Notes under the pieces: model-generated | The model's input: only the letters and a program-made list of their open reading frames with translations | Database searches by the model: none | Told to the model about the DNA's origin: nothing | DNA from: a virus | Virus record (IMG/VR): IMGVR_UViG_3300021137_000006 | Coordinates: 17,868-81,867 of that record | Strand: one strand, 5' to 3' | Length of the DNA stretch: 64,000 bases | Position numbers and translations under genes: made by a program | Shown here: positions 1 through 64,000 of the stretch, in pieces | Position numbering within the stretch: the first letter of the stretch is position 1 | How the letters are laid out: the number at the start of each line of letters is the position of its first letter

Positions 1-102
1 CACAGGTTCTCGAGCGCACTTCGCGAACTCCCTAACTTGGTCTGGAGTCATCTCAACTGTCGTTGCGTTCCCCTTCTTGACGTTTATATTCTTAGTTGCC
101 AT
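1..102 (-). CDS. Terminase large subunit (T4 gp17-like), N-terminal part; runs off the window
   Basis: Manual translation MATKNINVKKGNATTVEMTPDQVREFAKCAREPV resembles the gp17 N-terminus (T.EQ..E..KC..DP). A minus-strand TAAATA late motif lies at 125-130. Confidence 0.7.
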   Translation of the reverse strand, partial: MATKNINVKKGNATTVEMTPDQVREFAKCAREPV

Positions 103-137
103 CGCACATACTGTAGTTTGCTACTATTTACGACAAT

Positions 138-161
138 AAAAAAGGGGCTAAAAGCCCCTTT
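138..161 (-). terminator. Intrinsic terminator after the tail tube gene
   Basis: AAAGGGGCT-AAA-AGCCCCTTT hairpin with an A-run (U-run on the minus strand). Confidence 0.75.
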
Positions 162-180
162 GTTCATGCAATACTGCGAG

Positions 181-771
181 TTATCCGTTTAGACCAACAC
201 CACCTAGTGCCATGTTGTTAGCAACCGCGTTAGGGAAAGTTTGATACATGTGGTCGACTGAGATCGTCAAATCGATTGTCATAATATCAGATTTTGCGTA
301 ATCTACTTCGCTGCTTTTGTATTGAGAAATCATACAACCTTCATAGGTCCATGTTTCTAACACAAGACTATTACCATTTAGTAAATCAAGGATGGTAGCA
401 AACTTGTACAAGCTACCTTCTTGACTAGAAGCGAGGAATGGTGCGCCGGCGCCAATAATCGACTGTTGTAACTGTAGTTGAGCTTGAACGATGCGACCAA
501 CGGATCCGCCGATATCGTCATCTAGCTTTAAAGTTAAATCACCAATATCATGCTTGCCAAGTACTTTCGCTGTAGAATTGTAACGATGTAACTTTTGGAC
601 TTCAAACTTCAACTCAGGACGGCCAATACTTTTAGCTTGCATTGATAGTGGAGTCGTGTTGGCCAAATCGCCAAATCCTAGGAAACTAACTCTCCATTTG
701 TTCGATAGTTTTGGTTGTAGAAACCCGGTTCCGATGTCCGGAACGCCACCGACTTGTGATAATGTGCTCAT
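181..771 (-). CDS. Tail tube protein (T4 gp19-like)
   Basis: 196 aa; QPKLSNKWRVSF, RP..KFE, W..EGC.I and DY....I.LTI..D patterns typical of myophage tube proteins. Confidence 0.8.
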   Translation of the reverse strand: MSTLSQVGGVPDIGTGFLQPKLSNKWRVSFLGFGDLANTTPLSMQAKSIGRPELKFEVQKLHRYNSTAKVLGKHDIGDLTLKLDDDIGGSVGRIVQAQLQLQQSIIGAGAPFLASSQEGSLYKFATILDLLNGNSLVLETWTYEGCMISQYKSSEVDYAKSDIMTIDLTISVDHMYQTFPNAVANNMALGGVGLNG

Positions 772-845
772 TTTAAACCCTGTGTAGAAAAATGTATAAC
801 CTTATTTATGCTATTGCACAGAACCTGCGAAAAAAAAGTTTATGC

Positions 846-851
846 TAAATA
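846..851 (+). promoter_or_regulatory. T4-like late promoter core TAAATA (representative of many copies)
   Basis: TAAATA recurs about 10-90 nt (mostly 20-30 nt) upstream of starts, e.g. 3289, 4059, 5559, 6827, 15101, 23951, 27684, 28716, 30989, 34229, 38637, 39612, 41409, 45541, 49453, 54258, 61942, 63469. The T4 late consensus is TATAAATA. Confidence 0.75.
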
Positions 852-874
852 CCCAATCGCCTCTTTGTACCATT

Positions 875-3262
875 ATGAAACTTTCTACCCCCAACGCAAC
901 TCCGCTAGTTGAACGTGCTGTGACAGAGTTCTCAGACAGTCCGGATATTCAGGAAGGGGATGTTGCCAATCACGGAATGGTAGGTAACGTCAAAGTCTAC
1001 CGTATACACGGTAACATAGCTGAGGTGATTGACCGCAATGGCAAACATTTGAAGTTGCAGTTGAGTAGTTTACACCCAGGTGCAGTAACTGAAAAGGTAT
1101 CCCCACCTGTTGCAGAAAATTACGACAAACACTCTGCTGCTGCTGCTCAACATGACAAGTTTATCCAAACTGGTAGCACAGATACTGCTACGTACAAAGC
1201 TGCGATCAAGCACCACGAACGTGCCGCAAAGACTGCTCCTAACGACACGTTGCAAAACCTACACGCTCGCAAAGCAGAGCAATATCTAATTAAATCGAAA
1301 ACAGCAAATGAAGCAACTGTATTGGAGCTCAGCATTGATACTCTACAGGGTGTGCTCCGGAGCGAAGCACATAAACAAGTAAAGCACCTTAGTGATGCTG
1401 GTAAGCAACTTCGGGTGACTAGATCCGCGCGTGAAAAAATCGCACAAAAACAAGCTGAAGATATACTTGCAGCAAAAGGAGATTCGAGAGTGAAAACAGA
1501 CATTAAAGAAGCGGGATTTCCACACGATGTTGATCACATGCCTGGTCAAACGGTTCGCAACGCTCCTATGTCGACGGATGACGTACGCACTGCGGATTTT
1601 GCTCGGTGGGACCGCGCCGTAGATTCGATAAATACTAAGATGTTTCACGACGATTGTGAGTACGTTACCCACGGCGAACGTAAAAAAATATTTAACCCTG
1701 CTGGTGAAGTATTTGCCATTTGGGATGGCGTTGGTCAAGTAGGTTGGTTTAACTCTCGTGGTCAACGAGTTCGCACTGTGAAAGAAAACGCAGTAGCCGA
1801 AAGCGTTATGAGTGCTATTAAAAACGTAGGCAAAGCACTCGCTAAGCCAGTAATCAGTGATAAGGAAGTGGCTGATTATGCTACTGCAGCTCAGGTCGTT
1901 AAGCGTACGAAACTGGACCCAGCTTATAAAAAGCGATTCACTGCAGATCCAAAGGGTGCTACATCGGATGTGTGGAAAGAAGCCACTGGCGTACAAGAAG
2001 CTTCCCAACGATTTAATGTCGGTGATGTAGTGCACGTGAAATGGCACTCAACCTCTAAACCAGTCAATCATGGTACTACCAATATCGATAAAGCATCTGC
2101 AACGTTCGCGCACGCTAAGCATCCTGAATCTGGTGACACAATTAAAGTACGTCAAGATACTGGCGCTGAAGCTGGCGCATCTGATGTAAAGGGTCACTTT
2201 AAATTCCATAAGAAAGTATCCGAAGCGCTTGACGTGGCTGCATTGCAGGTAGGCGACCCTGTCCGGATTATTGGTAATGTCCAAGGCGCAGGCGAACAAG
2301 GCACGTTCGTCGATACAGGTATCAACGGCGCCTTTGTTGTAATTAAGATGGATGATGGAAGTAAACGATCATTTCACAGTAGCAATGTTGAGTACTATGA
2401 CGGCGACGAAGGAGAAGATGAGTATGACGAGGATGACCTCGGTGAACGTGTTGAAGAAGCTCACAAGTTAGGTGATGTTGTTACGATTACGAAAGGTCCG
2501 AAGAATACGGTTGGTAAAACTGGACATATCGGAGAGATCCGCCACGGTGCTTTCAAAGGGGCCAACAAAACATACACGATTGACCATGAAGGTGGATCTA
2601 TCCAATTGTCAAAAACTCAATTTACTGGCGAAAAGGGTAAAAAAATGGTAAAAGAATCAATTCTAAGAGAAGCGCTCGTCGAAGCACCGGGTCAAGGGTA
2701 CGGCCGCGAACGCTGGGATACTAATAATCAGGGGTATCAGGACCGCGAACAGGATCGTATGGACCAGTCTGGTCGCGATTTTAGACGTGCTGAAATGGAT
2801 CAGGAACTTGCAGATGAGCATAACAATTATGCAGTTAATATCGATGGCCGTCAGTGGAAGGTGTTTTATGACCAACGCCGCGCAAATAATGTCGCTCGTT
2901 CGGTTATGCAAAAGTATCCTAACAAGAAGGTCAGCGTTCACGCAACTGGTGCAGCCGTAACTGAGGCAACACAAGAGGACCGAAAAGATACACGAACTCG
3001 TGCACTAATCGCTGATTATGAAAAACGTGCCAAAGCTACGACAAGCGATATCAAGAAACGGCACTTAATGGCAATGGCTACCCAGCTCCGTGACAACCTC
3101 AAACTAAACGAAACAGCTAAGCCTAAACAGCAAGCTGTTGCACCACGCAATTTCGTTGCAAAACACAGTCCATCAACTGGTGCGGGTACACATAGCAATA
3201 AGAAAAAAGCTGCACAACGTGGTGACGTCAAGCACAAAGGAAAACAAATAGACCCCGAATGA
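875..3262 (+). CDS. Large modular putative internal head protein with many (V/I/L)xE putative prohead-protease sites and SH3/KOW-like modules
   Basis: ATG 875 follows TAAATA; repeated VTE/IQE/IKE/VKE/VQE/VSE/LRE/LNE junctions; several (V/L)GDxV beta-rich modules. Confidence 0.55.
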   Translation: MKLSTPNATPLVERAVTEFSDSPDIQEGDVANHGMVGNVKVYRIHGNIAEVIDRNGKHLKLQLSSLHPGAVTEKVSPPVAENYDKHSAAAAQHDKFIQTGSTDTATYKAAIKHHERAAKTAPNDTLQNLHARKAEQYLIKSKTANEATVLELSIDTLQGVLRSEAHKQVKHLSDAGKQLRVTRSAREKIAQKQAEDILAAKGDSRVKTDIKEAGFPHDVDHMPGQTVRNAPMSTDDVRTADFARWDRAVDSINTKMFHDDCEYVTHGERKKIFNPAGEVFAIWDGVGQVGWFNSRGQRVRTVKENAVAESVMSAIKNVGKALAKPVISDKEVADYATAAQVVKRTKLDPAYKKRFTADPKGATSDVWKEATGVQEASQRFNVGDVVHVKWHSTSKPVNHGTTNIDKASATFAHAKHPESGDTIKVRQDTGAEAGASDVKGHFKFHKKVSEALDVAALQVGDPVRIIGNVQGAGEQGTFVDTGINGAFVVIKMDDGSKRSFHSSNVEYYDGDEGEDEYDEDDLGERVEEAHKLGDVVTITKGPKNTVGKTGHIGEIRHGAFKGANKTYTIDHEGGSIQLSKTQFTGEKGKKMVKESILREALVEAPGQGYGRERWDTNNQGYQDREQDRMDQSGRDFRRAEMDQELADEHNNYAVNIDGRQWKVFYDQRRANNVARSVMQKYPNKKVSVHATGAAVTEATQEDRKDTRTRALIADYEKRAKATTSDIKKRHLMAMATQLRDNLKLNETAKPKQQAVAPRNFVAKHSPSTGAGTHSNKKKAAQRGDVKHKGKQIDPE

Positions 3263-3305
3263 GTCCTCGTAAGTTTGTAGCAACCCCATAAATAGACGCA
3301 CTACA

Positions 3306-4040
3306 ATGCGATTTATGAACTACACCCTGCACTACGACAGGTTGATGCTAAAAGCATCTACTCGGGACTTACCCTCTACTGTGTATACGGAAACTCATCA
3401 CATTATTCCGAGATGTATGGGTGGGACGGATGCCAGCGTCAATCTAATTAGATTGACGCCAGAAGAGCACTTTTTGGCTCATCAGCTGTTAGTAAAAATG
3501 CATCCGGAGAATGTGAATCTAATATGCGCCGCCCACCTGATGTGTTATGGGAACAATGGTACTAGAATGCATAATAAGTCATTTGGTTGGATTAAACGTA
3601 AACTAGCACTAGTGACATCTGAACGATTTAAAATAGTTAATAAACGACCCCAACAGACGGCAGAGTGTCCGCATTGTGGCAAAGTGGGAGGGGTTAATGC
3701 GCTACAACGATATCATTTCGAACGATGTACGTATCATCCAGATAGTGCCCAACGTCAACACAACTTGACCTCGAGGGTTGGTAAACCACAATCTGATGCA
3801 ACCAAAGCAAAACGAAAAGCAACTCAACGAGATAACCCCCCACATCGAGGCAAACAACACTCTGCTGAAACAAAAGAACGACTTCGTGAGATCAAACTCC
3901 GCCCCGATAACCCTCGCCGTGGAATAAAAGCTGGTCCACAACCAGTTGTTACTTGCCCTCATTGTGCTAAAACAGGTGGAAAGAATAATATGGTAAAACA
4001 TCATTTCGATAAATGCAGGATGAAAGACGCTGCTAAATAG
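3306..4040 (+). CDS. HNH homing endonuclease with NUMOD3-like and CPHC repeats
   Basis: ETHHIIPRCMGG..NLIRLTPEEHFLAH..L; GKQHSAETKERLRE; two CPHC..GG...HF..C modules. Confidence 0.85.
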   Translation: MRFMNYTLHYDRLMLKASTRDLPSTVYTETHHIIPRCMGGTDASVNLIRLTPEEHFLAHQLLVKMHPENVNLICAAHLMCYGNNGTRMHNKSFGWIKRKLALVTSERFKIVNKRPQQTAECPHCGKVGGVNALQRYHFERCTYHPDSAQRQHNLTSRVGKPQSDATKAKRKATQRDNPPHRGKQHSAETKERLREIKLRPDNPRRGIKAGPQPVVTCPHCAKTGGKNNMVKHHFDKCRMKDAAK

Positions 4041-4086
4041 TTCCACTACCTATCTAACTAAATAGCCTCTATATGGGGCTATTTTA

Positions 4087-4515
4087 ATGTCAAAATATCA
4101 TCAAGGTCGTTATCGCCCTGCCAATCCAATAAAGTTCGAAGGCGACCTCAACAATATCATCTTCCGTTCATCGTGGGAGCTACGGTGCCTGCAGTTTTTC
4201 GATAATAACCCATCGATCACAAAAGTGATGAGTGAAGAGATTAAGATTCCGTACTTCAACCCAGTTAAACGCAAGCCAGCGAACTACTATCCAGACTTCT
4301 ACATAGAACTAACAGATAAAAACGGCAATAAGCGTAAAGAATTGTTGGAAATCAAACCTAGTGCCCAAATCCAGGAACAGGCTAAAGAAAATACGTACGC
4401 AAAGTTGATGAGAGCTGTGAATTACGCTAAATGGGAAGCTGCTGCAAAGTGGTGTGTTGAGCGTCAAATTACGTTCCGGTTGATCGATGAACATCAAATA
4501 TTTGGAACAAAATAA
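4087..4515 (+). CDS. Head completion nuclease (T4 gp4-like, TnsA-type PD-(D/E)XK)
   Basis: RSSWE, SEE..IPY, YYPDF, EIKP, N.AKW.AA motifs. Confidence 0.9.
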   Translation: MSKYHQGRYRPANPIKFEGDLNNIIFRSSWELRCLQFFDNNPSITKVMSEEIKIPYFNPVKRKPANYYPDFYIELTDKNGNKRKELLEIKPSAQIQEQAKENTYAKLMRAVNYAKWEAAAKWCVERQITFRLIDEHQIFGTK

Positions 4516-5561
4516 TGAAACTATCTAAAGTATTCACACTTACTGAACAATATCTACAGAATGGTGGCTGGGACTCAACAGCTACTCAAAGTACAGTTGT
4601 TACCCCTGCTGTAGTAAAACGTGCTCTAACAGTTATACAAAAGTTTGCAGCAGATTTTAACCAATGGTTACTCAAGCAAGGGTTAGACGATCAAATCAAA
4701 GTTGGACATCCACTTGGTAGCAGCGCATACCATGAAGTAGATCCAGAGGAAAAGGTATACGGCGATATCGATCTGCAAATCGTTGTACCGGATATGGAAG
4801 GTACTCACTCTGCGATGCAAAATCTGTGGAACGCTCGACAAGATCAATTCTTACAAGACACTCACCCAGATTATGTGCTGATGGATGCTGGCGAAAGTAA
4901 ACCAGGCCACCCAATCTGCAAAATAGGTCCAGATCAATACGTGCAGGTTGATTTTATCTGGCATATTGAACGTAATGCAGAGTGGGGACGGTACCGAACC
5001 ACTCCAGAGCGTGGATTGAAAGGTCTGTTGAATGGCAACATGTTCTCTGTGCTTGGGTCACTGTTGGATATGAGTATCCAACACGCAGGCGTGCAGTTAA
5101 AAGTATCCGCGGAAGGTAAGCAAGTGCCATTCACAAACCGCAAGAACGTCACACTACACACAATTTCAACTTCTCCAACAACATTCATTCTTGATATTTT
5201 GTACTATGTTGCAACTCAATCTGGTCTTGATCGTAAGCAAGTAAAAGTTTCCTCGCAATTAAAATCTCACCCAGGTGTACAAACAGATAATGTCAAAGTG
5301 CAAGCACTAGCGCAAGGCATTAGAGGCCTCGCGCAAAGTTTTGAATTAAACCAGTTATATGGTAAGGGGATGCTTGCTGCATATGACTCAGTCGACTCGT
5401 TCTTGCATGCATTTACCGAAACGTACGCTACGAAAGTTAAAAACGAAATCGCATCAGCCAAGCGAGATAAAGCAGCCACCCCTGAAGCAATTGCTCGGGC
5501 TGATCAAGATAGACAGGTGATTCAACAAGGGTTAGACACTGTATTATCGTACTTCCAATAA
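4515..5561 (+). CDS. Pol-beta-superfamily nucleotidyltransferase-like protein
   Basis: GSS...YGDIDL and VQVDF motifs. Confidence 0.6.
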   Translation: MKLSKVFTLTEQYLQNGGWDSTATQSTVVTPAVVKRALTVIQKFAADFNQWLLKQGLDDQIKVGHPLGSSAYHEVDPEEKVYGDIDLQIVVPDMEGTHSAMQNLWNARQDQFLQDTHPDYVLMDAGESKPGHPICKIGPDQYVQVDFIWHIERNAEWGRYRTTPERGLKGLLNGNMFSVLGSLLDMSIQHAGVQLKVSAEGKQVPFTNRKNVTLHTISTSPTTFILDILYYVATQSGLDRKQVKVSSQLKSHPGVQTDNVKVQALAQGIRGLAQSFELNQLYGKGMLAAYDSVDSFLHAFTETYATKVKNEIASAKRDKAATPEAIARADQDRQVIQQGLDTVLSYFQ

Positions 5562-5586
5562 ATACCCCATCATTTAAGCAGCACCC

Positions 5587-6795
5587 ATGTCAAAACAATT
5601 AACCCCGTCCATGATCGACACCCTTCGTAGAGAGTATGCGAAGATTGATCGTATTAATCCAGACTCTGCCAATTACAAGAACTTGGTTGCTAAGTTGGAT
5701 AAATCTACACCAGAGATTCTACAACAACTTGCTAACTCAAACATCAAATTTGTATCCGGGCTTGCCCGCAATCGTGTTAAAAAATCACCCGCTCGTGTAG
5801 AAGAAGATAGTTCACCATCGTCTACCCATTCTGAGATTCTATCGAAGATGACCAGCGAACTCATGGCTCAGCCGTTCCTATCTGACGAAATAGCATACAA
5901 ACGTGCAGTCCGTCGTTTACTGGTTGATAAGCCGGTGATTCCGGCAGCTCAAGTTGAACAGTTTGTTCGACGTTACATTAGCGCAAATCCGTACAACAAA
6001 TATAAAGCATTGAAACGCGCATCGTCTAACCCTATGCAAGCAACTCCAGAAATCCAACAAGAAGCCACAACGCTTGTAAAGACACAAACGAGTGGCAAAA
6101 AGACTGCTAAAGTCTATAAGGATACTGAGACTGGTGAATTTATTGTTAAGTTTTACGTTGACGGTAAGTATCAAAAAGATGCTGACTATCATACTGATAG
6201 CAAACAAGATGCTATGGATACAGCAAAAACCGAGACGAAAAAAGCTAACGAGAGTGTCGTTCGTGAAGCTGAAGCAGACGCCGCTGGTAAAGATGATAGC
6301 GATCCACGTGACATTGAAAAACGTACTCCAGAAGAACTAGACCTCGACTGGATTAGTAAATTCGACTTGGGTGAGATCAAAGAGGCTATCCAGAAAATCA
6401 TCGACCACTTATCCGAAACGGATGATGAAGAACAAATCGACTTGCTGCGTAACGACATCCGTATTCTTGACAATTTGCACGGCGCGTTGGGTAAAAAAGA
6501 CAGCGCTGAAGTCAAGAAAAATTGGAAAATCGCAAAGTCTGAAGGTTCTGCAGAACACCTGCACGATGAGTTCAACCGTCGCATGGACGATGCTCTTGAA
6601 TCAAAGTCCATGCGTGAAGGTTACATCGCCGAGACGGAAGAGCGTAATACGTACAAAACTAAGTCAAAGTGGGATAAAGCAGCTCGTCAGTTCCGTGTTA
6701 AAGACACTGGTAAATCAAAGACAGCGTACTGTAAAGATACTGGTGCTATGATGGGCCGTTGGTCTGGTGAAAAAGGTTGGCTCGAAGTTTGCTAA
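5587..6795 (+). CDS. Putative internal head protein (modular)
   Basis: Late motif upstream; VEE/VRE/MRE/IAE junctions; lies in the head gene cluster. Confidence 0.45.
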   Translation: MSKQLTPSMIDTLRREYAKIDRINPDSANYKNLVAKLDKSTPEILQQLANSNIKFVSGLARNRVKKSPARVEEDSSPSSTHSEILSKMTSELMAQPFLSDEIAYKRAVRRLLVDKPVIPAAQVEQFVRRYISANPYNKYKALKRASSNPMQATPEIQQEATTLVKTQTSGKKTAKVYKDTETGEFIVKFYVDGKYQKDADYHTDSKQDAMDTAKTETKKANESVVREAEADAAGKDDSDPRDIEKRTPEELDLDWISKFDLGEIKEAIQKIIDHLSETDDEEQIDLLRNDIRILDNLHGALGKKDSAEVKKNWKIAKSEGSAEHLHDEFNRRMDDALESKSMREGYIAETEERNTYKTKSKWDKAARQFRVKDTGKSKTAYCKDTGAMMGRWSGEKGWLEVC

Positions 6796-6852
6796 GCTAA
6801 CCTAAACCCTCTGGCAGCTTGTGTAGTAAATACCCTATTATTGAGTATTGAA

Positions 6853-7284
6853 ATGCAAGCTGTTCCCACCTCCCATCCACTAGAGCAAGTATTCGATCTT
6901 GAGACTAACTCTACTCAACGCTCGTTAGTTACGCCTACTCCTATCGAAACTTTACCAGCTGTTGTTACTGCTCAGTATGACGATAAAGATTCGTCGATCG
7001 ATAGTGAACTCGCCGCAGTCCACGCAGAAGCGATGGCGGTTGCTAATGAGATGAAATCTCAAATGACGTTTGCCGATCCACGTGGATTGCCGCGAATGGG
7101 AGAAGTCGCAATTCAAGCACTTAACACTGCTTTAGATGCTATTAAGCAAAAAGCCGACATCAAGAAACACAAAGATAAACTAGCCGCTTCTGGTGGAATC
7201 GATGCTGTGAATAACGTCACAAACAACACTCTAATTATCGATCGCAGTGCACTGTTGGATCGTATTATGGCTGGGGAACTATAA
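6853..7284 (+). CDS. Terminase small subunit-like protein (gp16-like)
   Basis: Helical core followed by NNVTNNTLIIDRSALL tail; size and position fit. Confidence 0.5.
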   Translation: MQAVPTSHPLEQVFDLETNSTQRSLVTPTPIETLPAVVTAQYDDKDSSIDSELAAVHAEAMAVANEMKSQMTFADPRGLPRMGEVAIQALNTALDAIKQKADIKKHKDKLAASGGIDAVNNVTNNTLIIDRSALLDRIMAGEL

Positions 7285-7394
7285 GACTCCCTCGCCGTAA
7301 GGTGACTTTTTTCGCTGGCATTCGGCTAACTTTAATAAATAAAGTAAATACGCCCACACTCAGTGCGCAATATACCCGCAAAGGACATTTAAAC

Positions 7395-8354
7395 ATGGCA
7401 ACCGAAATTTTCCAAAAGCTACTCGAAAACGATGTGCTGAATGAAGACACCAGAGCTTCTATCAAGACAGCTCTCGAGACTATTATTCAAGAAGCTAAGG
7501 ACCAAGCTCGTGCAGAAGTTACGGAAGAACTAACTGCCCGCTTTTCAGAAGACTTCGTAAAAGAACGTGATACCCTAATCGAGTCGATCGATGAGATGGT
7601 GTCTAAAGCTGTCATCGAGCATACTGAACAAGCCGGCAAATCATTGTCTGAGCATATCGAATCCCACGAAGCTGACATCGCTGCGTTCCGTGACCTAGAA
7701 GCTGAACAAGCAACTCGTCTAGTCGAATCGCGTCAAGAGCTCGTCGAATCGACAAAGAAGGATATCAAGGTTCTAGTTGAAAAGCTAGACGCATTCTTGG
7801 ATACCGCGATTATTGAAGAATTTGAAGAGATCAAAGAAGACTTAGTTGAATCTCAACGTCTGGCACTTGGTTCGAAAATCTTCGAAGGCTTCCGCGCTGA
7901 ATTTGAGCAATTTTACCTACAGAGCACTGGTGTTGCTAGTAAGGTCACAGAACTGTCCGAACAAGTTAAAGCTGCACAAGCTGAAAACGAAGGACTAAAA
8001 GAAAGCCTTGCTGCTGTAACACGCACAACTACAATGTCGACAGTTTTGTCTTCATTGGAAGGCAAATCACGCAAAGTGATGGAAACAATTCTAGCAACTG
8101 TCGCTACTGACAAATTGCAAGAGACATACGAACGATTTATCGACCGTGTGATCAAGGAAGGTGCTACCGCACCTGTAGCCGGGACCAAATCAGAGAAGGA
8201 AACTAAAGAAGTACTAGCTGAGTCGAAAGTAGATCCCAAAACTGTAACGCTGAAGACTGGTGACACAAAGGCTAAACAAGCTGTTGTGACCGAAAGTGTT
8301 GGACTATCCGAAGCTGATAAGAAACGCCTATTGGCGACTGCGGGATTAGCGTAA
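7395..8354 (+). CDS. Prohead core scaffold protein (gp22-like)
   Basis: Acidic coiled coil, G.KIFEGF..EF motif, directly upstream of the major capsid gene; SD AAGGA. Confidence 0.8.
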   Translation: MATEIFQKLLENDVLNEDTRASIKTALETIIQEAKDQARAEVTEELTARFSEDFVKERDTLIESIDEMVSKAVIEHTEQAGKSLSEHIESHEADIAAFRDLEAEQATRLVESRQELVESTKKDIKVLVEKLDAFLDTAIIEEFEEIKEDLVESQRLALGSKIFEGFRAEFEQFYLQSTGVASKVTELSEQVKAAQAENEGLKESLAAVTRTTTMSTVLSSLEGKSRKVMETILATVATDKLQETYERFIDRVIKEGATAPVAGTKSEKETKEVLAESKVDPKTVTLKTGDTKAKQAVVTESVGLSEADKKRLLATAGLA

Positions 8355-8388
8355 TATTTTTACGCAAACTCACTAAAAGGAAATTGAA

Positions 8389-9711
8389 ATGAACTTATTT
8401 GAAAATTGGAGCGAAACGAAAGAAGTTTTGCTAACTGGCCTACAGGGCGAAAAGCGTAAAGTTGTTGACACTCTTCTTGAGAATCAAAAAACTTACAACC
8501 TAAACGAATCCGCAGCTTCTGGCTCAATCGCTGCACAAGATATCGCTGGCTTCCGTAACATCTTGATCCCTATGATCCGTCGTATTATTCCTGGTACGAT
8601 TGCAACTGAACTAGTTGGTGTACAGCCAATGAAGGCTCCAGTCGGTATCGTTTACTCGATGCGTTACAAGTACAACGAAACTCTAGCTGCTCCTGGTACA
8701 GTGACAGCCGGTGAAGAAATGTTCGGCAATGCTGAACCAGTTCGTCGTTACTACTCCGGTGCTACTGATACTGCTCCTGCTGCTGGTGCATCTGGTATTG
8801 ATAGCGGCACAGGTCAACCAAACATCACAGGCATTCCATCTGGTCAAGGTTGGGGCGCAAATGCTGGTCACTCGGCACTAGACGGTTGTACCGTTGGTGG
8901 TTCTGGTGGTCAACTAGAAGGTTCTGGCGGCCGTAAGGTTTCTTTGGAACTAGTGTCACAAGCTGTTGAATCAAAGAGCCGTAAGCTACAAACTGGTTGG
9001 ACCATCGAAGCGATGCAAGACTTGAATAGCCAACATGGTATGAACATCGAAACCGAAATGACGACAGGTATGTCTGCTGAAATCGTTCAAGAAATTGACA
9101 ACGAAATCATCAGCGACTTGCTAGCTCTAGCTGGTACAGTTTCTAACTGGGATGGTTCGCTACCTGGTGCCCCTGGTTACTATCGTCCAACATTCGGCGG
9201 TGATCGTTTTGCTCAACTAGGCATTATCATCAACTACGTCGCGAATGAAATCGGACGCAAGACTCGTCGCGGTACTGCTAACTTCATCGTAGTTTCCCCA
9301 ATGATCGTTTCTATTCTTCAGTCTGCTGCTAAGTCCGTCTTCGCCCCAGCTATCGAAGGTTCGTTCAAGGGTCCTAACAATACGATGTTGGTTGGTACTC
9401 TAAACGGTTCAATCAAAGTGTACTCATACTTGTGGAATCAAACCCAATCGACTGACATCGGTGGTACTGGTAACGACCAGATCCTAATCGGTTACAAGGG
9501 TGGTAACGGCGAGCAAGACGCTGGTTACTTCTACTGCCCATACGTTCCATTGATGAGCACTGGTGTTATTATGAACCCAGTGACAATGCAACCAGTGATG
9601 TCCCTAATGACACGTTATGCTAAGGCTCAGTTCACTAGCTCAGCAACGTCTCTTGGGAATTCTGCAGATTATTATGGAAAAATCACTGCAACAGGTGTTT
9701 CCTTCGCGTAA
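8389..9711 (+). CDS. Major capsid protein (T4 gp23-like)
   Basis: LLENQ, IRRIIP..IA.ELVGVQPM, SRKL...WT.EA.QDL...HG, YCPYVPL, MTRY motifs. Confidence 0.97.
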   Translation: MNLFENWSETKEVLLTGLQGEKRKVVDTLLENQKTYNLNESAASGSIAAQDIAGFRNILIPMIRRIIPGTIATELVGVQPMKAPVGIVYSMRYKYNETLAAPGTVTAGEEMFGNAEPVRRYYSGATDTAPAAGASGIDSGTGQPNITGIPSGQGWGANAGHSALDGCTVGGSGGQLEGSGGRKVSLELVSQAVESKSRKLQTGWTIEAMQDLNSQHGMNIETEMTTGMSAEIVQEIDNEIISDLLALAGTVSNWDGSLPGAPGYYRPTFGGDRFAQLGIIINYVANEIGRKTRRGTANFIVVSPMIVSILQSAAKSVFAPAIEGSFKGPNNTMLVGTLNGSIKVYSYLWNQTQSTDIGGTGNDQILIGYKGGNGEQDAGYFYCPYVPLMSTGVIMNPVTMQPVMSLMTRYAKAQFTSSATSLGNSADYYGKITATGVSFA

Positions 9712-9735
9712 TCTAACAGAGTTTTCAAACTCACC

Positions 9736-9764
9736 AAAAAGGCCTCGAATCGAGGCCTTTTTTG
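9736..9764 (+). terminator. Intrinsic terminator after the major capsid gene
   Basis: AAAAAGGCCTCG-AAT-CGAGGCCTTTTTT. Confidence 0.85.
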
Positions 9765-9953
9765 TTACCTGTTATATATGTCTCCTCACTAAGACCTGAC
9801 GATTCGTATAGTCGAACGTTGATCACTATATCCCGTTTCTGTTAAGATTTATTTTTGAGTCAACCTGTCGTTTCGGACATCGATCCTCACTAAATAACTT
9901 CCTCGATTGGAATTTCTCCAATCTTCACGAACACAATCACAAAGGAAAATCAA

Positions 9954-12167
9954 ATGGCAATAGGCAAACAAATGCTGTCGGAATCTAAGTTCTACATGGG
10001 TTACAGTAGATGGATCGACGGCGAAAGTCGCTATGAAACGTGGGAAGAGTCCGTTAGTCGAGTGATGAATATGCACCGGGAAAAGTATGCTGACAAGATG
10101 ACAGCAGAGTTGGAAACTCTAATCACTTATGCAGAACAAGCGTACAAAGACAAGCTGGTACTTGGCGCCCAACGCGCTCTTCAATTCGGCGGGGACCAAT
10201 TATTTAAGCACGAAGCGCGGATGTACAACTGCTCAGTCTCTCATGCTGATCGGCCTTCATTCTTCAACGAAACGATGTACCTACTGCTATGTGGCTGCGG
10301 AGTTGGATTTTCCGTTCAACGTCACCACATTGCTAAGCTCCCATCGGTTGCACGTCGGTCACAAAAGAAGGTAAAGATTTTCCAAGTCCCGGATTCAATT
10401 GAAGGTTGGGCTGATTCATTTGCAGTATTACTAAGTAGCTATTTCACAGAAGGTGCGACTCATCCAGAATATCGCGGCTGTCAAGTGCATTTCGACTTTA
10501 CAAAAGTTCGTCCAAAGGGTGCTTTGATCTCTGGCGGATTCAAAGCCCCAGGACCTGATGGGCTGCGTGCTGCACTCGTTAAATGCGAAGAGATGATCGA
10601 AAACCTACTGAGAGATGCACCAGTGACCAGCATCACTAGTATCGTTGCATATGACTTTATCATGCACATGAGTGATGCAGTACTATCTGGTGGTGTCCGT
10701 CGCTCTGCTACAATTTGCGTGTTCGACAAAGACGATAACACAATGTTGAAAGCAAAGACTGGTAATTGGTTCGTGGATAATCCACAGCGTGGTCGCAGTA
10801 ACAATTCTGCACTGCTAATTCGTGACGATCTAACGCGTGACGAGTGGGCCAACATTATGAAGTCTGTTAAAGACTTTGGTGAGCCTGGGTTCATTTTTGC
10901 AGACGACAAAGAGTTTATGTTTAACCCTTGTGTTGAAATTGGCATGTTGCCTGTTACTGAATCTGGTACCTCCGGCTTCCAATTCTGCAACTTAACTGAA
11001 ATCAACGGCGGTCAGTGTACTACGAAAGAAATGCTCATTCGTGCATGCAAGGCAGGCGCCATTCTTGGGACACTCCAGGCTGGATACACGAATTTCAAGT
11101 ATGTTTCGGCAGCTACTCGCGAAATCACTGCGCGCGAAGCTCTAATTGGGGTCTCTATCACTGGTTGGATGAATAATCCTGATATCCTATTTGACAAGCA
11201 GAATATGGTGGACGGCGCTACTCTTGTAAAAACAATCAACAAGCAAGTAGCTACACTAATCGGCATCAATCAAGCTGCTCGCACAACTTGTGTTAAACCG
11301 TCTGGCAATGCAAGTGTTGTACTTGGGACTGCGTCTGGTATTCATGGTGAACACGCACCAAAGTACTTCCGGCATGTGCAGATGAATGCTGACGACGAAG
11401 TTGCGCAGATCATCAGCAAGATCAATCCGAAGATGGTAGAAACCTCGGTTTGGTCGGCTAACGGTACAGATGTCGTGGTAGCGTTCCCGGTTATCACAAA
11501 AGTCGGGTCTAACTACAAACAAGATCTGATGGGTGTTGCACAATTGGAGTTTGTCAAACTCGCACAACAGTTCTGGGTAGAAGCTGGCACAAATGTCGAA
11601 TTGTGTCGCCATCCGAAGCTGCGCCACAATGTTAGCAACACGATCTCCGTTGACAACTGGGACGAAGTCGAGCAGTATATTTTTGACAATCGTGCGCACT
11701 TCGCTGGGATTTCACTATTGAGCTCGTTTGGCGATCGTGCGTACGTACAAGCTCCGTTTGCAGAAGTGATTGATGCTAAAGCAATTCTCGAACTGTATGG
11801 TGAGGGTTCACTGTTCGCATCTGGCCTAATTGTCGAAGCCTTACACGCGTTCAACGAAAACTTGTGGATCGCTTGTGATACAGTGATGGGATATGGTTTG
11901 AAATTAGATGAAGAAAACTCATCGGATATTCTCAAGCGAGATTGGGTACGTCGAGCGAACAAATTTGCAAAGAATTACTTCAAGGGGGATTTGCAACAAA
12001 TGACGTTCTGTTTGAAGGATTGTTACAATCTACACAAATGGAATAACATTGTGCATACGATCAAATCTATTGACTTTGCAAGTGATTTATCGCAGAAAAG
12101 CTTTGTTGAAGTCGACTCCCTAGCAGGTGCGGCCTGCTCAGGAGGGGTTTGCGAGCTTACCTTCTAA
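9954..12167 (+). CDS. Ribonucleotide reductase catalytic subunit, probably monomeric class II (NrdJ-like)
   Basis: YNC, GGVRRSA, NPCVEI, CNLTE, TTCVKPSG, Y.QAP, C-terminal CSGGVCE. No YY pair seen and no adjacent nrdB; class assignment is less certain than the RNR call. Confidence 0.8.
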   Translation: MAIGKQMLSESKFYMGYSRWIDGESRYETWEESVSRVMNMHREKYADKMTAELETLITYAEQAYKDKLVLGAQRALQFGGDQLFKHEARMYNCSVSHADRPSFFNETMYLLLCGCGVGFSVQRHHIAKLPSVARRSQKKVKIFQVPDSIEGWADSFAVLLSSYFTEGATHPEYRGCQVHFDFTKVRPKGALISGGFKAPGPDGLRAALVKCEEMIENLLRDAPVTSITSIVAYDFIMHMSDAVLSGGVRRSATICVFDKDDNTMLKAKTGNWFVDNPQRGRSNNSALLIRDDLTRDEWANIMKSVKDFGEPGFIFADDKEFMFNPCVEIGMLPVTESGTSGFQFCNLTEINGGQCTTKEMLIRACKAGAILGTLQAGYTNFKYVSAATREITAREALIGVSITGWMNNPDILFDKQNMVDGATLVKTINKQVATLIGINQAARTTCVKPSGNASVVLGTASGIHGEHAPKYFRHVQMNADDEVAQIISKINPKMVETSVWSANGTDVVVAFPVITKVGSNYKQDLMGVAQLEFVKLAQQFWVEAGTNVELCRHPKLRHNVSNTISVDNWDEVEQYIFDNRAHFAGISLLSSFGDRAYVQAPFAEVIDAKAILELYGEGSLFASGLIVEALHAFNENLWIACDTVMGYGLKLDEENSSDILKRDWVRRANKFAKNYFKGDLQQMTFCLKDCYNLHKWNNIVHTIKSIDFASDLSQKSFVEVDSLAGAACSGGVCELTF

Positions 12168-12258
12168 TGTAACTCAACTAACCACCCAACTGGCAAACTC
12201 TCAGCCAGTTGGGTCCTTTTTCTTTGTCGCTACATACTTAACCAACCTCAATATTACT

Positions 12259-12546
12259 ATGCAAATCAAACCTCTCCACGATTTTATCACCATTGAATTA
12301 GACATTCCTGCAACCGTTTCCGAAGGTGGTATTGTACTAATTCAACGCACTCCAGAAAAGGGTACCGAGACTGGTACCGTCGTTGATGTCGGCCCAGGTC
12401 TTTACGTTGATGGACGATTAGATGAGATGGTTGTTAAAGCAGGTGACAAAGTGCTGTTCAATAAAGGGACTGGCGCCCTGGTCGAACTCGACAGCAAAAA
12501 AGTGTTGTTTTTGAAGCAACGCGATATTATGGGAATTCTGCGTTAA
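12259..12546 (+). CDS. groES: Co-chaperonin GroES
   Basis: MQIKPLHD, EGGIVL, G.VVDVGPG, VKAGDKVLF, DIMGIL. Confidence 0.92.
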   Translation: MQIKPLHDFITIELDIPATVSEGGIVLIQRTPEKGTETGTVVDVGPGLYVDGRLDEMVVKAGDKVLFNKGTGALVELDSKKVLFLKQRDIMGILR

Positions 12547-12779
12547 TCTGTCAGCTTTTCCCAAGCTTCATCATCTACTAAATGCATTTGGCCATCGTCT
12601 TCGATGGCCACCCATTGCCCGTCGGGGCATGATGCGTATCGTAGCTTTACTTTGATTGGCATGATGCATCCGCACGCTTTGCACATCTTTACTGAATTGA
12701 ATAGTGGACACTGTTTACAGATGTTGTACCGTTCTTGTGCAATTTGCACAGTGGTGAACATACTACTGATTAGCGACAT
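12543..12779 (-). CDS. Small Cys-rich protein (CxxC, CxxCGC, CP..W)
   Basis: R..IC..CP....CKACGC....K......CP...W. Confidence 0.6.
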   Translation of the reverse strand: MSLISSMFTTVQIAQERYNICKQCPLFNSVKMCKACGCIMPIKVKLRYASCPDGQWVAIEDDGQMHLVDDEAWEKLTD

Positions 12780-12780
12780 G

Positions 12781-13062
12781 TTAGGCTAATGACTTTACAA
12801 TAGTGATTGGCATTTTACGTAAGTGCAACATACCGTTGATTAGTGAAAACTCAATCCCAGGCAAACCTACTTGCATGATACTCAACTCTTCGTCGCTAAG
12901 GGTAACCCCAATCGGCGTCACTCGGTAGTTCGTGTAGAATCGATCAAGTGCTTGGGTAAGCGACTTCGCTGGATTAGCTGCATCAATTGGATATCCTACT
13001 GATTGTAGTGTAGTTTTTCCACTGCCGCAACAACTAGACTTATTGACAAATGTAAATTTCAT
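12781..13062 (-). CDS. Hypothetical protein
   Basis: ORF in a minus-strand run, TAAATA motif upstream. Confidence 0.55.
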   Translation of the reverse strand: MKFTFVNKSSCCGSGKTTLQSVGYPIDAANPAKSLTQALDRFYTNYRVTPIGVTLSDEELSIMQVGLPGIEFSLINGMLHLRKMPITIVKSLA

Positions 13063-13116
13063 AATTACTCTACTAAATGTATATTTAGCGGGGGCGAAAT
13101 GCCCCCTACTGACACT

Positions 13117-13947
13117 TTAGTACCCGAAACTTTCACAAGCCATAATCCAAGATTTGACTAAACTGCTTCGTACGATATCATCAACTGTAAACTCAACACA
13201 GGTGAAGTCCCGCATTGTTTTTGCAATCTTGATGAATTCTTGCAATCCTGAAATGTCGTGCTTCGATTTTATCAAATCGTTCTGTTTCATATCCCCCGAA
13301 AAGATGATTTTGGAACGGTAGCCAGTACGACTCATTACAGTATTCAACTCATGGAAACTCATTGATTGGCATTCGTCGACGATAATGATCGCATCATCAA
13401 TGGAAATGCCACGAATAGCTGTTGTTGTAATGAAACGAGCATACCCTTGTTCTTTCAGGCGATCCCACGCGTCTGGTCTGTCGAACAACGTAGCACATAT
13501 TTCCTTGTATGGCTGTTCGTAAATTTCTTGTTTTTCCTCGATGCTACCTGGCAAGAACCCTTGATCACGAGTCTGCACAGCAGAGCGAACTACGACAATA
13601 TTTTTGAATGGGTTAGAACGATCGAGTACTTCACCTAGTGCCTGATATAGTGCAATAAACGTCTTGCCAGTACCAGGTGATCCAAACAATCCCATAAAGT
13701 AGTCGCCACCCTTGTATGCCTTGAAAAACGCTGCTTGATTTGCAGTGAGCGGATCGAAACTCTTTAAATGATCTAATTTGAGTTTGAGAGCATTACTTAC
13801 AACTGGCTGATGCCGATTCTTGCGCTCATCGTTCTCTACATGCTCTACTCGCTTTTGCAATCCAGACGGTTGAGGTTCGTGGTATTCAACTTGACCTGTT
13901 TCGTGTAAGAGCGCTGAGTGTTTTTGTCTTTTGGTATTTGATGCCAT
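13117..13947 (-). CDS. phoH: PhoH-family ATPase
   Basis: GSPGTGKT, GFLPG, IRG, IIVDECQ, GD..Q.DL, DIVRS.LV. Confidence 0.93.
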   Translation of the reverse strand: MASNTKRQKHSALLHETGQVEYHEPQPSGLQKRVEHVENDERKNRHQPVVSNALKLKLDHLKSFDPLTANQAAFFKAYKGGDYFMGLFGSPGTGKTFIALYQALGEVLDRSNPFKNIVVVRSAVQTRDQGFLPGSIEEKQEIYEQPYKEICATLFDRPDAWDRLKEQGYARFITTTAIRGISIDDAIIIVDECQSMSFHELNTVMSRTGYRSKIIFSGDMKQNDLIKSKHDISGLQEFIKIAKTMRDFTCVEFTVDDIVRSSLVKSWIMACESFGY

Positions 13948-14001
13948 TTACATCTTTCTTTGTTATCTTCAAACAATCATTCCGGATGCGTGACTGTTGC
14001 T

Positions 14002-14469
14002 TTAGACTGGAGGCTTACTGAGGTTGGATTGGGGTTGTGGCAATGAAGGTGGGGCGGGCTCCTGCTTTTGTTGGGGTTGAGCTTGTTGAGGCTTCTTACC
14101 TGGTTGGGCGTCTTTATCAATATCTATGGCAAGTTGCTTGACGGCTTTAGCGAGGTCCGTCTTAGTGGTAACAGTGCGAGTTTCCCAATGCACTAGATTT
14201 TGCTCAGTTTTTGCAAGCATGGTTGGAGCACGAGTGCCAATTTGCGCTACCTTGTCGGCTGTTTCTTTCGATGTTAAGTTAGACTTGATACCGTCGAATT
14301 CCCCCTGCTTTAGCTTGAGAACTTCGTGATATTTTGGGTTACTCAGTACCTGAAGCCCAGTGATAATCGCAGCAACGCGCTTACGTTGCTTCTCTTTGAG
14401 CTCGGTGATCTTACCAGATGTCATTGCACCAAGTACTCTCGATAAATATTGTCCTGCGTTGCTTGCCAT
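14002..14469 (-). CDS. Hypothetical protein with Pro/Gln-rich tail
   Basis: ATG follows a minus-strand TAAATA and a terminator. Confidence 0.5.
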   Translation of the reverse strand: MASNAGQYLSRVLGAMTSGKITELKEKQRKRVAAIITGLQVLSNPKYHEVLKLKQGEFDGIKSNLTSKETADKVAQIGTRAPTMLAKTEQNLVHWETRTVTTKTDLAKAVKQLAIDIDKDAQPGKKPQQAQPQQKQEPAPPSLPQPQSNLSKPPV

Positions 14470-14532
14470 TGGTGCTATTCCGTTTGTAGTATTTATAAAC
14501 AAAAAAGGAGGAGCATTGCGCTCCTCGGTTGA

Positions 14533-15003
14533 TTACGTTGTTAACAACTTATCGTGTAGTGATTTTGATGTATTTTTACCACCGATCGGTACCGCCTTTG
14601 ACTTTTTAGCCTCTGGTACGATGCGACTTACACCAATTGTCAACATTCCATTTTCGAATGCAGCACCTACGACCTCCATATCCACTCCAAGTTGCCAGCG
14701 CCGCTCGAAAGCGCGTTGACTAATCCCACGGTGGACGTATTGCAGATCCTTATCTTCCGGTTGATCGAGTTGTTTTGCAGTCTTGACGATCAGCTGCATC
14801 TCTTCTGTGACGATTTCTATATCGTCTGATGAGTAGCCCGCAAGTGCAATTTGAATCACCCAGTTATCGTCCTTACGGATGATGTTGACTGGTGGATAGT
14901 TACCGACAAAACGTCTCACTTCAGTTGAGCGAGCGTGTTCGATTTGATTTACGATACGTTGGAAGTCGAGCATGAATAGCCCAGCGATGTCATTAGTAGT
15001 CAT
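14533..15003 (-). CDS. Small heat-shock protein (Hsp20/IbpA-like)
   Basis: NYPPVNI, IALAGY, YVHRGISQRAFERRWQL, A.FENGML.I; SD AGGAG. Confidence 0.92.
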   Translation of the reverse strand: MTTNDIAGLFMLDFQRIVNQIEHARSTEVRRFVGNYPPVNIIRKDDNWVIQIALAGYSSDDIEIVTEEMQLIVKTAKQLDQPEDKDLQYVHRGISQRAFERRWQLGVDMEVVGAAFENGMLTIGVSRIVPEAKKSKAVPIGGKNTSKSLHDKLLTT

Positions 15004-15130
15004 TATGTTCTCCTGTTAAGCAAGTATGACTTGTATGGACCCAAATAGGCATCCATAATCGTATATATTAGAGATCGTCGAGGGTGGCGCAATTTTTCAC
15101 TAAATAGTTGACAATTGCACCGTACTACTG

Positions 15131-18034
15131 ATGACTTCACAACCGTTTTTTGATGCTCCTGGTGGAATTCGCCGGGAAGGTAATGACCAAACCCTAACCT
15201 TTACCCGAACATCGCCGACGACTGGCACAGTATGTTGGGCACCAGTTTCGACTAACTGCACCCCAAGTGGCAACTATACAGGTGGCGTACTCGTTGGTAG
15301 CACATCAGCCATCGGACAATCAGAAAAGCCAAGCGACGGAACGTGTTGCTATACTGGTGACCCTACGTTATCTCAACAACTTTTTGCTGGAGATGTACTC
15401 GGTAATGCAAAAGTGCTATGGAGTAGTAACACCGATGCCCAAACTGGATGCATCGACGTTACTGGGCTGGATGGGAATTGCTCAGCATACTACTTCGCAT
15501 TTTTCGCCATCGATAACGTTTGTCGGTACAACCAAGACGGTATTTTTAGCTACTCCCAAGCACTATCCACCACCATCGTAGATTGCACTCAAGGTCACCA
15601 ATGTCTACAGGCAAATGGCGCACGTCCGACGGATCAATTGAACCTACTAACACCTGGTGGCGATGGGATCGATCCAGCCACTAAAATGTATGCTGTTACG
15701 TTAAATCTAGATGGTAGCCGGTACGACATTGTGCTCAGAGGTTCTTATCTAACGACGTATCAATCACTTGTTGATGAATTTTCAACTGCTTGGCAGCGAG
15801 TGGGTTCCCAATTGATCGAAACTCCGCACCCACCGCACTATGGCGAATTTGTGTTTGCTAACGGAATATGGACGCAATTTGATGGAATCGTCGCTCGCCA
15901 AGTATTTCCATTATTCAGTAGCACCGATCCGCTTTCAGCAAGTGTAGGCGCGGTGTGGTTGAATACTATCGATAACTCACTCAACGTCTGGGACGGTATT
16001 AATTGGAATGCTGCCTCCCCAGCTATTAAATTTCCACAAGATCCGTCAATCGTCGCTTGTGACCAATATTGGTTCGACGGGCAGGTTGCCAACCAATTTG
16101 ACGGAGTAACGTGGATCGCTCAACCTACGTATACTCAGTTAACTGATCCGGCGAGCGCACCAGTCTTAACTTGCAGCTCGTTTTGGATCAATGATCAAAA
16201 CTTCAGTCGCTGGAATGACACATCATTTGCTTGGAATCTAGTACAAGTGACACAATTTGCTGTTGATCCTATGAATGTGCCAAACGGAACATACTGGTTC
16301 AACCCACTCAACCTATCTCTCCAACTTTGGAACGGCCTAGTGTGGGTCGGTCAAGTATTTGTTAATAGCACCGTACAACCTAACGAACCTCTTGCTAATG
16401 CACTGTGGTTCAATGGAGCTGCGAATACGCTTGCCAAATATAATGGACTAACCTCATTGTGGGATACACTCTCGGTTACAGTGCATTTCAAACCAGTCAA
16501 TAATATCCATATCGGAGAATTGTGGTTCAATACCACAATTTTCGCACTATCTGAATACACAGCAACTGGTTGGGTAGATGTTATGGCAGCGACGGTCACC
16601 TCGACGACCAATCCGGCACTACCACCAATTATGACAGAGGGTACAATGTGGAAAAACACCACATCTGGCATTTGGTTTACTCGAAGTGGTACCAAGTGGA
16701 GTGGCGTCAATGTGGTTGATAGTGCAGTGGATCCGAGATCGTTAGTTACTGGATATTGGTACAACCCAGCTACAACTTCGTGGTATCAACGCGCTGGCGC
16801 TATGTGGATACTAGTAGTTCCAGATTTCAGTACAGCATACTCCCCGACGACCGCTCAGCTTGGTTCTACGTGGTGGGATGGTACTCAACTCTGTCAACAG
16901 ACTACAGTAGTTGCAGTTCCTTTTTCCTCTCCGTCTAGTCCAATCTCCAGTTGGACTGTAGTTCCATTTTCGACCACCCCAGTCTCTATATTAGTAGGTC
17001 AACGTTGGTTAAATACGACGTCTAATGTAGTTTCTCAGTGGTCAGGCAGCGCTTGGGTGGAGCAAGTTGCTCCGTATACAGTCGCATTTAACGCGAAAAA
17101 TGACATTTTGCTAACCTCCACGACGTGTGGAGAACCCTCGTCGATTGAGTTGATCAATGCTCCAGTAATATTCTCCCTACTCCGGTTGATCCCGTCGCAC
17201 CCTGTGCCAGGACTAGACGGCAAATCAGGAACGCCAATGTATTTGGAAGTCGGCGTCGGCACGGATGGCAGCGTAGACGAACGTCGTTCAGTAATTGACA
17301 ATCTGTACACTAGACTTGGTCACCCGATCGTTAACGTTGAGCTAACCCGTAGTCAGATGGACTTAGCTGTGCAAAAGGGATTGGATTACATTCGTCGAGA
17401 CAGTGGGGCTGGATACAGTCGTGGATATTTCTTCCTTGACCTGCACGCAGGTCAGCAGCACTATACACTAACAAGCAAAACTGTCGGATTCAATAAAATT
17501 GTGGATGTGTTGTACTTGTACAGACCACGCGGCGGTTTCCTAAATTCGACATTCGGTGGGGAAATTTACGGACAACAAATGTTACAGCAGTTGTACGTGT
17601 CTGGTACGTTCGATATCTTAACGTATCATTTACTTGCTAGTTATCAAAACGTCGTTGCAAAAATGTTTGCATCTGAACTGCAGTATCAGTGGAGCGAGCG
17701 AACCCGAGTTCTTGCGATTATGCGTAAAATTGGCCGTAAGGAACGTATTCTTGTGGATGCAGTAATCGAACGTACTGAACAAGACTTGTTCACAGACCGC
17801 ATTACGAAAAACTGGGTTGAAAACTGGGCATTAACAGAAGCAAAAATTATGCTCGGTGAAATGCGCGGTAAGTATACGAGTCTGCCGGGTGCAGGCGGAG
17901 CAATCTCAATGAATGGGGAATCCCTCAAAACCGAAGCACTAGCCTCGCAGGCTCTGTTAAAAACAGAGTTGGAAGACTTTCTCGCGTCTGATGTCGAAAC
18001 GTGGGGCATTGGTGCAAGTATCACCAAAGGATAA
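15131..18034 (+). CDS. Neck protein (gp13-like C-terminal domain) with long Trp-rich repeat N-terminal extension
   Basis: C-terminus RLG.P.VNVELT..Q and GEMRGKY..LPG.GG....NG..L; N-terminal repeats G..W.N.....L..W.G..W; order gp13-14-15-18. Confidence 0.8.
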   Translation: MTSQPFFDAPGGIRREGNDQTLTFTRTSPTTGTVCWAPVSTNCTPSGNYTGGVLVGSTSAIGQSEKPSDGTCCYTGDPTLSQQLFAGDVLGNAKVLWSSNTDAQTGCIDVTGLDGNCSAYYFAFFAIDNVCRYNQDGIFSYSQALSTTIVDCTQGHQCLQANGARPTDQLNLLTPGGDGIDPATKMYAVTLNLDGSRYDIVLRGSYLTTYQSLVDEFSTAWQRVGSQLIETPHPPHYGEFVFANGIWTQFDGIVARQVFPLFSSTDPLSASVGAVWLNTIDNSLNVWDGINWNAASPAIKFPQDPSIVACDQYWFDGQVANQFDGVTWIAQPTYTQLTDPASAPVLTCSSFWINDQNFSRWNDTSFAWNLVQVTQFAVDPMNVPNGTYWFNPLNLSLQLWNGLVWVGQVFVNSTVQPNEPLANALWFNGAANTLAKYNGLTSLWDTLSVTVHFKPVNNIHIGELWFNTTIFALSEYTATGWVDVMAATVTSTTNPALPPIMTEGTMWKNTTSGIWFTRSGTKWSGVNVVDSAVDPRSLVTGYWYNPATTSWYQRAGAMWILVVPDFSTAYSPTTAQLGSTWWDGTQLCQQTTVVAVPFSSPSSPISSWTVVPFSTTPVSILVGQRWLNTTSNVVSQWSGSAWVEQVAPYTVAFNAKNDILLTSTTCGEPSSIELINAPVIFSLLRLIPSHPVPGLDGKSGTPMYLEVGVGTDGSVDERRSVIDNLYTRLGHPIVNVELTRSQMDLAVQKGLDYIRRDSGAGYSRGYFFLDLHAGQQHYTLTSKTVGFNKIVDVLYLYRPRGGFLNSTFGGEIYGQQMLQQLYVSGTFDILTYHLLASYQNVVAKMFASELQYQWSERTRVLAIMRKIGRKERILVDAVIERTEQDLFTDRITKNWVENWALTEAKIMLGEMRGKYTSLPGAGGAISMNGESLKTEALASQALLKTELEDFLASDVETWGIGASITKG

Positions 18035-18037
18035 TCA

Positions 18038-19798
18038 ATGAGTATTTTTCTCGATCCGTCTATTGTCCCACAATCCCCACTTGCTCCGGAAGTCCGCCTG
18101 CTTTTCCCTAATACGGATAAGTTTCTTGATCGAAACACCTGCCCGGATGTATGCGAGACTGGGGATTGCGCACCTCTCGCGTACCTCGCTCCGCTTCCTT
18201 CGACGCAAGGGCCTGGCTGCATCATCATTCAGCCGAATGGGTCAGTTGTCACCCCAACTCCCTCTGTAAAAATCCCAGCTGCTGGTCAATTAACTAACCG
18301 TTTAGCTGATAACAGTTATATCAACACAATTGCTCTCAATCAACTTGATATGGGCGGAGCAAACGCGTGCGTATTCAAGCTACTTGGAGTGCATCAACAA
18401 GGTACCTTAATCGACGCAGCTGGATTTGGCACCGCAATCGCAAGTGACTTTGTTCCGGATTTCCCGCCAAGTAACGCATTCGATCGATTCGCAACTCATT
18501 GGGTTAGTGATACGGCCGGTACAGGATTAATGCAATCGTGGGTGGGGTACGATTTCGGGGTAGTTAAGCGTCCTAACGGTCTCCAACAATATTCAAACGA
18601 GGCGGACGCAGAAGCTCGTAAGCACATTACTAGCATTGCGATTAAACAAGCTGGAACGATGCAAAACTGGGTATATCGTGCTCGAGTGGAACGCAGTGAC
18701 GACGGAATCCGTTGGTTTGGAGTTGATGTTATCACAATTCCACAAACGACAGACCGCAGCATCATTGCAGTCAAGATGAGTGTACCATCCCGAATGTGGA
18801 GATTGCATCCGATCTCTAGTGGCAACGACCGCTGGATTGTTGACACCCTAGAGTTGTTTGAATTTGTACAGACTGACATTGCTAACATTCAGGAGAGTCC
18901 TTTATTTCAAGAAAACCGTGACCGTTCGTACTGTGTAAATCCGGTTAAGATGAAGATATTTTATGATCTGATTGACATCAACACTGAGTTAGCGCGGTTC
19001 GGAATTGACTTACCGTCTGCAACCCTATCCATGACGACGCACTTCGGCGAGACACTTCGGTTGCTTGGTCGAGGGTTTGTGATTGGGGATGTTGTTGAAA
19101 TACCAAGTGAATTGCAGTTTACTCCTGACATGAAAATAGTACGGAAGTACGTTGAGGTAAGTGACGTTAGTTGGTCGACAAGGGGTTACACACCTGGTTG
19201 GACGCCGTTGTTCCAACGAATTACCGCCCGCCCGATGCTTGCTAAACAAGAGACGTTGGACATCATTGGTTCGCTAGAGCCGAATATTGGTGCTGACGGA
19301 GACGGATTCAACTCAATGAACACAGTGTTCTCTACCGGCCCGTTTCAAGCAAATGAAAATATCCAGATTGCTGCGGATAGCATGACCCAACAACTAGGGA
19401 TTGATGAACAGGTTGTTGCAAATATCGGAGAGTTACCCCAACAACAGATTGAGGTAGCTGCATCGATTGGAGTGAATCTTGCTAAACTTACTACCAACTA
19501 CAACACAAGTGACGCTACCCGTACTGGAATGCCACCAGCCGGTACAAAGCCAGCTATGTTTACCACATCGGACGAAACTGCTGGGTGGCCTGAGAACCCG
19601 AAAAACAATCAGTACCATCGGGTGACGTACGAGAGTCATACCACGGAGCAAATTCCTCCACGTCTGTACAAGTATAGTAAGGCTAAGAATCGCTGGGTGT
19701 ATCTCGAAACTGATGAACGCTGGGCACAGCAAGCTAACAAGACGGCCCTGAAGTCATATTTAGTGGACGTTGATAGTAAACCAATTGAGGACATCTAA
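18038..19798 (+). CDS. Neck/head-closure protein (gp14-like) with discoidin (F5/8C)-like insertion
   Basis: LFQENRDR.Y, L.RFGI, LGR....GDVVEIP; insertion with NAFD....HW, WVGYDFG, RVERSDDG..W, RMWRL. Confidence 0.7.
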   Translation: MSIFLDPSIVPQSPLAPEVRLLFPNTDKFLDRNTCPDVCETGDCAPLAYLAPLPSTQGPGCIIIQPNGSVVTPTPSVKIPAAGQLTNRLADNSYINTIALNQLDMGGANACVFKLLGVHQQGTLIDAAGFGTAIASDFVPDFPPSNAFDRFATHWVSDTAGTGLMQSWVGYDFGVVKRPNGLQQYSNEADAEARKHITSIAIKQAGTMQNWVYRARVERSDDGIRWFGVDVITIPQTTDRSIIAVKMSVPSRMWRLHPISSGNDRWIVDTLELFEFVQTDIANIQESPLFQENRDRSYCVNPVKMKIFYDLIDINTELARFGIDLPSATLSMTTHFGETLRLLGRGFVIGDVVEIPSELQFTPDMKIVRKYVEVSDVSWSTRGYTPGWTPLFQRITARPMLAKQETLDIIGSLEPNIGADGDGFNSMNTVFSTGPFQANENIQIAADSMTQQLGIDEQVVANIGELPQQQIEVAASIGVNLAKLTTNYNTSDATRTGMPPAGTKPAMFTTSDETAGWPENPKNNQYHRVTYESHTTEQIPPRLYKYSKAKNRWVYLETDERWAQQANKTALKSYLVDVDSKPIEDI

Positions 19799-20556
19799 TG
19801 AGATCACAACCATATTTTTATTCGCATCAAATCGAACGGTACTTGATTCAGTTCACCAATATATTTTCCGGATTTGGTGTTAAAGTAGGATTAGGCGCAC
19901 GCGAACAACAGATCACGGTCCCGGTGATGTACGGTAGCATCGATAAAGTTGTAGCATCTATCCAAGCTGGCAATACTCAGAACAAACCAGTGCGCTTGCC
20001 TGTAATCTCAGCATTTATGACCGGAATTGAACTCGCTCCTGATTTATACAAAGGTGTCGGACAGGAAGAACGTAGCTCGTATCTACCAAGTGGTGGACTA
20101 CTACCGGATGACATTAAGGTTATTCATCGGTACATGCCCATTCCGTACCGAGTGACTGCGGATGTTTACGTATTTGTTAGCAATCAGCAGCAACAGTTGG
20201 AGTTACTGGAGCAGTTACTGATTTTATTCGATCCTACGTTACTGATACAAACAAACGACAGTAAGTTCGATTGGACTAAGTTGTCATACGTTGAATTAAA
20301 AAGCATCACATTAGAAGAGACGATCCCTGCTGGATCTGAACCACGTAATATTCTCGCCAGATTGTCATTTAGCTTTCCAGTGTGGCTAACGCCTCCTGCA
20401 AAGTTAAAGGCTGACTTTGTTGAAAAAATATACGTTCGTGTTGGGATTGCAGACGAAATGGATCCGAACACTATTGTAGAATTCTTTGACGGAGTTCCGC
20501 TTGATTATACGAAGGTAGCAGACGCTACTGAATTTTTCACCCCGACTTCTGTGTGA
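19798..20556 (+). CDS. Tail sheath stabiliser / tail terminator (gp15-like)
   Basis: YFY..QI.RY..QF..IFS, VPV.YG, P.PY, LEQ.L.LF.P, W..PPAK. Confidence 0.85.
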   Translation: MRSQPYFYSHQIERYLIQFTNIFSGFGVKVGLGAREQQITVPVMYGSIDKVVASIQAGNTQNKPVRLPVISAFMTGIELAPDLYKGVGQEERSSYLPSGGLLPDDIKVIHRYMPIPYRVTADVYVFVSNQQQQLELLEQLLILFDPTLLIQTNDSKFDWTKLSYVELKSITLEETIPAGSEPRNILARLSFSFPVWLTPPAKLKADFVEKIYVRVGIADEMDPNTIVEFFDGVPLDYTKVADATEFFTPTSV

Positions 20557-20828
20557 ACACACTGCTTGGAGCAGTAGGTATTATATCGGTTTTTGTGTAG
20601 ATTGAACGTAACGAACTTGGTGCACTTTCGGCACCCTGTTGGTTCGTCCTTCCCATTCAGTAAGCAGTAGATTTGCTCCCGCACTCCTCCGTCGCACCAA
20701 TCATATAGGTCTTGGAAATGTTGCCATGTCGATCGGTGAATTTGTGCATATAACTCCCAGTGTGGGTTGAGCGTATACTTGCCGTGTTTGAGTACAAGTA
20801 TTTTACTGCTTACTAATTTCCCTTGCAT
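20505..20828 (-). CDS. Small Zn-ribbon protein, possible homing endonuclease remnant
   Basis: CRKC......YCSKQC; no nuclease domain visible. Confidence 0.4.
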   Translation of the reverse strand: MQGKLVSSKILVLKHGKYTLNPHWELYAQIHRSTWQHFQDLYDWCDGGVREQIYCLLNGKDEPTGCRKCTKFVTFNLHKNRYNTYCSKQCVHTEVGVKNSVASATFV

Positions 20829-20896
20829 GTTGGTACGAAAGCGGATGTAATCCTGTATTTAGGGATAAGTACGGTAGTACATTAAAAGGATCCATT

Positions 20897-23020
20897 ATGG
20901 CATCACTAGTTTCCCCAGGCGTAACAACTCAATTAACCGACCAGTCGTTATTCGTTCCAAGCGTAGCGGATACCGTTCCGTTGTTTTTTATCGCCACTCA
21001 ACAAAGCAAAAAGCAAACGGACGGCATTACAACAGCTCTAGGTACAACAGAAAGCAACGTCGTTCGTACAATCACTTCATTGCAAGATAGTCTGACCCAG
21101 TACGGCATTCCATCGTTCCTTACAGCAACCTCTGGCGCAGCGCTACACGGTGATGCTCGTAATGAAGTTGGTCTGTTCACGTTAAATCGCTTCCTAGGAA
21201 TCGGTAGCCTTGCGTATGTCGTTCGTGCTAATGTTAATTTGAGCGATGACTATACAGCCACGTCAACGTCTTGGACAGCTAAATCATCCGCCGCTGCTGC
21301 TGAACTCCAATCATTGATTTCAGCATATCTCAACGCATATAACATGCAAAATGGTTACTTACCAACAGATCCGTTGTTTAAGATTACAGTTACGAACGTG
21401 GAATTGACTACGTTCATTAACCAAGTGATGTCGTCGATTTTTGCCGAAAACACATTCAGTAAAACCGAGGCTGACTTTTATCTAAACCGTTGGATGGCGG
21501 GCATTAGCGCAGCAGGCTCTCAAACTATCAGCTTCAGTGGTGCTGCAAGTTCAACTTCGGCAACTGGACTGGCTAATGATGCCACAGCATATACTGCAGT
21601 TATCGTTGTCGATGGCGTAGCCAAACCAGTGGTGGTAAGCGGATCAGCTGCTCAGACGATCGGAAACTTACTTGTTCAAATAAATGCCAAACTTGGTGGA
21701 ACTGCAATTGCTTCGTTGACAGGCGGTAACATAGTAATTACATCAGCAACTGTTGGTTCAAACTCCTCAGTTCTAGTGATCGACACTAACTTGTTCACTT
21801 CTGTAATTGGTTACCGTTCCTTATTGTTAGCCATTCCAGGCGCAAGCGCAATTTCGCCACTAAACGTGTATGCGAATGGCTTCAATCAGCCATCTACTAG
21901 TGAATATCTAGGCATGAAGGGCGTGATCGCAGTTTGGTCGAATGCTCTCGCATCAGGCGGCGGGGCAAGCGCAAATCCATACGAGTGGACAGCAATTGAA
22001 GCTTCACAAACGTTGCTAAATGCTACTGATGATTTCGTCGTGACAGCTGAGTTCTCCAATGAGACTAGTCTAGGCGCTGCTGATGCTGAAAAACGTCAAT
22101 CGATTGTCACCGCACTCCAAGCTATTATTAACAGCAACACAGAAGTTCGCTCTGAATTGTATGAGTATAACCTAGTTGTTTGTCCAGGTTTTGCTGAAGT
22201 TGTGGACGACTTGTTGACTCTAGTTGAAGATATTGGCGAAGAAGCGTTCGTAATTGGTGACGTTCCTTATCAACTAACTCCAGAAGCAGCTGCCAATTGG
22301 GCTGTTGCTCCTGCGTCTGCTGCAGATAGTCGCCGCGTTAACCGCAATGTCGCTTACTACTATCCACACGCAATCGCATCGAATGTTGATGGTAATGACG
22401 TGTTCGTCCCTGCATCGGCAATTGCCTTGCGTACCTACGCTTATAGTGACACCCAGAGTGAAGTTTGGTTTGCACCTGCTGGTGTTACTCGTGGTACCGT
22501 TACAGGAATCTCACGAGTTGGCTATATCAGTGGCATTCTAGGTCAACCTACCTCCTTTGTGGATGTTGCACTAAACAAGGGCCAACGTGACGCATTGTAT
22601 CAGTATTTCAGCAACATCAACCCAATTGCTAATCTACCAGGCCGTGGCATTCTTGTATTTGGTCAAAAGACCTCACAAAATGTTGCTAGCGCACTTGACC
22701 GTGTTAACGTCGCTCGTTTGGTTGCGTATATTCGCCGTCAAGCGCGTAAGCTTGGATTTGGATTCTTGTTCGAACCAAATGATACTATCACTCGTGCAAA
22801 CTTCAAGTCGGCAATCGATGGTATGTTAAGCACGATTATGACATCACGCGGCCTCGTCGATTACCTATCAGTATGCGATACTTCAAACAACACCCCTGCT
22901 CGTATTGGTGCAAATGAGTTGTATCTGGATATCGCATTGAAACCAATGATTGCAGCTGAATTTATCATCATCCCAATCACTGTTAAATCACAAGGAGCGA
23001 GTTTATCAGCATCGTCTTAA
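20897..23020 (+). CDS. Tail sheath protein (gp18-like)
   Basis: LVSPGV, WFAPAG..RG, INPI, FGQKT, ALDRVNV.RL, FEPND..TR, CD..NN, KP....EFI. Confidence 0.96.
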   Translation: MASLVSPGVTTQLTDQSLFVPSVADTVPLFFIATQQSKKQTDGITTALGTTESNVVRTITSLQDSLTQYGIPSFLTATSGAALHGDARNEVGLFTLNRFLGIGSLAYVVRANVNLSDDYTATSTSWTAKSSAAAAELQSLISAYLNAYNMQNGYLPTDPLFKITVTNVELTTFINQVMSSIFAENTFSKTEADFYLNRWMAGISAAGSQTISFSGAASSTSATGLANDATAYTAVIVVDGVAKPVVVSGSAAQTIGNLLVQINAKLGGTAIASLTGGNIVITSATVGSNSSVLVIDTNLFTSVIGYRSLLLAIPGASAISPLNVYANGFNQPSTSEYLGMKGVIAVWSNALASGGGASANPYEWTAIEASQTLLNATDDFVVTAEFSNETSLGAADAEKRQSIVTALQAIINSNTEVRSELYEYNLVVCPGFAEVVDDLLTLVEDIGEEAFVIGDVPYQLTPEAAANWAVAPASAADSRRVNRNVAYYYPHAIASNVDGNDVFVPASAIALRTYAYSDTQSEVWFAPAGVTRGTVTGISRVGYISGILGQPTSFVDVALNKGQRDALYQYFSNINPIANLPGRGILVFGQKTSQNVASALDRVNVARLVAYIRRQARKLGFGFLFEPNDTITRANFKSAIDGMLSTIMTSRGLVDYLSVCDTSNNTPARIGANELYLDIALKPMIAAEFIIIPITVKSQGASLSASS

Positions 23021-23038
23021 TCCGTTAAGAAGGTACCC

Positions 23039-23064
23039 AAAGGAGGGCTGTTTAGCCCTCCTTT
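23039..23064 (+). terminator. Intrinsic terminator after the sheath gene
   Basis: AAAGGAGGGCT-GTTT-AGCCCTCCTTT. Confidence 0.75.
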
Positions 23065-23195
23065 CCTTTGCCTATATACTCAGGCATGGTCGCTCGATTC
23101 GCAACGATCATTAAAATCCCAAAGTAGTTGTTGCATACAAATCTCGATTAGTGCATTATGAAATGGCTCTCTTATTACTTTAAAGGAAATTACAA

Positions 23196-23456
23196 ATGGC
23201 AAAGAAAGACACCAAGGCAGTTGAAGTTGCAGCTACAGAACCTACCATCACCGTTGATGGTGAGCAGTTCACAATCAGTGCACTGTCCCCACAAATTCAA
23301 AATGCAATCGTACTATTGAATAAGTGGAACGCGGACAAAACCGAAGCTGAACAAAAGGTGGTTCAATTGCAATACGCAGTGAACGCTCTATCGGTTGAGC
23401 TTGCAAAGGCAATCAAGCCTGCTGAAGAAGTAGCTGCTGAAACTGCTGCTGAATAA
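23196..23456 (+). CDS. Hypothetical coiled-coil protein
   Basis: SD AAGGA; followed by a terminator hairpin at about 23476-23502. Confidence 0.7.
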   Translation: MAKKDTKAVEVAATEPTITVDGEQFTISALSPQIQNAIVLLNKWNADKTEAEQKVVQLQYAVNALSVELAKAIKPAEEVAAETAAE

Positions 23457-23698
23457 TTAGCTCCCAAGCTACTCTAAAAAGTCTCCTACGGGGGACTTTT
23501 TTGTTGCCTTTTTGTGAAACTTATGTATAATGGGGTCTATGCAAAACGAAACCGTATACACATTTACCTCTTCACAACCATTGACCAAGCAACAGCTTGA
23601 ATATCTCAATAGGTGCATGTATAATATGCCAAGTGCAGACACTGAAGATTTTTCTGATGTCCCTGAATATACGACTGATATCGTCGAGGTAAAATAAA

Positions 23699-23953
23699 GT
23701 GTCAGGATTTTCAGGGGACCCAGATGCAGAAGCAACCCACGCGTTAATACTTGCGGAAAACGCTCTGTACGCAGCTCGTCAAAATCTGTATACATCTACC
23801 AAATCTGCTGCAGAATGTGATGATTGTGGAGACTCTATTCCCGAAGCGCGCCGCAAGGCTATGCCGGGAGTTTACCAGTGCATTGTGTGCCGGTCTTTGT
23901 TCGAAAAGACAATGCACAAGCAGAAAATCAAGATGCTCGACAGAATCTTATAA
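23699..23953 (+). CDS. DksA/TraR-type C4 zinc-finger protein
   Basis: CDDCG..IPEARR.A.PG...C..C....E. Confidence 0.85.
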   Translation: MSGFSGDPDAEATHALILAENALYAARQNLYTSTKSAAECDDCGDSIPEARRKAMPGVYQCIVCRSLFEKTMHKQKIKMLDRIL

Positions 23954-23984
23954 ATAAAGCGTAGCACTCTAGGATACTTATAAA

Positions 23985-24359
23985 ATGGATATTAACACAC
24001 AACGTCGCATGCTTGAAATTGCCGGAATGTCTGGCGTAGTTCTGACTGAAGCGAAAAAGAAAACAACCGTAAAAGAAGACGCTCAGCAGTCTCTAGAACG
24101 CAAGTTTGGTGCCATCGGCACTGCAGTTGCTGACATCATCGACAACTATAAGCAGATGGCGACTGAACCAGACATAGCGGATGAAATGGATGCAGCGCGC
24201 ATGAGCCCAGGTAATATGTGGGGATACGTCGAAGACATGATCAACGACGCTCTCGCAGAAATCAAAGACAGCGAGGAGTACAAGCAATTGTGCGCAAGTC
24301 TGGCGGGTCAAACTACTCAAGTTAAGGCTGCGCCAGACCAAGGTATTTTAGACGTTTAA
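23985..24359 (+). CDS. Putative head-packaged hypothetical protein
   Basis: TATAAATA upstream; RRMLEIAG...LTEA...VKED N-terminus. Confidence 0.55.
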   Translation: MDINTQRRMLEIAGMSGVVLTEAKKKTTVKEDAQQSLERKFGAIGTAVADIIDNYKQMATEPDIADEMDAARMSPGNMWGYVEDMINDALAEIKDSEEYKQLCASLAGQTTQVKAAPDQGILDV

Positions 24360-24418
24360 CACATCTTTTGTTTCGTATAAATTAAGAGGACATTCGTGTC
24401 CTCTTTTCCTTTTCCCAA

Positions 24419-27400
24419 ATGTACATATCCGCAAGTAAACAATTTGACAAAGTAATCGTTTGGGAGCAACGCACCAATCGTACGACACTTAATATTCGAA
24501 CATTCATTGCACCTAATGAGTGTTACGTTCGTGTGCATGATTGGAAAGCGTGCAAGGCCAATCTTAAGCAAGCAGTTGCAGATGGTAATATGGAAGATAT
24601 TACAGTTCTGAAACAGTTCCTCGGACTTGGTTCGAATGCTATTGATACTGTAGATACTCACGTATCGATGTACGGTGATCCTCTATATAAATTGACATTT
24701 TCTAAGTCAAAAGAGTTTCGTGCATTTACTGGTAGTGTCCCTGTCAATATTCGATTGTACGAAAGTGATATCCCACCAGAGTTAAAAGTATTGTCTGCGA
24801 ATTATTATCAAGCAGAACTTCCAATACTTAATGTTACGTTTTACGATATTGAAGTTGAAGCGATTACTCGTATTCGTGATCCAGAGCAGTTGATTAATGT
24901 CCGTAGTATTATGGACGGCTCTGTGTATGAAATGAAACTTCGTCACTTACGTAAAGTTGATAAAACAGACCACGATCAGTATGAATATAAGGAAAGACCT
25001 ACTCAGCCATTTCGTCCGTTGACTAATTCCCCACTGTTGTACGATGAGTTCGATCATTACTCGTCCGTAATGGATGCTGAAGCTCCAATTAATTCAATCG
25101 CATTTTATCACGCGTGGTTGGATGAGTATGTGTGCTATTGTGTGCCACCAACCACGTGGTCTATGGAAGAGTGTCAACAATACTTTAATTGGGACTTATT
25201 CCGAGACATCCCGGTCAAGTATAAAGTAATATTTTGTCAAAATGAAGCCGAGTTGCTAACATACTCGGTTGAAGAGATTCAGAATACGGACGTCTTATCA
25301 GGATACAATGCGTCAGTATTCGATGATCCGTATTTTTCACAACGAGTGCAAACGGTGCTAGGTGAAGAGTGGTTTCATATGCTATCATTTCCGAAGGGTA
25401 AGAAACCGTATTATACTGAGCGTGAGATATTCTTTCGGCCGCAAAAGCAAGTTCAATTTGATGGTCGTATTACAACTGATTATTTAGAACTGTTTAAAAA
25501 GTTTACAGTCGAAGACCGAGATAGTTGGAGCTTGGAAAGCGTTGCTCAAGATCACCTTGGTGAAAAGTTCAAAAAGCTCGATTATGAAGGCACTTTGCAC
25601 AGTCTATATCACGAGAATTTTCCTAAGTTTGTCCGATACAATATCCGAGATACTGAAATTCTACGCGAACTCGACCGTAAGTACAAATTTATTCAAACTG
25701 GTAACAGCCTAATCCACCAATCTACGTGTCATTACAAGAATATTGTAGGTACAATCCGTACTGCGGAAATGTCTATCAATAATTACTGTTGGCATGAGTT
25801 GGGAATGCGAGTGCCAGATACGCAGGTGCTGGACGAACAAGGCCAAGCAGAAGGCGCGTACGTGCTTGTTCCACAGACTGGTCTGCAAGATTGGTTGATT
25901 TGCGTCGACATCAACTCATTGTATCCAAACACCGAGCGTACTCTCAACTTGTCGCCGGAAACGATCATGGGTCAGTTTACAGAGTTTGGTAAAGCGTGGG
26001 AGGAGATTTTCCATAATACTGACGCTCAACTCACACTGAAGTGGGAAAAGACCAATCGGACCGACACTCTACCTGCGTCTGAATGGCGTAAGAAGCTGTG
26101 GGAGCTGAAGTTCAGCGTATCTGGTTATGGTACTGTATTTGACCAGAATAAAGAAGGTATTATCCCGCAGTTGCTTGGTAAATGGTACGCAGATCGTAAA
26201 GCATTCCAAGCAGCTGCAAAAAAAGCTGCGGCTAGAAAAGCCGAGCTCGAAAAGAACGGCGGCAGTCAAGATGAGATCGACGCAGCACAATCCGACTATG
26301 AATTTAATGACATGGCTCAATACGCTATGAAGATTAAGCTCAATAGTCAGTATGGCGCACTGCTTAACCAGAACTTCCGATTCTACGATAAACGAATGGG
26401 ACAGAGCGTTACGGCAACTGGCCGTCGCATTTTGCAACATCAGTTGCGTAAAGGTTGTGAGATCATTGACGGTGACTACAATATTGATCCGATCGTCGAC
26501 GACGAGGATCCGCGGGCAATGCGAGGCGAGATTGCAAGCCCTTGTTTGATTTATGGCGATACCGATTCTGGTTACTTTTCGATCAAGAACATCGTTCCAT
26601 CAGGTGCCACTACTGCATTCATTATTAAACTGGCTGACGAAATTGCTAACGAAATCAATGCATCTTTTCCGGAGTTTAATCAAAAAGCATTCTTATGTCA
26701 GCCTGGATACGATAGGTTCATTAAAACTGGTCGAGAACTTGTAGCAGATCGCGGATTCTTTATTCGGAAGAAACGTTACGTTATTCATGTGATTGACAAA
26801 GAAGGTAAAGCGAAAGATGAACTCAAGGCCATGGGTGTCGAAATGCGTAAAACCACTACTCCTCGTGACGTTAAGGTGTTTCTGCGGTCTTCGGCAACCA
26901 TGTTATTAAAAGGTACCCCGGACAAAGAACTTGACGAGTACATCGTTACGTATCGAGATAAGATTATCGATGATGTACCGCTGATGGAGATTGGTCTACC
27001 GAAAGGCATCAAGAAGATTGAATTCTACACAGATAACTTTAGAGATGATCCTCATACTCGTTTGCCAGGCCACGTTGCAGCAGCGTTATTATATAATGAG
27101 TTTCGAGAACATAATAAGGATAACCAATCGTTGCAAATTGCCAGTGGAATGAAACTCAAAGTGTTCAACTTCAAATACAAGTTCGAGCACGAAGGTCGCA
27201 TGTTTAACTCTATTGCGTTGCCGACAGACACAGAAGAGATACCCCATTGGTTTACAGAAGATTTTGCACCACTGATAGATAGAGTGATGCATTCGAAAAA
27301 GCTGGTTGATAATATGTTACATAACATGTTTGATTCCATTCCACGACATGTGCCAACTCGGCACATGCAAGCAATTGAAGAAGAATTTGATTTTAACTAA
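24419..27400 (+). CDS. DNA polymerase, family B (gp43-like)
   Basis: ExoI DIE, ExoII N...FD, ExoIII YN..D, DINSLYP, KIKLNS.YG, YGDTDS, KKRY. Confidence 0.97.
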   Translation: MYISASKQFDKVIVWEQRTNRTTLNIRTFIAPNECYVRVHDWKACKANLKQAVADGNMEDITVLKQFLGLGSNAIDTVDTHVSMYGDPLYKLTFSKSKEFRAFTGSVPVNIRLYESDIPPELKVLSANYYQAELPILNVTFYDIEVEAITRIRDPEQLINVRSIMDGSVYEMKLRHLRKVDKTDHDQYEYKERPTQPFRPLTNSPLLYDEFDHYSSVMDAEAPINSIAFYHAWLDEYVCYCVPPTTWSMEECQQYFNWDLFRDIPVKYKVIFCQNEAELLTYSVEEIQNTDVLSGYNASVFDDPYFSQRVQTVLGEEWFHMLSFPKGKKPYYTEREIFFRPQKQVQFDGRITTDYLELFKKFTVEDRDSWSLESVAQDHLGEKFKKLDYEGTLHSLYHENFPKFVRYNIRDTEILRELDRKYKFIQTGNSLIHQSTCHYKNIVGTIRTAEMSINNYCWHELGMRVPDTQVLDEQGQAEGAYVLVPQTGLQDWLICVDINSLYPNTERTLNLSPETIMGQFTEFGKAWEEIFHNTDAQLTLKWEKTNRTDTLPASEWRKKLWELKFSVSGYGTVFDQNKEGIIPQLLGKWYADRKAFQAAAKKAAARKAELEKNGGSQDEIDAAQSDYEFNDMAQYAMKIKLNSQYGALLNQNFRFYDKRMGQSVTATGRRILQHQLRKGCEIIDGDYNIDPIVDDEDPRAMRGEIASPCLIYGDTDSGYFSIKNIVPSGATTAFIIKLADEIANEINASFPEFNQKAFLCQPGYDRFIKTGRELVADRGFFIRKKRYVIHVIDKEGKAKDELKAMGVEMRKTTTPRDVKVFLRSSATMLLKGTPDKELDEYIVTYRDKIIDDVPLMEIGLPKGIKKIEFYTDNFRDDPHTRLPGHVAAALLYNEFREHNKDNQSLQIASGMKLKVFNFKYKFEHEGRMFNSIALPTDTEEIPHWFTEDFAPLIDRVMHSKKLVDNMLHNMFDSIPRHVPTRHMQAIEEEFDFN

Positions 27401-27408
27401 GGACTACT

Positions 27409-27681
27409 ATGAATGACCAAATCGACGATGTGATAGATAAAAATGACCCAACTTTAATAGAGTTAGTTGCAACACCAACGGAGTTCGTCTCTACTGAGGG
27501 TACGCAATCTGTTGATTTAGATCCGACCAACGCGGCTCTGGATCCAAATAAACTCAACAGTGCGGATCTTGCGCAGTTCCGTAAAAATGTTCGCCGTCTT
27601 CAGGAAAAAACCCAAATTGAACAAATGAAGAAAGTATCTCACTTCAATCTTGGGGCGTTTTTCCCTATTGGTAAAAAATAA
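27409..27681 (+). CDS. Hypothetical protein
   Basis: SD AAGGA, directly follows the polymerase gene. Confidence 0.6.
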   Translation: MNDQIDDVIDKNDPTLIELVATPTEFVSTEGTQSVDLDPTNAALDPNKLNSADLAQFRKNVRRLQEKTQIEQMKKVSHFNLGAFFPIGKK

Positions 27682-27717
27682 CATAAATATGCGAAACCAC
27701 GAGGCTTCGCATATATT

Positions 27718-28140
27718 ATGGGACCATGGGACTTTCTTTTAAAACCAACTAACCTTGTTATTTCGGTACTGTTGCTTACCGCTGGACTTTCCAGCGGTAT
27801 TGCGTACTACATGTACCACCAAAATCTTACATTGCATGAACAAGTTGCAGTACAACAACGCGAATATCAAATATACGTTGAAACCCACAACCAGCAAATT
27901 AAACTATTAACTGCAACTATCGATGGACAAAATAGTTCAATCGACGCGTTTAAGAAGAATGGCGACAAACAAGTGATCGAGATGGGTAAAGTGCAAACAA
28001 AGGTTGATCAAATGCGGGTTACTGCAGAACAACAGCTTGCTGAACTACGTAAAACTAATACCGCAACCTACACGTGTGATCAGTCTATTCGATTTCTAAT
28101 TGATCAGTCGAAAGTGTTAACATGGGGAGCAGCCAAATGA
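27718..28140 (+). CDS. Inner-membrane spanin (Rz-like)
   Basis: N-terminal transmembrane segment followed by coiled coil; ATGA overlap with a lipoprotein gene. Confidence 0.7.
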   Translation: MGPWDFLLKPTNLVISVLLLTAGLSSGIAYYMYHQNLTLHEQVAVQQREYQIYVETHNQQIKLLTATIDGQNSSIDAFKKNGDKQVIEMGKVQTKVDQMRVTAEQQLAELRKTNTATYTCDQSIRFLIDQSKVLTWGAAK

Positions 28141-28427
28141 ACTACCTTATTGTCGCCGTAGCGCTTGTATTAACCGGTTGCCAAACGTGTCCAGCTCCGA
28201 TGATCCAAGTAGAAACTCACGAAGTAAAAGTACTCGTTCAACAACCATACCCTTTGATTAGTACTATTCCGCATCCCGTATTGGAAATCACTAAACTTGA
28301 CACAACAGTTCCACCTGGAGTGGTAGTGCAAGCGTATCAAATTACTGTGCAACAGCTACTTAATCTGGTTGACCAGCTTGAAACTGAAATTACTGGAGTG
28401 AACAATGCGCGTCAACCAAGTCCTTAA
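28137..28427 (+). CDS. Outer-membrane spanin lipoprotein (Rz1-like)
   Basis: Signal peptide with lipobox LTGC; Pro-rich mature region. Confidence 0.72.
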   Translation: MNYLIVAVALVLTGCQTCPAPMIQVETHEVKVLVQQPYPLISTIPHPVLEITKLDTTVPPGVVVQAYQITVQQLLNLVDQLETEITGVNNARQPSP

Positions 28428-28722
28428 TCGCGTCAATGAAAGTTGGCTACCATTGTTACTAGGAGCAGCTGTTGGAAATATAGCTAAACGGTCTGGCGCA
28501 GGAAATACGCTTGCACTCATGGTAACTGCTGGAACATATGCCGCTTTAACCAACCTTGCTCCAGCACATCGTAAGCAAGTGGTAGTCACCGCGACTACTC
28601 AATCAGAGGCGCTCGCTAACCAACGAGTTGTGCAAAATCTGATTGATAAAATGTCATACAAACTGGACGATGTTGAGTACATTGGGGCCCACGGCCGTAA
28701 ATGGACACTCTCCGCTAAATAG
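28405..28722 (+). CDS. Hypothetical protein
   Basis: MRVNQVL..VNES N-terminus followed by a hydrophobic stretch. Confidence 0.55.
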   Translation: MRVNQVLNRVNESWLPLLLGAAVGNIAKRSGAGNTLALMVTAGTYAALTNLAPAHRKQVVVTATTQSEALANQRVVQNLIDKMSYKLDDVEYIGAHGRKWTLSAK

Positions 28723-28748
28723 ATACTACAGAACGGACCTATACTGAT

Positions 28749-30317
28749 ATGGAAAAAACTGACGCATACGTTGTGATGACGAATAACGCAATCAACATTG
28801 TTACTACTGACCCAAATGTAGCTGACCAAGCCAAGGCTCAAAACCCCGGCTCCGTTGTCAAACGCTTTCCGCTAACTGCAAAAATGCAAAACGGAAATGG
28901 CATCGTTGGTGAAGCACTAGACGGTGACTTCGATACTGGCGAAGGCTCAATTGGAGCCGATGACGTGGAGTTTGTTGATGGCCCACCTCCAGGCGAAGAC
29001 GGCGAAGAGCAGCCAATGGACGATATGGGTGATGACGAATTTGGTGGTGAAGATGAAGAGAACGCAGACGTAATCTGCATGGATACTGAACTTGCTGTTC
29101 GTGTGTTTGAATACATTGCGCAAAATCAACTCGAAGGTGAAGAACTTCAAGCCATGGCTGACAAGATGGCTGACCTTGGCAATCAATCAGACGACGTCCT
29201 TACAGTAGAGCATTTTGACGAAATCACCGGTGGTGAACAAGGTAGTCAAGACGACATGGGTGACGAATTCGGCGAAGATGATTTCCCAGAAGAAGATGGC
29301 GATGATGAGTTTGCTGATGATAGCATGCAATCACCTGAAGGTGAACAAGATGTCGAGCAAGACCTCGAAATCGGCGAAGACGCTTTTGATGGCGATACTT
29401 CGGACGACCAACTTACTGACGAGCCAAAATATGGTGCACAGACTAGTGAAGTTGACCCATATGAAGAAAAACTAGTGCAGCAGTTCTTATCAGGTCAAAT
29501 GAGCCGTGAAGCCCTAATTGATGCCCTACAGAGTGGAGCCTCCACTGACTACTCTATGCACCAAGGTGAAATGGGTAATCCAGATATGCGTGACGATATG
29601 CAACAAGGCCGTCAGCGAATGATGGATCCGTACGGTGATGATGTTACAGATGACTTCGGTGAGTATGACCGCGAAGACGATGACGAGGAATTCGACGAGT
29701 GCATGGATTACCGTTTAGGCGAAGATGCGCCACCAGGCCAGCAGCAACAAAACGACCCAACTATTGATGCTCAGTATATGAATGGCTACAACACTGGCAA
29801 ACGTGGCGGTCAAGCTACTCCACAAAATATCAATACTCCACAAGGCTCGGCATATAACTCCGGCTTCAGTGATGCTAAAGGTGGCAAACCATCTGTTCCG
29901 CCAAGCAAGCGTCAAGGTGAAAGTGTTCGTGAAGCAAAAGCAGCCCCAACTGGTGCGTGGGTTGCGTACGCATCGTCTACAAAGTTCAAGAGATTCAAAA
30001 CTCGTGAAGGCGCAAAGAACTTTGTAGAAGCTAATACTGGATGGAAACTCGCAAGCTCTGAGCACTATGCTGACAAAATCCAAGCTAAATCTGTCAAAGA
30101 AGGTGTAGAAACATTCGCATCGTTCCTAGCTAAAATTGATAAGCCATCTCCAGGTGTGACTACTGTTGCTGCTTTATTCAAGGCTAAAAAAGGTGCAAAG
30201 ACTATTGACAACACTGAAGACAAGCACTTCGAGATTGTTCAGGATCCAAAAACGACAGCTGTGAAGATCACCAATGACTCTACGACAGGCGTTCACAAAA
30301 CTTCCAACTCGTACTAA
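28749..30317 (+). CDS. Highly acidic modular putative internal head protein
   Basis: D/E-rich; VGE/IGE/LGE/VRE/VKE junctions; late motif upstream. Confidence 0.55.
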   Translation: MEKTDAYVVMTNNAINIVTTDPNVADQAKAQNPGSVVKRFPLTAKMQNGNGIVGEALDGDFDTGEGSIGADDVEFVDGPPPGEDGEEQPMDDMGDDEFGGEDEENADVICMDTELAVRVFEYIAQNQLEGEELQAMADKMADLGNQSDDVLTVEHFDEITGGEQGSQDDMGDEFGEDDFPEEDGDDEFADDSMQSPEGEQDVEQDLEIGEDAFDGDTSDDQLTDEPKYGAQTSEVDPYEEKLVQQFLSGQMSREALIDALQSGASTDYSMHQGEMGNPDMRDDMQQGRQRMMDPYGDDVTDDFGEYDREDDDEEFDECMDYRLGEDAPPGQQQQNDPTIDAQYMNGYNTGKRGGQATPQNINTPQGSAYNSGFSDAKGGKPSVPPSKRQGESVREAKAAPTGAWVAYASSTKFKRFKTREGAKNFVEANTGWKLASSEHYADKIQAKSVKEGVETFASFLAKIDKPSPGVTTVAALFKAKKGAKTIDNTEDKHFEIVQDPKTTAVKITNDSTTGVHKTSNSY

Positions 30318-30318
30318 G

Positions 30319-30630
30319 ATGATTCTATCAAAAGAGCAACAGGCGCTGATTGCTCAGCTTATTATTAAACGGGACCAGCCAGAGGAATGTTTTTCTCTGG
30401 TTCGTTCTAATGCTAAAACCTATTCATTTGGGCGATTTTTTGAAAAGAATGGGTTGCTATCGATTGACGTTGACTCAGTTACTCTAAATCCAGCATTATT
30501 CGTGCAAGCATATAGAAATGGTATTACAGACGAGGCGGGTGAGTTAACAGATGAGGGTACCAAAATGTCACAACAATCAATTGAGGAAACTTACAGGTTC
30601 CTTAGAGTGATGTTATCCGGCGCTTCTTGA
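30319..30630 (+). CDS. Hypothetical protein
   Basis: ATG immediately after the previous stop codon. Confidence 0.55.
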   Translation: MILSKEQQALIAQLIIKRDQPEECFSLVRSNAKTYSFGRFFEKNGLLSIDVDSVTLNPALFVQAYRNGITDEAGELTDEGTKMSQQSIEETYRFLRVMLSGAS

Positions 30631-30940
30631 TTATTACTGATTGTTTAGGTACTGTCATTCCAACGACCTCTACTTGGGATGATGGCAATGACTGATACAT
30701 TGAATACAGATGTTGATGTATTCGAGCATCGGTTAGTACGAGATTCAGATACACACTGAAGTATGATGATTGACTTCCACTACAGTAGTTGGTCCATAGT
30801 GTGTGCACTTGTTCAACGAATTGAGATCCGATATCGACCAAAAACCCTTTGGTGAGGTCGTCTACTGTAACATCCGGAAAAAACCAACACGTCTTACCGT
30901 TGCGTATAATCTTCTGACATTTTGTCGCGTTAACTGTCAT
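30602..30940 (-). CDS. Hypothetical protein
   Basis: Only substantial ORF filling the gap. Confidence 0.4.
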   Translation of the reverse strand: MTVNATKCQKIIRNGKTCWFFPDVTVDDLTKGFLVDIGSQFVEQVHTLWTNYCSGSQSSYFSVYLNLVLTDARIHQHLYSMYQSLPSSQVEVVGMTVPKQSVIIKKRRITSL

Positions 30941-31016
30941 ATTCCCGGTGTAATCATCGTTGTACCCTCATACTTATGTGGGAATCGATAAATATAAAAA
31001 AGTTCCCATTACTACA

Positions 31017-31472
31017 ATGAAACTCATTGCAATTTTCGAAGCAGGATTTGTCGATTATACTCGTGACGGAGATAGTAACGATAACACTCCACAAGATGCT
31101 ACAAATCCTCCATTATCTGATGACCAGCCAGAGGGCGATGATGAATTCCAACAAGATGATGCGACGCAAGATGCCCAGCAACTAGACGGACAGGATGACC
31201 CCGATCGTCAAGGGAGCATTCGCACTGTACCGGAAGCTCATCTTGTCTATAAACGTAAGAATGAGAATAACTTATTCGACGAGCTGTGGATATACAAACA
31301 AAATCAACATGACACGTGGACAATGAAAACATATGATGCAATTGTTGCTGGAAGTGATATTCCGAAGGGTGCTACCACGAGTCCGGACGGTTCTCAAACA
31401 GTTGACAGATGGGAAGTGGGAGACCCGAAGAATACGCTCGTGTTTGTTGAAATTAAAGGAATGGCGAATTAA
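31017..31472 (+). CDS. Conserved-looking virion-associated hypothetical protein
   Basis: MKLIAIFE start after TAAATA; DPDRQG.IRTV..AHLVYKR......ELWIY. Confidence 0.6.
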   Translation: MKLIAIFEAGFVDYTRDGDSNDNTPQDATNPPLSDDQPEGDDEFQQDDATQDAQQLDGQDDPDRQGSIRTVPEAHLVYKRKNENNLFDELWIYKQNQHDTWTMKTYDAIVAGSDIPKGATTSPDGSQTVDRWEVGDPKNTLVFVEIKGMAN

Positions 31473-31473
31473 T

Positions 31474-31695
31474 ATGTTTGTATCAAGCGACCAATTTTAT
31501 CTAAATGTCCGATTGCTTCGTGGATTGCAAGGATTGGGTATGAATATCCCCCCTACTAAAATGGCACAAAAGCAACTAATTGCCCGCCTTCTAATTGCTG
31601 AACTTGTTGATCCTCGTACAACTTACGTAGACACCAACGCAAAGTCGATGTATATTGCAGAGATTAGGGCATTCTGTCCTGATTTGTTCCATTAA
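31474..31695 (+). CDS. Hypothetical protein
   Basis: Coupled to the previous ORF. Confidence 0.45.
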   Translation: MFVSSDQFYLNVRLLRGLQGLGMNIPPTKMAQKQLIARLLIAELVDPRTTYVDTNAKSMYIAEIRAFCPDLFH

Positions 31696-31707
31696 CTTTA
31701 TACATCT

Positions 31708-31998
31708 GTGATTACTGAAAAAACTCCCAAAGTGTACCTCAGTCGACGTAATTTACTTGCGTTGCTATCGAAACTGGACCGCGATGCTGAGGGCGACGAA
31801 ACTACTTGCATGTTGATTAAGCATCAACAGCTATCTCCATGCTACAAGCAAACAATGAGGTCAATTGCCGTTATTGCAGTTCAAGACGAAGAGTATTACA
31901 GTACTCAACAACGTCCAGCTGGTGAAGTTCACCCTGCTGATGAAATTAAGCTCACAACCCCCTCCACTGGCACTCAATTCGCTGGTCAAGTCATTTAA
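31708..31998 (+). CDS. Hypothetical protein
   Basis: VYLSRRNLLALLSKLDR ... PAGEVHPADE. Confidence 0.55.
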   Translation: MITEKTPKVYLSRRNLLALLSKLDRDAEGDETTCMLIKHQQLSPCYKQTMRSIAVIAVQDEEYYSTQQRPAGEVHPADEIKLTTPSTGTQFAGQVI

Positions 31999-32014
31999 CT
32001 CCGAAAGTCCCTAT

Positions 32015-32245
32015 ATGCAAACACGTCAGATTGCGCTTGTTGCGCCAAGTCTTGCTATCACCTCGTTCGAATTAGCGGATGTCGATGTCGACAGTTACAT
32101 TCGGCATACTCGGTCCATGAAGCCGTCACATTGTGTATTCGTTGACAACGAAGTTGTTTATACTGGACTATTTGATTCCGAAACGATTTCTAAAGTTAAG
32201 AAGAAACTGAAGAAACAAACTGAAAAGGAACTTACTAATGTCTAA
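32015..32245 (+). CDS. Hypothetical protein
   Basis: Fills the gap and overlaps the next start. Confidence 0.5.
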   Translation: MQTRQIALVAPSLAITSFELADVDVDSYIRHTRSMKPSHCVFVDNEVVYTGLFDSETISKVKKKLKKQTEKELTNV

Positions 32246-33089
32246 ATCACCATCATTCTGCACTATTGCTCCAACCGCATATCTTCCCGAATACGCCAGA
32301 TATACAGGGAGCAAGTTTCACCTATTGCTTGCTCACCTATTACATACTGAATCAAAATATTATGACCCGGAGTATCTTGCTTTTTATCGGGACACTAAAC
32401 AACCAGGGGAAGTGTATATTGGAGACAACGGGGCTTTTGAACTGGGAAATTCCTACGACCCTGATAAATTAATCACAATTGGCCAATCAGTTGGTGCAGA
32501 TATTTTGGTACTTCCTGATTACCCAGGCATCCATCACCAGATCACAATAGACGCTGCCAACGATCATATCCCGCAGTTTAAAGCAAATGGCTTTAAAACA
32601 TTCTTCGTGCCACAATCTAAACCAGGCGACTGGAATGGTTGGATGACAGCATTCGAGTGGGCTCTGTTCAATCCTCAAATTGATGTCATCGGTATGTCCA
32701 TTCTCGCGCACCCAATCGCACTACCTGACTATCCAAAGGGATATGCACGAGTAGTTGCAGCTGACCGTATTCGTCAATGGCTTGATGCGGATAAATCTCG
32801 TGCAGCTGCATACGAAGCAAAACACATTCACTGGCTTGGTTTGTTATCTCCAGGTCTTGAACTTGACCCACTGCTGAAGATGGGTATGGTTGATACACTT
32901 GATTCGTCAGGCCCAGTGCACTTTGGACATTGTGGGATCGGATATAACACATTTAATGAAAGTTGGGCGATTGATAAACAGTATGTACCAGAAGTTGATT
33001 TTGGTGCACATATGAATAAACGTGCCAAGCCTATCATTGAGCACAATCTAACAATCCTGAACAATAAGTTCAAACAGTATCAAAAATAA
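32238..33089 (+). CDS. tRNA-guanine transglycosylase (TGT/DpdA)-like TIM-barrel protein
   Basis: DNGAFE, LPD, VPQ, IH.LG and DS motifs in TGT order. Confidence 0.6.
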   Translation: MSKSPSFCTIAPTAYLPEYARYTGSKFHLLLAHLLHTESKYYDPEYLAFYRDTKQPGEVYIGDNGAFELGNSYDPDKLITIGQSVGADILVLPDYPGIHHQITIDAANDHIPQFKANGFKTFFVPQSKPGDWNGWMTAFEWALFNPQIDVIGMSILAHPIALPDYPKGYARVVAADRIRQWLDADKSRAAAYEAKHIHWLGLLSPGLELDPLLKMGMVDTLDSSGPVHFGHCGIGYNTFNESWAIDKQYVPEVDFGAHMNKRAKPIIEHNLTILNNKFKQYQK

Positions 33090-33092
33090 ACC

Positions 33093-33650
33093 ATGATTAT
33101 TTCCCCACAACGTGCTTTTGCTGAAGGGTTCGTAACCAATGTTGCCAATCCAGCTAAACAAGTCGGAAGCGACGGCATTGATTTAACTCTACTCGCTATT
33201 AATCGGGTCAACGACGATGACAAGTACCCTGCGGTATTAGCCGAAGACAAGAAGTTGACAATGCACCGATCCCACACTCTGGTCACGCCAGTCAACCTGA
33301 CGCAACTGTATGGAATCAAAAGCGGGTACATTCTCGAACCGGGCATATACGATTTCACGTTCAATGAGGGATGTGAGTTAGTTGGTGGGATTGCTGGTTT
33401 ATTGCTATTGCGTAGCACATTCGTCAGAAACGGTTGCATCGGCCAATGCGGGCTCCACGACAATGGGTTCAAAACTACTAACCTGGGGATGATGGCTCAT
33501 GTGATTCGACGCACCGTCGTTGAAGCTGGTATGCGCACCGCCCAGATTGTTTTGTGGGAAAGTGCCTCGGCTAAGGAATACGACGGTACATATCAAAATC
33601 AACTAGGTACGAGCTGGAAAGCAACCGCATCTACAAACATTGTTCATTAG
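33093..33650 (+). CDS. Trimeric dUTPase / dCTP deaminase family protein
   Basis: GIDL, RST..R.G, D.GF, R.AQ, Y.G.YQ. Confidence 0.8.
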   Translation: MIISPQRAFAEGFVTNVANPAKQVGSDGIDLTLLAINRVNDDDKYPAVLAEDKKLTMHRSHTLVTPVNLTQLYGIKSGYILEPGIYDFTFNEGCELVGGIAGLLLLRSTFVRNGCIGQCGLHDNGFKTTNLGMMAHVIRRTVVEAGMRTAQIVLWESASAKEYDGTYQNQLGTSWKATASTNIVH

Positions 33651-33651
33651 T

Positions 33652-34248
33652 ATGTCAAATAAAACGAAAATCCTATTCATCGACGTCGAAACTTCAGGTT
33701 ACGATTTAAACGACATGATGGACCGGTCAGGGAATGGTAAATTCCAAATGACCTCCCTTGGCGCGATCGTTGCTAATGCTACTACACTAAAAGAAGTGGA
33801 CACATTCTATACGGAGTTTAAGTTCATGGATGCATGCCAATGGGATCCGGGCGCAGAACGTGTTCATGGACTATCTAAAGAATACCTCGAAGAAAATGGA
33901 GTTTCGTATGAAGATGGGTTTGTCCTGTTTGTTGAGTTTCTTTGCAAGCATTTCGATCCATCTCGTGCTATCACACTCGGTGGCCACAACGTAGCGACGT
34001 TCGACCGGCACTTCGTTATTCGGTTCTTCGAACACAACGACGCGGTCATCCAACTATCTGGTCACAGTGTTGATAGTTACACACTAGGTAAAGTGCTACT
34101 CAATGCGAACAATTCAAATGAATTGTTCGAACAAGTTGGGATCGATCGAGATACTCACAACGCGCTGGAAGATGCACGGGCTTCACTCAAGGCTGCCCGC
34201 CTTGTTAAAAAATTGTACGAAACTGCTCTAAATACTCAATTAATGTAA
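33652..34248 (+). CDS. DEDDh 3'-5' exonuclease (DnaQ-like)
   Basis: DVETSG, GHN..FD, HNALEDA. Confidence 0.9.
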   Translation: MSNKTKILFIDVETSGYDLNDMMDRSGNGKFQMTSLGAIVANATTLKEVDTFYTEFKFMDACQWDPGAERVHGLSKEYLEENGVSYEDGFVLFVEFLCKHFDPSRAITLGGHNVATFDRHFVIRFFEHNDAVIQLSGHSVDSYTLGKVLLNANNSNELFEQVGIDRDTHNALEDARASLKAARLVKKLYETALNTQLM

Positions 34249-34253
34249 TTCAG

Positions 34254-34739
34254 ATGTTCACCTTCTTTCGCACCTTACTTGAAACACTTGAGGATACCCG
34301 CAAAACTGGTCACTATGTGGCTGCTAAAGTATCAAAGCAGACCACAGCTGACTTAAAAAAGTGGTGCAAAGAGAATAAAGTACCGACGTCGAAAGACTTT
34401 TTCGATAACTTGCATATCACGATCTGCTATTCGACAAAAGTTTTCCCAATTGACGAGAATGATACGATCGATGACTTGTCGGACTGGAATGTGGATCCGA
34501 TCGCTTTTGCAGAGTTCGGAAAAGATAATGATAAAAAATACTTGGTTCTAAAAGTTAAGAGCAACCAATGCGCTAGTCGTTGGCAACATTACCTCGATCA
34601 GGGCGCGAGTTACGACTTTGATGATTATCTTCCGCATATTTCACTTGCTCTGAACTTTAAGGGCGACCTCAATTCACTTGATCTGGATACCTTGCCAAAA
34701 CTAGTACTAGATAAAGAGTACTACGAAAAACTTTCCTAA
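34254..34739 (+). CDS. 2H phosphoesterase, Acb1/T4 gp57B-like
   Basis: LHITICYS and GASYDFDDYLPHISL (two HxT/S motifs). Confidence 0.8.
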   Translation: MFTFFRTLLETLEDTRKTGHYVAAKVSKQTTADLKKWCKENKVPTSKDFFDNLHITICYSTKVFPIDENDTIDDLSDWNVDPIAFAEFGKDNDKKYLVLKVKSNQCASRWQHYLDQGASYDFDDYLPHISLALNFKGDLNSLDLDTLPKLVLDKEYYEKLS

Positions 34740-34740
34740 A

Positions 34741-34980
34741 ATGGCTGACGATCAACTTCCCTTCTCACGTCTGCGGTACAACGTCGATAAAAAACGCAAC
34801 CAAATCATTACTCACCAAGCCGAGTTGGTGGAGATGGAGCGCGAATTGCAGTTGCGTTGTGATCACCTTGATATTGAGAGATTTCAAGAGCAAGCGGTTG
34901 GCGACTTCTATAGCGGCCCAGTTGTTGTTAATGTCATTCGCTGCAAGACTTGTGGATTTGTACGTAGACTTGCAGCATAA
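34741..34980 (+). CDS. Hypothetical protein
   Basis: Coiled coil plus C.H...CKTCG. Confidence 0.5.
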   Translation: MADDQLPFSRLRYNVDKKRNQIITHQAELVEMERELQLRCDHLDIERFQEQAVGDFYSGPVVVNVIRCKTCGFVRRLAA

Positions 34981-35057
34981 CTATACCCTTACCCCCGCGT
35001 ACGTGATACAAGCCTGCTTGTAAATAAGCGCGCAACTCGCATGCGACAAGGGAAATT

Positions 35058-35735
35058 ATGCAAAAATTCAACAGAGCTTCAATAAAAAATGACATCGAAG
35101 ACGAATTAGCTGACGATGAGCTTGCCCCTCGTCCTAAGTTTGGGTTCACTCGGACAATTCATGTTAAACATCATAACTTCTATCTCTATTCGGATATCGG
35201 ACCTCCTGAAAACTACATCGAACTAATTCAAACAATTCGAACTGCTGAAGCTACTGATCAAATTTATTTACACCTCAACACTGCCGGTGGTCACCTCGAT
35301 ACTGGCATTGCTATCGTGTCTGCAATTGCAGAATGTCAAGGTACGGTTACTACTGTACTCGACTCACAAGCCTGCTCGATGGGCGCAATCTTGTTCCTTG
35401 CTGGTCACCAGTATATCGTCCACGATTGTGCAATGATGATGTTCCACACGTTCAACGGAGGATTCGTCGGTAAGAGTTCCGATGTTGATAAACAGGTACA
35501 AGCGTACAAACGTCAGTACACGATGCTTGTCAAAAAGACGTGCTCTAAGTTTTTGTCAGCAGACGAAATTAAACGGATCGACAACGGTGAAGAACTGTGG
35601 TTCGCATCGGACGTAATTGGTAAACGACTGCGTGTGCTGCACAAAGAACAAATAGAAGAAACTCACACAAAGCCCCGTAAATCTAAAAAAGGTGTCGCCA
35701 CTCTAGTAATCGAGGACACACCACCACTTGAATAA
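35058..35735 (+). CDS. ClpP-like protease
   Basis: LNTAGG, ACSMGA.LFLAG (Ser), MFH (His). Confidence 0.85.
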   Translation: MQKFNRASIKNDIEDELADDELAPRPKFGFTRTIHVKHHNFYLYSDIGPPENYIELIQTIRTAEATDQIYLHLNTAGGHLDTGIAIVSAIAECQGTVTTVLDSQACSMGAILFLAGHQYIVHDCAMMMFHTFNGGFVGKSSDVDKQVQAYKRQYTMLVKKTCSKFLSADEIKRIDNGEELWFASDVIGKRLRVLHKEQIEETHTKPRKSKKGVATLVIEDTPPLE

Positions 35736-36727
35736 TGTTCGAAACTGAAACACTTGAAAATGTAATTAAACAGAGCGGGATCTTGGGAACGAGGTCTCCC
35801 TCTTCCTCAGGTTGGCACATAGTTAAATGCAAGATTTGCAACGACTACAAAGCTCGTGCTGGATTTATATTCGAAAATGGTGCTAGCACCTTTCATTGCT
35901 TCAATTGCGGCCACGCTGCTGGACATGCCCCATCTTCGCAGAAATTCTCAAAAGGCATGTACGAGGTACTAACTGCGTTTAATGTAGACATTTCTGCAGC
36001 AAAAAAATCACTCTTCGCCTCGTTTGGTGCACAAGAAGACACAACGGAAGAAGCGATTCACCGTGAGCAATATCGTCAGCCTCCTCCAATCGAAGTCCCT
36101 TCAGAATTCGAATTCCTTAATGTTACTAATCCAACCCATGCAGAAGCTATCCGATACACCGAAACCCGGTTCGTAGACTATGCAAAATACGGGTTGATGA
36201 TATCGACAACAACTAACTCCAGAAACAAGTGGTACAAGCGGATCATCGTCCCTATGTACAATCGTTCTAACCAAGTAATCTACTACCAGGGACGAACCTA
36301 CGACAATCATGCCAAGCGTTGGGACAGTCCATCTGACCCAAAGGCGAATGTGTTATTTGGTTACCACAATCTTGATGATTACTCCAAAGACTACATCATA
36401 ATCTGCGAAGGTCCGTTTGACATGATGAGTATTGACGGTGTAGCAATATTAGGAAGTGAGTTCTCCCCATATCAGATTCGAGTACTTACGGTGAGTAGTA
36501 AGAAGAAGATCGTCGTTCCGCAGCGAGATAAGCGGGGATACGCTCTTGCGTTACAAGCTCTTGAGCAAAACTACTCACTCAGTTTCCCAGATATTGGTGG
36601 TGCACAAGATATAAATGATGCGATCGTTAAGTACGGAAGACTGTACACTGAGCAGCAAATAGTTGCCAAAATGACATCTTCTAAATACGAAGCGCAACTG
36701 AAGCTCGGCATGTGGTGTTCCACATAA
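35735..36727 (+). CDS. DNA primase (gp61-like)
   Basis: Zn finger CKIC...HCFNC, RI.VP, Y.GR, TOPRIM EGPFD, DINDA. Confidence 0.9.
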   Translation: MFETETLENVIKQSGILGTRSPSSSGWHIVKCKICNDYKARAGFIFENGASTFHCFNCGHAAGHAPSSQKFSKGMYEVLTAFNVDISAAKKSLFASFGAQEDTTEEAIHREQYRQPPPIEVPSEFEFLNVTNPTHAEAIRYTETRFVDYAKYGLMISTTTNSRNKWYKRIIVPMYNRSNQVIYYQGRTYDNHAKRWDSPSDPKANVLFGYHNLDDYSKDYIIICEGPFDMMSIDGVAILGSEFSPYQIRVLTVSSKKKIVVPQRDKRGYALALQALEQNYSLSFPDIGGAQDINDAIVKYGRLYTEQQIVAKMTSSKYEAQLKLGMWCST

Positions 36728-36748
36728 CTTTACTATAACCTCACCTAT

Positions 36749-37345
36749 ATGATCACTTTCCCAAAATACCAACCAATCGCCAACGTCGTACTATCTGTGG
36801 ATCTCAACAACGCAGCTACCCAGAATTCTACCGATCTGCTACCGACGATTGGATACATCGGATTTGCTGAACCCCAAGGGGCAAAGGCAGTAATTGAGAT
36901 CGATAGCCAAGGTAAAATTCTTGGTACCAATTCAAAAGCAGCGACAAAGTGGGCAAACGCCAACACCAGGTCGTTACTCTTAATTCACTCTAACCTTGTC
37001 GCAGCGCACGGCCTCCTGCCGGACAATATGACACTAACCCTGGTTGGTTATATTTTTACAGGTTCGCTCACGCTGATCGACGCCCAGCTCGCCATAGACG
37101 GTAAACATAGTGTGTACTGGTTATCAGTCAAAGTACTCAATGAGTTGGTCGTGCGGGTGAGTAAAGTGCAAACTGCATTTGCTGACAACGCACTGTTCAC
37201 TGAAATCAATTTCAACCAACCTGAATTGTTCGTCGAAGCAGCCACTCAAGCTGCAGACGGCGTGCCAATGTTGTGGCAAATCAGTCCCCACACTGAATTT
37301 GCAATCGCTCCTGTGCTACGTGACCCGTACCGCATTGCTTTGTAA
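36749..37345 (+). CDS. Hypothetical protein, possibly a degenerate RNA-ligase-like fold
   Basis: FP....N, LPT..Y.G..EPQG and INFNQPE recall a phage Rnl2-type ligase family, but the motif-I Lys is absent. Confidence 0.35.
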   Translation: MITFPKYQPIANVVLSVDLNNAATQNSTDLLPTIGYIGFAEPQGAKAVIEIDSQGKILGTNSKAATKWANANTRSLLLIHSNLVAAHGLLPDNMTLTLVGYIFTGSLTLIDAQLAIDGKHSVYWLSVKVLNELVVRVSKVQTAFADNALFTEINFNQPELFVEAATQAADGVPMLWQISPHTEFAIAPVLRDPYRIAL

Positions 37346-37347
37346 TC

Positions 37348-37512
37348 ATGCCAGCAGTTGCACGAAAGGGTGATCCGGATTCAAATGGAGACTCGATTAC
37401 ACAGGGCTCTCCATCTGTTTTTGCAAACGGCCAACCTGTTGCACGAAAGGGTGATCCGGATTCAAATGGAGACTCGATTACACAGGGCTCTCCATCTGTT
37501 TTTGCAAACTAG
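37348..37512 (+). CDS. Miniature PAAR-like protein (54 aa, not in the ORF track)
   Basis: MPA-VARKGDPDSNGDSITQGSPSVFAN-GQP-VARKGDPDSNGDSITQGSPSVFAN. Confidence 0.8.
   Translation: MPAVARKGDPDSNGDSITQGSPSVFANGQPVARKGDPDSNGDSITQGSPSVFAN
37357..37509 (+). repeat. Exact 72-bp direct repeat (period 81 bp) inside the PAAR-like gene
   Basis: 37357-37428 is identical to 37438-37509. Confidence 0.95.
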
Positions 37513-37514
37513 CA

Positions 37515-37698
37515 AAACAACCTGTTGACCCACTTTGTGAAATGTGTTACATTAGACAAATCGGGTAGCAGAAAAAGTTAAAAAGAAATTTTGAAACAAC
37601 CTGTTGACCCACTTTGTGAAATGTGTTACATTAGACAAATCGGTTAGCAGAAAAAGTTAAAAAGATCTGTTGACCCAAAAAGTTTTTTGATTTATAGT
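37515..37698 (+). promoter_or_regulatory. Three tandem sigma70 promoters; the first two form a 72-bp near-perfect repeat (period 79 bp)
   Basis: TTGACC-17-TACATT at 37525 and 37604 (both with extended TGn), TTGACC-17-TATAGT at 37670; A-tracts between them. Confidence 0.85.
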
Positions 37699-37749
37699 TA
37701 GCCTTTTGGCATTGAGCCATATATACTCTTACAGTAGAAAGTTTTTGAA

Positions 37750-37854
37750 ATGTCTTCGTCCTTCGTGATTATTAGCAAACATACAATGAGTGAGCGCTTT
37801 AGCGATCGTTCGGATACTATGTGCGCCCTTGTTCAAGAAGGATGGGATGATTAA
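37750..37854 (+). CDS. Putative attenuator leader peptide (34 aa)
   Basis: MSSSFVIISKHTMSERFSDRSDTMCALVQEGWDD; AGAAAG upstream; lies between the promoters and a terminator. Confidence 0.7.
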   Translation: MSSSFVIISKHTMSERFSDRSDTMCALVQEGWDD

Positions 37855-37880
37855 AGAATCGTTCTAACCGGATAAGAAAC

Positions 37881-37906
37881 AAGGGCTCCAAATAGGGGCC
37901 CTTTTT
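37881..37906 (+). terminator. Attenuator-type intrinsic terminator before the tRNA array
   Basis: AAGGGCTCC-AAATA-GGGGCCCTT-TTT; its 5' arm can instead pair with GCCCTTGTT at 37825-37833. Confidence 0.8.
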
Positions 37907-37907
37907 A

Positions 37908-37960
37908 TTGCCTAATCGATCGAGGTTGGTGCAAGTAAGATCATTAAAAATTTGCGTGTG
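37908..37960 (+). promoter_or_regulatory. rrn-like antitermination site: hairpin followed by boxA-like GATCATTAAAAATTT
   Basis: 37939-37953 resembles boxA GCTCTTTAACAATTT; preceded by a TTGC..GCAA hairpin and followed by GTGTG. Confidence 0.55.
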
Positions 37961-37967
37961 TTTTTAT

Positions 37968-38043
37968 CCCTGTGTAGCTTAATGGCTAGAGCAATCGGCT
38001 TTTACCCGATCAGGTGTCCGTTCGACTCGGATCACAGGGACCA
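37968..38043 (+). tRNA. tRNA-Lys(UUU)
   Basis: Cloverleaf; loop CT-TTT-AC; encoded CCA. Confidence 0.9.
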
Positions 38044-38058
38044 AAACTTATTCAATAG

Positions 38059-38271
38059 CTGTGTCCTAATTGTCACAGTATCACGGATACTTGGCGCGGT
38101 CGAAACAAACCCGCCAATAATGGAAAAAACGTTGTACAGGATAAAACGTTGTTGCAGCACTTACAAGACGCTCCTAACATCCGTCAAGGATTACTAAGAG
38201 CCGGATTAGCAGCAAAAGGCGCTAACTACGAAAGAGCGAAACAGTTATTGAATAAGAATTTGGGAGCGTAG
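38059..38271 (+). pseudogene. C-terminal remnant of an HNH endonuclease
   Basis: Startless frame LCPNCHSITDTWRGRNK...GANYERAKQLL, similar to the end of the 43005 HNH (LCPNCHSLTITYKSRN). Confidence 0.7.
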
Positions 38272-38339
38272 CTCAACTGGCTAGCAGCAATCGGCTCTTA
38301 CCCGATAGGTTCTGGGTTCAAATCCCAGTGCTCCCACCA
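38262..38339 (+). tRNA. tRNA-Lys(CUU)
   Basis: Loop CT-CTT-AC; CCA. Confidence 0.9.
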
Positions 38340-38348
38340 CAACATTAT

Positions 38349-38423
38349 GCCCGGACAGCTCATCGGTAGAGCACTCGACTGATAATCGAGCGGTGATTGG
38401 TTCGATTCCAATTCCGGGCACCA
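38349..38423 (+). tRNA. tRNA-Ile(GAU)
   Basis: Loop CT-GAT-AA; CCA. Confidence 0.92.
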
Positions 38424-38428
38424 ATTTT

Positions 38429-38503
38429 AGCCGCGTAACTCAGAGGCAGAGTAATCCCTTGATAAGGGATAAGTCGACATTTCGAAATTGTCCGTGGCTA
38501 CCA
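38429..38503 (+). tRNA. tRNA-Ile(GAU), second copy
   Basis: Loop TT-GAT-AA; CCA. Confidence 0.88.
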
Positions 38504-38510
38504 GAAATAT

Positions 38511-38588
38511 ATCACTGTCGTCTAATTGGAATAGGACACTAGACTTTCAATCTAGCAAATGCGGATTCGACTTCCGTCAGTGATACCA
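38511..38588 (+). tRNA. tRNA-Glu(UUC)
   Basis: Loop CT-TTC-AA; CCA. Confidence 0.88.
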
Positions 38589-38650
38589 TACTTTGTGATC
38601 GTCTATTGGTTAGGAGTTCTAACTCATAAATAGACATAGGAGGACTTTTT

Positions 38651-39331
38651 ATGTCTATGGGTGGTTATCGAGAAGGCTCTGGTAGGAGCAAAACAGGGTA
38701 CTACAATGGAATCTATTGTGGTAGCACTTACGAGTTGTGTTGGGTGATATATTCTATAGATCACGGAATTAACTTTACCCGATTTCCGGGATTATTGGAA
38801 GCTAATGGTGTCCGGTATTATCCAGATTTCCTACTAGGTGACGGTAAGACTATCGTCGAGACGAAAGGGTATGAAGCCCAATTAGCAGTGGATAAGAAAA
38901 CGGCTGTAGCAATTTCTCATGGGTATGTTGTGCAAGTTCTCCGTAAGGATGATCTAAAATACGCTTTCGATTATGTATCTGAAAAGTATGGCACCAAGCG
39001 ATACCACACTTTGTATGATGGATACGCACCGACGTATGACTATATTTGTGATTGTTGTGGACAGCCATTTCGAGTCGATTCTAAAAAGAAAACAGAACGA
39101 AAATTCTGCAATAGAGTATGTGCGGGTAAATTCCGAAAACAACTAATCCTGCAACAAGATGACTGGAGAGACCGAATTTCAGCATCCTTAACGGGACGGA
39201 AGGTTAAGCCGTATCAAAGAAAATATAAACAAAAGTGGATTACTGACGGTAAACTTAATACGAAGATTCAGTTTGATCTTTGTATACCGGATGGATTTCA
39301 CCAAGGGCGAACAAATTCTGTGCAGGACTAA
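38651..39331 (+). CDS. PD-(D/E)XK homing-endonuclease-like protein
   Basis: STYE, YYPDF, VETKG, Zn ribbon, WITDG..N....IPDGF..GR tail. Confidence 0.75.
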   Translation: MSMGGYREGSGRSKTGYYNGIYCGSTYELCWVIYSIDHGINFTRFPGLLEANGVRYYPDFLLGDGKTIVETKGYEAQLAVDKKTAVAISHGYVVQVLRKDDLKYAFDYVSEKYGTKRYHTLYDGYAPTYDYICDCCGQPFRVDSKKKTERKFCNRVCAGKFRKQLILQQDDWRDRISASLTGRKVKPYQRKYKQKWITDGKLNTKIQFDLCIPDGFHQGRTNSVQD

Positions 39332-39353
39332 ACTCCTCAGCAGTGCCATTTAT

Positions 39354-39428
39354 ATCACGTTGGACTTCTAGTGAGGTCATCTGCCTTTCACGCAGACCAG
39401 ACGAGAGCGTAACTCGTACGTGATGCCA
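39354..39428 (+). tRNA. tRNA-Glu(UUC), atypical T-loop
   Basis: Loop CT-TTC-AC; T-loop AGCGTAA; CCA. Confidence 0.8.
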
Positions 39429-39512
39429 TTTACCGCCCATCCTGTGAAGGACCGGCTTCGTGATGACTCGTTTATTGACCGAGGGATACCAAATAGTCAA
39501 TAAGAATTTTAT

Positions 39513-39590
39513 GGCCTATGAGTCTGCTTGGTGTGGACGCTACCCTGTCACGGTAGAGATAGATCGGTTCAAATCCGATATAGGTCGCCA
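39513..39590 (+). tRNA. tRNA-Asp(GUC)
   Basis: Loop CT-GTC-AC; CCA. Confidence 0.88.
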
Positions 39591-39640
39591 ATTATGTTCG
39601 GGATCGAATCATAAATATGTTCGATCACATGGAGTAGTGT

Positions 39641-40054
39641 ATGAAGAAAGTATGTTCTAAATGCCAGCAAGAAAAAGAGCTGTCGGAGTTTAGAAAAGAC
39701 AAATCCCGCAAGGATGGGGTAATGTCAAGCTGCAAACAATGCACTAGACAGTTTTACAAAAGCCAGTATGTGACAAAGTACGGCGACAAATATGCGACTG
39801 CAAACAGAAAGCGTAGAGCTAATCAAGCAGCCATGTTGTACGAATATAAGAGTAAGCAGAAGTGCTTATTTTGTGACGAGCGAGAGCCAGTCTGCTTAGA
39901 GTTCCATCACACCGATCCGTCAATCAAAGATTTTGGAGTCGGTTCGAGCGTGGGACGCAACTGGGAAAAGATCCTCGCAGAGATTGAAAAATGTGTGTGC
40001 CTGTGCAGCAATTGTCACAAAAAGGTACATGCAGGTTTATTAATTATACAGTAG
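39641..40054 (+). CDS. HNH endonuclease
   Basis: CSKC..CKQC, CLFC, LEFHH.DP..K, EI.KC..LCSNCH.K.H. Confidence 0.85.
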   Translation: MKKVCSKCQQEKELSEFRKDKSRKDGVMSSCKQCTRQFYKSQYVTKYGDKYATANRKRRANQAAMLYEYKSKQKCLFCDEREPVCLEFHHTDPSIKDFGVGSSVGRNWEKILAEIEKCVCLCSNCHKKVHAGLLIIQ

Positions 40055-40123
40055 TAGCATAGCGGCTAATGCACCTCCCTGTCTAGGAGACTACCGCGGG
40101 TTCGAGTCCCGTCTACTGTGCCA
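40048..40123 (+). tRNA. tRNA-Asp(GUC), second copy
   Basis: Loop CT-GTC-TA (U37); CCA. Confidence 0.85.
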
Positions 40124-40128
40124 AATAT

Positions 40129-40200
40129 GGGTAGCTTAGCATAATGTAAATGCGCTCACGTTGAGTGAGAGATATTGAGCCATCTCAATAGACGCCCCCA
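40129..40200 (+). ncRNA. Degenerate tRNA-like element
   Basis: D-like arm, CTCAC-GTTGA-GTGAG arm, non-canonical T-like arm ATTGAG-CCAT-CTCAAT, ends in CCA. Confidence 0.5.
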
Positions 40201-40206
40201 AGTTTA

Positions 40207-40266
40207 AGGATACGAACAGCAAATCTAAACAATTTGACCTTTTAATTCAAACCTAAAGTGTATCCT
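40207..40266 (+). ncRNA. Small RNA with a 7-bp terminal stem and a Lys-like anticodon arm
   Basis: AGGATAC/GTATCCT stem enclosing TTTGA-cCTTTTAAt-TCAAA. Confidence 0.45.
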
Positions 40267-40276
40267 GTCTTATTTT

Positions 40277-40352
40277 CCACTTCTAGCTGACAAAGTATTA
40301 GCGCTGGGCTGAAAATCCAGAGATCCTGGGGCGGTACCAGGGGAGTGGGCCA
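40277..40352 (+). tRNA. tRNA-Phe(GAA), atypical T-loop
   Basis: Loop CT-GAA-AA; T-loop GGCGGTA; CCA. Confidence 0.8.
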
Positions 40353-40359
40353 ATTTTAT

Positions 40360-40435
40360 GCAGCCATAGCTCAGTTAGGAGAGCACCGGATTGAAACCCC
40401 GGGTGTCGCTGGGGCGGATCCAGCTGGTTGCACCA
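40360..40435 (+). tRNA. tRNA-Phe(GAA), second copy, atypical T-loop
   Basis: Loop TT-GAA-AC; T-loop GGCGGAT; CCA. Confidence 0.82.
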
Positions 40436-40466
40436 TTTTATAAATATACTACCTCAGGAGAGTATT

Positions 40467-40790
40467 ATGAAGAAGATTCTTGTAAGTTTACTATTAGCTG
40501 TCGCAGCAAGTTCCGCATTTGCTGATCGTTGTTGCTACCGAGGTGGTTGGGGTCATGGAGGCGGCTGGATCGGTCCAGTACTCAGTGGTGTCATCGGGTA
40601 TGAAATTGGACAAAGTCAGCGTCAGACGGTACTCGTGCAACAACAACCTGCGTATGTACAACCTGTGTATGTACAACCTGCTCCGATCATTATCACAGAT
40701 CCCAACCAAGTTGTAATCAACGGCAAGCTGTACCGCAAGCAATTGATGAATATCGATGGCGTAGTGCAGGAAGTGCTCGTAGCACAATAA
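40467..40790 (+). CDS. Secreted Gly-rich / xVQP-repeat protein
   Basis: Signal peptide MKKILVSLLLAVAASSAFA; SD AGGAG; TATAAATA upstream. Confidence 0.75.
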   Translation: MKKILVSLLLAVAASSAFADRCCYRGGWGHGGGWIGPVLSGVIGYEIGQSQRQTVLVQQQPAYVQPVYVQPAPIIITDPNQVVINGKLYRKQLMNIDGVVQEVLVAQ

Positions 40791-40796
40791 CCACAT

Positions 40797-40870
40797 GGTT
40801 CGTTAGCTCAATGGTAGAGCACTGCTTTGACTCGGCAGACACAAAGGTTCGATTCCTTTACGATCCACCA
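40797..40870 (+). tRNA. tRNA-Val(GAC)
   Basis: Loop TT-GAC-TC; CCA. Confidence 0.88.
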
Positions 40871-40877
40871 AACAAAT

Positions 40878-40965
40878 GGAAGGTTAATCTCACTGGGTGA
40901 GACACTGCTTCGAACGCAGTCGGACTCCGCAAGGGGTTAGAGTTCGATCCTCTATCCTTCCTCCA
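40878..40965 (+). tRNA. tRNA-Ser(CGA)
   Basis: Loop TT-CGA-AC; long variable arm; CCA. Confidence 0.85.
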
Positions 40966-40986
40966 ATTTTTACAAAGCATAGAGGT

Positions 40987-41057
40987 GTGACGTTAGTGTA
41001 GCGGCAGCACCCCAGATTGTGATTCTGTTAGTACGGGTTCGACCCCCGTACGTCACC
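40987..41057 (+). tRNA. tRNA-His(GUG), no encoded G-1 or CCA
   Basis: Loop TT-GTG-AT; C73; followed by CCT. Confidence 0.82.
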
Positions 41058-41078
41058 CCTGTGTGCTTTGTAACGTTC

Positions 41079-41155
41079 GGTGCGGTAGTATTATTAGCAA
41101 TACGCGGTCCTCATAAGGCTGAATGAAGGGAGTGCAAATCTCCCCCGCACCACCA
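41079..41155 (+). tRNA. tRNA-Met (or Ile2)(CAU)
   Basis: Loop CT-CAT-AA; G1-C72 paired, so not initiator-type; T-loop TGCAAAT; CCA. Confidence 0.82.
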
Positions 41156-41161
41156 AATCTG

Positions 41162-41212
41162 TTGACCTTTTTGGAAATAGGGTAGATAATTACCGTATTG
41201 ACAAACAAAGGA
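41162..41212 (+). promoter_or_regulatory. Early sigma70 promoter + RBS cassette, copy 1
   Basis: TTGACC-17-GATAAT; the 35 bp TAGGGTAGATAATTACCGTATTGACAAACAAAGGA is identical in the copy at 46960. Confidence 0.8.
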
Positions 41213-41218
41213 CACAAA

Positions 41219-41407
41219 ATGAAGATCACAATCCACACTTGCCCTTACAAAGGTTTCCGCCACATCACCGTTGGTGGAGATAGTTCATCTTACACTGCTA
41301 ACCTGTACGGAAAGTGCTGGAGCGTGTTTTACAAGGGACAGTTGATTGGTGCTACTCCGAAAGTGCGTCGGATTGAATTCATCATTGCTGAAAGTTTGAA
41401 GCCGTGA
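41219..41407 (+). CDS. Small hypothetical early protein
   Basis: Directly after the promoter/SD cassette. Confidence 0.65.
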   Translation: MKITIHTCPYKGFRHITVGGDSSSYTANLYGKCWSVFYKGQLIGATPKVRRIEFIIAESLKP

Positions 41408-41444
41408 CTAAATACGCTAATACACACAACACGAAGGTATAAAA

Positions 41445-41801
41445 ATGTCCCCAGAACAATTCTTGACGCTGGCTGGTATACCAGTAACAACACAGATCGT
41501 TCGTCGATTGAACGAAGCAGTTAAGTCAGGTGATCAGTTTTCACAATCTAAAGCCAGAGTACTGGCGGTGATTGATACTTTCTACCAACAGTACGGGATC
41601 AAAGGGTATGTGAATAGGTTCTTTGATGCCGAAGCTGCAGCCCAGGGAATATTCTTTAAAGCTGAAGTCGGTAATTATAATCCGGAAGAAGTAGATGTGT
41701 CGGAAGTACTCGATGAGTTGAATAGCATCCCAGGAGTGCATGCTGAGGAGTGTTATACGGCAGATCAAACATATGGAGTAGAGATTACAATTAATCGTTG
41801 A
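41445..41801 (+). CDS. Putative head-packaged hypothetical protein
   Basis: TAAATA at 41409; FLTLAGI...LNEA N-terminus. Confidence 0.6.
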   Translation: MSPEQFLTLAGIPVTTQIVRRLNEAVKSGDQFSQSKARVLAVIDTFYQQYGIKGYVNRFFDAEAAAQGIFFKAEVGNYNPEEVDVSEVLDELNSIPGVHAEECYTADQTYGVEITINR

Positions 41802-41832
41802 CTTGTTTGTAGTGTGGTGAGATAATTATCAC

Positions 41833-42009
41833 ATGAATAAATTTAAAGCACTTGCAGCGAAGTATGATTTCACCTTGTGGTACGATCGTAGTTTGAAATT
41901 GTGGTCACTGACTGATAATACAGGTCAGAAAGATGCGTATTACTTCACCAAGCACTTGATAGTGTCTGTGTCACTGGAGGCATTCGAACATTATCACTTC
42001 AATGACTAG
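41833..42009 (+). CDS. Small hypothetical protein (58 aa, not in the ORF track)
   Basis: MNKFKALAAKYDFTLWYDRSLKLWSL...; TTGACT-17-GATAAT at 41798-41826 suggests a near-leaderless mRNA. Confidence 0.55.
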   Translation: MNKFKALAAKYDFTLWYDRSLKLWSLTDNTGQKDAYYFTKHLIVSVSLEAFEHYHFND

Positions 42010-42226
42010 CATGCTGGTTAAAACTTACAAAAATGTGTACAGCTCTGATCTACGAGCGCGAGCAGGGCATCCGCCTGATGTGCTGCAATTGCGAATCGTG
42101 GACGAAACTGGAGTCCTCCATTGGGTTGGAGAGCATGCGCTGCCAGAAGACGATGACGCATATCGTGCGAATCTTAAGCGAGTGAGAGCTCGGTTGGTGT
42201 ACGCTGCGAAAAAACATGGGTATTGA
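42002..42226 (+). CDS. Hypothetical protein
   Basis: ORF in the small-gene cluster. Confidence 0.5.
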   Translation: MTSMLVKTYKNVYSSDLRARAGHPPDVLQLRIVDETGVLHWVGEHALPEDDDAYRANLKRVRARLVYAAKKHGY

Positions 42227-42265
42227 CCAGTTGCTAACTTAATCAATTACAACGACTATTGACAT

Positions 42266-42520
42266 ATGATATACAAACAAACGGTTATCGCAATTTCTAT
42301 TCACCAAACGGGTGTGAATCCAATCTTCGGTGAAGGTGCCACGCACGTTAAGTTGTGTGATGATGCAGCTGGGTATTTCATTGAGTTGAGTCAGGCAGAC
42401 GAATCTGCTGAAAATGGTGTAGTGCGATTTGACCCAACGGAATGGGAAGCAATCAACGCTGCAGTGAAGACGCTGCTAAATAGCGCACCAGTTGCAGACA
42501 ACTTTGCTAGTGTTGTATAA
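42266..42520 (+). CDS. Hypothetical protein
   Basis: NPIFGEGAT....DDAAG.F..L.Q pattern. Confidence 0.6.
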   Translation: MIYKQTVIAISIHQTGVNPIFGEGATHVKLCDDAAGYFIELSQADESAENGVVRFDPTEWEAINAAVKTLLNSAPVADNFASVV

Positions 42521-42530
42521 TAAGAATATT

Positions 42531-42618
42531 GGGGTGTGGAGGTACTGGGTACCAAGCGGCTTTGAATACCGTTCCACTGTTAATAGCGGTGATAGTTCGA
42601 TTCTATCACGCCCCGCCA
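42531..42618 (+). tRNA. tRNA-Ser(UGA)
   Basis: Loop TT-TGA-AT; long variable arm; G73; CCA. Confidence 0.8.
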
Positions 42619-42624
42619 AGATTT

Positions 42625-42716
42625 GGAAGATTTTCTAGTCAGGGATACTAGCCGCGCTTGGAAAGCACGTGGAGCGTCAATGTGCGCCGGAGGTTCGAAT
42701 CCTCAGTCTTCCGCCA
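42625..42716 (+). tRNA. tRNA-Ser(GGA)
   Basis: Loop TT-GGA-AA; long variable arm; G73; CCA. Confidence 0.87.
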
Positions 42717-42724
42717 TGAAATGT

Positions 42725-42841
42725 AGTTGCTCCTGCTGGGCCAGGAGTTCCCACCGAGGGTAGTATGCTATTCGATTCAGCTGAAAGTATGGTACACATA
42801 AATCCGCACGGTTCGGAAAGGTTCGAATCCTTTAGCAACTT
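42725..42841 (+). ncRNA. tRNA-like RNA: acceptor stem and canonical T-arm with an expanded non-tRNA core
   Basis: AGTTGCT/AGCAACT stem; AAAGG-TTCGAAT-CCTTT arm. Confidence 0.55.
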
Positions 42842-42849
42842 CGTATATT

Positions 42850-42924
42850 GCCCTTGAAGTGTAGACAGCGACACACTTGTTTCGTAATCAAGAGAGTGGT
42901 GGGCAGGTCACCACAAGGGCACCA
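42850..42924 (+). tRNA. tRNA-Thr(CGU), atypical T-loop
   Basis: Loop TT-CGT-AA; T-loop GGCAGGT; CCA. Confidence 0.8.
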
Positions 42925-43004
42925 TTTAAAAGAGTTTTCGTCCCCTGCGAGAATTCTTCTAAATGGTCGGATTTTTCAGACTATATACATTAAGCGGATA
43001 CAGA

Positions 43005-43421
43005 ATGGCGTACAGCAAGCACAATATAACATGCTTACACTGTGGCACGGAGCGAGAACAGAGCAAACACTCAGCAAGAGGAAAGTTCTGTTCAAACAGG
43101 TGTCAAGTTGATTACCAGTACAACCAGTTTATACAGCGTTGGTTAGCTGGCGAGGAGACTGGTTTGAGTGGACAGCGTGGAATAAGTTTGCACGTTCGAC
43201 GTTTTGTATTTGAAAAGTTTGATAGCAAGTGTGTTGAGTGTGGCTGGAATCAAAAGCACCCAACAGATGGTCGAATTCCACTGGAAGTAGATCACATAGA
43301 TGGTAACTGGATGAATACGACGGAATCTAATTTGCGGTTGTTGTGTCCAAACTGTCATTCACTTACGATAACTTATAAGTCGAGAAATCGACAGAGTAGT
43401 AGAAAGTACAAGCCCGATTAG
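43005..43421 (+). CDS. HNH endonuclease
   Basis: CLHC..FCS..C, CVECG, LEVDHIDGN..N....NLRLLCPNCH. Confidence 0.9.
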   Translation: MAYSKHNITCLHCGTEREQSKHSARGKFCSNRCQVDYQYNQFIQRWLAGEETGLSGQRGISLHVRRFVFEKFDSKCVECGWNQKHPTDGRIPLEVDHIDGNWMNTTESNLRLLCPNCHSLTITYKSRNRQSSRKYKPD

Positions 43422-43559
43422 CTCAGGGGTAGAGCAACCGCCTTTTCGGAGAGGATAATGACCTCTCTCCACAGGAGATTCTCACGAGTCTCCTGTACAG
43501 GAGGATAACTCCAAAAGGTAAGCGGTAGGTCGTCTGTTCGAATCAGACATTGGGCACCA
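43412..43559 (+). tRNA. tRNA-Thr(UGU) interrupted by a 73-nt insertion in the anticodon
   Basis: Joining 43412-43444 to 43518-43559 gives a canonical cloverleaf with ACCGC-CTTGTAA-GCGGT. Confidence 0.8.
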
Positions 43560-43566
43560 AAATTTA

Positions 43567-43641
43567 GCTCCTAAAGTGTAGATGGCGACACACTGGTTTT
43601 GTAATCCAGAAAGCGAGGTTCAAGTCCTCGTGGGAGCACCA
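43567..43641 (+). tRNA. tRNA-Thr(UGU)
   Basis: Loop TT-TGT-AA; CCA. Confidence 0.88.
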
Positions 43642-43646
43642 TATAT

Positions 43647-43721
43647 GGGTCGTTAGTTCAGCGGTAGAACTCTATCCTTACACGGTAGCTGTCGGCGGTT
43701 CGATCCCGTCACGACCCACCA
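43647..43721 (+). tRNA. tRNA-Val(UAC)
   Basis: Loop CT-TAC-AC; CCA. Confidence 0.92.
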
Positions 43722-43727
43722 CCTTAT

Positions 43728-43802
43728 ACGCGGGTAACTCAGAGGCAGAGTAACTCTGTTACATAGAGAAGGCCGGGATTTCGAAATTCCCCCTGCGTAC
43801 CA
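43728..43802 (+). tRNA. tRNA-Val(UAC), second copy
   Basis: Loop GT-TAC-AT; CCA. Confidence 0.82.
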
Positions 43803-43806
43803 ATTT

Positions 43807-43881
43807 GCCCATTTATTTCAGTGGTAGACAGCTTTCTTGGTAAGAAAGAGGACATTGGTTCAATTCCAATAATGGGCACCA
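43807..43881 (+). tRNA. tRNA-Thr(GGU)
   Basis: Loop TT-GGT-AA; CCA. Confidence 0.87.
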
Positions 43882-43925
43882 CTTATTGCCACCAATTCCC
43901 AGCAATCTCTGCTGTAAGTAACTAC

Positions 43926-44639
43926 ATGGCAAAAATCTTCTTACGCTTACCATCCACGTCTTCAGTGGACCTACGACCAGATGCTGATTATGTTATCAAT
44001 CAGCAATCGTACGGCTCTTGTACAGCAAACGCAGGGTGCGCGTGCATGGAAATTATGTACAAGCAACGTAATGATGTGTCGATCGAATTTAGTAGATTGT
44101 TTTTATACTTCTGTGAGCGGACATTAGAAGGTGCACCCGACGACGATGTCGGTGCACCGGCTGTTCTAATTGGAGAATCTTTACTAACTTACGGAGTGTG
44201 CAAAGAAGAATTGTGGCAATATAATAAAGAGAATATGTTCGATACTCCACCCCAAGCTGCGTTTGATCAAGCACTCTCTTATAGAATTGCTGGATATCGA
44301 CTATTAGATGGAGCCTTACTTACCGCAATTAAAACCAGTTTGAATAACGGTGTCCCAATTTTGCTTAGTTTAATTGTAACAACGTCATTCAGAACCTTGA
44401 CGGGACCCTGGAAGACTCATAACTGGAACACTACAATAACACGTAGTAATAAAGTACTCGGTGGACACGAAGTTGCGATCATTGGATATGATGATGCTGC
44501 TAAGCGACTGTTAATTGAAAATTCCTGGGGACGCGGATGGGGAGATGGTGGATTCGGCGGCATTCGATATAGCGCTATCGATTCTCAACTATTCGGAGAC
44601 CTGTGGGTCCTACAACCAAATTTTGCGACTGTATCATAA
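43926..44639 (+). CDS. Papain-family (C1A) cysteine protease
   Basis: VDLR, QQSYGSCTANA, SRLFLY, GGHEV.IIGYDD, ENSWG..WG..G. Confidence 0.92.
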   Translation: MAKIFLRLPSTSSVDLRPDADYVINQQSYGSCTANAGCACMEIMYKQRNDVSIEFSRLFLYFCERTLEGAPDDDVGAPAVLIGESLLTYGVCKEELWQYNKENMFDTPPQAAFDQALSYRIAGYRLLDGALLTAIKTSLNNGVPILLSLIVTTSFRTLTGPWKTHNWNTTITRSNKVLGGHEVAIIGYDDAAKRLLIENSWGRGWGDGGFGGIRYSAIDSQLFGDLWVLQPNFATVS

Positions 44640-44701
44640 CTGGATAATGTCCAACCTTGCGAGGGTTGATTATGGAGGTTCAAGTCCTCTCGGTCGCACC
44701 A
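44625..44701 (+). tRNA. tRNA-Arg(GCG)
   Basis: Loop TT-GCG-AG; D-loop ACTGGATA with the Arg-type A20; CCA. Confidence 0.85.
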
Positions 44702-44732
44702 CTAAATAAACACACGCAATTTTGATAGTTTT

Positions 44733-44818
44733 GGAGAAGTGGCGAAATGGTAGCCGCACTTGTTTGCTAAACAAGCACTGGAAACGGTGTGCAGGTTCAA
44801 GTCCTGTCTTCTCCGCCA
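44733..44818 (+). tRNA. tRNA-Ser(GCU)
   Basis: Loop TT-GCT-AA; long variable arm; CCA. Confidence 0.9.
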
Positions 44819-44843
44819 ATTTATACAACTAGGAGCTTAACAC

Positions 44844-45014
44844 ATGGCACGCAAGCACGGTAGAGAACTAATTAAACTAGAGTCCACATCCGGTTCAGGA
44901 CACTTCTACACAACTGACAAGAATAAGAAGACTACTCCGGGGAAACTGGAGTTCAACCTGTACGACCCAATCATTCGCAAGCACGTCGCTTACAAAGAAG
45001 TTAAGCTCAAATAA
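44844..45014 (+). CDS. rpmG: Ribosomal protein bL33 (56 aa, not in the ORF track)
   Basis: [56 protein letters not shown]; SD AGGAG. Confidence 0.93.
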
Positions 45015-45020
45015 CAGAAT

Positions 45021-45126
45021 TTTGTAGTTAAGTCGGTCAGACTTTGGTAAAGGCGATGCGGAATGGTTTAGGCCACGTTAAATATCGAAGCGCATCTTAA
45101 TGATAATGTGTGCAGCCTACTACAAA
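45021..45126 (+). ncRNA. Candidate structured RNA (about 106 nt)
   Basis: TTTGTAGT/ACTACAAA terminal stem; AAGTC/GACTT and GATGCG/CGCATC helices; possible TAGGC/GCCTA pseudoknot. Confidence 0.55.
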
Positions 45127-45129
45127 TAT

Positions 45130-45207
45130 GCGTCCGTAGCTTAACTGGATAAAGCACTGGAATTCGAATCCAGTAGATTGCACGTTCAAGTCGTGTCGGG
45201 CGCACCA
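45130..45207 (+). tRNA. tRNA-Arg(UCG)
   Basis: Loop AT-TCG-AA; CCA. Confidence 0.85.
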
Positions 45208-45252
45208 TTTTACCCTACTGTGATAAATAAAGTATCACACATAGGGCTCACC

Positions 45253-45543
45253 ATGTCTCTCAACACTGTCTCTACCATATACGACTACGATATCGCTGAT
45301 ATCGCGTACTTCATCGTACCTCGCACACAAGCTGATACTACCTTCAAGCAGATCTCATTAAAGAAGTGCCAAATCCTTGCAAAACGCAGCTACGTTCAGC
45401 CAACTCAATCGACTCCGACTATTATCGGACCAAACATTTCAGTTGTTCAGTATGATGTCAGATTCCTAGACAACACTACTCTCACGGTGATTCCGTCCCA
45501 ACTACTCTCAGGGATTGAAGCTGTTGCTAACATCATTGCATAA
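45253..45543 (+). CDS. Hypothetical protein
   Basis: ATG after TAAATA. Confidence 0.6.
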   Translation: MSLNTVSTIYDYDIADIAYFIVPRTQADTTFKQISLKKCQILAKRSYVQPTQSTPTIIGPNISVVQYDVRFLDNTTLTVIPSQLLSGIEAVANIIA

Positions 45544-45566
45544 ATAACTGAAATAATCCACATACT

Positions 45567-46928
45567 ATGTCATCACTACTAGAACGCCTCGCCAACATGG
45601 CTGGAGTCTCACTAAAAGAATCTGAGTTCCCTCGGTTCAAGACTATCAAGATTCCTCTAGTCGATGTCGGTCTCGATGATCAACCAGAAGCTGTCATTAT
45701 GCAGTTCGCGCAAAAAGTCGCAGAACAGAATGACGTACTAACAATCGAAGACTGTCGCGTTAACCGTAAGGCTGGTACTCTTGAATTTGATCCAATGTTG
45801 TCAAACGGGGAAGTATCACCGCGTCAAATCGCAGCTTTCCGCAGCTTCGCAATGGATTTTTTGAGCGATCCTGAAAACATTGACACGTACGAGAGCGTGC
45901 AAAAAGGTAAAACTGAAGATACTGCTAACTATGAAAAAGTACTCGGACATAATAATGCAATGTCGGGCTCTAGGCATCCAACAGCTATAAAACTAAAAAC
46001 CGCACCTAAGGGATATAAGTTTAATGCTACTGGTCATCTCATACAGGAAGCTACTGGTAGCAACACACCGTATGATGAACTTGGTGCTTGGAAAGCTGCT
46101 GCAGCGAAAGCTGGTCTTGAAGTGTATTCACAAGGTGCTGCCGATGGCAAGTACACAGCCAAGAGAGATGGTGAAGTGTACGGCCGCTTTAACAAAGAAT
46201 CTGGCGAAGGTTGGATACACTCATCTGCAATGAAGGAGGCAATGACTCCTGCAGAAAAGAAAGAATTCCAAGCCCAGGTCGATAAGAGTGGTAAAGACTT
46301 GGAAACTGCAATTAAAACTGCTCCTCCGGGTTCTGAAAAAGACATGATCAAGGGCTTCCGTGGCGCAGTAAAAGCTGCGTACAAATCGAAATCTGGTGTC
46401 AAGGAAAGTGAACTAGAAGAAGCGCCAATCGGAGAACCTTGGGTTGTTCATCTACAATTCCGTAAGGAAGGTGACACACGCACTTGGAGTTCTGCAACTT
46501 ACAAGCTAAATGCACCAGACAAAGAACGTGCAAAAAGCTACGCAATTGCTGACTACAAGAAAAAAGGATACATTGATGTCACCGCTGTCCGTGCAACTCC
46601 TGCTAAACCTGTGAAAGAAGATGCAGAAGAGTACAACCAACCTGTGGATAGTGCTCAACAAGGTCCGCTTCCACAAGGTCTTGCTGAAATCGCTCAAACG
46701 CTTGGCTTCCAAACGCTTGATACTCAAGCTAACCAAGGCAACTCCCAACAAGTATCCGCAGACACCGTTCGTACTGCTCTACTTGCAGCGTTCAATCTTG
46801 GTAAAACACAAGGAGACGCTGATGTTGGTTCTGCTGCCCAACAGCCACAATCTGGTGGACTCCCGCCACCCGAATCCCGCACATCAGCGGACCATCAACA
46901 AGCAGGTCCAATCGGTACTGCACGATAA
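45567..46928 (+). CDS. Modular putative internal head protein
   Basis: RLANMAGV.LKES N-terminus; IQEA, MKEA, VKES, LEEA, VKED junctions. Confidence 0.6.
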   Translation: MSSLLERLANMAGVSLKESEFPRFKTIKIPLVDVGLDDQPEAVIMQFAQKVAEQNDVLTIEDCRVNRKAGTLEFDPMLSNGEVSPRQIAAFRSFAMDFLSDPENIDTYESVQKGKTEDTANYEKVLGHNNAMSGSRHPTAIKLKTAPKGYKFNATGHLIQEATGSNTPYDELGAWKAAAAKAGLEVYSQGAADGKYTAKRDGEVYGRFNKESGEGWIHSSAMKEAMTPAEKKEFQAQVDKSGKDLETAIKTAPPGSEKDMIKGFRGAVKAAYKSKSGVKESELEEAPIGEPWVVHLQFRKEGDTRTWSSATYKLNAPDKERAKSYAIADYKKKGYIDVTAVRATPAKPVKEDAEEYNQPVDSAQQGPLPQGLAEIAQTLGFQTLDTQANQGNSQQVSADTVRTALLAAFNLGKTQGDADVGSAAQQPQSGGLPPPESRTSADHQQAGPIGTAR

Positions 46929-46959
46929 TCCAACAAGTCCGCCCCGGCGGACTTTTTTG

Positions 46960-47010
46960 TTGACCTTTTGTGAATTAGGGTAGATAATTACCGTATTGAC
47001 AAACAAAGGA
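46960..47010 (+). promoter_or_regulatory. Early sigma70 promoter + RBS cassette, copy 2
   Basis: TTGACC-17-GATAAT directly after the terminator AAGTCCGCC-CC-GGCGGACTTTTTT. Confidence 0.8.
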
Positions 47011-47015
47011 TTATT

Positions 47016-47270
47016 ATGACAGTTCTCGCTACTACTCTGGTTCGTCGTGCACTTCGCGCTGCTGGTGTGCGCATGGGGTTCAATGTGTTCACAAACAAGT
47101 ACAAAACTTGTCGCACTGTTAAGATGTACGGTAGTGATAATGCAGCGATCGACGCACAGTGCATTGATGCTGTCAAAGCATTAGAAATTCCCGGATTGAC
47201 TGTTAAGCAACGCGATTGCTGCACGCACTATGGTACTCGCACTTCAATCATCTTCCGTTTGCCCCTGTAA
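47016..47270 (+). CDS. Small hypothetical early protein
   Basis: Directly after the promoter/SD cassette. Confidence 0.7.
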   Translation: MTVLATTLVRRALRAAGVRMGFNVFTNKYKTCRTVKMYGSDNAAIDAQCIDAVKALEIPGLTVKQRDCCTHYGTRTSIIFRLPL

Positions 47271-47274
47271 TACC

Positions 47275-47460
47275 ATGACCACACTATATCTCGTCACTGC
47301 TGGTAACATCATTTTTGAAGATGTTACTGAAGATGTTGTCAATCCAGTGGAAATCTTTGACAATCTCCAAGCTGCAGAAGATTTTGGTAAATTGTTTGAT
47401 TTCTGCACGATTGTTGAAAAGACTCTCAATCCTGTTGTGCCCTTTCCAAAAATAGGTTAG
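47275..47460 (+). CDS. Small hypothetical protein
   Basis: Coupled to the previous ORF. Confidence 0.5.
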   Translation: MTTLYLVTAGNIIFEDVTEDVVNPVEIFDNLQAAEDFGKLFDFCTIVEKTLNPVVPFPKIG

Positions 47461-48224
47461 TCGGTAAACTCACTTTCCCAGATGGTAACCAGATTATATC
47501 CCATCGACTGTACAAGAGTTTCACGTTCGAGGGTGGTGTGATATAACTCACCTGCTGTGATTGTTTTGTTAAAGGGGTGGCAAGTATCACTCTCGCTATA
47601 GATATCTGGATTACCGTGAAACTTGTTACCATAAAACTCGTATATTGTATTAGTAGCAGCATCATACCCGTCAGCGTGAAACCGAGTATTTGGTATTTTA
47701 TATTCTTTGCCTCGTCCTATTCGTTGTAATGTGCAGTTATTATGTTGTTCGATTTGTTCCAACCATCTAATCGCTTTTCCAGAGTGGTGTTTTCTGTAGC
47801 AACATAGTCGACAGCCTTGTTTTCCGGTAAGATGGTCTTTTGGTGTCATACTAAAATCACCGTGTTCTGGACAGGTTATTATTAGTTTAGTGTGAGTATT
47901 GACGTATACAGCGTTGTGGTACGTATACTTGCTGTTGTGTATTGTGTTAGCCTGCTCCACAAACTCTGCTATCGATTTTTGTTTTGTTTTTATTCGACTT
48001 TGCTGTGCACATTGTGGACATCCTCCGGTGTTAGTGTGTTTGCTTGTATTGTGTGTGCGAATATGTTGGTCAGGTAGTTGACTAAACACACCGTGAATAT
48101 AGCACATTATGTTAACCGGAGTTTTTGCGTTTTTGTATACTACTTGTGAATAATCATATCGATTGCCGTGAAGTAGTTTCGCCTTTTCTATGAAGTTGCT
48201 CATTCGTTTATTAGTATCGTCCAT
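47457..48224 (-). CDS. Homing-endonuclease-like protein (YDYS..Y / C..HG.F repeats plus Vsr-like nuclease domain)
   Basis: Two zinc-ribbon repeats; ADGYD....IYEFYG..FHG; IWE. Confidence 0.8.
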   Translation of the reverse strand: MDDTNKRMSNFIEKAKLLHGNRYDYSQVVYKNAKTPVNIMCYIHGVFSQLPDQHIRTHNTSKHTNTGGCPQCAQQSRIKTKQKSIAEFVEQANTIHNSKYTYHNAVYVNTHTKLIITCPEHGDFSMTPKDHLTGKQGCRLCCYRKHHSGKAIRWLEQIEQHNNCTLQRIGRGKEYKIPNTRFHADGYDAATNTIYEFYGNKFHGNPDIYSESDTCHPFNKTITAGELYHTTLERETLVQSMGYNLVTIWESEFTD

Positions 48225-48322
48225 CTACTCTATCTGGTTGAGTTATACACGTATTTATGCAGATTTTAAAAGTTGACCCCATTTTTTATTAAGTGGATAC
48301 TCTCGGCTCATTAAGGAATAAA

Positions 48323-49423
48323 ATGCTTATACAACAGATTTTCGCTGGCAAACCTGCTCGCACATATCAAGTCGCTGCAAAAAATGAAGTAATAGCCGCA
48401 TTAGTGGGCGGACACACCCGCATCTGCTGCGTGTTGCCAACAGGCGCTGGGAAGACTCATACGGCTGGACTGCTGTTAGTTGCTCCGGAGTTGCGCACCG
48501 TACTGGGTATTCGACCAGACCAACCACTTCGTGTGTTGTTTATCGCCCATCGTCATCGGCTGCTCAAACAAGCCGCAGATGCGTATTGCACGGAAATGAC
48601 TATTCTCAAGGATGATGAATATAAACACACGCCTATGTGCGCAGGGTACACTGGCCAATCCTCGGCGAAAATTTTATTTACTACGTTATCCACCTTTAGC
48701 ACAGTGCCACGTGATATGCAGTGGGACATCGTTGTGCTCGACGAAGCGCACCACGAAGCAATGTTGACTTTCCAACACAAACTGGAACAAATCAGTGTTA
48801 AACCAATCATTGGGTTAAGTGCGACCCCGTCAAGAGCCGATGGAGTGTTGTGCAAGTTTTCCAAGTTTGTAGAGACGCTTTCTCGGGAAGACGCAGTAGC
48901 TGCAGGATTCCTTGCTGATAGCAGTGTGTACTCATTTATAGACAGTCCTGCACGTGAACACGTCGATATGGTAATGGACATTGTTGAGCTCAAGCAATCT
49001 TCGCTCGGTCAAACAATGGTGTTCGTCCGTACTAAACACGAAGCTGTAGATCTGCAGCAGCGTCTTGCTGCACTCAAGCTCACTTCTGTTGCACTGGTCA
49101 ATGTTAAAGAAAAGACACTCAATGCGGAACTGATTAAGTTCGAAAAAGCAGAAGTGCAGTTTGTGATCTCGTGTAATAAGATCGGTGAAGGTACTGACGT
49201 AAAGGGATGCGAGAGCATTATCATTGGTCGTACCACTGCAAGTAAACCACTTTTGAACCAAGTTATTGGACGTTCGGCGCGGAATGACTGTGAATCTCGT
49301 GTTTATGAGATCATCAACCCATTATCGAGTAATAACTTAACTGCCAGTGATATCGTGGATCCCCATTACCACGAGATTTGGTATAAAGTGCGACACCAGT
49401 GGAGATGTCACGTAGTTAGGTAA
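48323..49423 (+). CDS. Superfamily 2 DExH helicase
   Basis: PTGAGKT, DEAHH, SATP.R.D, EG.D, Q..GR..R. Confidence 0.92.
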   Translation: MLIQQIFAGKPARTYQVAAKNEVIAALVGGHTRICCVLPTGAGKTHTAGLLLVAPELRTVLGIRPDQPLRVLFIAHRHRLLKQAADAYCTEMTILKDDEYKHTPMCAGYTGQSSAKILFTTLSTFSTVPRDMQWDIVVLDEAHHEAMLTFQHKLEQISVKPIIGLSATPSRADGVLCKFSKFVETLSREDAVAAGFLADSSVYSFIDSPAREHVDMVMDIVELKQSSLGQTMVFVRTKHEAVDLQQRLAALKLTSVALVNVKEKTLNAELIKFEKAEVQFVISCNKIGEGTDVKGCESIIIGRTTASKPLLNQVIGRSARNDCESRVYEIINPLSSNNLTASDIVDPHYHEIWYKVRHQWRCHVVR

Positions 49424-49478
49424 AATATGGAGTATTTTTCATCGGTAGAGCATAAATACCTGATATACGAGGCACCAT

Positions 49479-50483
49479 ATGCATTACGAACAAAAAACAT
49501 TACCGGAGTGGCAAACTCGATTCATCACCGCCGCTAATAACATATTTGATAACAAGTATGATTATTCGCAAGTATGCTACAGCTCTACACACGTTCCGGT
49601 TACTATTATTTGTCCAGACCACGGACCGTTTTTGAAGCGACCAGTTAAACACATATCAGCGAAAGAAGGTTGTCCAACTTGTGCGAAACAAGCTCGACTG
49701 CAAAACTCCGTACGATTCAAAAATATAGATGACATTAGAGAGGAGTGTAACACGCTCCACAACTCTGCCTACCTCTATACCGACGTATCGTTATCGCCAC
49801 GTGGTTATATCACCACAGATTCCCTGTTAACTATCGTATGTCCAACACACGGCGAGTTTACACAAACGGTTAACAAACACATTTACCAAAAAACAAAATG
49901 TGAAAAATGCAAGTTTGTTACTAATGCAGCACTAAAAATCCAACGCACCAAACTGATATTTGAACAGGAGCGGATACTAATACATGGCAATAAGTATGAT
50001 TACTCTAAAGTTGACTACAAGGGGTGGCATCCGAAAGTAACGATAACCTGTCCCATCCACGGTGATTTCGAGATGTCCCCTACAAACCACATTAGAGGAT
50101 ACCAAGGGTGCCCAACCTGCTGTGAGTCGGGACCCGAGCAGATCATTCGACAGTTGTTGACTGACAGACACATAAAGTTTATTGCCCAGAAGAAATTCCC
50201 TGGTTGTATTGGGGCTGACACCAAATCAGCTCTTCGATACGATTTTTACTTACCAACGCAAAATACGGTAATCGAATATGATGGGATTTATCACTACCAA
50301 GCTATCCAGCACGGCGATGGAGCGGAGAGCGCGGCATTGCGGTTTTCTCGCCAGCAGCAGAACGATTTGATCAAAACAAAATATGCAGAAGACCACAATA
50401 TGACACTCATCCGCATCCCACACTTTGAAAAACAAACAATCGTTACAATAATCGACTCGATTGCTACCCAAGTAATTGCTTGA
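49479..50483 (+). CDS. Homing-endonuclease-like protein (three C..HG.F repeats plus nuclease domain)
   Basis: YDYS, CP.HG.F repeats; LRYDFYLP....IEYDG..H; D..K..YA......LIRI. Confidence 0.8.
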   Translation: MHYEQKTLPEWQTRFITAANNIFDNKYDYSQVCYSSTHVPVTIICPDHGPFLKRPVKHISAKEGCPTCAKQARLQNSVRFKNIDDIREECNTLHNSAYLYTDVSLSPRGYITTDSLLTIVCPTHGEFTQTVNKHIYQKTKCEKCKFVTNAALKIQRTKLIFEQERILIHGNKYDYSKVDYKGWHPKVTITCPIHGDFEMSPTNHIRGYQGCPTCCESGPEQIIRQLLTDRHIKFIAQKKFPGCIGADTKSALRYDFYLPTQNTVIEYDGIYHYQAIQHGDGAESAALRFSRQQQNDLIKTKYAEDHNMTLIRIPHFEKQTIVTIIDSIATQVIA

Positions 50484-50516
50484 CCCCAAATCAACCTTTC
50501 AATATAGTGCACGCAT

Positions 50517-51551
50517 ATGATTTCAAACAAACACTTTAAGCTGATTGATGCAGTCTCTTTCGAATACTTGCATATGACACAACTCTCACAAGCGACTGTT
50601 GATTGCACCGTCACTCTGGTGCGAGATGGCGTAGAGACCAAGTTTAGTATTCCTCCAGGTGTATCATATCGTCTTCGTAAGTCGATTGGCAATGTGTCTA
50701 AATTCTCTGTAGCACACCCGATCTGCGTTGCTTTTGTTGGCGATCGCATTGTGAGTGCAGACTGCCCCATTCGTGCAGCACTACCAGATGCTCGCAAAGG
50801 CAAGTGGAAAAGTATCATCGATATCAATTTGACACTGTTCAAGGCGCCTGCAAATGCGTACTTTGATGGCCAGTACATCTACACGATCGATGCGGAGCCA
50901 GAAGTATTTGATCGTAACTTTGGTGTGTTGAAATTGACTGCATGTTACGATATGTTTCATTGCGGCGATCCGGTATGGACCAGTTCGCCTCGCGCTTGCT
51001 TCGCATACCAGGCTGCAAAAGGTAAGTGGGTTGTTACTGCACCGTGTACCAATTCTGCTGGGTCATTCCTGCAACTGATTGCGGACGATGTTAGCAATAA
51101 TACCGCAGCTGTGTACGACAGCGTTGATATGATTGACAAGATTCGGTTCGTTAATCTCCGCTTCGTCAATTACGCTGCCGGCCGCCTTGCAAATGCGTTT
51201 GATTTTGAAACAATCGAACCACTTGGCTTACCACTGCTAATGATCGAACACGGTACATTCAACCTGGGTGAGTTGACACCAACAGTGCAAATGACTTGCC
51301 CTGCTCCATTGACATTCTCGCAGACGTTGGCGTGGCTCACTGGTCTGTGTAACCGTGCCACAACACTCGGTCAGTTTATCACTGTAAAGGATTGCATCAA
51401 GATGTTGATGTCTAAAGGTTGTACACGCACCGCCTCGGTAGTGGGAGCTGGCGAAGAGTTGGATGATGGTGCAACCGATGTGTCAAAGAATGAAATCGTG
51501 TATGCAGCTCGTAAACACTATAATTCACTGCCGATGATGAACTTCAGTTGA
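50517..51551 (+). CDS. Hypothetical protein
   Basis: 344-aa ORF after a TTGACC-type promoter. Confidence 0.65.
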   Translation: MISNKHFKLIDAVSFEYLHMTQLSQATVDCTVTLVRDGVETKFSIPPGVSYRLRKSIGNVSKFSVAHPICVAFVGDRIVSADCPIRAALPDARKGKWKSIIDINLTLFKAPANAYFDGQYIYTIDAEPEVFDRNFGVLKLTACYDMFHCGDPVWTSSPRACFAYQAAKGKWVVTAPCTNSAGSFLQLIADDVSNNTAAVYDSVDMIDKIRFVNLRFVNYAAGRLANAFDFETIEPLGLPLLMIEHGTFNLGELTPTVQMTCPAPLTFSQTLAWLTGLCNRATTLGQFITVKDCIKMLMSKGCTRTASVVGAGEELDDGATDVSKNEIVYAARKHYNSLPMMNFS

Positions 51552-51603
51552 CCTCAATTTGGTTACATCGGATACTTGTCTATCTTTTAAGGAGTCCTCA
51601 ATA

Positions 51604-52632
51604 ATGTTCGTTCGTACCCAAAATTTCACTTCTGCTGCTGATATCACCAGTTCTTTGATCTATCGTGCTAAGTCTGTGGCACCGATCCTAGGTGACAAGG
51701 GCCTAACAGGAATGAAAGTCGACAAGATTTTTGACGTCCCGTTTAGCTCGACGTCTAACGAAGCAAAACAAGTGCTGTTGGGCGTCGACCCAAAGCAAGT
51801 AATCGAGCAGTACGCTGGTGGTCTTTTCCACGTTGCTGATGATAAGGTCATCGATTATCGGCCAACATCGTACACTGGCTTTGTGCATGGTACAGATGCT
51901 CTGAACGAATTGTCGCAGCGCATCGGATTCCTCAAGCATGGTGATACTCTCGTCCCTCGCAATCGCACTTCACAATTTGAACACGAGGCGTTTGCCAAGG
52001 GTGGTAAATTCGATGTCGATGTGGGATTTGAGTGGAGTGCATTCTCTCCGTCCATCGACAGTCGTTTCGAAATGGTTCGAGCATTGTGCTCGAACCAAAT
52101 GATCTTCGGCAAAGGTACAGTGATGTCTCGCTCGATTCCAATGATTAGTGATTGGGAATCCAACATGCATGTCAGCAACGATGTGCTGAAGCACATTTTT
52201 CACACTACCGTTATCGGCCGCCTCGCGGATATGCCTGACGAACGTGCCAACCTTGCTGATGCACGTTTGCTGAAGCTAGAAATTGGTCGCCAATTGGACA
52301 ATGAAGCGATGGCTGTAGATAGTCGCAAATTCCTCAACAATTTGCTTGAAAAAGTTGCAGCACTGGATTCGTTTGAGCTGCCTAAGTCGATGTCGGTCAA
52401 TGACGTCAAGCGGATTGCGGTACCAATGTCTGTGTATGACGCAATGAACATTGCAACGGAAGTGACCACTCACCACAGTGATGGCAAACCCTCTAATAAG
52501 CTGAAAGCTTTTGCTGTGTCCTGCATCTTCGATCGTAAGCGTCAGTCTAACATCATCAGTGAAGAAGTATTTTCTAGCACGAACACGTTCAACGACCCCG
52601 ATCGTGCATTCTGGGCCGAAACTGTTCACTAA
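51604..52632 (+). CDS. Hypothetical protein, possibly DUF932-like
   Basis: R..CSN.M motif and YDAMN..TE..TH; SD AAGGAG. Confidence 0.5.
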   Translation: MFVRTQNFTSAADITSSLIYRAKSVAPILGDKGLTGMKVDKIFDVPFSSTSNEAKQVLLGVDPKQVIEQYAGGLFHVADDKVIDYRPTSYTGFVHGTDALNELSQRIGFLKHGDTLVPRNRTSQFEHEAFAKGGKFDVDVGFEWSAFSPSIDSRFEMVRALCSNQMIFGKGTVMSRSIPMISDWESNMHVSNDVLKHIFHTTVIGRLADMPDERANLADARLLKLEIGRQLDNEAMAVDSRKFLNNLLEKVAALDSFELPKSMSVNDVKRIAVPMSVYDAMNIATEVTTHHSDGKPSNKLKAFAVSCIFDRKRQSNIISEEVFSSTNTFNDPDRAFWAETVH

Positions 52633-53060
52633 TGCCCTTTTGCAAAAAAGAGCTAAAGTATCTTGCTAGTGCTTTAACTCTTGCTCACTCAAGCACATAC
52701 GGGGTTAAGAACATCAAAATTGGTGCCCTTGTTGTTGACAAACGGGGCAATCAGTATATTGGACGTAATAGTTCAAAATCTGATCCAATGCAATACTTCT
52801 ATAATAAGAAGCGGTTTGATGGAGAAATATTCGATAGTGTTGGACATGCATTGCACGCAGAGATGGCTGCCATTAAGAATGCTATAAATAGACGAGTGGA
52901 CCTAACCGGAGCAGCAATATACATTGCTAGAGTTGGCAGCAACACTCAGTACGGAATGTGTAGACCTTGTGCTGCCTGTCTAGCTGCTGTCATTGCGGTT
53001 GGGATTACAGATATTTTTTATACGACTGAGCAAGGAATTGCCCATGAACGAGTACTGTAG
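52632..53060 (+). CDS. Zn-dependent cytidine/deoxycytidylate deaminase-family protein
   Basis: GA.VV, HAE..AI, RPCAAC. Confidence 0.85.
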
Positions 53061-53137
53061 AGCACCCTCTGCACGACACGTTATACATTTGCGAATACGC
53101 AATTTTACAGGGTGCCAAAAGCACCCTTTTTTATTAT

Positions 53138-53731
53138 ATGATGAACATTCATACTAAAATCCTGACCTTAGATATGGCAGGTGTACCTCGGAAATGGGAG
53201 GACGTTGAGAAAGTAGTTGAATACTACGCAAAGGATAAGATTGCTTGGGATCTCGGCGACTTTGAATACACTATGCGTGGTGGTATTCAGCGCGTATCCG
53301 GACTACAAAGTGAAATTACTGTTCGCAGTATCGTCGCTGTGAAAGGTACTGAGCATCTTGTTGGCAAAGAACGTACGCCACCTCTGTCGCGTCGCATGTT
53401 GTTTTCGCGTGACCGTTGCGTCTGTGCATACTGTGGGCAGAAGTATGATGAACGCAACCTCGAACAAGAGCACGTTATCCCACGTGCTCAAGGTGGCCGC
53501 TCGTCTTGGACCAACCTTGTTACTGCTTGCTACCACTGCAATGACTTGAAGGGTAACCGCACTCCAGAACAGGCTCAAATGCCACTGGTCTATCTGCCTT
53601 ACATTCCAAACCGGTATGAAGAACTGTTGCTGTCTAACCGCCACATTCTGGCTGACCAAATGGAGCTGCTAATGAGCAAGGCTAAGCACTTCAAGATGAT
53701 GCCACGAGGGGAATTGCATGTCCGTCAATAA
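53138..53731 (+). CDS. HNH endonuclease (McrA-like)
   Basis: RD...CAYCG, EHVIPR..GG...W.NLVTAC..CN..K..RTPEQA.M.L. Confidence 0.9.
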
Positions 53732-54260
53732 AAACTTTGCGAATGTTTTTGAAAACATGCAACAAATTGTCGAAGACCGTCAAAACGGTGTTCGAATGAC
53801 TGACAGTGTTATCATTTTTGATGACAAGTTTAATCCATTAAGCGTTGGGTATCAATGTGACATAGTATTGGAAGGGGTGATGTTTGCATCAGCGGATCAC
53901 GCTCTCCAATATTTGCGTGCAATGGCATTTCAGGACCAAGCAGCGATGCGACAAATAGCGTCCGCTGCAACTGCAAAACAAGCAAAGACTGTCCTAATTA
54001 ATCGATTCAGCAACAACACGTGGCGTAAGTTTGAGCATCGTTCGATGCAGGTAGTGATTGGTGCTAAAGTCAAACAAAACAAGACAGCGCGAGAGCACTT
54101 AAAGATGACTGGGACGAAAAAGTTGGTGTACGCATCCAAACACGACACGTATTTCGGTTGTGGACTTGCTATGAACGACGACAATGTGTTATATCCTCAA
54201 TTTTGGGCTGGTCAAAACCAACTTGGTCATATTCTTGAGCAGTATCGCAAAGTCCTGTAA
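53718..54260 (+). CDS. NADAR (YbiA-like) family protein
   Basis: F.S.DH......A..F.D, K..QN, L..TG...LVYAS..D..FG.G, GQNQLG.IL...R. Confidence 0.8.
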
Positions 54261-54284
54261 ATAGACCAACGTTATGACATTACT

Positions 54285-55160
54285 ATGGCACTGAAAGAAG
54301 GCGGAAACGCAACAGCAGAGTGGGGAACTACTCGTGCTACTCAGCAGGATATGCAAGCAGCACTGAAGTTTATGGCAGGTGCTTCAGGCATTCCACAAGA
54401 GGAGCTACGCGCTGGATTGCTTGGTAGTACAGAATTGACCATTCTTGGCCTACGCAAAGATAGTGGAGATGTTGATATTGCTGTGGATCTCGGCAAGTAT
54501 GATATGTCAGAGGTTCACAGTAAAGTGCTCGCTGCGGTTCACGGAGAAGGTGCTTTGGCGTCCGGCCTTCGCACAGGATCGTACGCTGTTCCTGTCGGCG
54601 GCGGCAAAAAGATCCAAGTTGACCTAATGTACTTCGATAGTGTCAAGTGGGCAAAGTTTATGTACCACAGTGACGAAGGTCGTAACAGCAAATTTAAAGG
54701 GGTTGTTCGCAATCAACTTCTCATGGCGTGTGTCCGACACATGATTCACCCAGGTGACATTATAATCAAGAATGAAGCGGGCGAAATTATCGCTCGTGCA
54801 AGTCGCTCAATTGATCCAAATAAAGGAATGCGCCGGATTTTCAAAATGGTGTCAATCAATAAACGCACTGGTGCTCCGAACAAGACACTCGGTACGGTCA
54901 CACCTGCTGAAATCCGAGCTCGATACCCAGGTGCTGAGTTCATCGATCGAGAGGACTTAGTTAATGATCCAGAGACGCTCGTCCACACGTTATTTGGGGA
55001 AGACGTAGAGCCATCGAGTGTTATGACAGTTGAAGACTTGATGGACGTGATCAAACGTAAGGTTACTGATGCCAAACTGCGTGAAACGATTGGATTGGAT
55101 GCGGCTACTACGTTGGATCGGGACGATATCCCATATCCACCAGCTTTGCGGGACCTGTAA
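54285..55160 (+). CDS. Pol-beta-superfamily nucleotidyltransferase-like protein
   Basis: LKEGGNA start; LGS....K.SGDVDIAVD; IQVDLM; KG..RN.LL. Confidence 0.65.
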   Translation: MALKEGGNATAEWGTTRATQQDMQAALKFMAGASGIPQEELRAGLLGSTELTILGLRKDSGDVDIAVDLGKYDMSEVHSKVLAAVHGEGALASGLRTGSYAVPVGGGKKIQVDLMYFDSVKWAKFMYHSDEGRNSKFKGVVRNQLLMACVRHMIHPGDIIIKNEAGEIIARASRSIDPNKGMRRIFKMVSINKRTGAPNKTLGTVTPAEIRARYPGAEFIDREDLVNDPETLVHTLFGEDVEPSSVMTVEDLMDVIKRKVTDAKLRETIGLDAATTLDRDDIPYPPALRDL

Positions 55161-55222
55161 TCGTTGAGCACAATGGTGTAACCTGAGACAATTGTCTCAT
55201 TGTTTAACTATTTGGAAACGTA

Positions 55223-55468
55223 ATGACTACAGCTTCTCTAATGGCTAGCCGAGTGCTTGAAAAATTTGTAAATGCTCAGGTGCACCGCGCCACATTCGAT
55301 CCTGCTAATGTTGGGCACCGAATCACATACTTGCAGTTCCGTGAAACTGGCAAGTGGTCTGGCGGTTGTCCGTTCAAATTAGAGTGGCCATTCCTCACGG
55401 TTCCTGCTCTGTGTCAGGGTAGACTTCTGGACTATTATTTAACCCAGGACAACGAACTGCATAAATAA
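55223..55468 (+). CDS. Hypothetical protein
   Basis: FDP.N..HR..Y..F...G.W..CPF.LEWPF. Confidence 0.65.
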   Translation: MTTASLMASRVLEKFVNAQVHRATFDPANVGHRITYLQFRETGKWSGGCPFKLEWPFLTVPALCQGRLLDYYLTQDNELHK

Positions 55469-55632
55469 ACCACACATTCAACGTCATTGGTACGCTGTTT
55501 GAGGCATAAGATGAGTGTGAACTTCGAGCGCAATGCTCGGTGGTAAGTTCAAAAACACCAGCCTCAACTTACTCAGCTTATCATGTATCAGTTGGCTCGT
55601 TTATCGATGCCGACACTTTAATAGGAGACCCT

Positions 55633-56337
55633 ATGTTAACATTAAAGCGATTGCCTTCGGTATCGTCGTTTACGATTTCTCGTAACGTTTTTTCCTCGTC
55701 CCCACTCAAGCGTCGTAGTTTTGTGCTACGCTATTGGTGGATCGTTCTTGCCCTTACTGTTGCGTTTGCTATGGGCACGTTTTATACATACCAACAAGCG
55801 ATGGAATGGTGGAACTACGAAATCTACCTCAAGCGTCAAGTAGCGGAGGTAGATACCACCAATCCGATCTTCACCAATGCACTTGTGCAGTGGATTAAGA
55901 AAAAGTCAAATGGTGCACCTAATACTAATCCAGAAATGTTACAACAAATTGTTGTAACGGCATTTAAGGAAAGCGAAGCACATCAAGTCGATCCGTACTT
56001 GACACTAGCCGTCATTACGACAGAAAGTAAGTTCGATTACATGGCAACTAGTCCAGCAGGCGCAAAAGGTTTAATGCAGGTGATGCCCTCTATGCATAAA
56101 GATAAGATCAGCATCGTTGAAGTATTCAATCCAGTTGCTAATATCAAAGCAGGTACGCAAATTTTGCGCGATTATTTGAAGACTTCCAATGGAGATGTGC
56201 ACAAAGCTCTATTGATGTACAATGGTTCGTTAGCAATCCCTGGCGCGAACTACGATAAAAAAGTATTGCAGAATCGTGCTGAACTATCAAACTTTGTAGA
56301 GAGTCAAATTCGAACTAATTATGGACGCAACATCTAA
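55633..56337 (+). CDS. Lytic transglycosylase (SLT family) with N-terminal transmembrane segment
   Basis: AVI..ES.F...A.S.AGA.GLMQVMP, NI..G..IL, AL..YNG; SD AGGAG. Confidence 0.92.
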   Translation: MLTLKRLPSVSSFTISRNVFSSSPLKRRSFVLRYWWIVLALTVAFAMGTFYTYQQAMEWWNYEIYLKRQVAEVDTTNPIFTNALVQWIKKKSNGAPNTNPEMLQQIVVTAFKESEAHQVDPYLTLAVITTESKFDYMATSPAGAKGLMQVMPSMHKDKISIVEVFNPVANIKAGTQILRDYLKTSNGDVHKALLMYNGSLAIPGANYDKKVLQNRAELSNFVESQIRTNYGRNI

Positions 56338-56396
56338 TAGCACACATACTTTATAAAATAGACAATTGGTTCTTATTAGTATTCACGGAATTGAAA

Positions 56397-56786
56397 ATGA
56401 CAATATACCACAAAGATAGTACTCTTCCTCGAAATGGGGAGATTTTTGTGTTTGGTAGTAATTTCCCGAGGGGAATTCACGGCGCAGGCGCTGCAAAAGC
56501 TGCTCTGCAATTTGGAGCAAAACACGGACAAGGTGTTGGTCTTGTGGGAAATACATACGCAATTCCCACAAAAGACGGTAACATACAAACCTTGCCGTTG
56601 GTTGATGTCCAACATCATATTGCTGCGTTTATTGCATATGCTGAAGCTACTCCCGACAAACAGTATTTTCTTACAGCTGTGGGGTGTGGATTAGCAGGCT
56701 TCGTTCATAGTCAAATCGCTCCCCTGTTTAGCCCTCCGCTACCGAATGCTAGCTATCCTGATACTTGGATGAAGTACCTAGAATGA
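56397..56786 (+). CDS. Macrodomain-like phage protein
   Basis: IFVFGSN..G.HGAGAA..A, YAIPTK, T.VGCGLAG. Confidence 0.7.
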   Translation: MTIYHKDSTLPRNGEIFVFGSNFPRGIHGAGAAKAALQFGAKHGQGVGLVGNTYAIPTKDGNIQTLPLVDVQHHIAAFIAYAEATPDKQYFLTAVGCGLAGFVHSQIAPLFSPPLPNASYPDTWMKYLE

Positions 56787-57205
56787 CACAACTTCGCTCT
56801 ACTCCAATTGGACTCGATTACGAAATTCTCGAGCGCATTACTGCTGGTCTTAAACTGACTGGAGAGCAAACCAAAGCGATTGCGGAAAATCAATATGACA
56901 TTCGTGGCGCCCGTGCTGCACAAACCCCCGATGGGTTTTGCATAATTGGGCTGCAGTTTCGTAGTGTAACTGAGAGTGTTAAAGCGCTACTTAACAAAAA
57001 TGAAATCGATCGACTATCTGGGTTGATAACACAACGTGGATTAACGGTAATGGTAGAATCAGTTGTTCACATTCGTGGGAAATTTAAAGTTGTATTGGCA
57101 ACCTGCAAAGGCAAGACCAAATTCGACAAACGTGAAGATCTCAAAAATGCGGATATTGATAAACGGTTGCGTAGAGTTGTAAAATCTCAGCAGCTTTTTG
57201 AATAA
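56783..57205 (+). CDS. smpB: SsrA-binding protein SmpB (divergent)
   Basis: YEI.E...AGL.LTG...KAI, LLNK.EI.RL, GLT, KV.LA..KGK..FDKRE..K..D. Confidence 0.85.
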   Translation: MTQLRSTPIGLDYEILERITAGLKLTGEQTKAIAENQYDIRGARAAQTPDGFCIIGLQFRSVTESVKALLNKNEIDRLSGLITQRGLTVMVESVVHIRGKFKVVLATCKGKTKFDKREDLKNADIDKRLRRVVKSQQLFE

Positions 57206-57231
57206 ATATTATTGCACACTAACCACTGTAA

Positions 57232-57477
57232 ATGTCAAGCAAAACTAAAACTGCTCATCTCCATGAAGTTACCAAACTAGTTGAGGAAGTTTCCCAGCTA
57301 TCTGATGCGGATGCTTATACCCTTCATGGGATTGAGTATTATACTGATGATGGAGTATACGATTCCATTGAAGATATTGATTACAGCTCACTTGCTCAAT
57401 GGGCTGAAGCTCAAATCTCTGCTATATACGACGCCACTTTCTTAAAGCGCCACTCTCCGCGCGCTTACGACGAATGA
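57232..57477 (+). CDS. Hypothetical protein
   Basis: TAAATA upstream; ATGA coupling to the next gene. Confidence 0.55.
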   Translation: MSSKTKTAHLHEVTKLVEEVSQLSDADAYTLHGIEYYTDDGVYDSIEDIDYSSLAQWAEAQISAIYDATFLKRHSPRAYDE

Positions 57478-58070
57478 CTCCTACCCCTACTATTGTATTT
57501 GTACACGGCGCATTTTCCACTCCAGATGCTTTTAACTATTTCAAAACTCAGCTAACTGATTATCCTCAGTTATCTTTTTCATATGACTGGAATAATCCAA
57601 CTTCCCAAGTGGGTCAGGACCTAGTTGAATATGTTGTTAATCGTACTTCAACTAGGCAAATAGTTTTACTGGGGCACTCGCTTGGTGGAAATGTCGCCAT
57701 CCACTCGTTGCCGCACTTCAGCCAACATGATGCAGTAACAGTTGACCACGTTTGTACATACGGCAGCCCGTTTGGTGGTAGTAAGTATGCATCGTTGGTT
57801 GGACTATTCTCGAAAGCTTCTGTATTTGAGCATATTACTCCATCCTCTACTCAAATTCGGTCACTTAAACCGATTGTTAAGCAACATACTAACATTACTA
57901 GTTTCGTGACTACTCGAGGCCCACTATCTTCTCTAAATGATGGCGTAGTTACAGTCGCCTCTCAAACGGCACTTCCTGGAGTCCACTACGTGACCGTTGA
58001 TACCAACCACATGGAAGTATTATTATCGGACCATGTTATAGCAGCCACTAGGCAATTTATAGAACACTGA
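57474..58070 (+). CDS. Alpha/beta hydrolase (lipase/esterase-like)
   Basis: FVHG, GHSLGG, GSPFGGS, NDGVV, NH. Confidence 0.9.
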   Translation: MTPTPTIVFVHGAFSTPDAFNYFKTQLTDYPQLSFSYDWNNPTSQVGQDLVEYVVNRTSTRQIVLLGHSLGGNVAIHSLPHFSQHDAVTVDHVCTYGSPFGGSKYASLVGLFSKASVFEHITPSSTQIRSLKPIVKQHTNITSFVTTRGPLSSLNDGVVTVASQTALPGVHYVTVDTNHMEVLLSDHVIAATRQFIEH

Positions 58071-58780
58071 TGTCGACACAACTTACACCACCATCTATAG
58101 CAACCGTTAAAGCGGTTGTTAGTTTTTCCCGCCACTTCTCTGCTGATCTTATTAAATTAACTTCTTCCACAGCAGCTGCGATTGATGATATTCCATCGTT
58201 GTTTATTGTATTCGATGGAATATCATACGCTGGCCCAGATCTAATGCTTAATCGAGTACGAGAGTTGTCCCAACGCATCGCTACCGAAGGTGCAGCAATC
58301 ACGGTAGTGACGGGTGGTACCGAAGACAAACCTAAGTCATTGCAAATTAAATCCGGTAAATCCACGATCGATTTTCGTCTTGCTACCGAACGCTCTACTG
58401 ATCGCATTCCGTCGAAGTTCACAGGCACTTTCGTGCATACTATTGAAATGTTGAGGGACGATTTAACAATAGCGATAACTGGTGCTAGTTCAATTGGATC
58501 TAAGTTGCTAACATTTGTTAGCAACGGTAAAACATTAGCGTTAACTGCAACTAGCGAAAGCGAGACTTATACCGCTGCACTTGATAATATCAATACTACG
58601 GAAAAGTTTCAGTATAACTACACTGTAGAGTATTTGCACTCGATTGATAAACTTCTGCCAAAATCAGTATCGTCGATTGAGTTTAATATTACAGCGAAAG
58701 GGCATATGCAGGTTGTGATGCCTACGGAACTGAGTCAAATTACGGCTTCAGTATTTTTACTTGATGTAAAGAATCGATAA
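58070..58780 (+). CDS. Probable sliding clamp (gp45-like)
   Basis: 236 aa with alternating helix/strand pattern, next to RNase H; no diagnostic motif seen. Confidence 0.45.
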   Translation: MSTQLTPPSIATVKAVVSFSRHFSADLIKLTSSTAAAIDDIPSLFIVFDGISYAGPDLMLNRVRELSQRIATEGAAITVVTGGTEDKPKSLQIKSGKSTIDFRLATERSTDRIPSKFTGTFVHTIEMLRDDLTIAITGASSIGSKLLTFVSNGKTLALTATSESETYTAALDNINTTEKFQYNYTVEYLHSIDKLLPKSVSSIEFNITAKGHMQVVMPTELSQITASVFLLDVKNR

Positions 58781-58781
58781 T

Positions 58782-59171
58782 ATGTTTTATTCCAAAAAAT
58801 CCATTGACGGTATTGTTAGCACCTTACGCACAGAAATTGAGAATGCCGCCGCCCGGAGTCAGGAACTCAGAGAGTGGCTTCCGCAGATGGTCAAAGCAGC
58901 AATTGTGACTGATCGAAATGAACAAGCAGCAGCTCAAGCGAAAGTAATTGACGATCGTCAAAAAAGTGATACTCCGTTTGTTGAAATTATTTCAGACGGA
59001 TATGACCCTGAGCTCGGCGTTCAGCTCCAACTTGACTGGAACGTCGCATTTATCAAAGAGCTTAAAGCTAAAGGATACTCAGGTAAGAATGATCGAGATG
59101 TCGTCAACAAGTGGTTAATCACGATGCACAAGCAGCTTGCCTCGCAATTCGAAGAACAAGATAAAGTATGA
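58782..59171 (+). CDS. Conserved-looking phage hypothetical protein
   Basis: LDWN.AFI..L...GY.G..D..VV.KW. Confidence 0.65.
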   Translation: MFYSKKSIDGIVSTLRTEIENAAARSQELREWLPQMVKAAIVTDRNEQAAAQAKVIDDRQKSDTPFVEIISDGYDPELGVQLQLDWNVAFIKELKAKGYSGKNDRDVVNKWLITMHKQLASQFEEQDKV

Positions 59172-60205
59172 ACAATGTAGATAATCTCATCTTCGACGTA
59201 TCGGGGATGTTATATCGCACTTATTACGCTTTGCAAGCGCAGGGCGGTAAGAGCGGCAAGGGCGGAATACGGAAACAAATCCTAGATGACGATGATGATA
59301 ACGATGAGCTGCCGGACATCGGTGGGATGGCGCTACATTCTGCACTTCAGTCGATGAATAAGTCATTCAAGCAGTTCCAACCAAAGCGAGTGGTGGCGTG
59401 CTTTGATACTCCAGGAAATTGGCGCAAACGATACACAGCAAGCGGACTAGCAATCTCTCGGTTGCAGTACAAAGGTCAGCGCCGCAAGGATCAGACGCCA
59501 GTTCAGCAAGCAGCGTATGCTAAGTTCCTTGAACACGTTAATGAATTTCAAGATATCCTGACCAGAATGACAGGAATCGTCGTGTTGTCCGCCCCGCTAC
59601 TTGAAGCAGATGACTGCATTGGCGGCTGGGTCCAGTTGTATCCAAATGAAATTAACGTCGTACTTACCGGTGATAGTGACATGCATCAGCTGATCACAGA
59701 AAATACTCACATATGTGACTACAAAACTGCTGAACTTGTAGTGATGGAAGACCCAGCATACTATCTCTTCGAAAAATGCTTCCGTGGGGATATGCAGTCG
59801 GATAATGTAGCGAGTGCATATCCAGGCATTCGTTCTACTCGTCTGCAAAAAGCATACACCAACAAGTTCGAACTCGCCAATATTTTGGAAGAACAGTGGC
59901 ATAACCCAGTTGCTCATCCGATCCCTGCAGAGGGTGAAGAAGCTCAAGTGATCAAGGTGAAAGAAATTCTGGAAGAGAATCAGATGCTAATCGACTTGAC
60001 GAAGCAGCCGCCCGCAATTCGCAAGTTGATGGAACGCGTTGTCACCACCAATCGTGACGCAGTGAAGAAGTTTGATTTTTGGAAGTTTTCAGCGTTCTGC
60101 ACAAGAGCTAAACTGGTTAAAATCCTTAAGGACTTACCAACCTTTCGACCACTCTTAATAGGCGGACATGGACACAAAAACGCACTCACTAACGCTATTG
60201 AATAA
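59168..60205 (+). CDS. 5'-3' exonuclease / T4 RNase H-like
   Basis: D..G, FD....WR, YKG.R, EADD, D.D..QL, GD..DNV. Confidence 0.9.
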   Translation: MNNVDNLIFDVSGMLYRTYYALQAQGGKSGKGGIRKQILDDDDDNDELPDIGGMALHSALQSMNKSFKQFQPKRVVACFDTPGNWRKRYTASGLAISRLQYKGQRRKDQTPVQQAAYAKFLEHVNEFQDILTRMTGIVVLSAPLLEADDCIGGWVQLYPNEINVVLTGDSDMHQLITENTHICDYKTAELVVMEDPAYYLFEKCFRGDMQSDNVASAYPGIRSTRLQKAYTNKFELANILEEQWHNPVAHPIPAEGEEAQVIKVKEILEENQMLIDLTKQPPAIRKLMERVVTTNRDAVKKFDFWKFSAFCTRAKLVKILKDLPTFRPLLIGGHGHKNALTNAIE

Positions 60206-60370
60206 AATAGTCGACAACTTACCACAGGAGTTTAAGGGTTGTAAAACCGACCCGGCTAATTTAAACAACCTTTATATCCTACTTGGTGAGATATGCATGG
60301 CGCTAACCGCTATTAATGATCACCTCTCCTCAACCACTGATAAGTAATTAACTTTAATACCACTAATAAT

Positions 60371-60727
60371 ATGAGCAATTTTGACCAAACCGAATCAGAC
60401 AACCCAATTGAAGCAGAAGAACAAGCGCAGTTGCTTGAACTAATGTTCAGGGAAAAGGCGATTGCAAAAGTAAATTCGATGCTTATCACACTGGATGGGA
60501 TTTCGTCTCCAGCGGATGTTCCTGAAGACGGACTCGAGTGTGCCCAGTGCGGCGAGCCTGTCCCAGCCAACCGTGTTAAAGCGCTAATGACTGAAGTGCA
60601 AGTTGGTAACAAATTGGTGTGGAAGGCAAATCCGAATGTGGTAATTTGTGTGCACTGTGCTACAAAGAATGAAAAACTAGGTAAACAATACTGGCATGGT
60701 GCAAAAGAAGAATCCGCTGCTTTCTAA
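60371..60727 (+). CDS. Second DksA/TraR-like zinc-finger protein
   Basis: D..EAEE...E, CAQCGE.VP..R..AL ... CVHCA...E with an insertion. Confidence 0.65.
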   Translation: MSNFDQTESDNPIEAEEQAQLLELMFREKAIAKVNSMLITLDGISSPADVPEDGLECAQCGEPVPANRVKALMTEVQVGNKLVWKANPNVVICVHCATKNEKLGKQYWHGAKEESAAF

Positions 60728-61112
60728 ATTGCTGAAAGAGCTGACTACACCCCCCAAGCCCAAAAAACTCGTTGCGCTTCGGCGTAGTCTGGTAAAGAAG
60801 GCTGGCAAAACTCAGTTGCAGCCGAACATGCATACTATTGGTAATTTTAAAGATGCCTCCTCAATGGCACTTTCTGACAAATTTCCTTTTGGGAAGTACA
60901 AAGACAAGACGGTTCGTTACATCATTAAGACTGACCCAATGTGGTTATCGTGGCTAATGAATAACTCAGAAGGTCGCATTCGATTGTGTAGCGAAGCGAC
61001 AAAGCAGATGGCGATGTTTATTGCCATTGAGGCTACTGATTCTGATGAGGGCTACCAAGTAGAGCTCGAAGAGGGCGAATTCGGCGGCATTGCTGTTGAT
61101 GATACATTTTAA
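60696..61112 (+). CDS. Hypothetical protein with FPFGKYK motif
   Basis: FPFGKYKDK.V..I...DP.WL.W. Confidence 0.6.
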   Translation: MVQKKNPLLSKLLKELTTPPKPKKLVALRRSLVKKAGKTQLQPNMHTIGNFKDASSMALSDKFPFGKYKDKTVRYIIKTDPMWLSWLMNNSEGRIRLCSEATKQMAMFIAIEATDSDEGYQVELEEGEFGGIAVDDTF

Positions 61113-61123
61113 GGAGAAAATAC

Positions 61124-61486
61124 ATGACTACAAAAGTAATAACTGAGGTATTCTGTTCATTGCAGATTGATGGCCTGCACAATTGGCCAGAGTGTCCATT
61201 TGAGGAGATGAAGATTTTGCGTGATCTTCACCGTCATATGTTCCACATCAAAGCGTACAAACAAGTAACACACTCGGATCGTGACGTCGAGTTTATCATG
61301 CTGAAGCATCGAATATCGAAGTGGCTTCGTGAAAACTATTGGAGTAACGAACTAAATTCGCACGTGCTCGGACGTATGTCGTGCGAGGCGCTTGCGGAAT
61401 TGTTGCACAAAGAATTTGATCTATCTGCGTGTCAAGTTGACGAGGATGGCGAGAATGGTAGTTTCACACGTTGGGAGGATGTATGA
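61124..61486 (+). CDS. QueD-like (T-fold) protein
   Basis: G.H.W, HRH.F, DRDVEFI, SCE..A, V.EDGENG. Confidence 0.7.
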   Translation: MTTKVITEVFCSLQIDGLHNWPECPFEEMKILRDLHRHMFHIKAYKQVTHSDRDVEFIMLKHRISKWLRENYWSNELNSHVLGRMSCEALAELLHKEFDLSACQVDEDGENGSFTRWEDV

Positions 61487-61938
61487 GCTATGATAAACCA
61501 CAAGTATGGCGTGCTGGAGCAATCCCCTACGTAGTTCAACCAGATACTGGTGAAATTGAAATGATGTTCATGGTTCCGTCGAATACTGACTACAACAAGG
61601 ATGTTCCGGAACTGACGATGCCGCAAATCGCAAAAGGCCGCATCGAGCGGTTTGAGAATCCGCTTCCGGCCGCTGTACGAGAATGCATCGAAGAATTAGG
61701 ACTCGTTGAAGACAATATCGATACAATCATTGAAGGTGGTGTTGTACTCGGCCGTACTCACATCTACGCATTCAAAGTGCATGATAAAGCTAACTTTACC
61801 GGATTCAGTAGCGAAACGGCAACTACATTGTGGCTAACTCATGATCAGTTTATGGACAAGGGGCGCGACCTTCATAAGCCTGTAGTCGACGGTTTGCACA
61901 ATCAAATTGTCGAAAAATACTTCACAGAGATGACCTAG
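61483..61938 (+). CDS. Nudix hydrolase
   Basis: KG.IE..E....AAVRECIEELGL. Confidence 0.9.
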   Translation: MSYDKPQVWRAGAIPYVVQPDTGEIEMMFMVPSNTDYNKDVPELTMPQIAKGRIERFENPLPAAVRECIEELGLVEDNIDTIIEGGVVLGRTHIYAFKVHDKANFTGFSSETATTLWLTHDQFMDKGRDLHKPVVDGLHNQIVEKYFTEMT

Positions 61939-61975
61939 TCATAAATATCGAAATACACTATCCTATAGGACAATT

Positions 61976-63400
61976 ATGAAACTACTAAAGACGCTTGTTG
62001 AGGCAGTTGCTTCGAAATCGAAAATGGCCGCACAAACCATTTTAAGCAGCGAAGAGCAGATCGCTACAATGGCCCGAGGTGCAGCTGCAGTGCTCAAGAA
62101 AAACTTCGGCGAGCGTTTGATGGACACTCCAATGGCTATGATTACTCAACAAGTACGTTCGTATGTAGATGCTACTACTGGTACTCGTTTGGGCAAAGAT
62201 GGCCTCGAGCAAGTCACCCAAGCGGTAGTTTCCCAACTTCGTCCATATCTCGGTGAAAGCAAAGTCGATGAAGACGATGAGGAAGTAACTGAAGCGTTTT
62301 CCGACGAAGATGCAAACGGAGAAGAAAATATTGAAGAAGGTGCAGACATGGTAAAGGGTGCAGTTGCGGCACTCAAGAAAACATTCGGCGCTAAATTGAT
62401 GGATACGCCAATGGCTGTGATTACTCAACACGTTCGTTCGCACCTTGACTCTGCCACTGGCACTAAACTAAGCAAGGATAAGCTCGAGAAGCTAACTCGC
62501 TCTGTCGTGGCTGGGCTTCGTTCGCACCTTGGCGAAGGGAAACTTGAAGAAGGTAAGATGGCGGAACTAGATGATGACCTAACATCGTTGACTAGCGAAG
62601 AGTTTAAAAAGAAGTATGGCTGCTCTAAGAAAGATATGCGCGCCAAGACCCGAGGAGACGGTAAAGAAAAAACAGTCAAAGAAGCTGTTGATACTGTACA
62701 TGGTGTAATGGATCAGATTCTCGACGACACGCTTGATGCGTACGATGTGATGATTCATCCACAAACTCCGGGACAGCGTGCTGCGGCAAAAATCATTCAG
62801 CGTATGTACGATCAGCAGACTTACGGTGATGACGAAACGGGTGGTCTCCATGCTGATGATGATGTTGATCAAATCATGCTAAACGTCTACGAAGAAATCG
62901 AAGCCGAATACGGTCCAGATGCTGGCAAGTCTTCATTCGAATCCGTACAGGAAAGCGAAGAAGAGGTTGAAGAAGCTAAAGAAGAGGCTCCAGCCAAGAA
63001 GCGCGGCCGTCCTTCAAAGAAAGTTGCAGAAGAAAAACCAGCTACTAAAAAACAGACGAAGGCTGATGACAGTGATGATGAAGAAGATACTAAAAAGGTA
63101 TCCTCCAAAGCGCTAGCTAAATCGATGGAAAAAGACGACGATGGGGAAGACGACGACGCTGATGTCAAAAAAGCCGATTCAGCATCAAAAGATAAGCCGA
63201 AGAAAATCGTCGATACGTCTGTCAAGCCAGACCAGTTGAAGACTGCGTATGAAAACTTGTCAAAGCGTATTCAACATGCCGTAGATACGTCAAGCGCCTC
63301 TTCGGCCTTTGAATTGAGTAAAGAATTACGTGCTACGTTTAAGGACATCACTACAGATGAAGTTAAACAAGCAACTGCAATTTGGAAATCAGAAAACTAA
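61976..63400 (+). CDS. Modular putative internal head protein with an internal duplication
   Basis: MKLLKTLVEA start; two about 63-aa repeats (LMDTPMA.ITQ.VRS); LGE/VTE/IEE/VKE/VQE junctions. Confidence 0.6.
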   Translation: MKLLKTLVEAVASKSKMAAQTILSSEEQIATMARGAAAVLKKNFGERLMDTPMAMITQQVRSYVDATTGTRLGKDGLEQVTQAVVSQLRPYLGESKVDEDDEEVTEAFSDEDANGEENIEEGADMVKGAVAALKKTFGAKLMDTPMAVITQHVRSHLDSATGTKLSKDKLEKLTRSVVAGLRSHLGEGKLEEGKMAELDDDLTSLTSEEFKKKYGCSKKDMRAKTRGDGKEKTVKEAVDTVHGVMDQILDDTLDAYDVMIHPQTPGQRAAAKIIQRMYDQQTYGDDETGGLHADDDVDQIMLNVYEEIEAEYGPDAGKSSFESVQESEEEVEEAKEEAPAKKRGRPSKKVAEEKPATKKQTKADDSDDEEDTKKVSSKALAKSMEKDDDGEDDDADVKKADSASKDKPKKIVDTSVKPDQLKTAYENLSKRIQHAVDTSSASSAFELSKELRATFKDITTDEVKQATAIWKSEN

Positions 63401-63422
63401 AAGCACTTAACGTGCACCTAAT

Positions 63423-63446
63423 AGAGCCTTCGGGCTCTTTTTTTTG
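63423..63446 (+). terminator. Intrinsic terminator
   Basis: AGAGCC-TTCG-GGCTCT followed by a T-run. Confidence 0.85.
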
Positions 63447-63559
63447 ACCCTTTAGTTTAAAGTTCCCCTAAATAGCTCTGTACCCTAAAACAAGGTGTGA
63501 CTGTCTTAATTGACACAGCAGCTTGAAAAAGACAAATCCATATTTTTAGGAGTTCTTCA

Positions 63560-64000
63560 ATGTCTACTATCCAACACAGCGCCGTAACTGGTGCTGACAT
63601 TCACAGCGTTCTTGCTTTTACTGCCGTTTCTACTGCTGCGCGTGATGCGCTATCCGTCGTTGCTGGTGATATCGGTAAAGTTGCTCGTGTAACCGCTGAT
63701 AATTCTTTCTATATTTTAACTAGCATTTCCCCGTCTGTATGGACCCCATTAGCTAGCAGTGCTTCTCTACTAGCTAATCCAACCATCACTGGTGGTCTAA
63801 CGATGACTGGTAGCATCCTTCCTGATACAAACGTTGCATATGATCTAGGTTCGCCTACTAAGCAATGGCACTCGCTGTATGTCGGTCCAGGTTCTTTGTA
63901 TGTTAACAACCAAAAGGTTCTACAAGACAACTCTGGTACAATCGTGTTCAGTGCTGACGTCAACCAAAACATCAGCATTCAAACTCAAGGCACAGGTGAT
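63560..64000 (+). CDS. Tail-fibre-like structural protein, N-terminal part; runs off the window
   Basis: SD AGGAG; AARDAL, G.ILP.....YDLGSP.K.W..LYVGPGSLYVN..KVL. Confidence 0.65.
   Translation, partial: MSTIQHSAVTGADIHSVLAFTAVSTAARDALSVVAGDIGKVARVTADNSFYILTSISPSVWTPLASSASLLANPTITGGLTMTGSILPDTNVAYDLGSPTKQWHSLYVGPGSLYVNNQKVLQDNSGTIVFSADVNQNISIQTQGTGD

Follow-up and report, generated by a model that had tools for sequence, protein, structure and literature searches.

Among the leader peptides of enterobacterial amino-acid operons, which include trpL, hisL, leuL and pheL, the multivalent ones respond to Thr plus Ile (thr) or to Ile, Leu and Val (ilvGMEDA), and for the trp and his attenuators the sensing of aminoacyl-tRNA is well established. 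A leader peptide also controls the Phe-tRNA synthetase in pheM-pheST. To our knowledge, little has been established about how phages regulate their tRNA genes, which are often numerous, and we found no published account of a leader-peptide attenuator of a phage tRNA array. A long, stress-induced tRNA array, the trn operon of Anabaena PCC 7120, with its repressor TrcR, is described in the available portions of two reports (PMC8421152; PMC10272220).

Here, we analyzed a cassette located in a window of 64,000 nucleotides (the whole stretch of DNA examined). We consider it likely that this cassette is a ribosome-mediated leader-peptide transcription attenuator which gates a phage tRNA array by reading the decoding speed of the codons that the array serves. 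What was directly observed in the sequences is the anatomy of the cassette with its statistics, along with its conservation and a complementary second cassette in relatives.

Results

The window derives from a giant freshwater phage (jumbo phage) that is uncultured. The cassette comprises, in this order, three sigma70-type promoters, a 34-codon leader ORF, an intrinsic terminator and a 25-tRNA array. This anatomy had been proposed in a first-pass annotation, and every detail of it was re-found in the sequence, with the following features.

37515..37593, + strand: promoter unit 1; -35 at 37525-37530, extended -10 TGtTACATT ending at 37553
37594..37669, + strand: promoter unit 2; -35 at 37604-37609, -10 ending at 37632
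37670..37698, + strand: promoter 3; TTGACC-17-TATAGT, 10/12 matches
37750..37854, + strand: leader ORF; 34 codons plus stop, translation MSSSFVIISKHTMSERFSDRSDTMCALVQEGWDD
37753..37821, + strand: putative sensing codons 2-24; residues only from the array's 11 amino acids
37825..37833, + strand: predicted antiterminator 5' arm (segment 2); codons 26-28, GCCCTTGTT
37840..37869, + strand: predicted antiterminator inner hairpin; stop codon 37852-37854 within its loop
37878..37886, + strand: predicted antiterminator 3' arm (segment 3); AACAAGGGC, overlapping the terminator 5' arm
37881..37910, + strand: intrinsic terminator; GC-rich 9-pair stem (37881-37903) with a 5-nt loop, then the T-run TTTTTATT
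37911..37964, + strand: conserved post-terminator block; CGATCG...TCATTAAAAAT, common to both cassette types
37968..45207, + strand: putative regulated unit; 25 tRNA genes interspersed with ORFs

Promoter units 1 and 2 are two 79-bp tandem units, in which TTGACC-17-TACATT with its TG occurs at 37525-37553 and again at 37604-37632, and the motif of unit 1 also opens both cassettes found in relatives. Promoter 3, whose start site would lie near 37705, is kept in the variants L001 and L047, and the leader ORF is situated between this promoter and the first tRNA (37968). No canonical Shine-Dalgarno core was detected upstream of the leader ORF, as is likewise the case for 41 of the 64 long ORFs of the window. 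With regard to the remaining elements, some hairpin is retained at the position of the inner hairpin in relatives, with a diverged sequence, and the post-terminator block may be a processing or antitermination site.

The tRNAs of the array serve exactly K, I, E, D, F, V, S, H, M, T and R. An earlier count of 25 tRNAs for these 11 amino acids was reproduced by the combination of ARAGORN and Rfam: 20 tRNAs were found with default ARAGORN settings, 23 with relaxed settings (two Phe(GAA) and a third Val being gained) and 24 when introns were allowed (a Thr tRNA with a 73-nt insert, 43412-43559), while Rfam contributed the 25th (42850-42921; anticodon loop CGU, Thr). Ser is represented by four isoacceptors (CGA, UGA, GGA and GCU). 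The ORFs among the tRNAs include those for an HNH endonuclease, a papain-like peptidase and bL33. Furthermore, promoter-like sites are present within the array at 41162 and 41798, their positions being conserved in L001, and, judging from their sequence, they could drive the distal half of the array independently of the leader.

In line with what had been claimed before, codons 1-24 of the leader contain no residue outside the array's 11 amino acids, all 11 are present, and Ser is encoded by five kinds of codon (TCT, TCG, TCC, AGC and AGT); C, A, L, Q, G and W first occur from codon 25 onward. All codons from 2 to 24 are readable by some array anticodon under standard wobble rules. The 11 residues account for a share of 0.584 in 46 long ORFs, which gives P = 4.3e-6 for 23 in-set residues in a row, times 0.21 for coverage of all 11; the initial rough estimate had been a share of about 60% and a chance of about 1e-5. 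This prefix of 23 was the longest among the 398 ATG-initiated ORFs of at least 25 amino acids in the six frames of the window, with a runner-up of 11.

Related arrays were predicted to retain the ORF along with its complementarity and composition match, and this is what we found. In particular, a relative with a primase 69% identical (L001/G001) carries the cassette together with an array for the same 11 amino acids. In the five leader-1 variants (the window, L001, L047, P0001 and the X11 contig), the leader ORF is invariably 34 codons long and in frame, and no indels occur within it, in contrast to its flanks, where they are present 16 nt ahead of it and 1 nt behind it. Codons 2-24 differ between the window and L001 by five synonymous and three replacement changes. 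At the nine variable leader-1 positions, 10 of the 11 alternative residues remain in the 11-residue set, the exception being an Ala at codon 8 of the X11 variant. Codon usage differs as well: two TCG codons occur in the leader of the window, which also encodes tRNA-Ser(CGA), whereas L001 is devoid of this tRNA and has TCC and TCA where the window leader has TCG.

The initial proposal had also foreseen a complementary leader at any second array for A, C, G, L, N, P, Q, W and Y, and such a leader was found in L001/G001 and in a metagenome relative. In L001/G001, a second cassette about 24 kb downstream is composed of three promoters, a 35-codon ORF (MNAVLLNQQPLCAQPNYWLQQA...) and a terminator, followed by tRNAs for Trp, Pro, Tyr, Asn, Pro, Ala, Leu, Leu and Cys, and its leader-2 prefix is rich in N, A, L, Q, P, C, Y and W. 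Leader 1 and leader 2 prefixes, taken up to segment 2, gave counts of 23,1 and 1,19, respectively (Fisher p = 2.7e-10). Similarly, the metagenome contigs L049/L051 harbor a leader-2 variant with 19 of 21 prefix residues in the second set, behind which tRNAs for Tyr, Asn, Pro, Gln, Leu, Trp and Cys are found, with Gly and Ala further on, so that their second-set tRNAs together represent all nine complementary amino acids. The out-of-set residues of leader 2 are V4 in G001, and T2 and R21 in L051. No tRNA-Gln was detected in the examined parts of G001, although its leader contains six Gln codons, and Gly is missing from both leader-2 prefixes despite the Gly tRNAs downstream.

The same property was observed in a distant 324-kb phage (G003), the primase of which is only 24% identical. 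Here, a leader of 37 codons with an unrelated sequence and with a terminator and an antiterminator of its own precedes a block of 22 tRNAs for 14 amino acids, and 36 of its 37 residues belong to this 14-amino-acid set (P = 1.3e-5; runner-up prefix of 16 among 223 ORFs). In a quick scan, no clear matched leader was seen for blocks B and C of G003 or for the block of a further phage (G002).

We also analyzed the putative terminator/antiterminator switch. Segment 2 (37825-37833) is the exact 9-nt reverse complement of segment 3 (37878-37886), which bears out the earlier statement that codons 26-28 match a segment overlapping the terminator 5' arm; when the ORF was dinucleotide-shuffled 100,000 times, a comparable 9-nt complement appeared in 101 cases (chance 1e-3). 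The composition-matched run stops one codon before segment 2 and, across three designs, its end tracks this segment (codon 24 vs. 26, 22 vs. 21/22 and 36 vs. 35/36). The terminator is part of the minimum-energy fold of all five leaders, and the antiterminator is the minimum-energy fold, again in 5/5, for an RNA that begins at codon 20 and ends in the terminator loop (-23 to -28 kcal/mol).

When a ribosome footprint was placed on the leader, folding supported classical, trp-type attenuator behavior with one restriction. When pairing of segments 2 and 3 was modelled before the terminator 3' arm is made, its probability in leader 1 was 0.03/0.36/0.16 without a ribosome; a ribosome at codons 1-16 raised it to approximately 0.9, and one at codons 23-32 reduced it to 0. 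At equilibrium, on the other hand, the terminator of the window leader was favored at any ribosome position (mean probability 0.7-1.0), and the switch would therefore work only under kinetic (co-transcriptional) control. The trp attenuator likewise works only under kinetic control.

The two leader types differ in their predicted default state. In leader 1, RNAalifold predicted that codons 2-14 pair with codons 17-33 as a long hairpin that sequesters segment 2, whereas leader 2 of the relatives showed no such sequestration and a modelled 2:3 pairing probability of 0.99 and 0.93 without a ribosome; its default in the absence of translation would thus be read-through. Instead of a tRNA gauge, this predicted default would also suit a timer or sensor of host physiology that responds to a lack of charged tRNA brought about by amino-acid starvation or host shut-off, or simply to late transcription-translation uncoupling, the codon choice merely letting the phage tRNAs close the loop. 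Leader-peptide attenuators do sense aminoacyl-tRNA and not tRNA as such, but a generic coupling sensor needs no strict residue sorting of the kind present in both cassettes as well as in a distant phage, and we regard this explanation as improbable.

Comparison of the 2:3 helix between leader 1 and leader 2 types revealed one compensatory pair (U-A to G-C, outside the terminator stem), two one-sided changes that preserve pairing and no broken pair out of nine, the covariation support being thin with five leader-1 and two leader-2 variants among close relatives. This compensatory change, together with the 1e-3 chance of the antiterminator complement, speaks against a functional micropeptide or small RNA with an ordinary terminator, where the tRNAs would be expressed by leak-through or from internal promoters and the match would be coincidental. 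The internal promoter-like sites and the core VIISKH.MSERFS.RSD, more conserved than a composition-only constraint requires, are in its favor; nevertheless, the composition P of ~1e-6, the complementary leader at a complementary array (p of 3e-10) and the unrelated G003 leader with the same property render it highly improbable.

Discussion

From this anatomy we infer that the leader is translated, that its translation is kinetically coupled to transcription and that this has a regulatory outcome, the array tRNAs probably being made only when ribosomes read the leader codons slowly. In the attenuator that we propose, three strong promoters would fire into the 34-codon leader, and a ribosome reaching codons 22-34 would cover segment 2, leaving segment 3 free to form the terminator (37881-37903) and halting transcription before the first tRNA. 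If charged tRNA for any one of the 11 amino acids ran short, the ribosome would instead stall within codons 2 to ~21 and leave segment 2 free to pair with segment 3 before the terminator 3' arm is made, whereupon the polymerase would enter the 25 tRNA genes. The new tRNAs would then speed up leader decoding and the gate would close, as a negative feedback.

The same device may have evolved as a counter-defence, which senses host tRNA cleavage by anticodon nucleases of the PrrC or PARIS type and induces nuclease-resistant replacements array by array. Lys tRNA is a classic anticodon-nuclease target, and Lys tRNAs stand first in the array, which is also rich in isoacceptors and includes duplicated tRNAs whose loops are unusual; moreover, the split into two separately gated sets would permit a selective response. 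No feature, however, points to nucleases in particular, the roster of 11 (or 9, or 14) amino acids resembles a general supply gauge, and known nucleases cut few isoacceptors, unlike the broad leader roster; we consider this origin rather unlikely.

Returning to the attenuator that reads decoding speed, a wider generalization is possible, if on balance doubtful: jumbo phages would keep the tRNA genes for different amino acids in separate arrays, each gated by a leader that spells out its roster, and thereby possess a multi-channel homeostat, which gauges decoding capacity one codon class at a time and makes up only for what is lacking. If true, this could serve to warn of host defences that cleave tRNAs or of the host shut-off caused by the phage itself, and it would represent the first leader-peptide attenuation of tRNA genes and the first single attenuator sensing 9 to 14 amino acids.

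The cassette would provide a concrete mechanism, in which strong promoters are restrained by a translation-read gate and tRNAs are supplied on demand, and would account for the separate, amino-acid-sorted tRNA blocks of such phages. Leader-peptide attenuation would then cover tRNA supply in addition to amino-acid supply, and a leader would sense eleven residues instead of one to three. In practical terms, it suggests an annotation rule (a short ORF plus terminator ahead of a tRNA array, with a composition that equals the array content) and offers synthetic biology a compact, naturally occurring gauge of decoding capacity.

With regard to known RNA families, none of the Rfam leader families (Trp, His, Leu, Thr and Phe) matched; the best score, 24.6 bits for Phe_leader (E = 0.067) vs. 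a gathering score of 55, covers only the terminator part. T-boxes gave no match in 36000-50000 (E ≤ 1) or in 37500-37970 (E ≤ 10), and no other cis-regulatory family was above threshold in either interval. The cassette shares with T-box riboswitches a terminator/antiterminator switch reporting tRNA status, but T-boxes bind uncharged tRNA directly and without translation. With pheM-pheST, it has in common the leader-peptide attenuation of a component of the translation apparatus and not of biosynthesis, although only a single amino acid is sensed by pheM-pheST, and its target is a synthetase instead of tRNA genes.

As far as the available text of both reports goes, the Anabaena trn operon is similarly an extra tRNA array that is silent until translation is impaired, whereas its control is assigned to an RHH protein repressor (PMC8421152; PMC10272220). 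The words "attenuat", "leader" and "terminator" are absent from the available text of PMC8421152, and this array sits on a cellular megaplasmid.

In architecture, the cassette resembles the enterobacterial amino-acid operon leaders, which also consist of a promoter, a residue-rich short ORF, alternative hairpins and regulated genes, and in which ribosome position selects the hairpin; a 1:2-type pairing that would hide segment 2 is predicted for leader 1 but not for leader 2. Unlike these leaders, with their runs of one to three kinds of residue, the phage leader contains 11 amino acids about one or two times each. The genes under its putative control are tRNA genes (plus the HNH, peptidase and bL33 ORFs) instead of biosynthesis, transport or synthetase genes, so that the product of the cassette, tRNA, would be the very molecule sensed. 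Finally, and again in contrast to the enterobacterial leaders, the cassette is phage-encoded and occurs as complementary pairs.

A promoter-leader-terminator cassette at the head of the tRNA array

The window covers the 3'-terminal 64 kb of a viral contig from IMG/VR, 81.9 kb long with an estimated completeness of 23%. This fragment comes from a jumbo phage whose primase shares 25-28% identity with the primases of RsoM2USA and 121Q/Rak2-like phages. At the head of its tRNA array (array 1), the three sigma70 promoters, the 34-codon ORF and the intrinsic terminator described by the first-pass annotation were all located where it had placed them:

37515-37698, two 79-bp tandem promoter units plus a third promoter (sequence motifs)
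37750-37854, leader ORF of 34 codons (translation)
37881-37903, terminator stem of nine pairs, then a T-run
from 37968, first tRNA of the array

Each 79-bp unit carries TTGACC-17-TACATT with an extended -10, and the third promoter has the motif TTGACC-17-TATAGT. The claimed complementarity was likewise found to be exact, in that GCCCTTGTT (37825-37833, codons 26-28; segment 2, the 5' arm of the putative antiterminator) is the perfect complement of AACAAGGGC (37878-37886; segment 3, its 3' arm), which overlaps the 5' arm of the terminator. When the leader ORF was shuffled with dinucleotides preserved, 101 of 100,000 sequences gave a 9-nt complement of this sort. Directly upstream of the promoters, a 54-aa ORF with a PAAR motif (37348-37512) consists of two near-identical 27-codon units and may represent a collapsed assembly repeat.

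The array was analyzed with ARAGORN, which found 20 tRNAs by default, 23 under relaxed settings (including two Phe(GAA) and a third Val) and 24 with introns allowed, the addition being a Thr tRNA with a 73-nt insert (43412-43559). This Thr tRNA, conserved in the close relative L001/G001, was the only intron-mode call retained; the many calls with long introns were dropped as implausible. Rfam added a tRNA at 42850-42921 whose anticodon loop reads CGU (Thr), and the three ARAGORN settings and Rfam together thus confirmed the count of 25 tRNA genes, serving exactly K, I, E, D, F, V, S, H, M, T and R. Neither tRNAs outside this array nor a second array were found in the window's own contig.

Several features of the array genes deserve mention. 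The 73-nt structured insert follows the anticodon of tRNA-Thr(UGU) (43412-43559; L001:17819-17965), has the same length in L001 and falls below the size of a group I intron; a 28-nt hairpin insert occupies the same place in the first tRNA of an array on the metagenome contig L051 (reverse-complement 894-997). The Thr(CGU) gene (42850-42921; L001:17671-17742), missed by ARAGORN, has a low score (35.3 bits in both phages), an anticodon loop UUCGUAA and an unusual T loop, and its anticodon stem contains a U.U pair. For most isoacceptors the window has two copies whose bodies have diverged (Lys, Ile, Glu, Asp, Phe and Val; 38262-38588, 39354-40435, 43567-43802). The L001 array is more compact, with mostly single copies, two Asp kept, and without Val(GAC), Ser(CGA), Lys(CUU) and Arg(UCG). 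Three protein-coding genes between the tRNA genes could be assigned:

42963-43421, HNH endonuclease (E = 4e-5)
43929-44639, papain-family cysteine peptidase (E = 2e-11)
44844-45014, ribosomal protein bL33 (Pfam Ribosomal_L33, E = 1.6e-15), between tRNA-Ser(GCU) and tRNA-Arg(UCG)

The remaining inter-tRNA ORFs (38651-39331, 39641-40054, 40464-40790, 41445-41801 and 42266-42520) gave no significant Pfam match, with a sub-threshold Zn_ribbon_8 hit in the first (16.7 bits vs a cut-off of 34.4). Promoter-like sites inside the array (41162-41190 and 41798-41826; 10/12 matches; counterparts at L001:16153-16180 and 16445-16473) are found immediately downstream of tRNA-Met, ahead of a series of small ORFs, and may drive the distal half of the array independently of the proposed attenuator.

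Composition and coding signs of the leader ORF

The claim that the leader uses only, and all, of the 11 array amino acids ahead of segment 2 holds for codons 1-24 (MSSSFVIISKHTMSERFSDRSDTM). These amino acids account for 0.584 of residues in the 46 long ORFs of the window, at which frequency 23 in a row have P = 4.3e-6, in place of a rough estimate near 1e-5 at about 60%; a further factor of 0.21 applies for covering all eleven. With 23 residues, this prefix exceeds that of every other ORF in a six-frame set of 398 (ATG start, 25 aa or longer; runner-up, 11), and the longest such run in the whole six-frame translation includes it. Moreover, every leader codon is readable by some array anticodon under standard wobble rules.

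Signs of coding were sought among five variants of this leader (leader 1), in all of which the ORF has 34 codons. In the DNA alignment, gaps are absent inside the ORF and begin right after the stop. For the Logan contig variant X11, whose changes are those among the differences listed (25 substitutions and 3 indels lie beyond them), none of the 12 listed indel places falls within 37750-37854, with indels at 37734 and 37855. Over codons 2-24, the window and L001 differ by five synonymous changes (codons 3, 4, 14, 15 and 21) and three replacements. Across the five variants, nine prefix positions are variable, and 10 of the 11 alternative residues remain within the array set (for X11, among the listed differences), the exception being Ala at codon 8 of X11; some in-set replacements took two base changes (T/E, D/T). 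The tail past codon 28 varies freely (QEGWDD, HVGVEF, HVGVEV, REGWED). No canonical Shine-Dalgarno sequence precedes the leader ORF, as is the case for most window genes, and all 24 runs listed for 36800-38300 are DNA, from freshwater or sediment.

Relatives carry a second array with a complementary leader

One close relative, G001, was present in IMG/VR (contig of 109.8 kb; primase 69% identical). Its cassette 1 comprises the promoters, MFSSSVIISKHTMSERFSDRSDDMCALVHVGVEF, the same two arms, the terminator and tRNA-Lys, and its array 1 serves the same 11 amino acids, so that ORF, complementarity and composition match are all kept in this homologous leader. About 24 kb downstream, on the same strand, lies a second tRNA block (Trp, Pro, Tyr, Asn, Pro, Ala, Leu, Leu, Cys), headed by a second cassette: three promoters of the same type, the ORF MNAVLLNQQPLCAQPNYWLQQAFVHSFSASSVETL (leader 2), whose codons 21-24 contain the arm AGCCTTTGTG, able to pair with CACAAGGGCT (one G.U pair included), and a terminator CACAAGGGCTCC-loop-GGAGCCCTT plus T-run. 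A promoter-motif scan of metagenomes yielded a second leader-2 variant, MTALYLNPQPLCLQPNYWLQRAFVHSFLEGSGYC, on contigs L049/L051, followed by an insert-bearing tRNA, Tyr x2, Asn x2, Pro(UGG), Gln, Leu, Trp, Leu, Cys, Leu, Leu and, farther along, Gly, Leu and Ala, which completes all nine complementary amino acids (A, C, G, L, N, P, Q, W, Y). Hence, the prediction that a second array for these amino acids would have a complementary leader was borne out in both G001 and L049/L051. Up to segment 2, leader 1 contains 23 residues of the first set and one of the second, and leader 2 of G001 contains one and 19, respectively (Fisher p = 2.7e-10). In the regions examined of the window and its relatives, the cassette is found at the heads of arrays 1 and 2 only.

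Close variants are few in number. Besides those of the window and L001, leader 1 was represented by L047 (same promoter-motif scan; followed by Lys(UUU) and Lys(CUU)), by P0001, retrieved in a profile search of 1.84 billion proteins, and by X11 as the fifth. The composition exceptions in leader 2 are V4 in G001 and T2 and R21 in L051. Gly residues are absent from the leader-2 prefixes. G001 leader 2 has Gln codons, and no tRNA-Gln was found in the fetched G001 parts by ARAGORN, Rfam or BLAST with the L051 Gln; these parts hold several insert-bearing tRNA-like genes without an assignable anticodon. A conserved block after the terminator (37911-37964; CGATCG ... TCATTAAAAAT) is common to leader-1 and leader-2 cassettes and also follows both terminators in L001, L047, L039 and L051; it may serve the untranslated array as a processing or Nus-type antitermination site.

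By synteny with G001, the second array of the window phage would lie just past the contig end. The window and L051 do not overlap in DNA over 150 bp or more, and therefore L051 cannot be shown to be that array; the ends of contigs X4, X5 and X7, which join the window promoter repeat to L051-type flanks, hint that an L051-type array is the one in question.

Other candidates were discarded. Loci L041-L046, from a terminator-motif scan of viral contigs in which G001 was the sole other match, are terminators of unrelated high-GC phages, and L048, from the promoter-motif scan, is unrelated. In the relative L050 (Ga0007804_1048162, reverse-complement 964-1125), the gene that stands ahead of array 2 in G001 is followed by the same promoter, after which comes an ordinary ORF and not a leader cassette.

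Taken together, the leader cassette and its matched array are confirmed as observations, and the comparison with relatives supports the reading of the cassette as a putative attenuator.

Folding of the leader and the proposed switch

The terminator is part of the minimum-energy fold of the full leader in all five leaders. RNAalifold on the three leader-1 DNAs predicted, in addition to the terminator, a pairing between codons 2-14 and 17-33 that conceals segment 2. In equilibrium folding with a ribosome footprint the terminator was hardly displaced, so any control must be kinetic. Attenuators act co-transcriptionally, and equilibrium footprint folding was for this reason rejected as a test of the switch; truncated transcripts, representing the state before the terminator 3' arm exists, were used instead. 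In this model, the antiterminator probability of leader 1 without a ribosome was 0.03, 0.36 and 0.16 (window, L001 and L047, respectively). Placing the A site at codons 1-16 raised it to about 0.9; over codons 17-22 the values varied and were for the most part lower, and over codons 23-32 they were 0. Pairing of segments 2 and 3 with the ribosome at the stop codon was considered an artefact of the model, which masks bases and ignores the ribosome bulk between the arms. In leader 2, the antiterminator was already preferred without a ribosome (0.99 and 0.93).

In all five leaders, the stretch between codon 20 and the terminator loop folds into an extended antiterminator, consisting of the segment 2:3 helix and an inner hairpin with the stop codon, of -23 to -28 kcal/mol vs -14 to -17 kcal/mol for the terminators. 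Between leader types the 2:3 helix retains nine of nine pairs, of which two show one-sided changes to G.U and one, at a position not in the terminator stem, shows a compensatory change (U-A to G-C); these changes were taken from the modelled pairing, as the alignment of leader types split segment 2. In each design, the composition-matched run ends in step with segment 2, as would be expected because only upstream stalls can signal; a ribosome stalled upstream of segment 2 would be the signal-giving event. The trigger may be nuclease attack, starvation or plain supply feedback.

Distant phages and known systems

We also searched for tRNAs in the records behind five distant primase relatives. 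In G003 (324 kb; 24% primase identity) the tRNAs form three blocks, with 52 counted by ARAGORN in the fetched region and 48 by Rfam in the whole record. Its block A (22 tRNAs for Y, N, T, K, Q, D, R, M, I, E, L, P, W and A) is preceded by an unrelated 37-codon ORF, MKTAIANIAKQYRQPEWRIEANYAIRNANQEKDKIPS, in which 36 of 37 residues belong to the set of the block (background frequency 0.725, P = 1.3e-5; runner-up prefix of 16 among 223 ORFs); a strong terminator follows, and its 5' arm pairs with the last codons of the ORF. In a quick scan, no clear matched leader was seen at G003 blocks B and C or at the G002 block, and in G004 and G005 tRNAs are few and scattered.

In its way of working, the proposed cassette resembles the multivalent leader-peptide attenuators of amino-acid operons, unlike which its regulated genes are tRNAs. 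Neither Rfam leader families nor the T-box matched the cassette region. In line with the first-pass annotation, which knew of no phage multi-tRNA attenuator, a search of full-text literature (subscription journals and supplements being outside its scope) found none, nor any published account of leader-peptide attenuation of tRNA genes. The nearest regulated tRNA array found in print is the Anabaena trn operon. The words 'attenuat', 'leader' and 'terminator' are absent from the searched text of PMC8421152. This operon stays silent as long as translation is not impaired, under control attributed to the repressor TrcR (PMC8421152, PMC10272220).

What the first reader, a model, noticed from the sequence alone, without database searches (positions are those of the whole stretch)
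43412..43559. tRNA-Thr with a 73-nt, fully structured insertion inside the anticodon
Seen: removing 43445-43517 restores a canonical tRNA-Thr(UGU); shifting both junctions one base upstream gives Thr(GGU). The insert folds into three hairpins (GGAGAGG/CCTCTC, ACAGGAGATTC/GAGTCTCCTGT, GGAG/CTCC) closed by CCTTTT/AAAAGG, with GGATAA repeated in two of them. The junctions (exon U, insert-terminal G) resemble group I introns, but the insert is far too short for a ribozyme core. An HNH gene ends inside this tRNA's 5' end. Inference: a mini-intron removed in trans or by a protein, an insertion that immunises the allele against the adjacent HNH, or a tRNA scaffold displaying a GGA-rich aptamer (CsrA/RsmA-like sites; speculative). 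An intact Thr(UGU) follows, so the gene could also be dispensable.
Basis: partly seen in the sequence, partly recalled or inferred. Interest (0 to 1): 0.75.

Follow-up and report, generated by a model that had tools for sequence, protein, structure and literature searches.

The report
Structured mini-intron in phage tRNA-Thr
A threonine tRNA gene of a large freshwater phage is split inside its anticodon by a conserved 73-base folded insert that cannot splice itself, which suggests, without proving, an enzyme-driven way of splicing tRNA not yet shown for bacteria or their viruses.

Summary
Bases 43412-43559 are a tRNA-Thr(UGU) gene interrupted between U34 and G35 by a 73-nt insert (43445-43517). 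Joining the exons gives exactly a tRNA-Thr(UGU) that 35 of 35 readable viral loci carry uninterrupted, so the junction is fixed and the GGU reading falls.

The insert is not a scar. Eleven other contigs carry homologous 75-78-nt inserts at the same site, in five sequence variants. They share a closing helix and three hairpins, with compensatory changes in seven pairs. Exons differ at 0-1 of 75 positions where inserts differ at 14-26 of about 76.

It matches no group I intron, small ribozyme or tRNA model, and its terminal G is not conserved. True group I introns occupy the same site in four other contigs.

The abutting HNH gene belongs to a family that lay within 100 nt of a tRNA-Thr(UGU) gene in 9 of 10 cultured phages examined.

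Best reading (about 0.5): a protein-dependent mini-intron, possibly also shielding the gene from the neighbouring nuclease. Splicing is not shown.

This scan has noted similar phage tRNA mini-introns, and the HNH/tRNA-Thr link, on other DNA. In print I found only the 'enigmatic' Lak megaphage tRNA introns.

The parts
43005..43421 (+). Free-standing HNH endonuclease gene. The called product is 138 aa; the open frame starts at 42963. Its last three codons and the TAG stop overlap the first 10 bases of the tRNA.
   Evidence: ORF list. Pfam HNH, E 4.3e-5, 24 bits against a cut-off of 21.4. The 138-aa form is the one on record. Homologs abut tRNA-Thr(UGU) in 9 of 10 cultured phages examined.
43412..43444 (+). 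5' exon of tRNA-Thr(UGU): acceptor 5' strand, D arm, anticodon-stem 5' strand, then C32 U33 U34.
   Evidence: Rfam tRNA alignment. ARAGORN with introns allowed. Identical to the uninterrupted alleles.
43445..43517 (+). 73-nt intervening sequence (mini-intron candidate) between U34 and G35.
   Evidence: The junction is fixed by 35 uninterrupted alleles. Homologous inserts lie in 11 other loci. No Rfam hit at E<=10 other than chance-level ones.
43442..43446 (+). 5' strand of the closing helix (C32 U33 U34 plus the first two insert bases). It pairs with 43514-43518, that is, three insert A, the insert-terminal G and exon G35. U36 A37 A38 (43519-43521) are left as a 3-nt bulge.
   Evidence: Minimum-energy fold. 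RNAalifold consensus. 93% of cells paired, with one-sided changes only.
43448..43468 (+). Hairpin 1: a 7-bp purine/pyrimidine stem (43448-43454 with 43462-43468) and the 7-nt loop AUAAUGA. The family consensus for the loop is WUMAWGA.
   Evidence: Three pairs have changes on both sides and 100% of cells are paired.
43471..43496 (+). Hairpin 2: an 11-bp stem (43471-43481 with 43486-43496) and the loop UCAC.
   Evidence: Four pairs have changes on both sides and 100% of cells are paired.
43500..43512 (+). Hairpin 3: GGAG/CUCC stem with loop GAUAA, preceded by CAGGAG, which is invariant in the family.
   Evidence: The stem is almost invariant, so covariation says nothing about it.
43518..43559 (+). 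3' exon: G35 U36 A37 A38, anticodon-stem 3' strand, variable loop, T arm, acceptor 3' strand, discriminator A and an encoded CCA.
43567..43641 (+). Second, uninterrupted tRNA-Thr(UGU) with a different body ('type B'), 7 nt downstream. It is a distinct tRNA, not a copy of the interrupted gene.
   Evidence: ARAGORN. Rfam 54.2 bits. Sequence comparison.

Best explanation
The 73 bases are one member of a small conserved family of structured intervening sequences. These sit exactly between U34 and G35 of a tRNA-Thr(UGU) gene that is widespread among phages of environmental metagenomes. The insert folds, on the tRNA-sense strand, into a four-way junction. A 5-bp closing helix uses C32, U33, U34 and G35 of the anticodon loop, and three hairpins branch from it. 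It has no ribozyme core. The most likely reading is that it is transcribed within the pre-tRNA, cut out by protein endonuclease(s), and the two tRNA halves are sealed by an RNA ligase to give a working tRNA-Thr(UGU). That would be a protein-dependent mini-intron. One geometry fits a double-strand RNase. In the consensus helix the two junctions are offset by 2 bp with a 3' overhang, which is how RNase III cuts. Such a cut would leave the 3'-OH and 5'-phosphate ends that a T4 Rnl1-type ligase seals. At the DNA level the insert splits the anticodon-loop sequence. It may thereby protect this allele from the abutting HNH homing endonuclease, so that nuclease gene and insert spread together in the manner of 'collaborative homing'. 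What is shown: the insert, its exact junction, family conservation, a covariation-supported fold, exon conservation, and the link between this HNH family and tRNA-Thr(UGU) genes. What is inferred: transcription, excision, ligation, the enzymes involved, and any protection from the HNH.
For: (1) The exact junction and uninterrupted alleles come. (2) The family comprises 12 copies (the window plus 11 loci) in 5 sequence variants of 73-78 nt, all at U34|G35. (3) Fold: RNAalifold gives the tRNA cloverleaf plus a closing helix and three hairpins. 98.2% of cells are paired. Ten pairs change on both sides, seven of them in insert hairpins 1 and 2, a count that 0 of 500 shuffles reach. Slid controls give 0-1 such pairs. 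G-U pairs place the fold on the tRNA-sense strand. (4) Selection on the tRNA: among the window, L050, L058 and L038 the exons differ at 0-1 of 75 positions while the inserts differ at 14-26 of 75-78. L087 carries the same insert as L058, with two compensatory pair changes in the T stem. C32 U33 U34 and G35 U36 A37 A38 are invariant in all variants. (5) The site tolerates introns: group I introns of 209-539 nt sit at the same U34|G35 in L165, L176, L137 and L152. Rfam scores L176 at 50.7 bits, above the family's cut-off, and L165 at 34.7 bits, E 1e-5. (6) Other inserts occur in the same phage group. In L087 and L157 a 32-nt hairpin sits exactly at U34|A35 of tRNA-Leu(UAA). The otherwise syntenic L058 lacks it cleanly. 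(7) HNH link: a tRNA-Thr(tgt) lies within 100 nt of the homolog in 9 of 10 cultured phages examined. The nuclease gene overlaps the tRNA start in two of them, as it does here. A homolog lies 9 nt downstream of the insert-bearing allele in L050. None abuts the 35 intact alleles: 2 of 5 variants against 0 of 35 loci, Fisher p 0.013, though the loci are not independent. (8) In print, Lak megaphage tRNAs carry 'enigmatic' conserved introns. One is a tRNA-Thr(TGT) intron that may itself fold as a tRNA (PMC6784885, passages read).
Against: No RNA data exist for this locus, so neither transcription nor splicing is shown. No bacterial or phage enzyme is known to excise such an insert. The 82-kb record, estimated 23% complete, holds no RNA ligase (Rnl1, Rnl2 or RtcB families), no RNase III and no splicing endonuclease; a fragment cannot show absence. 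The closing helix has only 5 bp and its register is ambiguous in the window's own sequence, so it is a poor RNase III substrate by itself. The 32-nt insert in tRNA-Leu(UAA) of L087 has its junctions in single-stranded flanks, so a single RNase III rule does not cover all inserts of these phages. A second tRNA-Thr(UGU) gene lies 7 nt downstream, so the interrupted gene could be dispensable. In L053 the tRNA body looks damaged, with two acceptor mismatches and a T-arm indel, while the insert fold is kept. That fits an insert-centred function better than a tRNA-centred one. Exon identity could also come from gene conversion with the abundant intact alleles. Three of the five variants have no homolog of this HNH in the held flanks.
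Confidence: 0.5

Rival explanations
1. The insert is never removed. The 148-nt RNA would be a stable non-decoding RNA that uses the tRNA body as a scaffold for processing by RNase P and for stability. The three-hairpin module would do the work, for example as a decoy or binding platform for a host or phage protein. Hairpin 1 has the shape of an anticodon arm, with a 7-nt loop carrying U at position 2 and GA at positions 6-7.
For: The insert's fold is under selection in its own right. The hairpin-1 loop is conserved as WUMAWGA and the CAGGAG before hairpin 3 is invariant. In L053 the insert fold is kept while the tRNA body has decayed. A separate intact tRNA-Thr(UGU) gene is present in the window, in L050 and in L103. 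No splicing enzyme is known.
Against: The anticodon-loop bases U36 A37 A38 are bulged and unused by the insert fold, yet they are invariant. The exons match decoding alleles base for base. The same site holds self-splicing introns in other phages. Relatives carry quite different inserts at position 34|35 of other tRNAs, with clean presence/absence alleles, which looks like intron behaviour. The covariance model finds no free-standing copy outside a tRNA in 1.48 Mb of held sequence.
Confidence: 0.2
2. The insert is a DNA-level selfish or protective element only. It would break the recognition site of a tRNA-Thr-targeting homing endonuclease, or hitch-hike with it, and inactivate the tRNA. The loss would be tolerated because the 'type B' tRNA-Thr(UGU) next door decodes the same codons. 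Exon identity would be kept by gene conversion with intact alleles of co-infecting phages.
For: The HNH abuts the interrupted gene here and in L050. The HNH family is tied to tRNA-Thr(UGU) genes. Nuclease-like genes lie near other carriers. L141 and L157 have SegE-type GIY-YIG matches, which are weak at 21 bits, below the cut-off. L058 has an HNH at 40 bits. L058 and L087 share an identical insert but differ in the 3' exon, which points to recombination inside the gene. A paralog is present.
Against: A mere spacer would not keep three hairpins through seven compensatory pair changes on the RNA-sense strand. Conversion by intact alleles should erase the insert as readily as it homogenises the exons. 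The L038 group has no nuclease gene next to the tRNA. In the 9 cultured phages the HNH sits beside uninterrupted tRNA-Thr genes, so an insert is not needed for coexistence.
Confidence: 0.2
3. The insert is a degenerate group I intron, a deletion remnant of the introns found at the same site. It would be spliced in trans by a full-length ribozyme, or not at all.
For: The insertion site is the same as that of the real group I introns in L165, L176, L137 and L152. The 5' exon ends in U. The insert ends in G in 3 of 5 variants.
Against: No group I match appears at E<=10. No local similarity to the four group I introns exceeds the mean of shuffled controls in any of 20 comparisons. The terminal base is A in L050 and L053. 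U34 pairs with A in most variants rather than with G. No group I intron is found in the 82-kb record. The insert has its own conserved fold, unrelated to the P1-P9 helices of a group I core.
Confidence: 0.04
4. The insert is a miniature transposable element of the MITE or IS200/IS605 'PATE' type that happened to land in the anticodon.
For: It is hairpin-rich, and its imperfect terminal inverted repeat (CCTTTTCGGAG ... CTCCAAAAGG) is present in the window copy. A truncated TnpB-like remnant lies about 0.8 kb from the L038 copy.
Against: There is one copy per contig, always at the same base of the same tRNA. The covariance model finds no other copy in 1.48 Mb and the own genome holds one copy. 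There is no target duplication. The extended terminal repeat is not conserved in the relatives. G-U pairs favour an RNA fold on the sense strand.
Confidence: 0.03

Closest known systems
'Enigmatic' introns in tRNA genes of Lak megaphages (Devoto et al. 2019, PMC6784885; passages read, supplements closed)
   Same: These are short conserved inserts in phage tRNA genes that fit no Rfam class. Their excision points were defined by aligning alleles with and without the insert. One sits in a tRNA-Thr(TGT) and may itself fold like a tRNA, and the insert here is also a cloverleaf-shaped four-way junction.
   Different: The phages differ: freshwater metagenome contigs here, AT-rich gut Lak phages there. 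I could not see the Lak intron sequences (Supplementary Table 6), so homology is untested. Here the insert matches no tRNA model. No mechanism is known for either.
Group I (subgroup IC3-like) introns in tRNA anticodon loops, such as those of cyanobacterial tRNA-Leu(UAA) and Azoarcus tRNA-Ile (review PMC3984707, passages read; the subgroup label is recalled)
   Same: They insert in the anticodon loop after a U. The very same U34|G35 site of this tRNA-Thr(UGU) holds real group I introns in four other contigs. They may be linked with homing endonucleases.
   Different: The insert is 73 nt against at least 209 nt. It has no catalytic core and no conserved terminal G, shares no sequence similarity, and cannot self-splice by that chemistry.
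Archaeal and eukaryal bulge-helix-bulge tRNA introns cut by the splicing endonuclease
   Same: These too are short, protein-spliced introns in or near the anticodon loop that pair with the anticodon.
   Different: Here the junctions lie inside or at the closing helix, not in two 3-nt bulges 4 bp apart. The only 3-nt bulge consists of exon bases 36-38. No splicing endonuclease is found in the held 82 kb, and none is known in bacteria (the last point is recalled).
Collaborative (trans) homing: a free-standing endonuclease beside an ORF-less intron that interrupts its target. Examples are F-CphI with the psbA intron and T4 mobE (PMC6083498 and PMC2790892, seen in the search listing only; PMC3984707 Fig. 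5 legend read)
   Same: A free-standing nuclease gene lies directly beside a gene whose conserved site is split by an ORF-less insert. The nuclease family tracks that gene across phages.
   Different: The partner there is a self-splicing group I intron. Here the insert cannot self-splice, and cleavage specificity has not been tested.
73-nt cloverleaf-like insert in tRNA-Leu(CAA) of the laboratory Caulobacter phage Cr30 (NC_025422; ARAGORN; lead from earlier scan notes)
   Same: It has the same length class and the same plan, a closing helix plus three hairpins, inside a phage tRNA anticodon loop.
   Different: The tRNA differs and the position appears to be 32|33. Sequence family also differs: model R1 finds nothing in Cr30. 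I did not check its conservation.

Membership tests
tRNA (Rfam RF00005), for the exons | Cloverleaf with conserved D and T elements, scoring above the family's gathering score of 29 bits | tested here: met
   52.3 bits with the insert treated as a gap. The joined exons equal uninterrupted tRNA-Thr(UGU) genes.
Group I intron | Catalytic core (helices P3-P9) detectable by RF00028 | tested here: not met
   No RF00028 hit at E<=10 on 43300-43700 or on the insert alone. At 73 nt it is far shorter than the 209-539-nt introns at the same site.
Group I intron | Conserved 3'-terminal G of the intron | tested here: not met
   G in the window, L058 and L038 variants; A in L050 and L053. All four real group I introns at the site end in G.
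Group I intron | The 5' exon ends in a U that forms a U-G pair in helix P1 | tested here: inconclusive
   U34 is invariant. In the consensus fold it pairs with A in 4 rows and with G in 2. An alternative P1 with GAGG 43451-43454 is possible in the window only; that is my reading.
Bulge-helix-bulge (archaeal type) tRNA intron | Both junctions lie in 3-nt bulges separated by a 4-bp helix | tested here: not met
   In the consensus fold the junctions lie within the closing helix. The single 3-nt bulge consists of exon bases U36 A37 A38.
Bulge-helix-bulge (archaeal type) tRNA intron | A splicing endonuclease (Pfam tRNA_int_endo) is available | tested here: inconclusive
   None in the 82-kb record, which is about 23% complete.
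Small self-cleaving ribozymes (hammerhead, twister, hairpin, pistol, hatchet) | Match to the Rfam model | tested here: not met
   Nothing on the insert at E<=10. The one twister-P5 line (19 bits, E 0.1) lies on the next tRNA, not on the insert.
tRNA-like ('tRNA within a tRNA') intron | The insert itself scores as a tRNA | tested here: not met
   No RF00005 hit on the insert alone. ARAGORN at default settings finds none in any of the 5 variants. Only the four-way-junction topology is shared.
Phage tRNA mini-introns of unknown mechanism (Lak 'enigmatic' introns) | A short conserved insert in a phage tRNA anticodon loop, with exact insert-free alleles and no known intron class | tested here: met
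Phage tRNA mini-introns of unknown mechanism (Lak 'enigmatic' introns) | Removal from the transcript | not testable with these tools
   No RNA run is listed for this DNA.
MITE or IS200/IS605-type miniature element | Several copies at different sites | tested here: not met
   One copy in the own record. Model R1 finds only the 12 tRNA-Thr copies in 1.48 Mb.
Free-standing HNH homing endonuclease (the neighbour gene) | HNH nuclease domain | tested here: met
   Pfam PF01844, 24 bits against a cut-off of 21.4. 4594 homologs.
Free-standing HNH homing endonuclease (the neighbour gene) | Recurrent position beside one conserved target gene in unrelated genomes | tested here: met
   A tRNA-Thr(tgt) lies within 100 nt in 9 of the 10 cultured phages that I picked from the 25 listed hits.
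Free-standing HNH homing endonuclease (the neighbour gene) | Cuts the allele that lacks it (and lacks the insert) and spares its own | not testable with these tools
   This needs an enzyme assay.

The most novel reading that the evidence does not exclude
Large phages of bacteria would run a protein-catalysed tRNA splicing pathway, endonuclease plus RNA ligase, that removes a whole zoo of structured mini-introns placed at or next to anticodon position 34|35. This three-hairpin family in tRNA-Thr(UGU) would be one class of them. The introns would persist because they shield tRNA genes from the homing endonucleases that crowd phage tRNA clusters.
Probability: 0.35. Interest if true: 0.85.

Novelty: new variant of a known kind. 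Interest (0 to 1): 0.68.

Why it matters
A 2014 review states that every phage group I intron seen up to then lay in a protein-coding gene, despite the many phage tRNA genes (PMC3984707, passage read). That bacterial tRNA introns are otherwise taken to be self-splicing group I introns is textbook knowledge, recalled.

A conserved, structure-constrained insert that cannot self-splice, in a tRNA whose exons stay nearly invariant, implies one of two things. Either there is an undescribed protein-based excision and ligation route in bacteria or phages, or there is a new class of tRNA-scaffolded RNAs. Either would be new biology, and both can be tested with a 148-nt construct.

The exact coincidence with a group I intron site, and with a nuclease family that tracks tRNA-Thr(UGU), also makes this a compact case for studying how homing endonucleases and intervening sequences co-evolve on a tRNA target.

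Tried and rejected
Peptide idea. The window's insert holds a Shine-Dalgarno-like GGAGAGG followed by an ATG that opens a 16-codon frame (my reading). The ATG is absent in L050, whose loop reads ATAAAGA, and the frames differ between variants. Rejected.

CsrA sponge. The GGA motifs lie in stems and covary, and the doubled GGATAA is not conserved. Rejected.

Promoter or terminator inside the insert. None found.

Relatives among cultured phages. No near match. Distant blastn hit only the neighbouring ordinary tRNAs.

Pattern scans that added nothing:
- Exact 23-mer of hairpin 1 in viral contigs: 0 hits.
- Hairpin-1/hairpin-2 pattern: 7 loci, of which only L038 is real.
- 3'-junction 15-mer: 27 loci, mostly chance matches in coding sequence, plus L038, L165 and L176.
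- Genome collection: 0 hits, then 18 hits that were all chance matches in coding sequence.

Most were tRNA-Lys(UUU) genes and 10 carried the insert. More variants may therefore exist, and some metagenome loci may be the same scaffold as the viral record behind L038.

HNH relatives in viral contigs: none by the search for related loci.

RNA evidence: no RNA holder listed.

Enzyme searches in the 82-kb record were all empty: Rnl1, RtcB, Rnl2, tRNA_int_endo and RNase III families, and group I introns. The Rnl1 family also rang in none of the control genomes. These blanks show nothing for a record that is about 23% complete.

Model R1 on phage Cr30: nothing.

RNase P/RNase Z reading. The closing helix is built largely from exon bases, and the 5' junction does not lie at the base of an acceptor-like stem. 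I dropped it for this family.

Supplements of PMC6784885 (Lak intron sequences) were closed, so homology to the Lak tRNA-Thr intron is untested.

In four paper searches I found no paper describing this three-hairpin insert.
Full report
WHAT IS THERE. The window is part of an 81,867-base viral record estimated to be 23% complete. It holds a phage tRNA cluster of about 20 genes interspersed with HNH-type genes. At 43412-43559 the Rfam tRNA model scores 52.3 bits if 76 bases in the anticodon loop are skipped. ARAGORN with introns allowed reports tRNA-Thr(tgt) with a 73-nt intron. The whole RNA folds to -61.1 kcal/mol (z -4.87) and the insert alone to -33.3 kcal/mol (z -4.63); in each case 0 of 200 shuffles fold as well. 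Contigs of two other public DNA runs cover 42700-43547 without a difference, so the insert is not an assembly artefact.

THE JUNCTION. A 27-mer of the 3' half finds 36 viral loci. Thirty-five of them read ...ACCGCCTTGTAAGCGGT... uninterrupted, and one is cut at the locus start. Joining 43444 to 43518 reproduces that gene exactly and no other cut does. The insert is therefore 43445-43517 and the anticodon is UGU.

A FAMILY, NOT A SCAR.
- I searched for the 5' exon followed by anything but G. This found one viral locus (L038) and, among 119 metagenome loci, ten more.
- Together with the window there are 12 copies in 5 sequence variants of 73, 75, 75, 75 and 78 nt. All lie between U34 and G35 of the same tRNA-Thr(UGU).
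- Some metagenome loci may be the same scaffold as L038, so the number of independent carriers is lower than 12.
- A covariance model built from the five variants finds only these copies in 1.48 Mb of held sequence. Two pattern scans of 185,579 prokaryote genomes found no copy.

THE FOLD.
- RNAalifold on six rows gives the tRNA cloverleaf plus a 5-bp closing helix and three hairpins.
- The closing helix pairs C32 with G35, U33 with the last insert base, U34 with the one before it, and then two insert U-A pairs.
- On that structure 98.2% of cells are paired and 10 pairs change on both sides. Three of these lie in hairpin 1, four in hairpin 2 and the rest in the tRNA.
- None of 500 shuffles reaches 10 such pairs, and sliding the partners by 1-3 columns gives 0-1.
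- With only five variants this is modest in depth but clear in direction.
- G-U pairs place the fold on the tRNA-sense strand.
- Conserved unpaired elements are the hairpin-1 loop WUMAWGA and the CAGGAG ahead of hairpin 3.

WHAT IT IS NOT.
- No Rfam family reaches E<=10 on the insert beyond chance-level lines. That excludes group I introns, tRNA and the small ribozymes.
- ARAGORN at default settings sees no tRNA in any variant's insert.
- The last insert base is A in two variants, so the group I hallmark of a terminal G fails.
- The junctions are not in bulges, so the archaeal bulge-helix-bulge rule fails.
- There is one copy per contig, so it is not a proliferating miniature transposon.

SELECTION ON THE tRNA.
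- Among the window, L050, L058 and L038 the exons differ at 0-1 of 75 positions, while the inserts differ at 14-26 of 75-78.
- L087 has the same insert as L058 but a T stem with two compensatory pair changes.
- The seven anticodon-loop bases are invariant, including the bulged U36 A37 A38.
- This argues against a dead gene. It fits a tRNA that is still used, though gene conversion from the abundant intact alleles could contribute.
- L053 is the exception: its acceptor stem has two mismatches and its T arm an extra base, yet the insert fold is intact.

THE SAME SITE HOLDS REAL INTRONS. In L165, L176, L137 and L152, homologous tRNA-Thr(UGU) genes carry inserts of 209, 215, 292 and 539 nt at exactly U34|G35. 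L176 reaches the Rfam group I gathering score at 50.7 bits, and L165 scores 34.7 bits, E 1e-5. L137 and L152 were not called at E<=0.001, but by eye they share core strings with the other two. All four end in G. None shows local similarity to the mini-inserts above shuffled controls, in 20 comparisons.

OTHER INSERTS IN THE SAME PHAGES. ARAGORN with introns allowed flags further interrupted tRNAs in the carrier contigs. I checked one. In L087 and L157 a 32-nt hairpin lies exactly between U34 and A35 of tRNA-Leu(UAA), and the otherwise near-identical, syntenic L058 lacks it cleanly. So exact gain or loss of short inserts at 34|35 happens between close relatives. This behaviour is intron-like. 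The other flagged cases are unverified.

THE HNH NEIGHBOUR.
- The 138-aa HNH gene (43005-43421) ends ten bases inside the tRNA.
- tblastn against cultured phages finds 209 records.
- From the 25 listed I picked 10 to span different phage groups, so the sample is not random.
- ARAGORN finds a tRNA-Thr(tgt) within 100 nt of the homolog in 9 of them; the exception is Pectobacterium phage CB7.
- In two of the nine, coliphage HdH2 and cyanophage DSL-LC03, the nuclease gene overlaps the tRNA start as it does here.
- All nine tRNAs are uninterrupted, and by eye several have bodies like the window's second tRNA-Thr(UGU) ('type B', 43567-43641).
- In L050 a homolog (38% identity) starts 9 nt after the insert-bearing gene, with a type B gene 63 nt upstream.
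- Among the 35 intact 'type A' loci none has a homolog next to the tRNA. L036 has one 1.2 kb away, beside tRNA-Leu.
- Two of five variants against 0 of 35 loci gives Fisher p 0.013. The loci are not independent and their flanks vary in length.
- Other carriers have other nuclease-like genes nearby: weak SegE-type GIY-YIG matches in L141 and L157, and an HNH in L058. The L038 group has none.

HOW IT MOST LIKELY WORKS. The exons look used and the insert cannot splice itself. Its fold is selected, and related phages gain and lose other short inserts at the same anticodon position. The simplest reading is therefore a mini-intron removed by proteins. In the consensus helix the 5' cut (after U34) and the 3' cut (before G35) are offset by two base pairs, leaving a 3' overhang. 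That is the RNase III pattern and would give ends that an Rnl1-type ligase seals. This step is inference only. The helix is short and its register slips by one in the window's own fold. The 32-nt tRNA-Leu insert does not share the geometry. I therefore give about 0.5 to 'spliced by proteins' and far less to RNase III specifically. Protection from the neighbouring HNH can hold together with splicing and is plausible but untested.

WHAT IS KNOWN. Devoto et al. (PMC6784885, passages read) reported conserved 'enigmatic' introns in Lak megaphage tRNAs, including a tRNA-Thr(TGT) intron that may fold as a tRNA. They stated that introns in phage tRNAs had not been reported before. A 2014 review says that all phage group I introns then known lay in protein-coding genes (PMC3984707). 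Four paper searches found nothing on this three-hairpin family.

Earlier notes of this scan describe similar mini-introns in other phage tRNAs and the HNH/tRNA-Thr link. I treated them as leads. I checked the Cr30 lead: that phage has a 73-nt cloverleaf-like insert in tRNA-Leu(CAA), but it belongs to a different sequence family. I checked the HNH link as described above.

VERDICT. This is a new sequence family of a barely described kind, phage tRNA mini-introns of unknown mechanism. It has good comparative support for function and no direct evidence for splicing.

Noticed in passing
L165 (about 304-516, minus strand), L176 (1416-1617, minus strand), L137 (tRNA c[1255,1622]) and L152: Real group I introns of 209-539 nt interrupt phage tRNA-Thr(UGU) genes at U34|G35. 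A 2014 review says that all phage group I introns then known lay in protein-coding genes.
   Followed up: partly
Window 43005-43421; loci L190-L199: This HNH family sits within 100 nt of a tRNA-Thr(tgt) gene in 9 of 10 cultured phages examined. They span T5-like phages, jumbo Mimasvirus, cyanophage, Vequintavirinae and an Enterococcus phage. This points to a homing endonuclease lineage that targets the tRNA-Thr(UGU) gene.
   Followed up: partly
L087 c[593,711] and L157 4938-5058, compared with L058 c[1035,1123]: A 32-nt hairpin insert lies exactly at U34|A35 of tRNA-Leu(UAA) in two contigs and is cleanly absent in a syntenic close relative. ARAGORN mislabels the interrupted gene as Arg(tct).
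   Followed up: partly
L157 4788-4925, 7575-7685 and 8987-9116; L141 118-251; L050 351-480; L053 29-117: ARAGORN with introns allowed flags further tRNAs with inserts of 14-55 nt in the contigs that carry the Thr insert. These are unverified and some may be false calls.
   Followed up: no
L205 1934-2092 (Caulobacter phage Cr30, NC_025422): The tRNA-Leu(caa) of a laboratory phage carries a 73-nt insert with a closing helix and three hairpins. It is a culturable model for this kind of insert, but a different sequence family.
   Followed up: partly
Window 40360-40432, 42850-42921 and 43728-43799: The Rfam tRNA model matches these stretches at 49.8, 35.3 and 43.4 bits, but ARAGORN does not call them. 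They may be unusual tRNAs or tRNA-like RNAs in the cluster.
   Followed up: no
Window 37968-45207: Many tRNAs come in pairs of different sequence with the same or a related anticodon: Ile(gat) x2, Glu(ttc) x2, Asp(gtc) x2 and Thr(tgt) x2. Several other viral loci also carry two different tRNA-Thr(UGU) genes side by side (L012, L013, L020, L027, L034).
   Followed up: no
Window 43926-44639: A papain-family cysteine peptidase gene (Pfam Peptidase_C1, E 2e-11) lies inside the tRNA cluster.
   Followed up: no
L038 1038-1361, minus strand: A truncated TnpB-like remnant (HTH_OrfB_IS605 plus the Cas12f1-like TNB domain, 108 aa) lies about 0.8 kb from the insert-bearing tRNA.
   Followed up: no
L053 1025-1175, minus strand: This insert-bearing tRNA-Thr has a damaged body, with two acceptor mismatches and one extra base in the T arm. 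Its insert nevertheless keeps all three hairpins through compensatory changes.
   Followed up: partly
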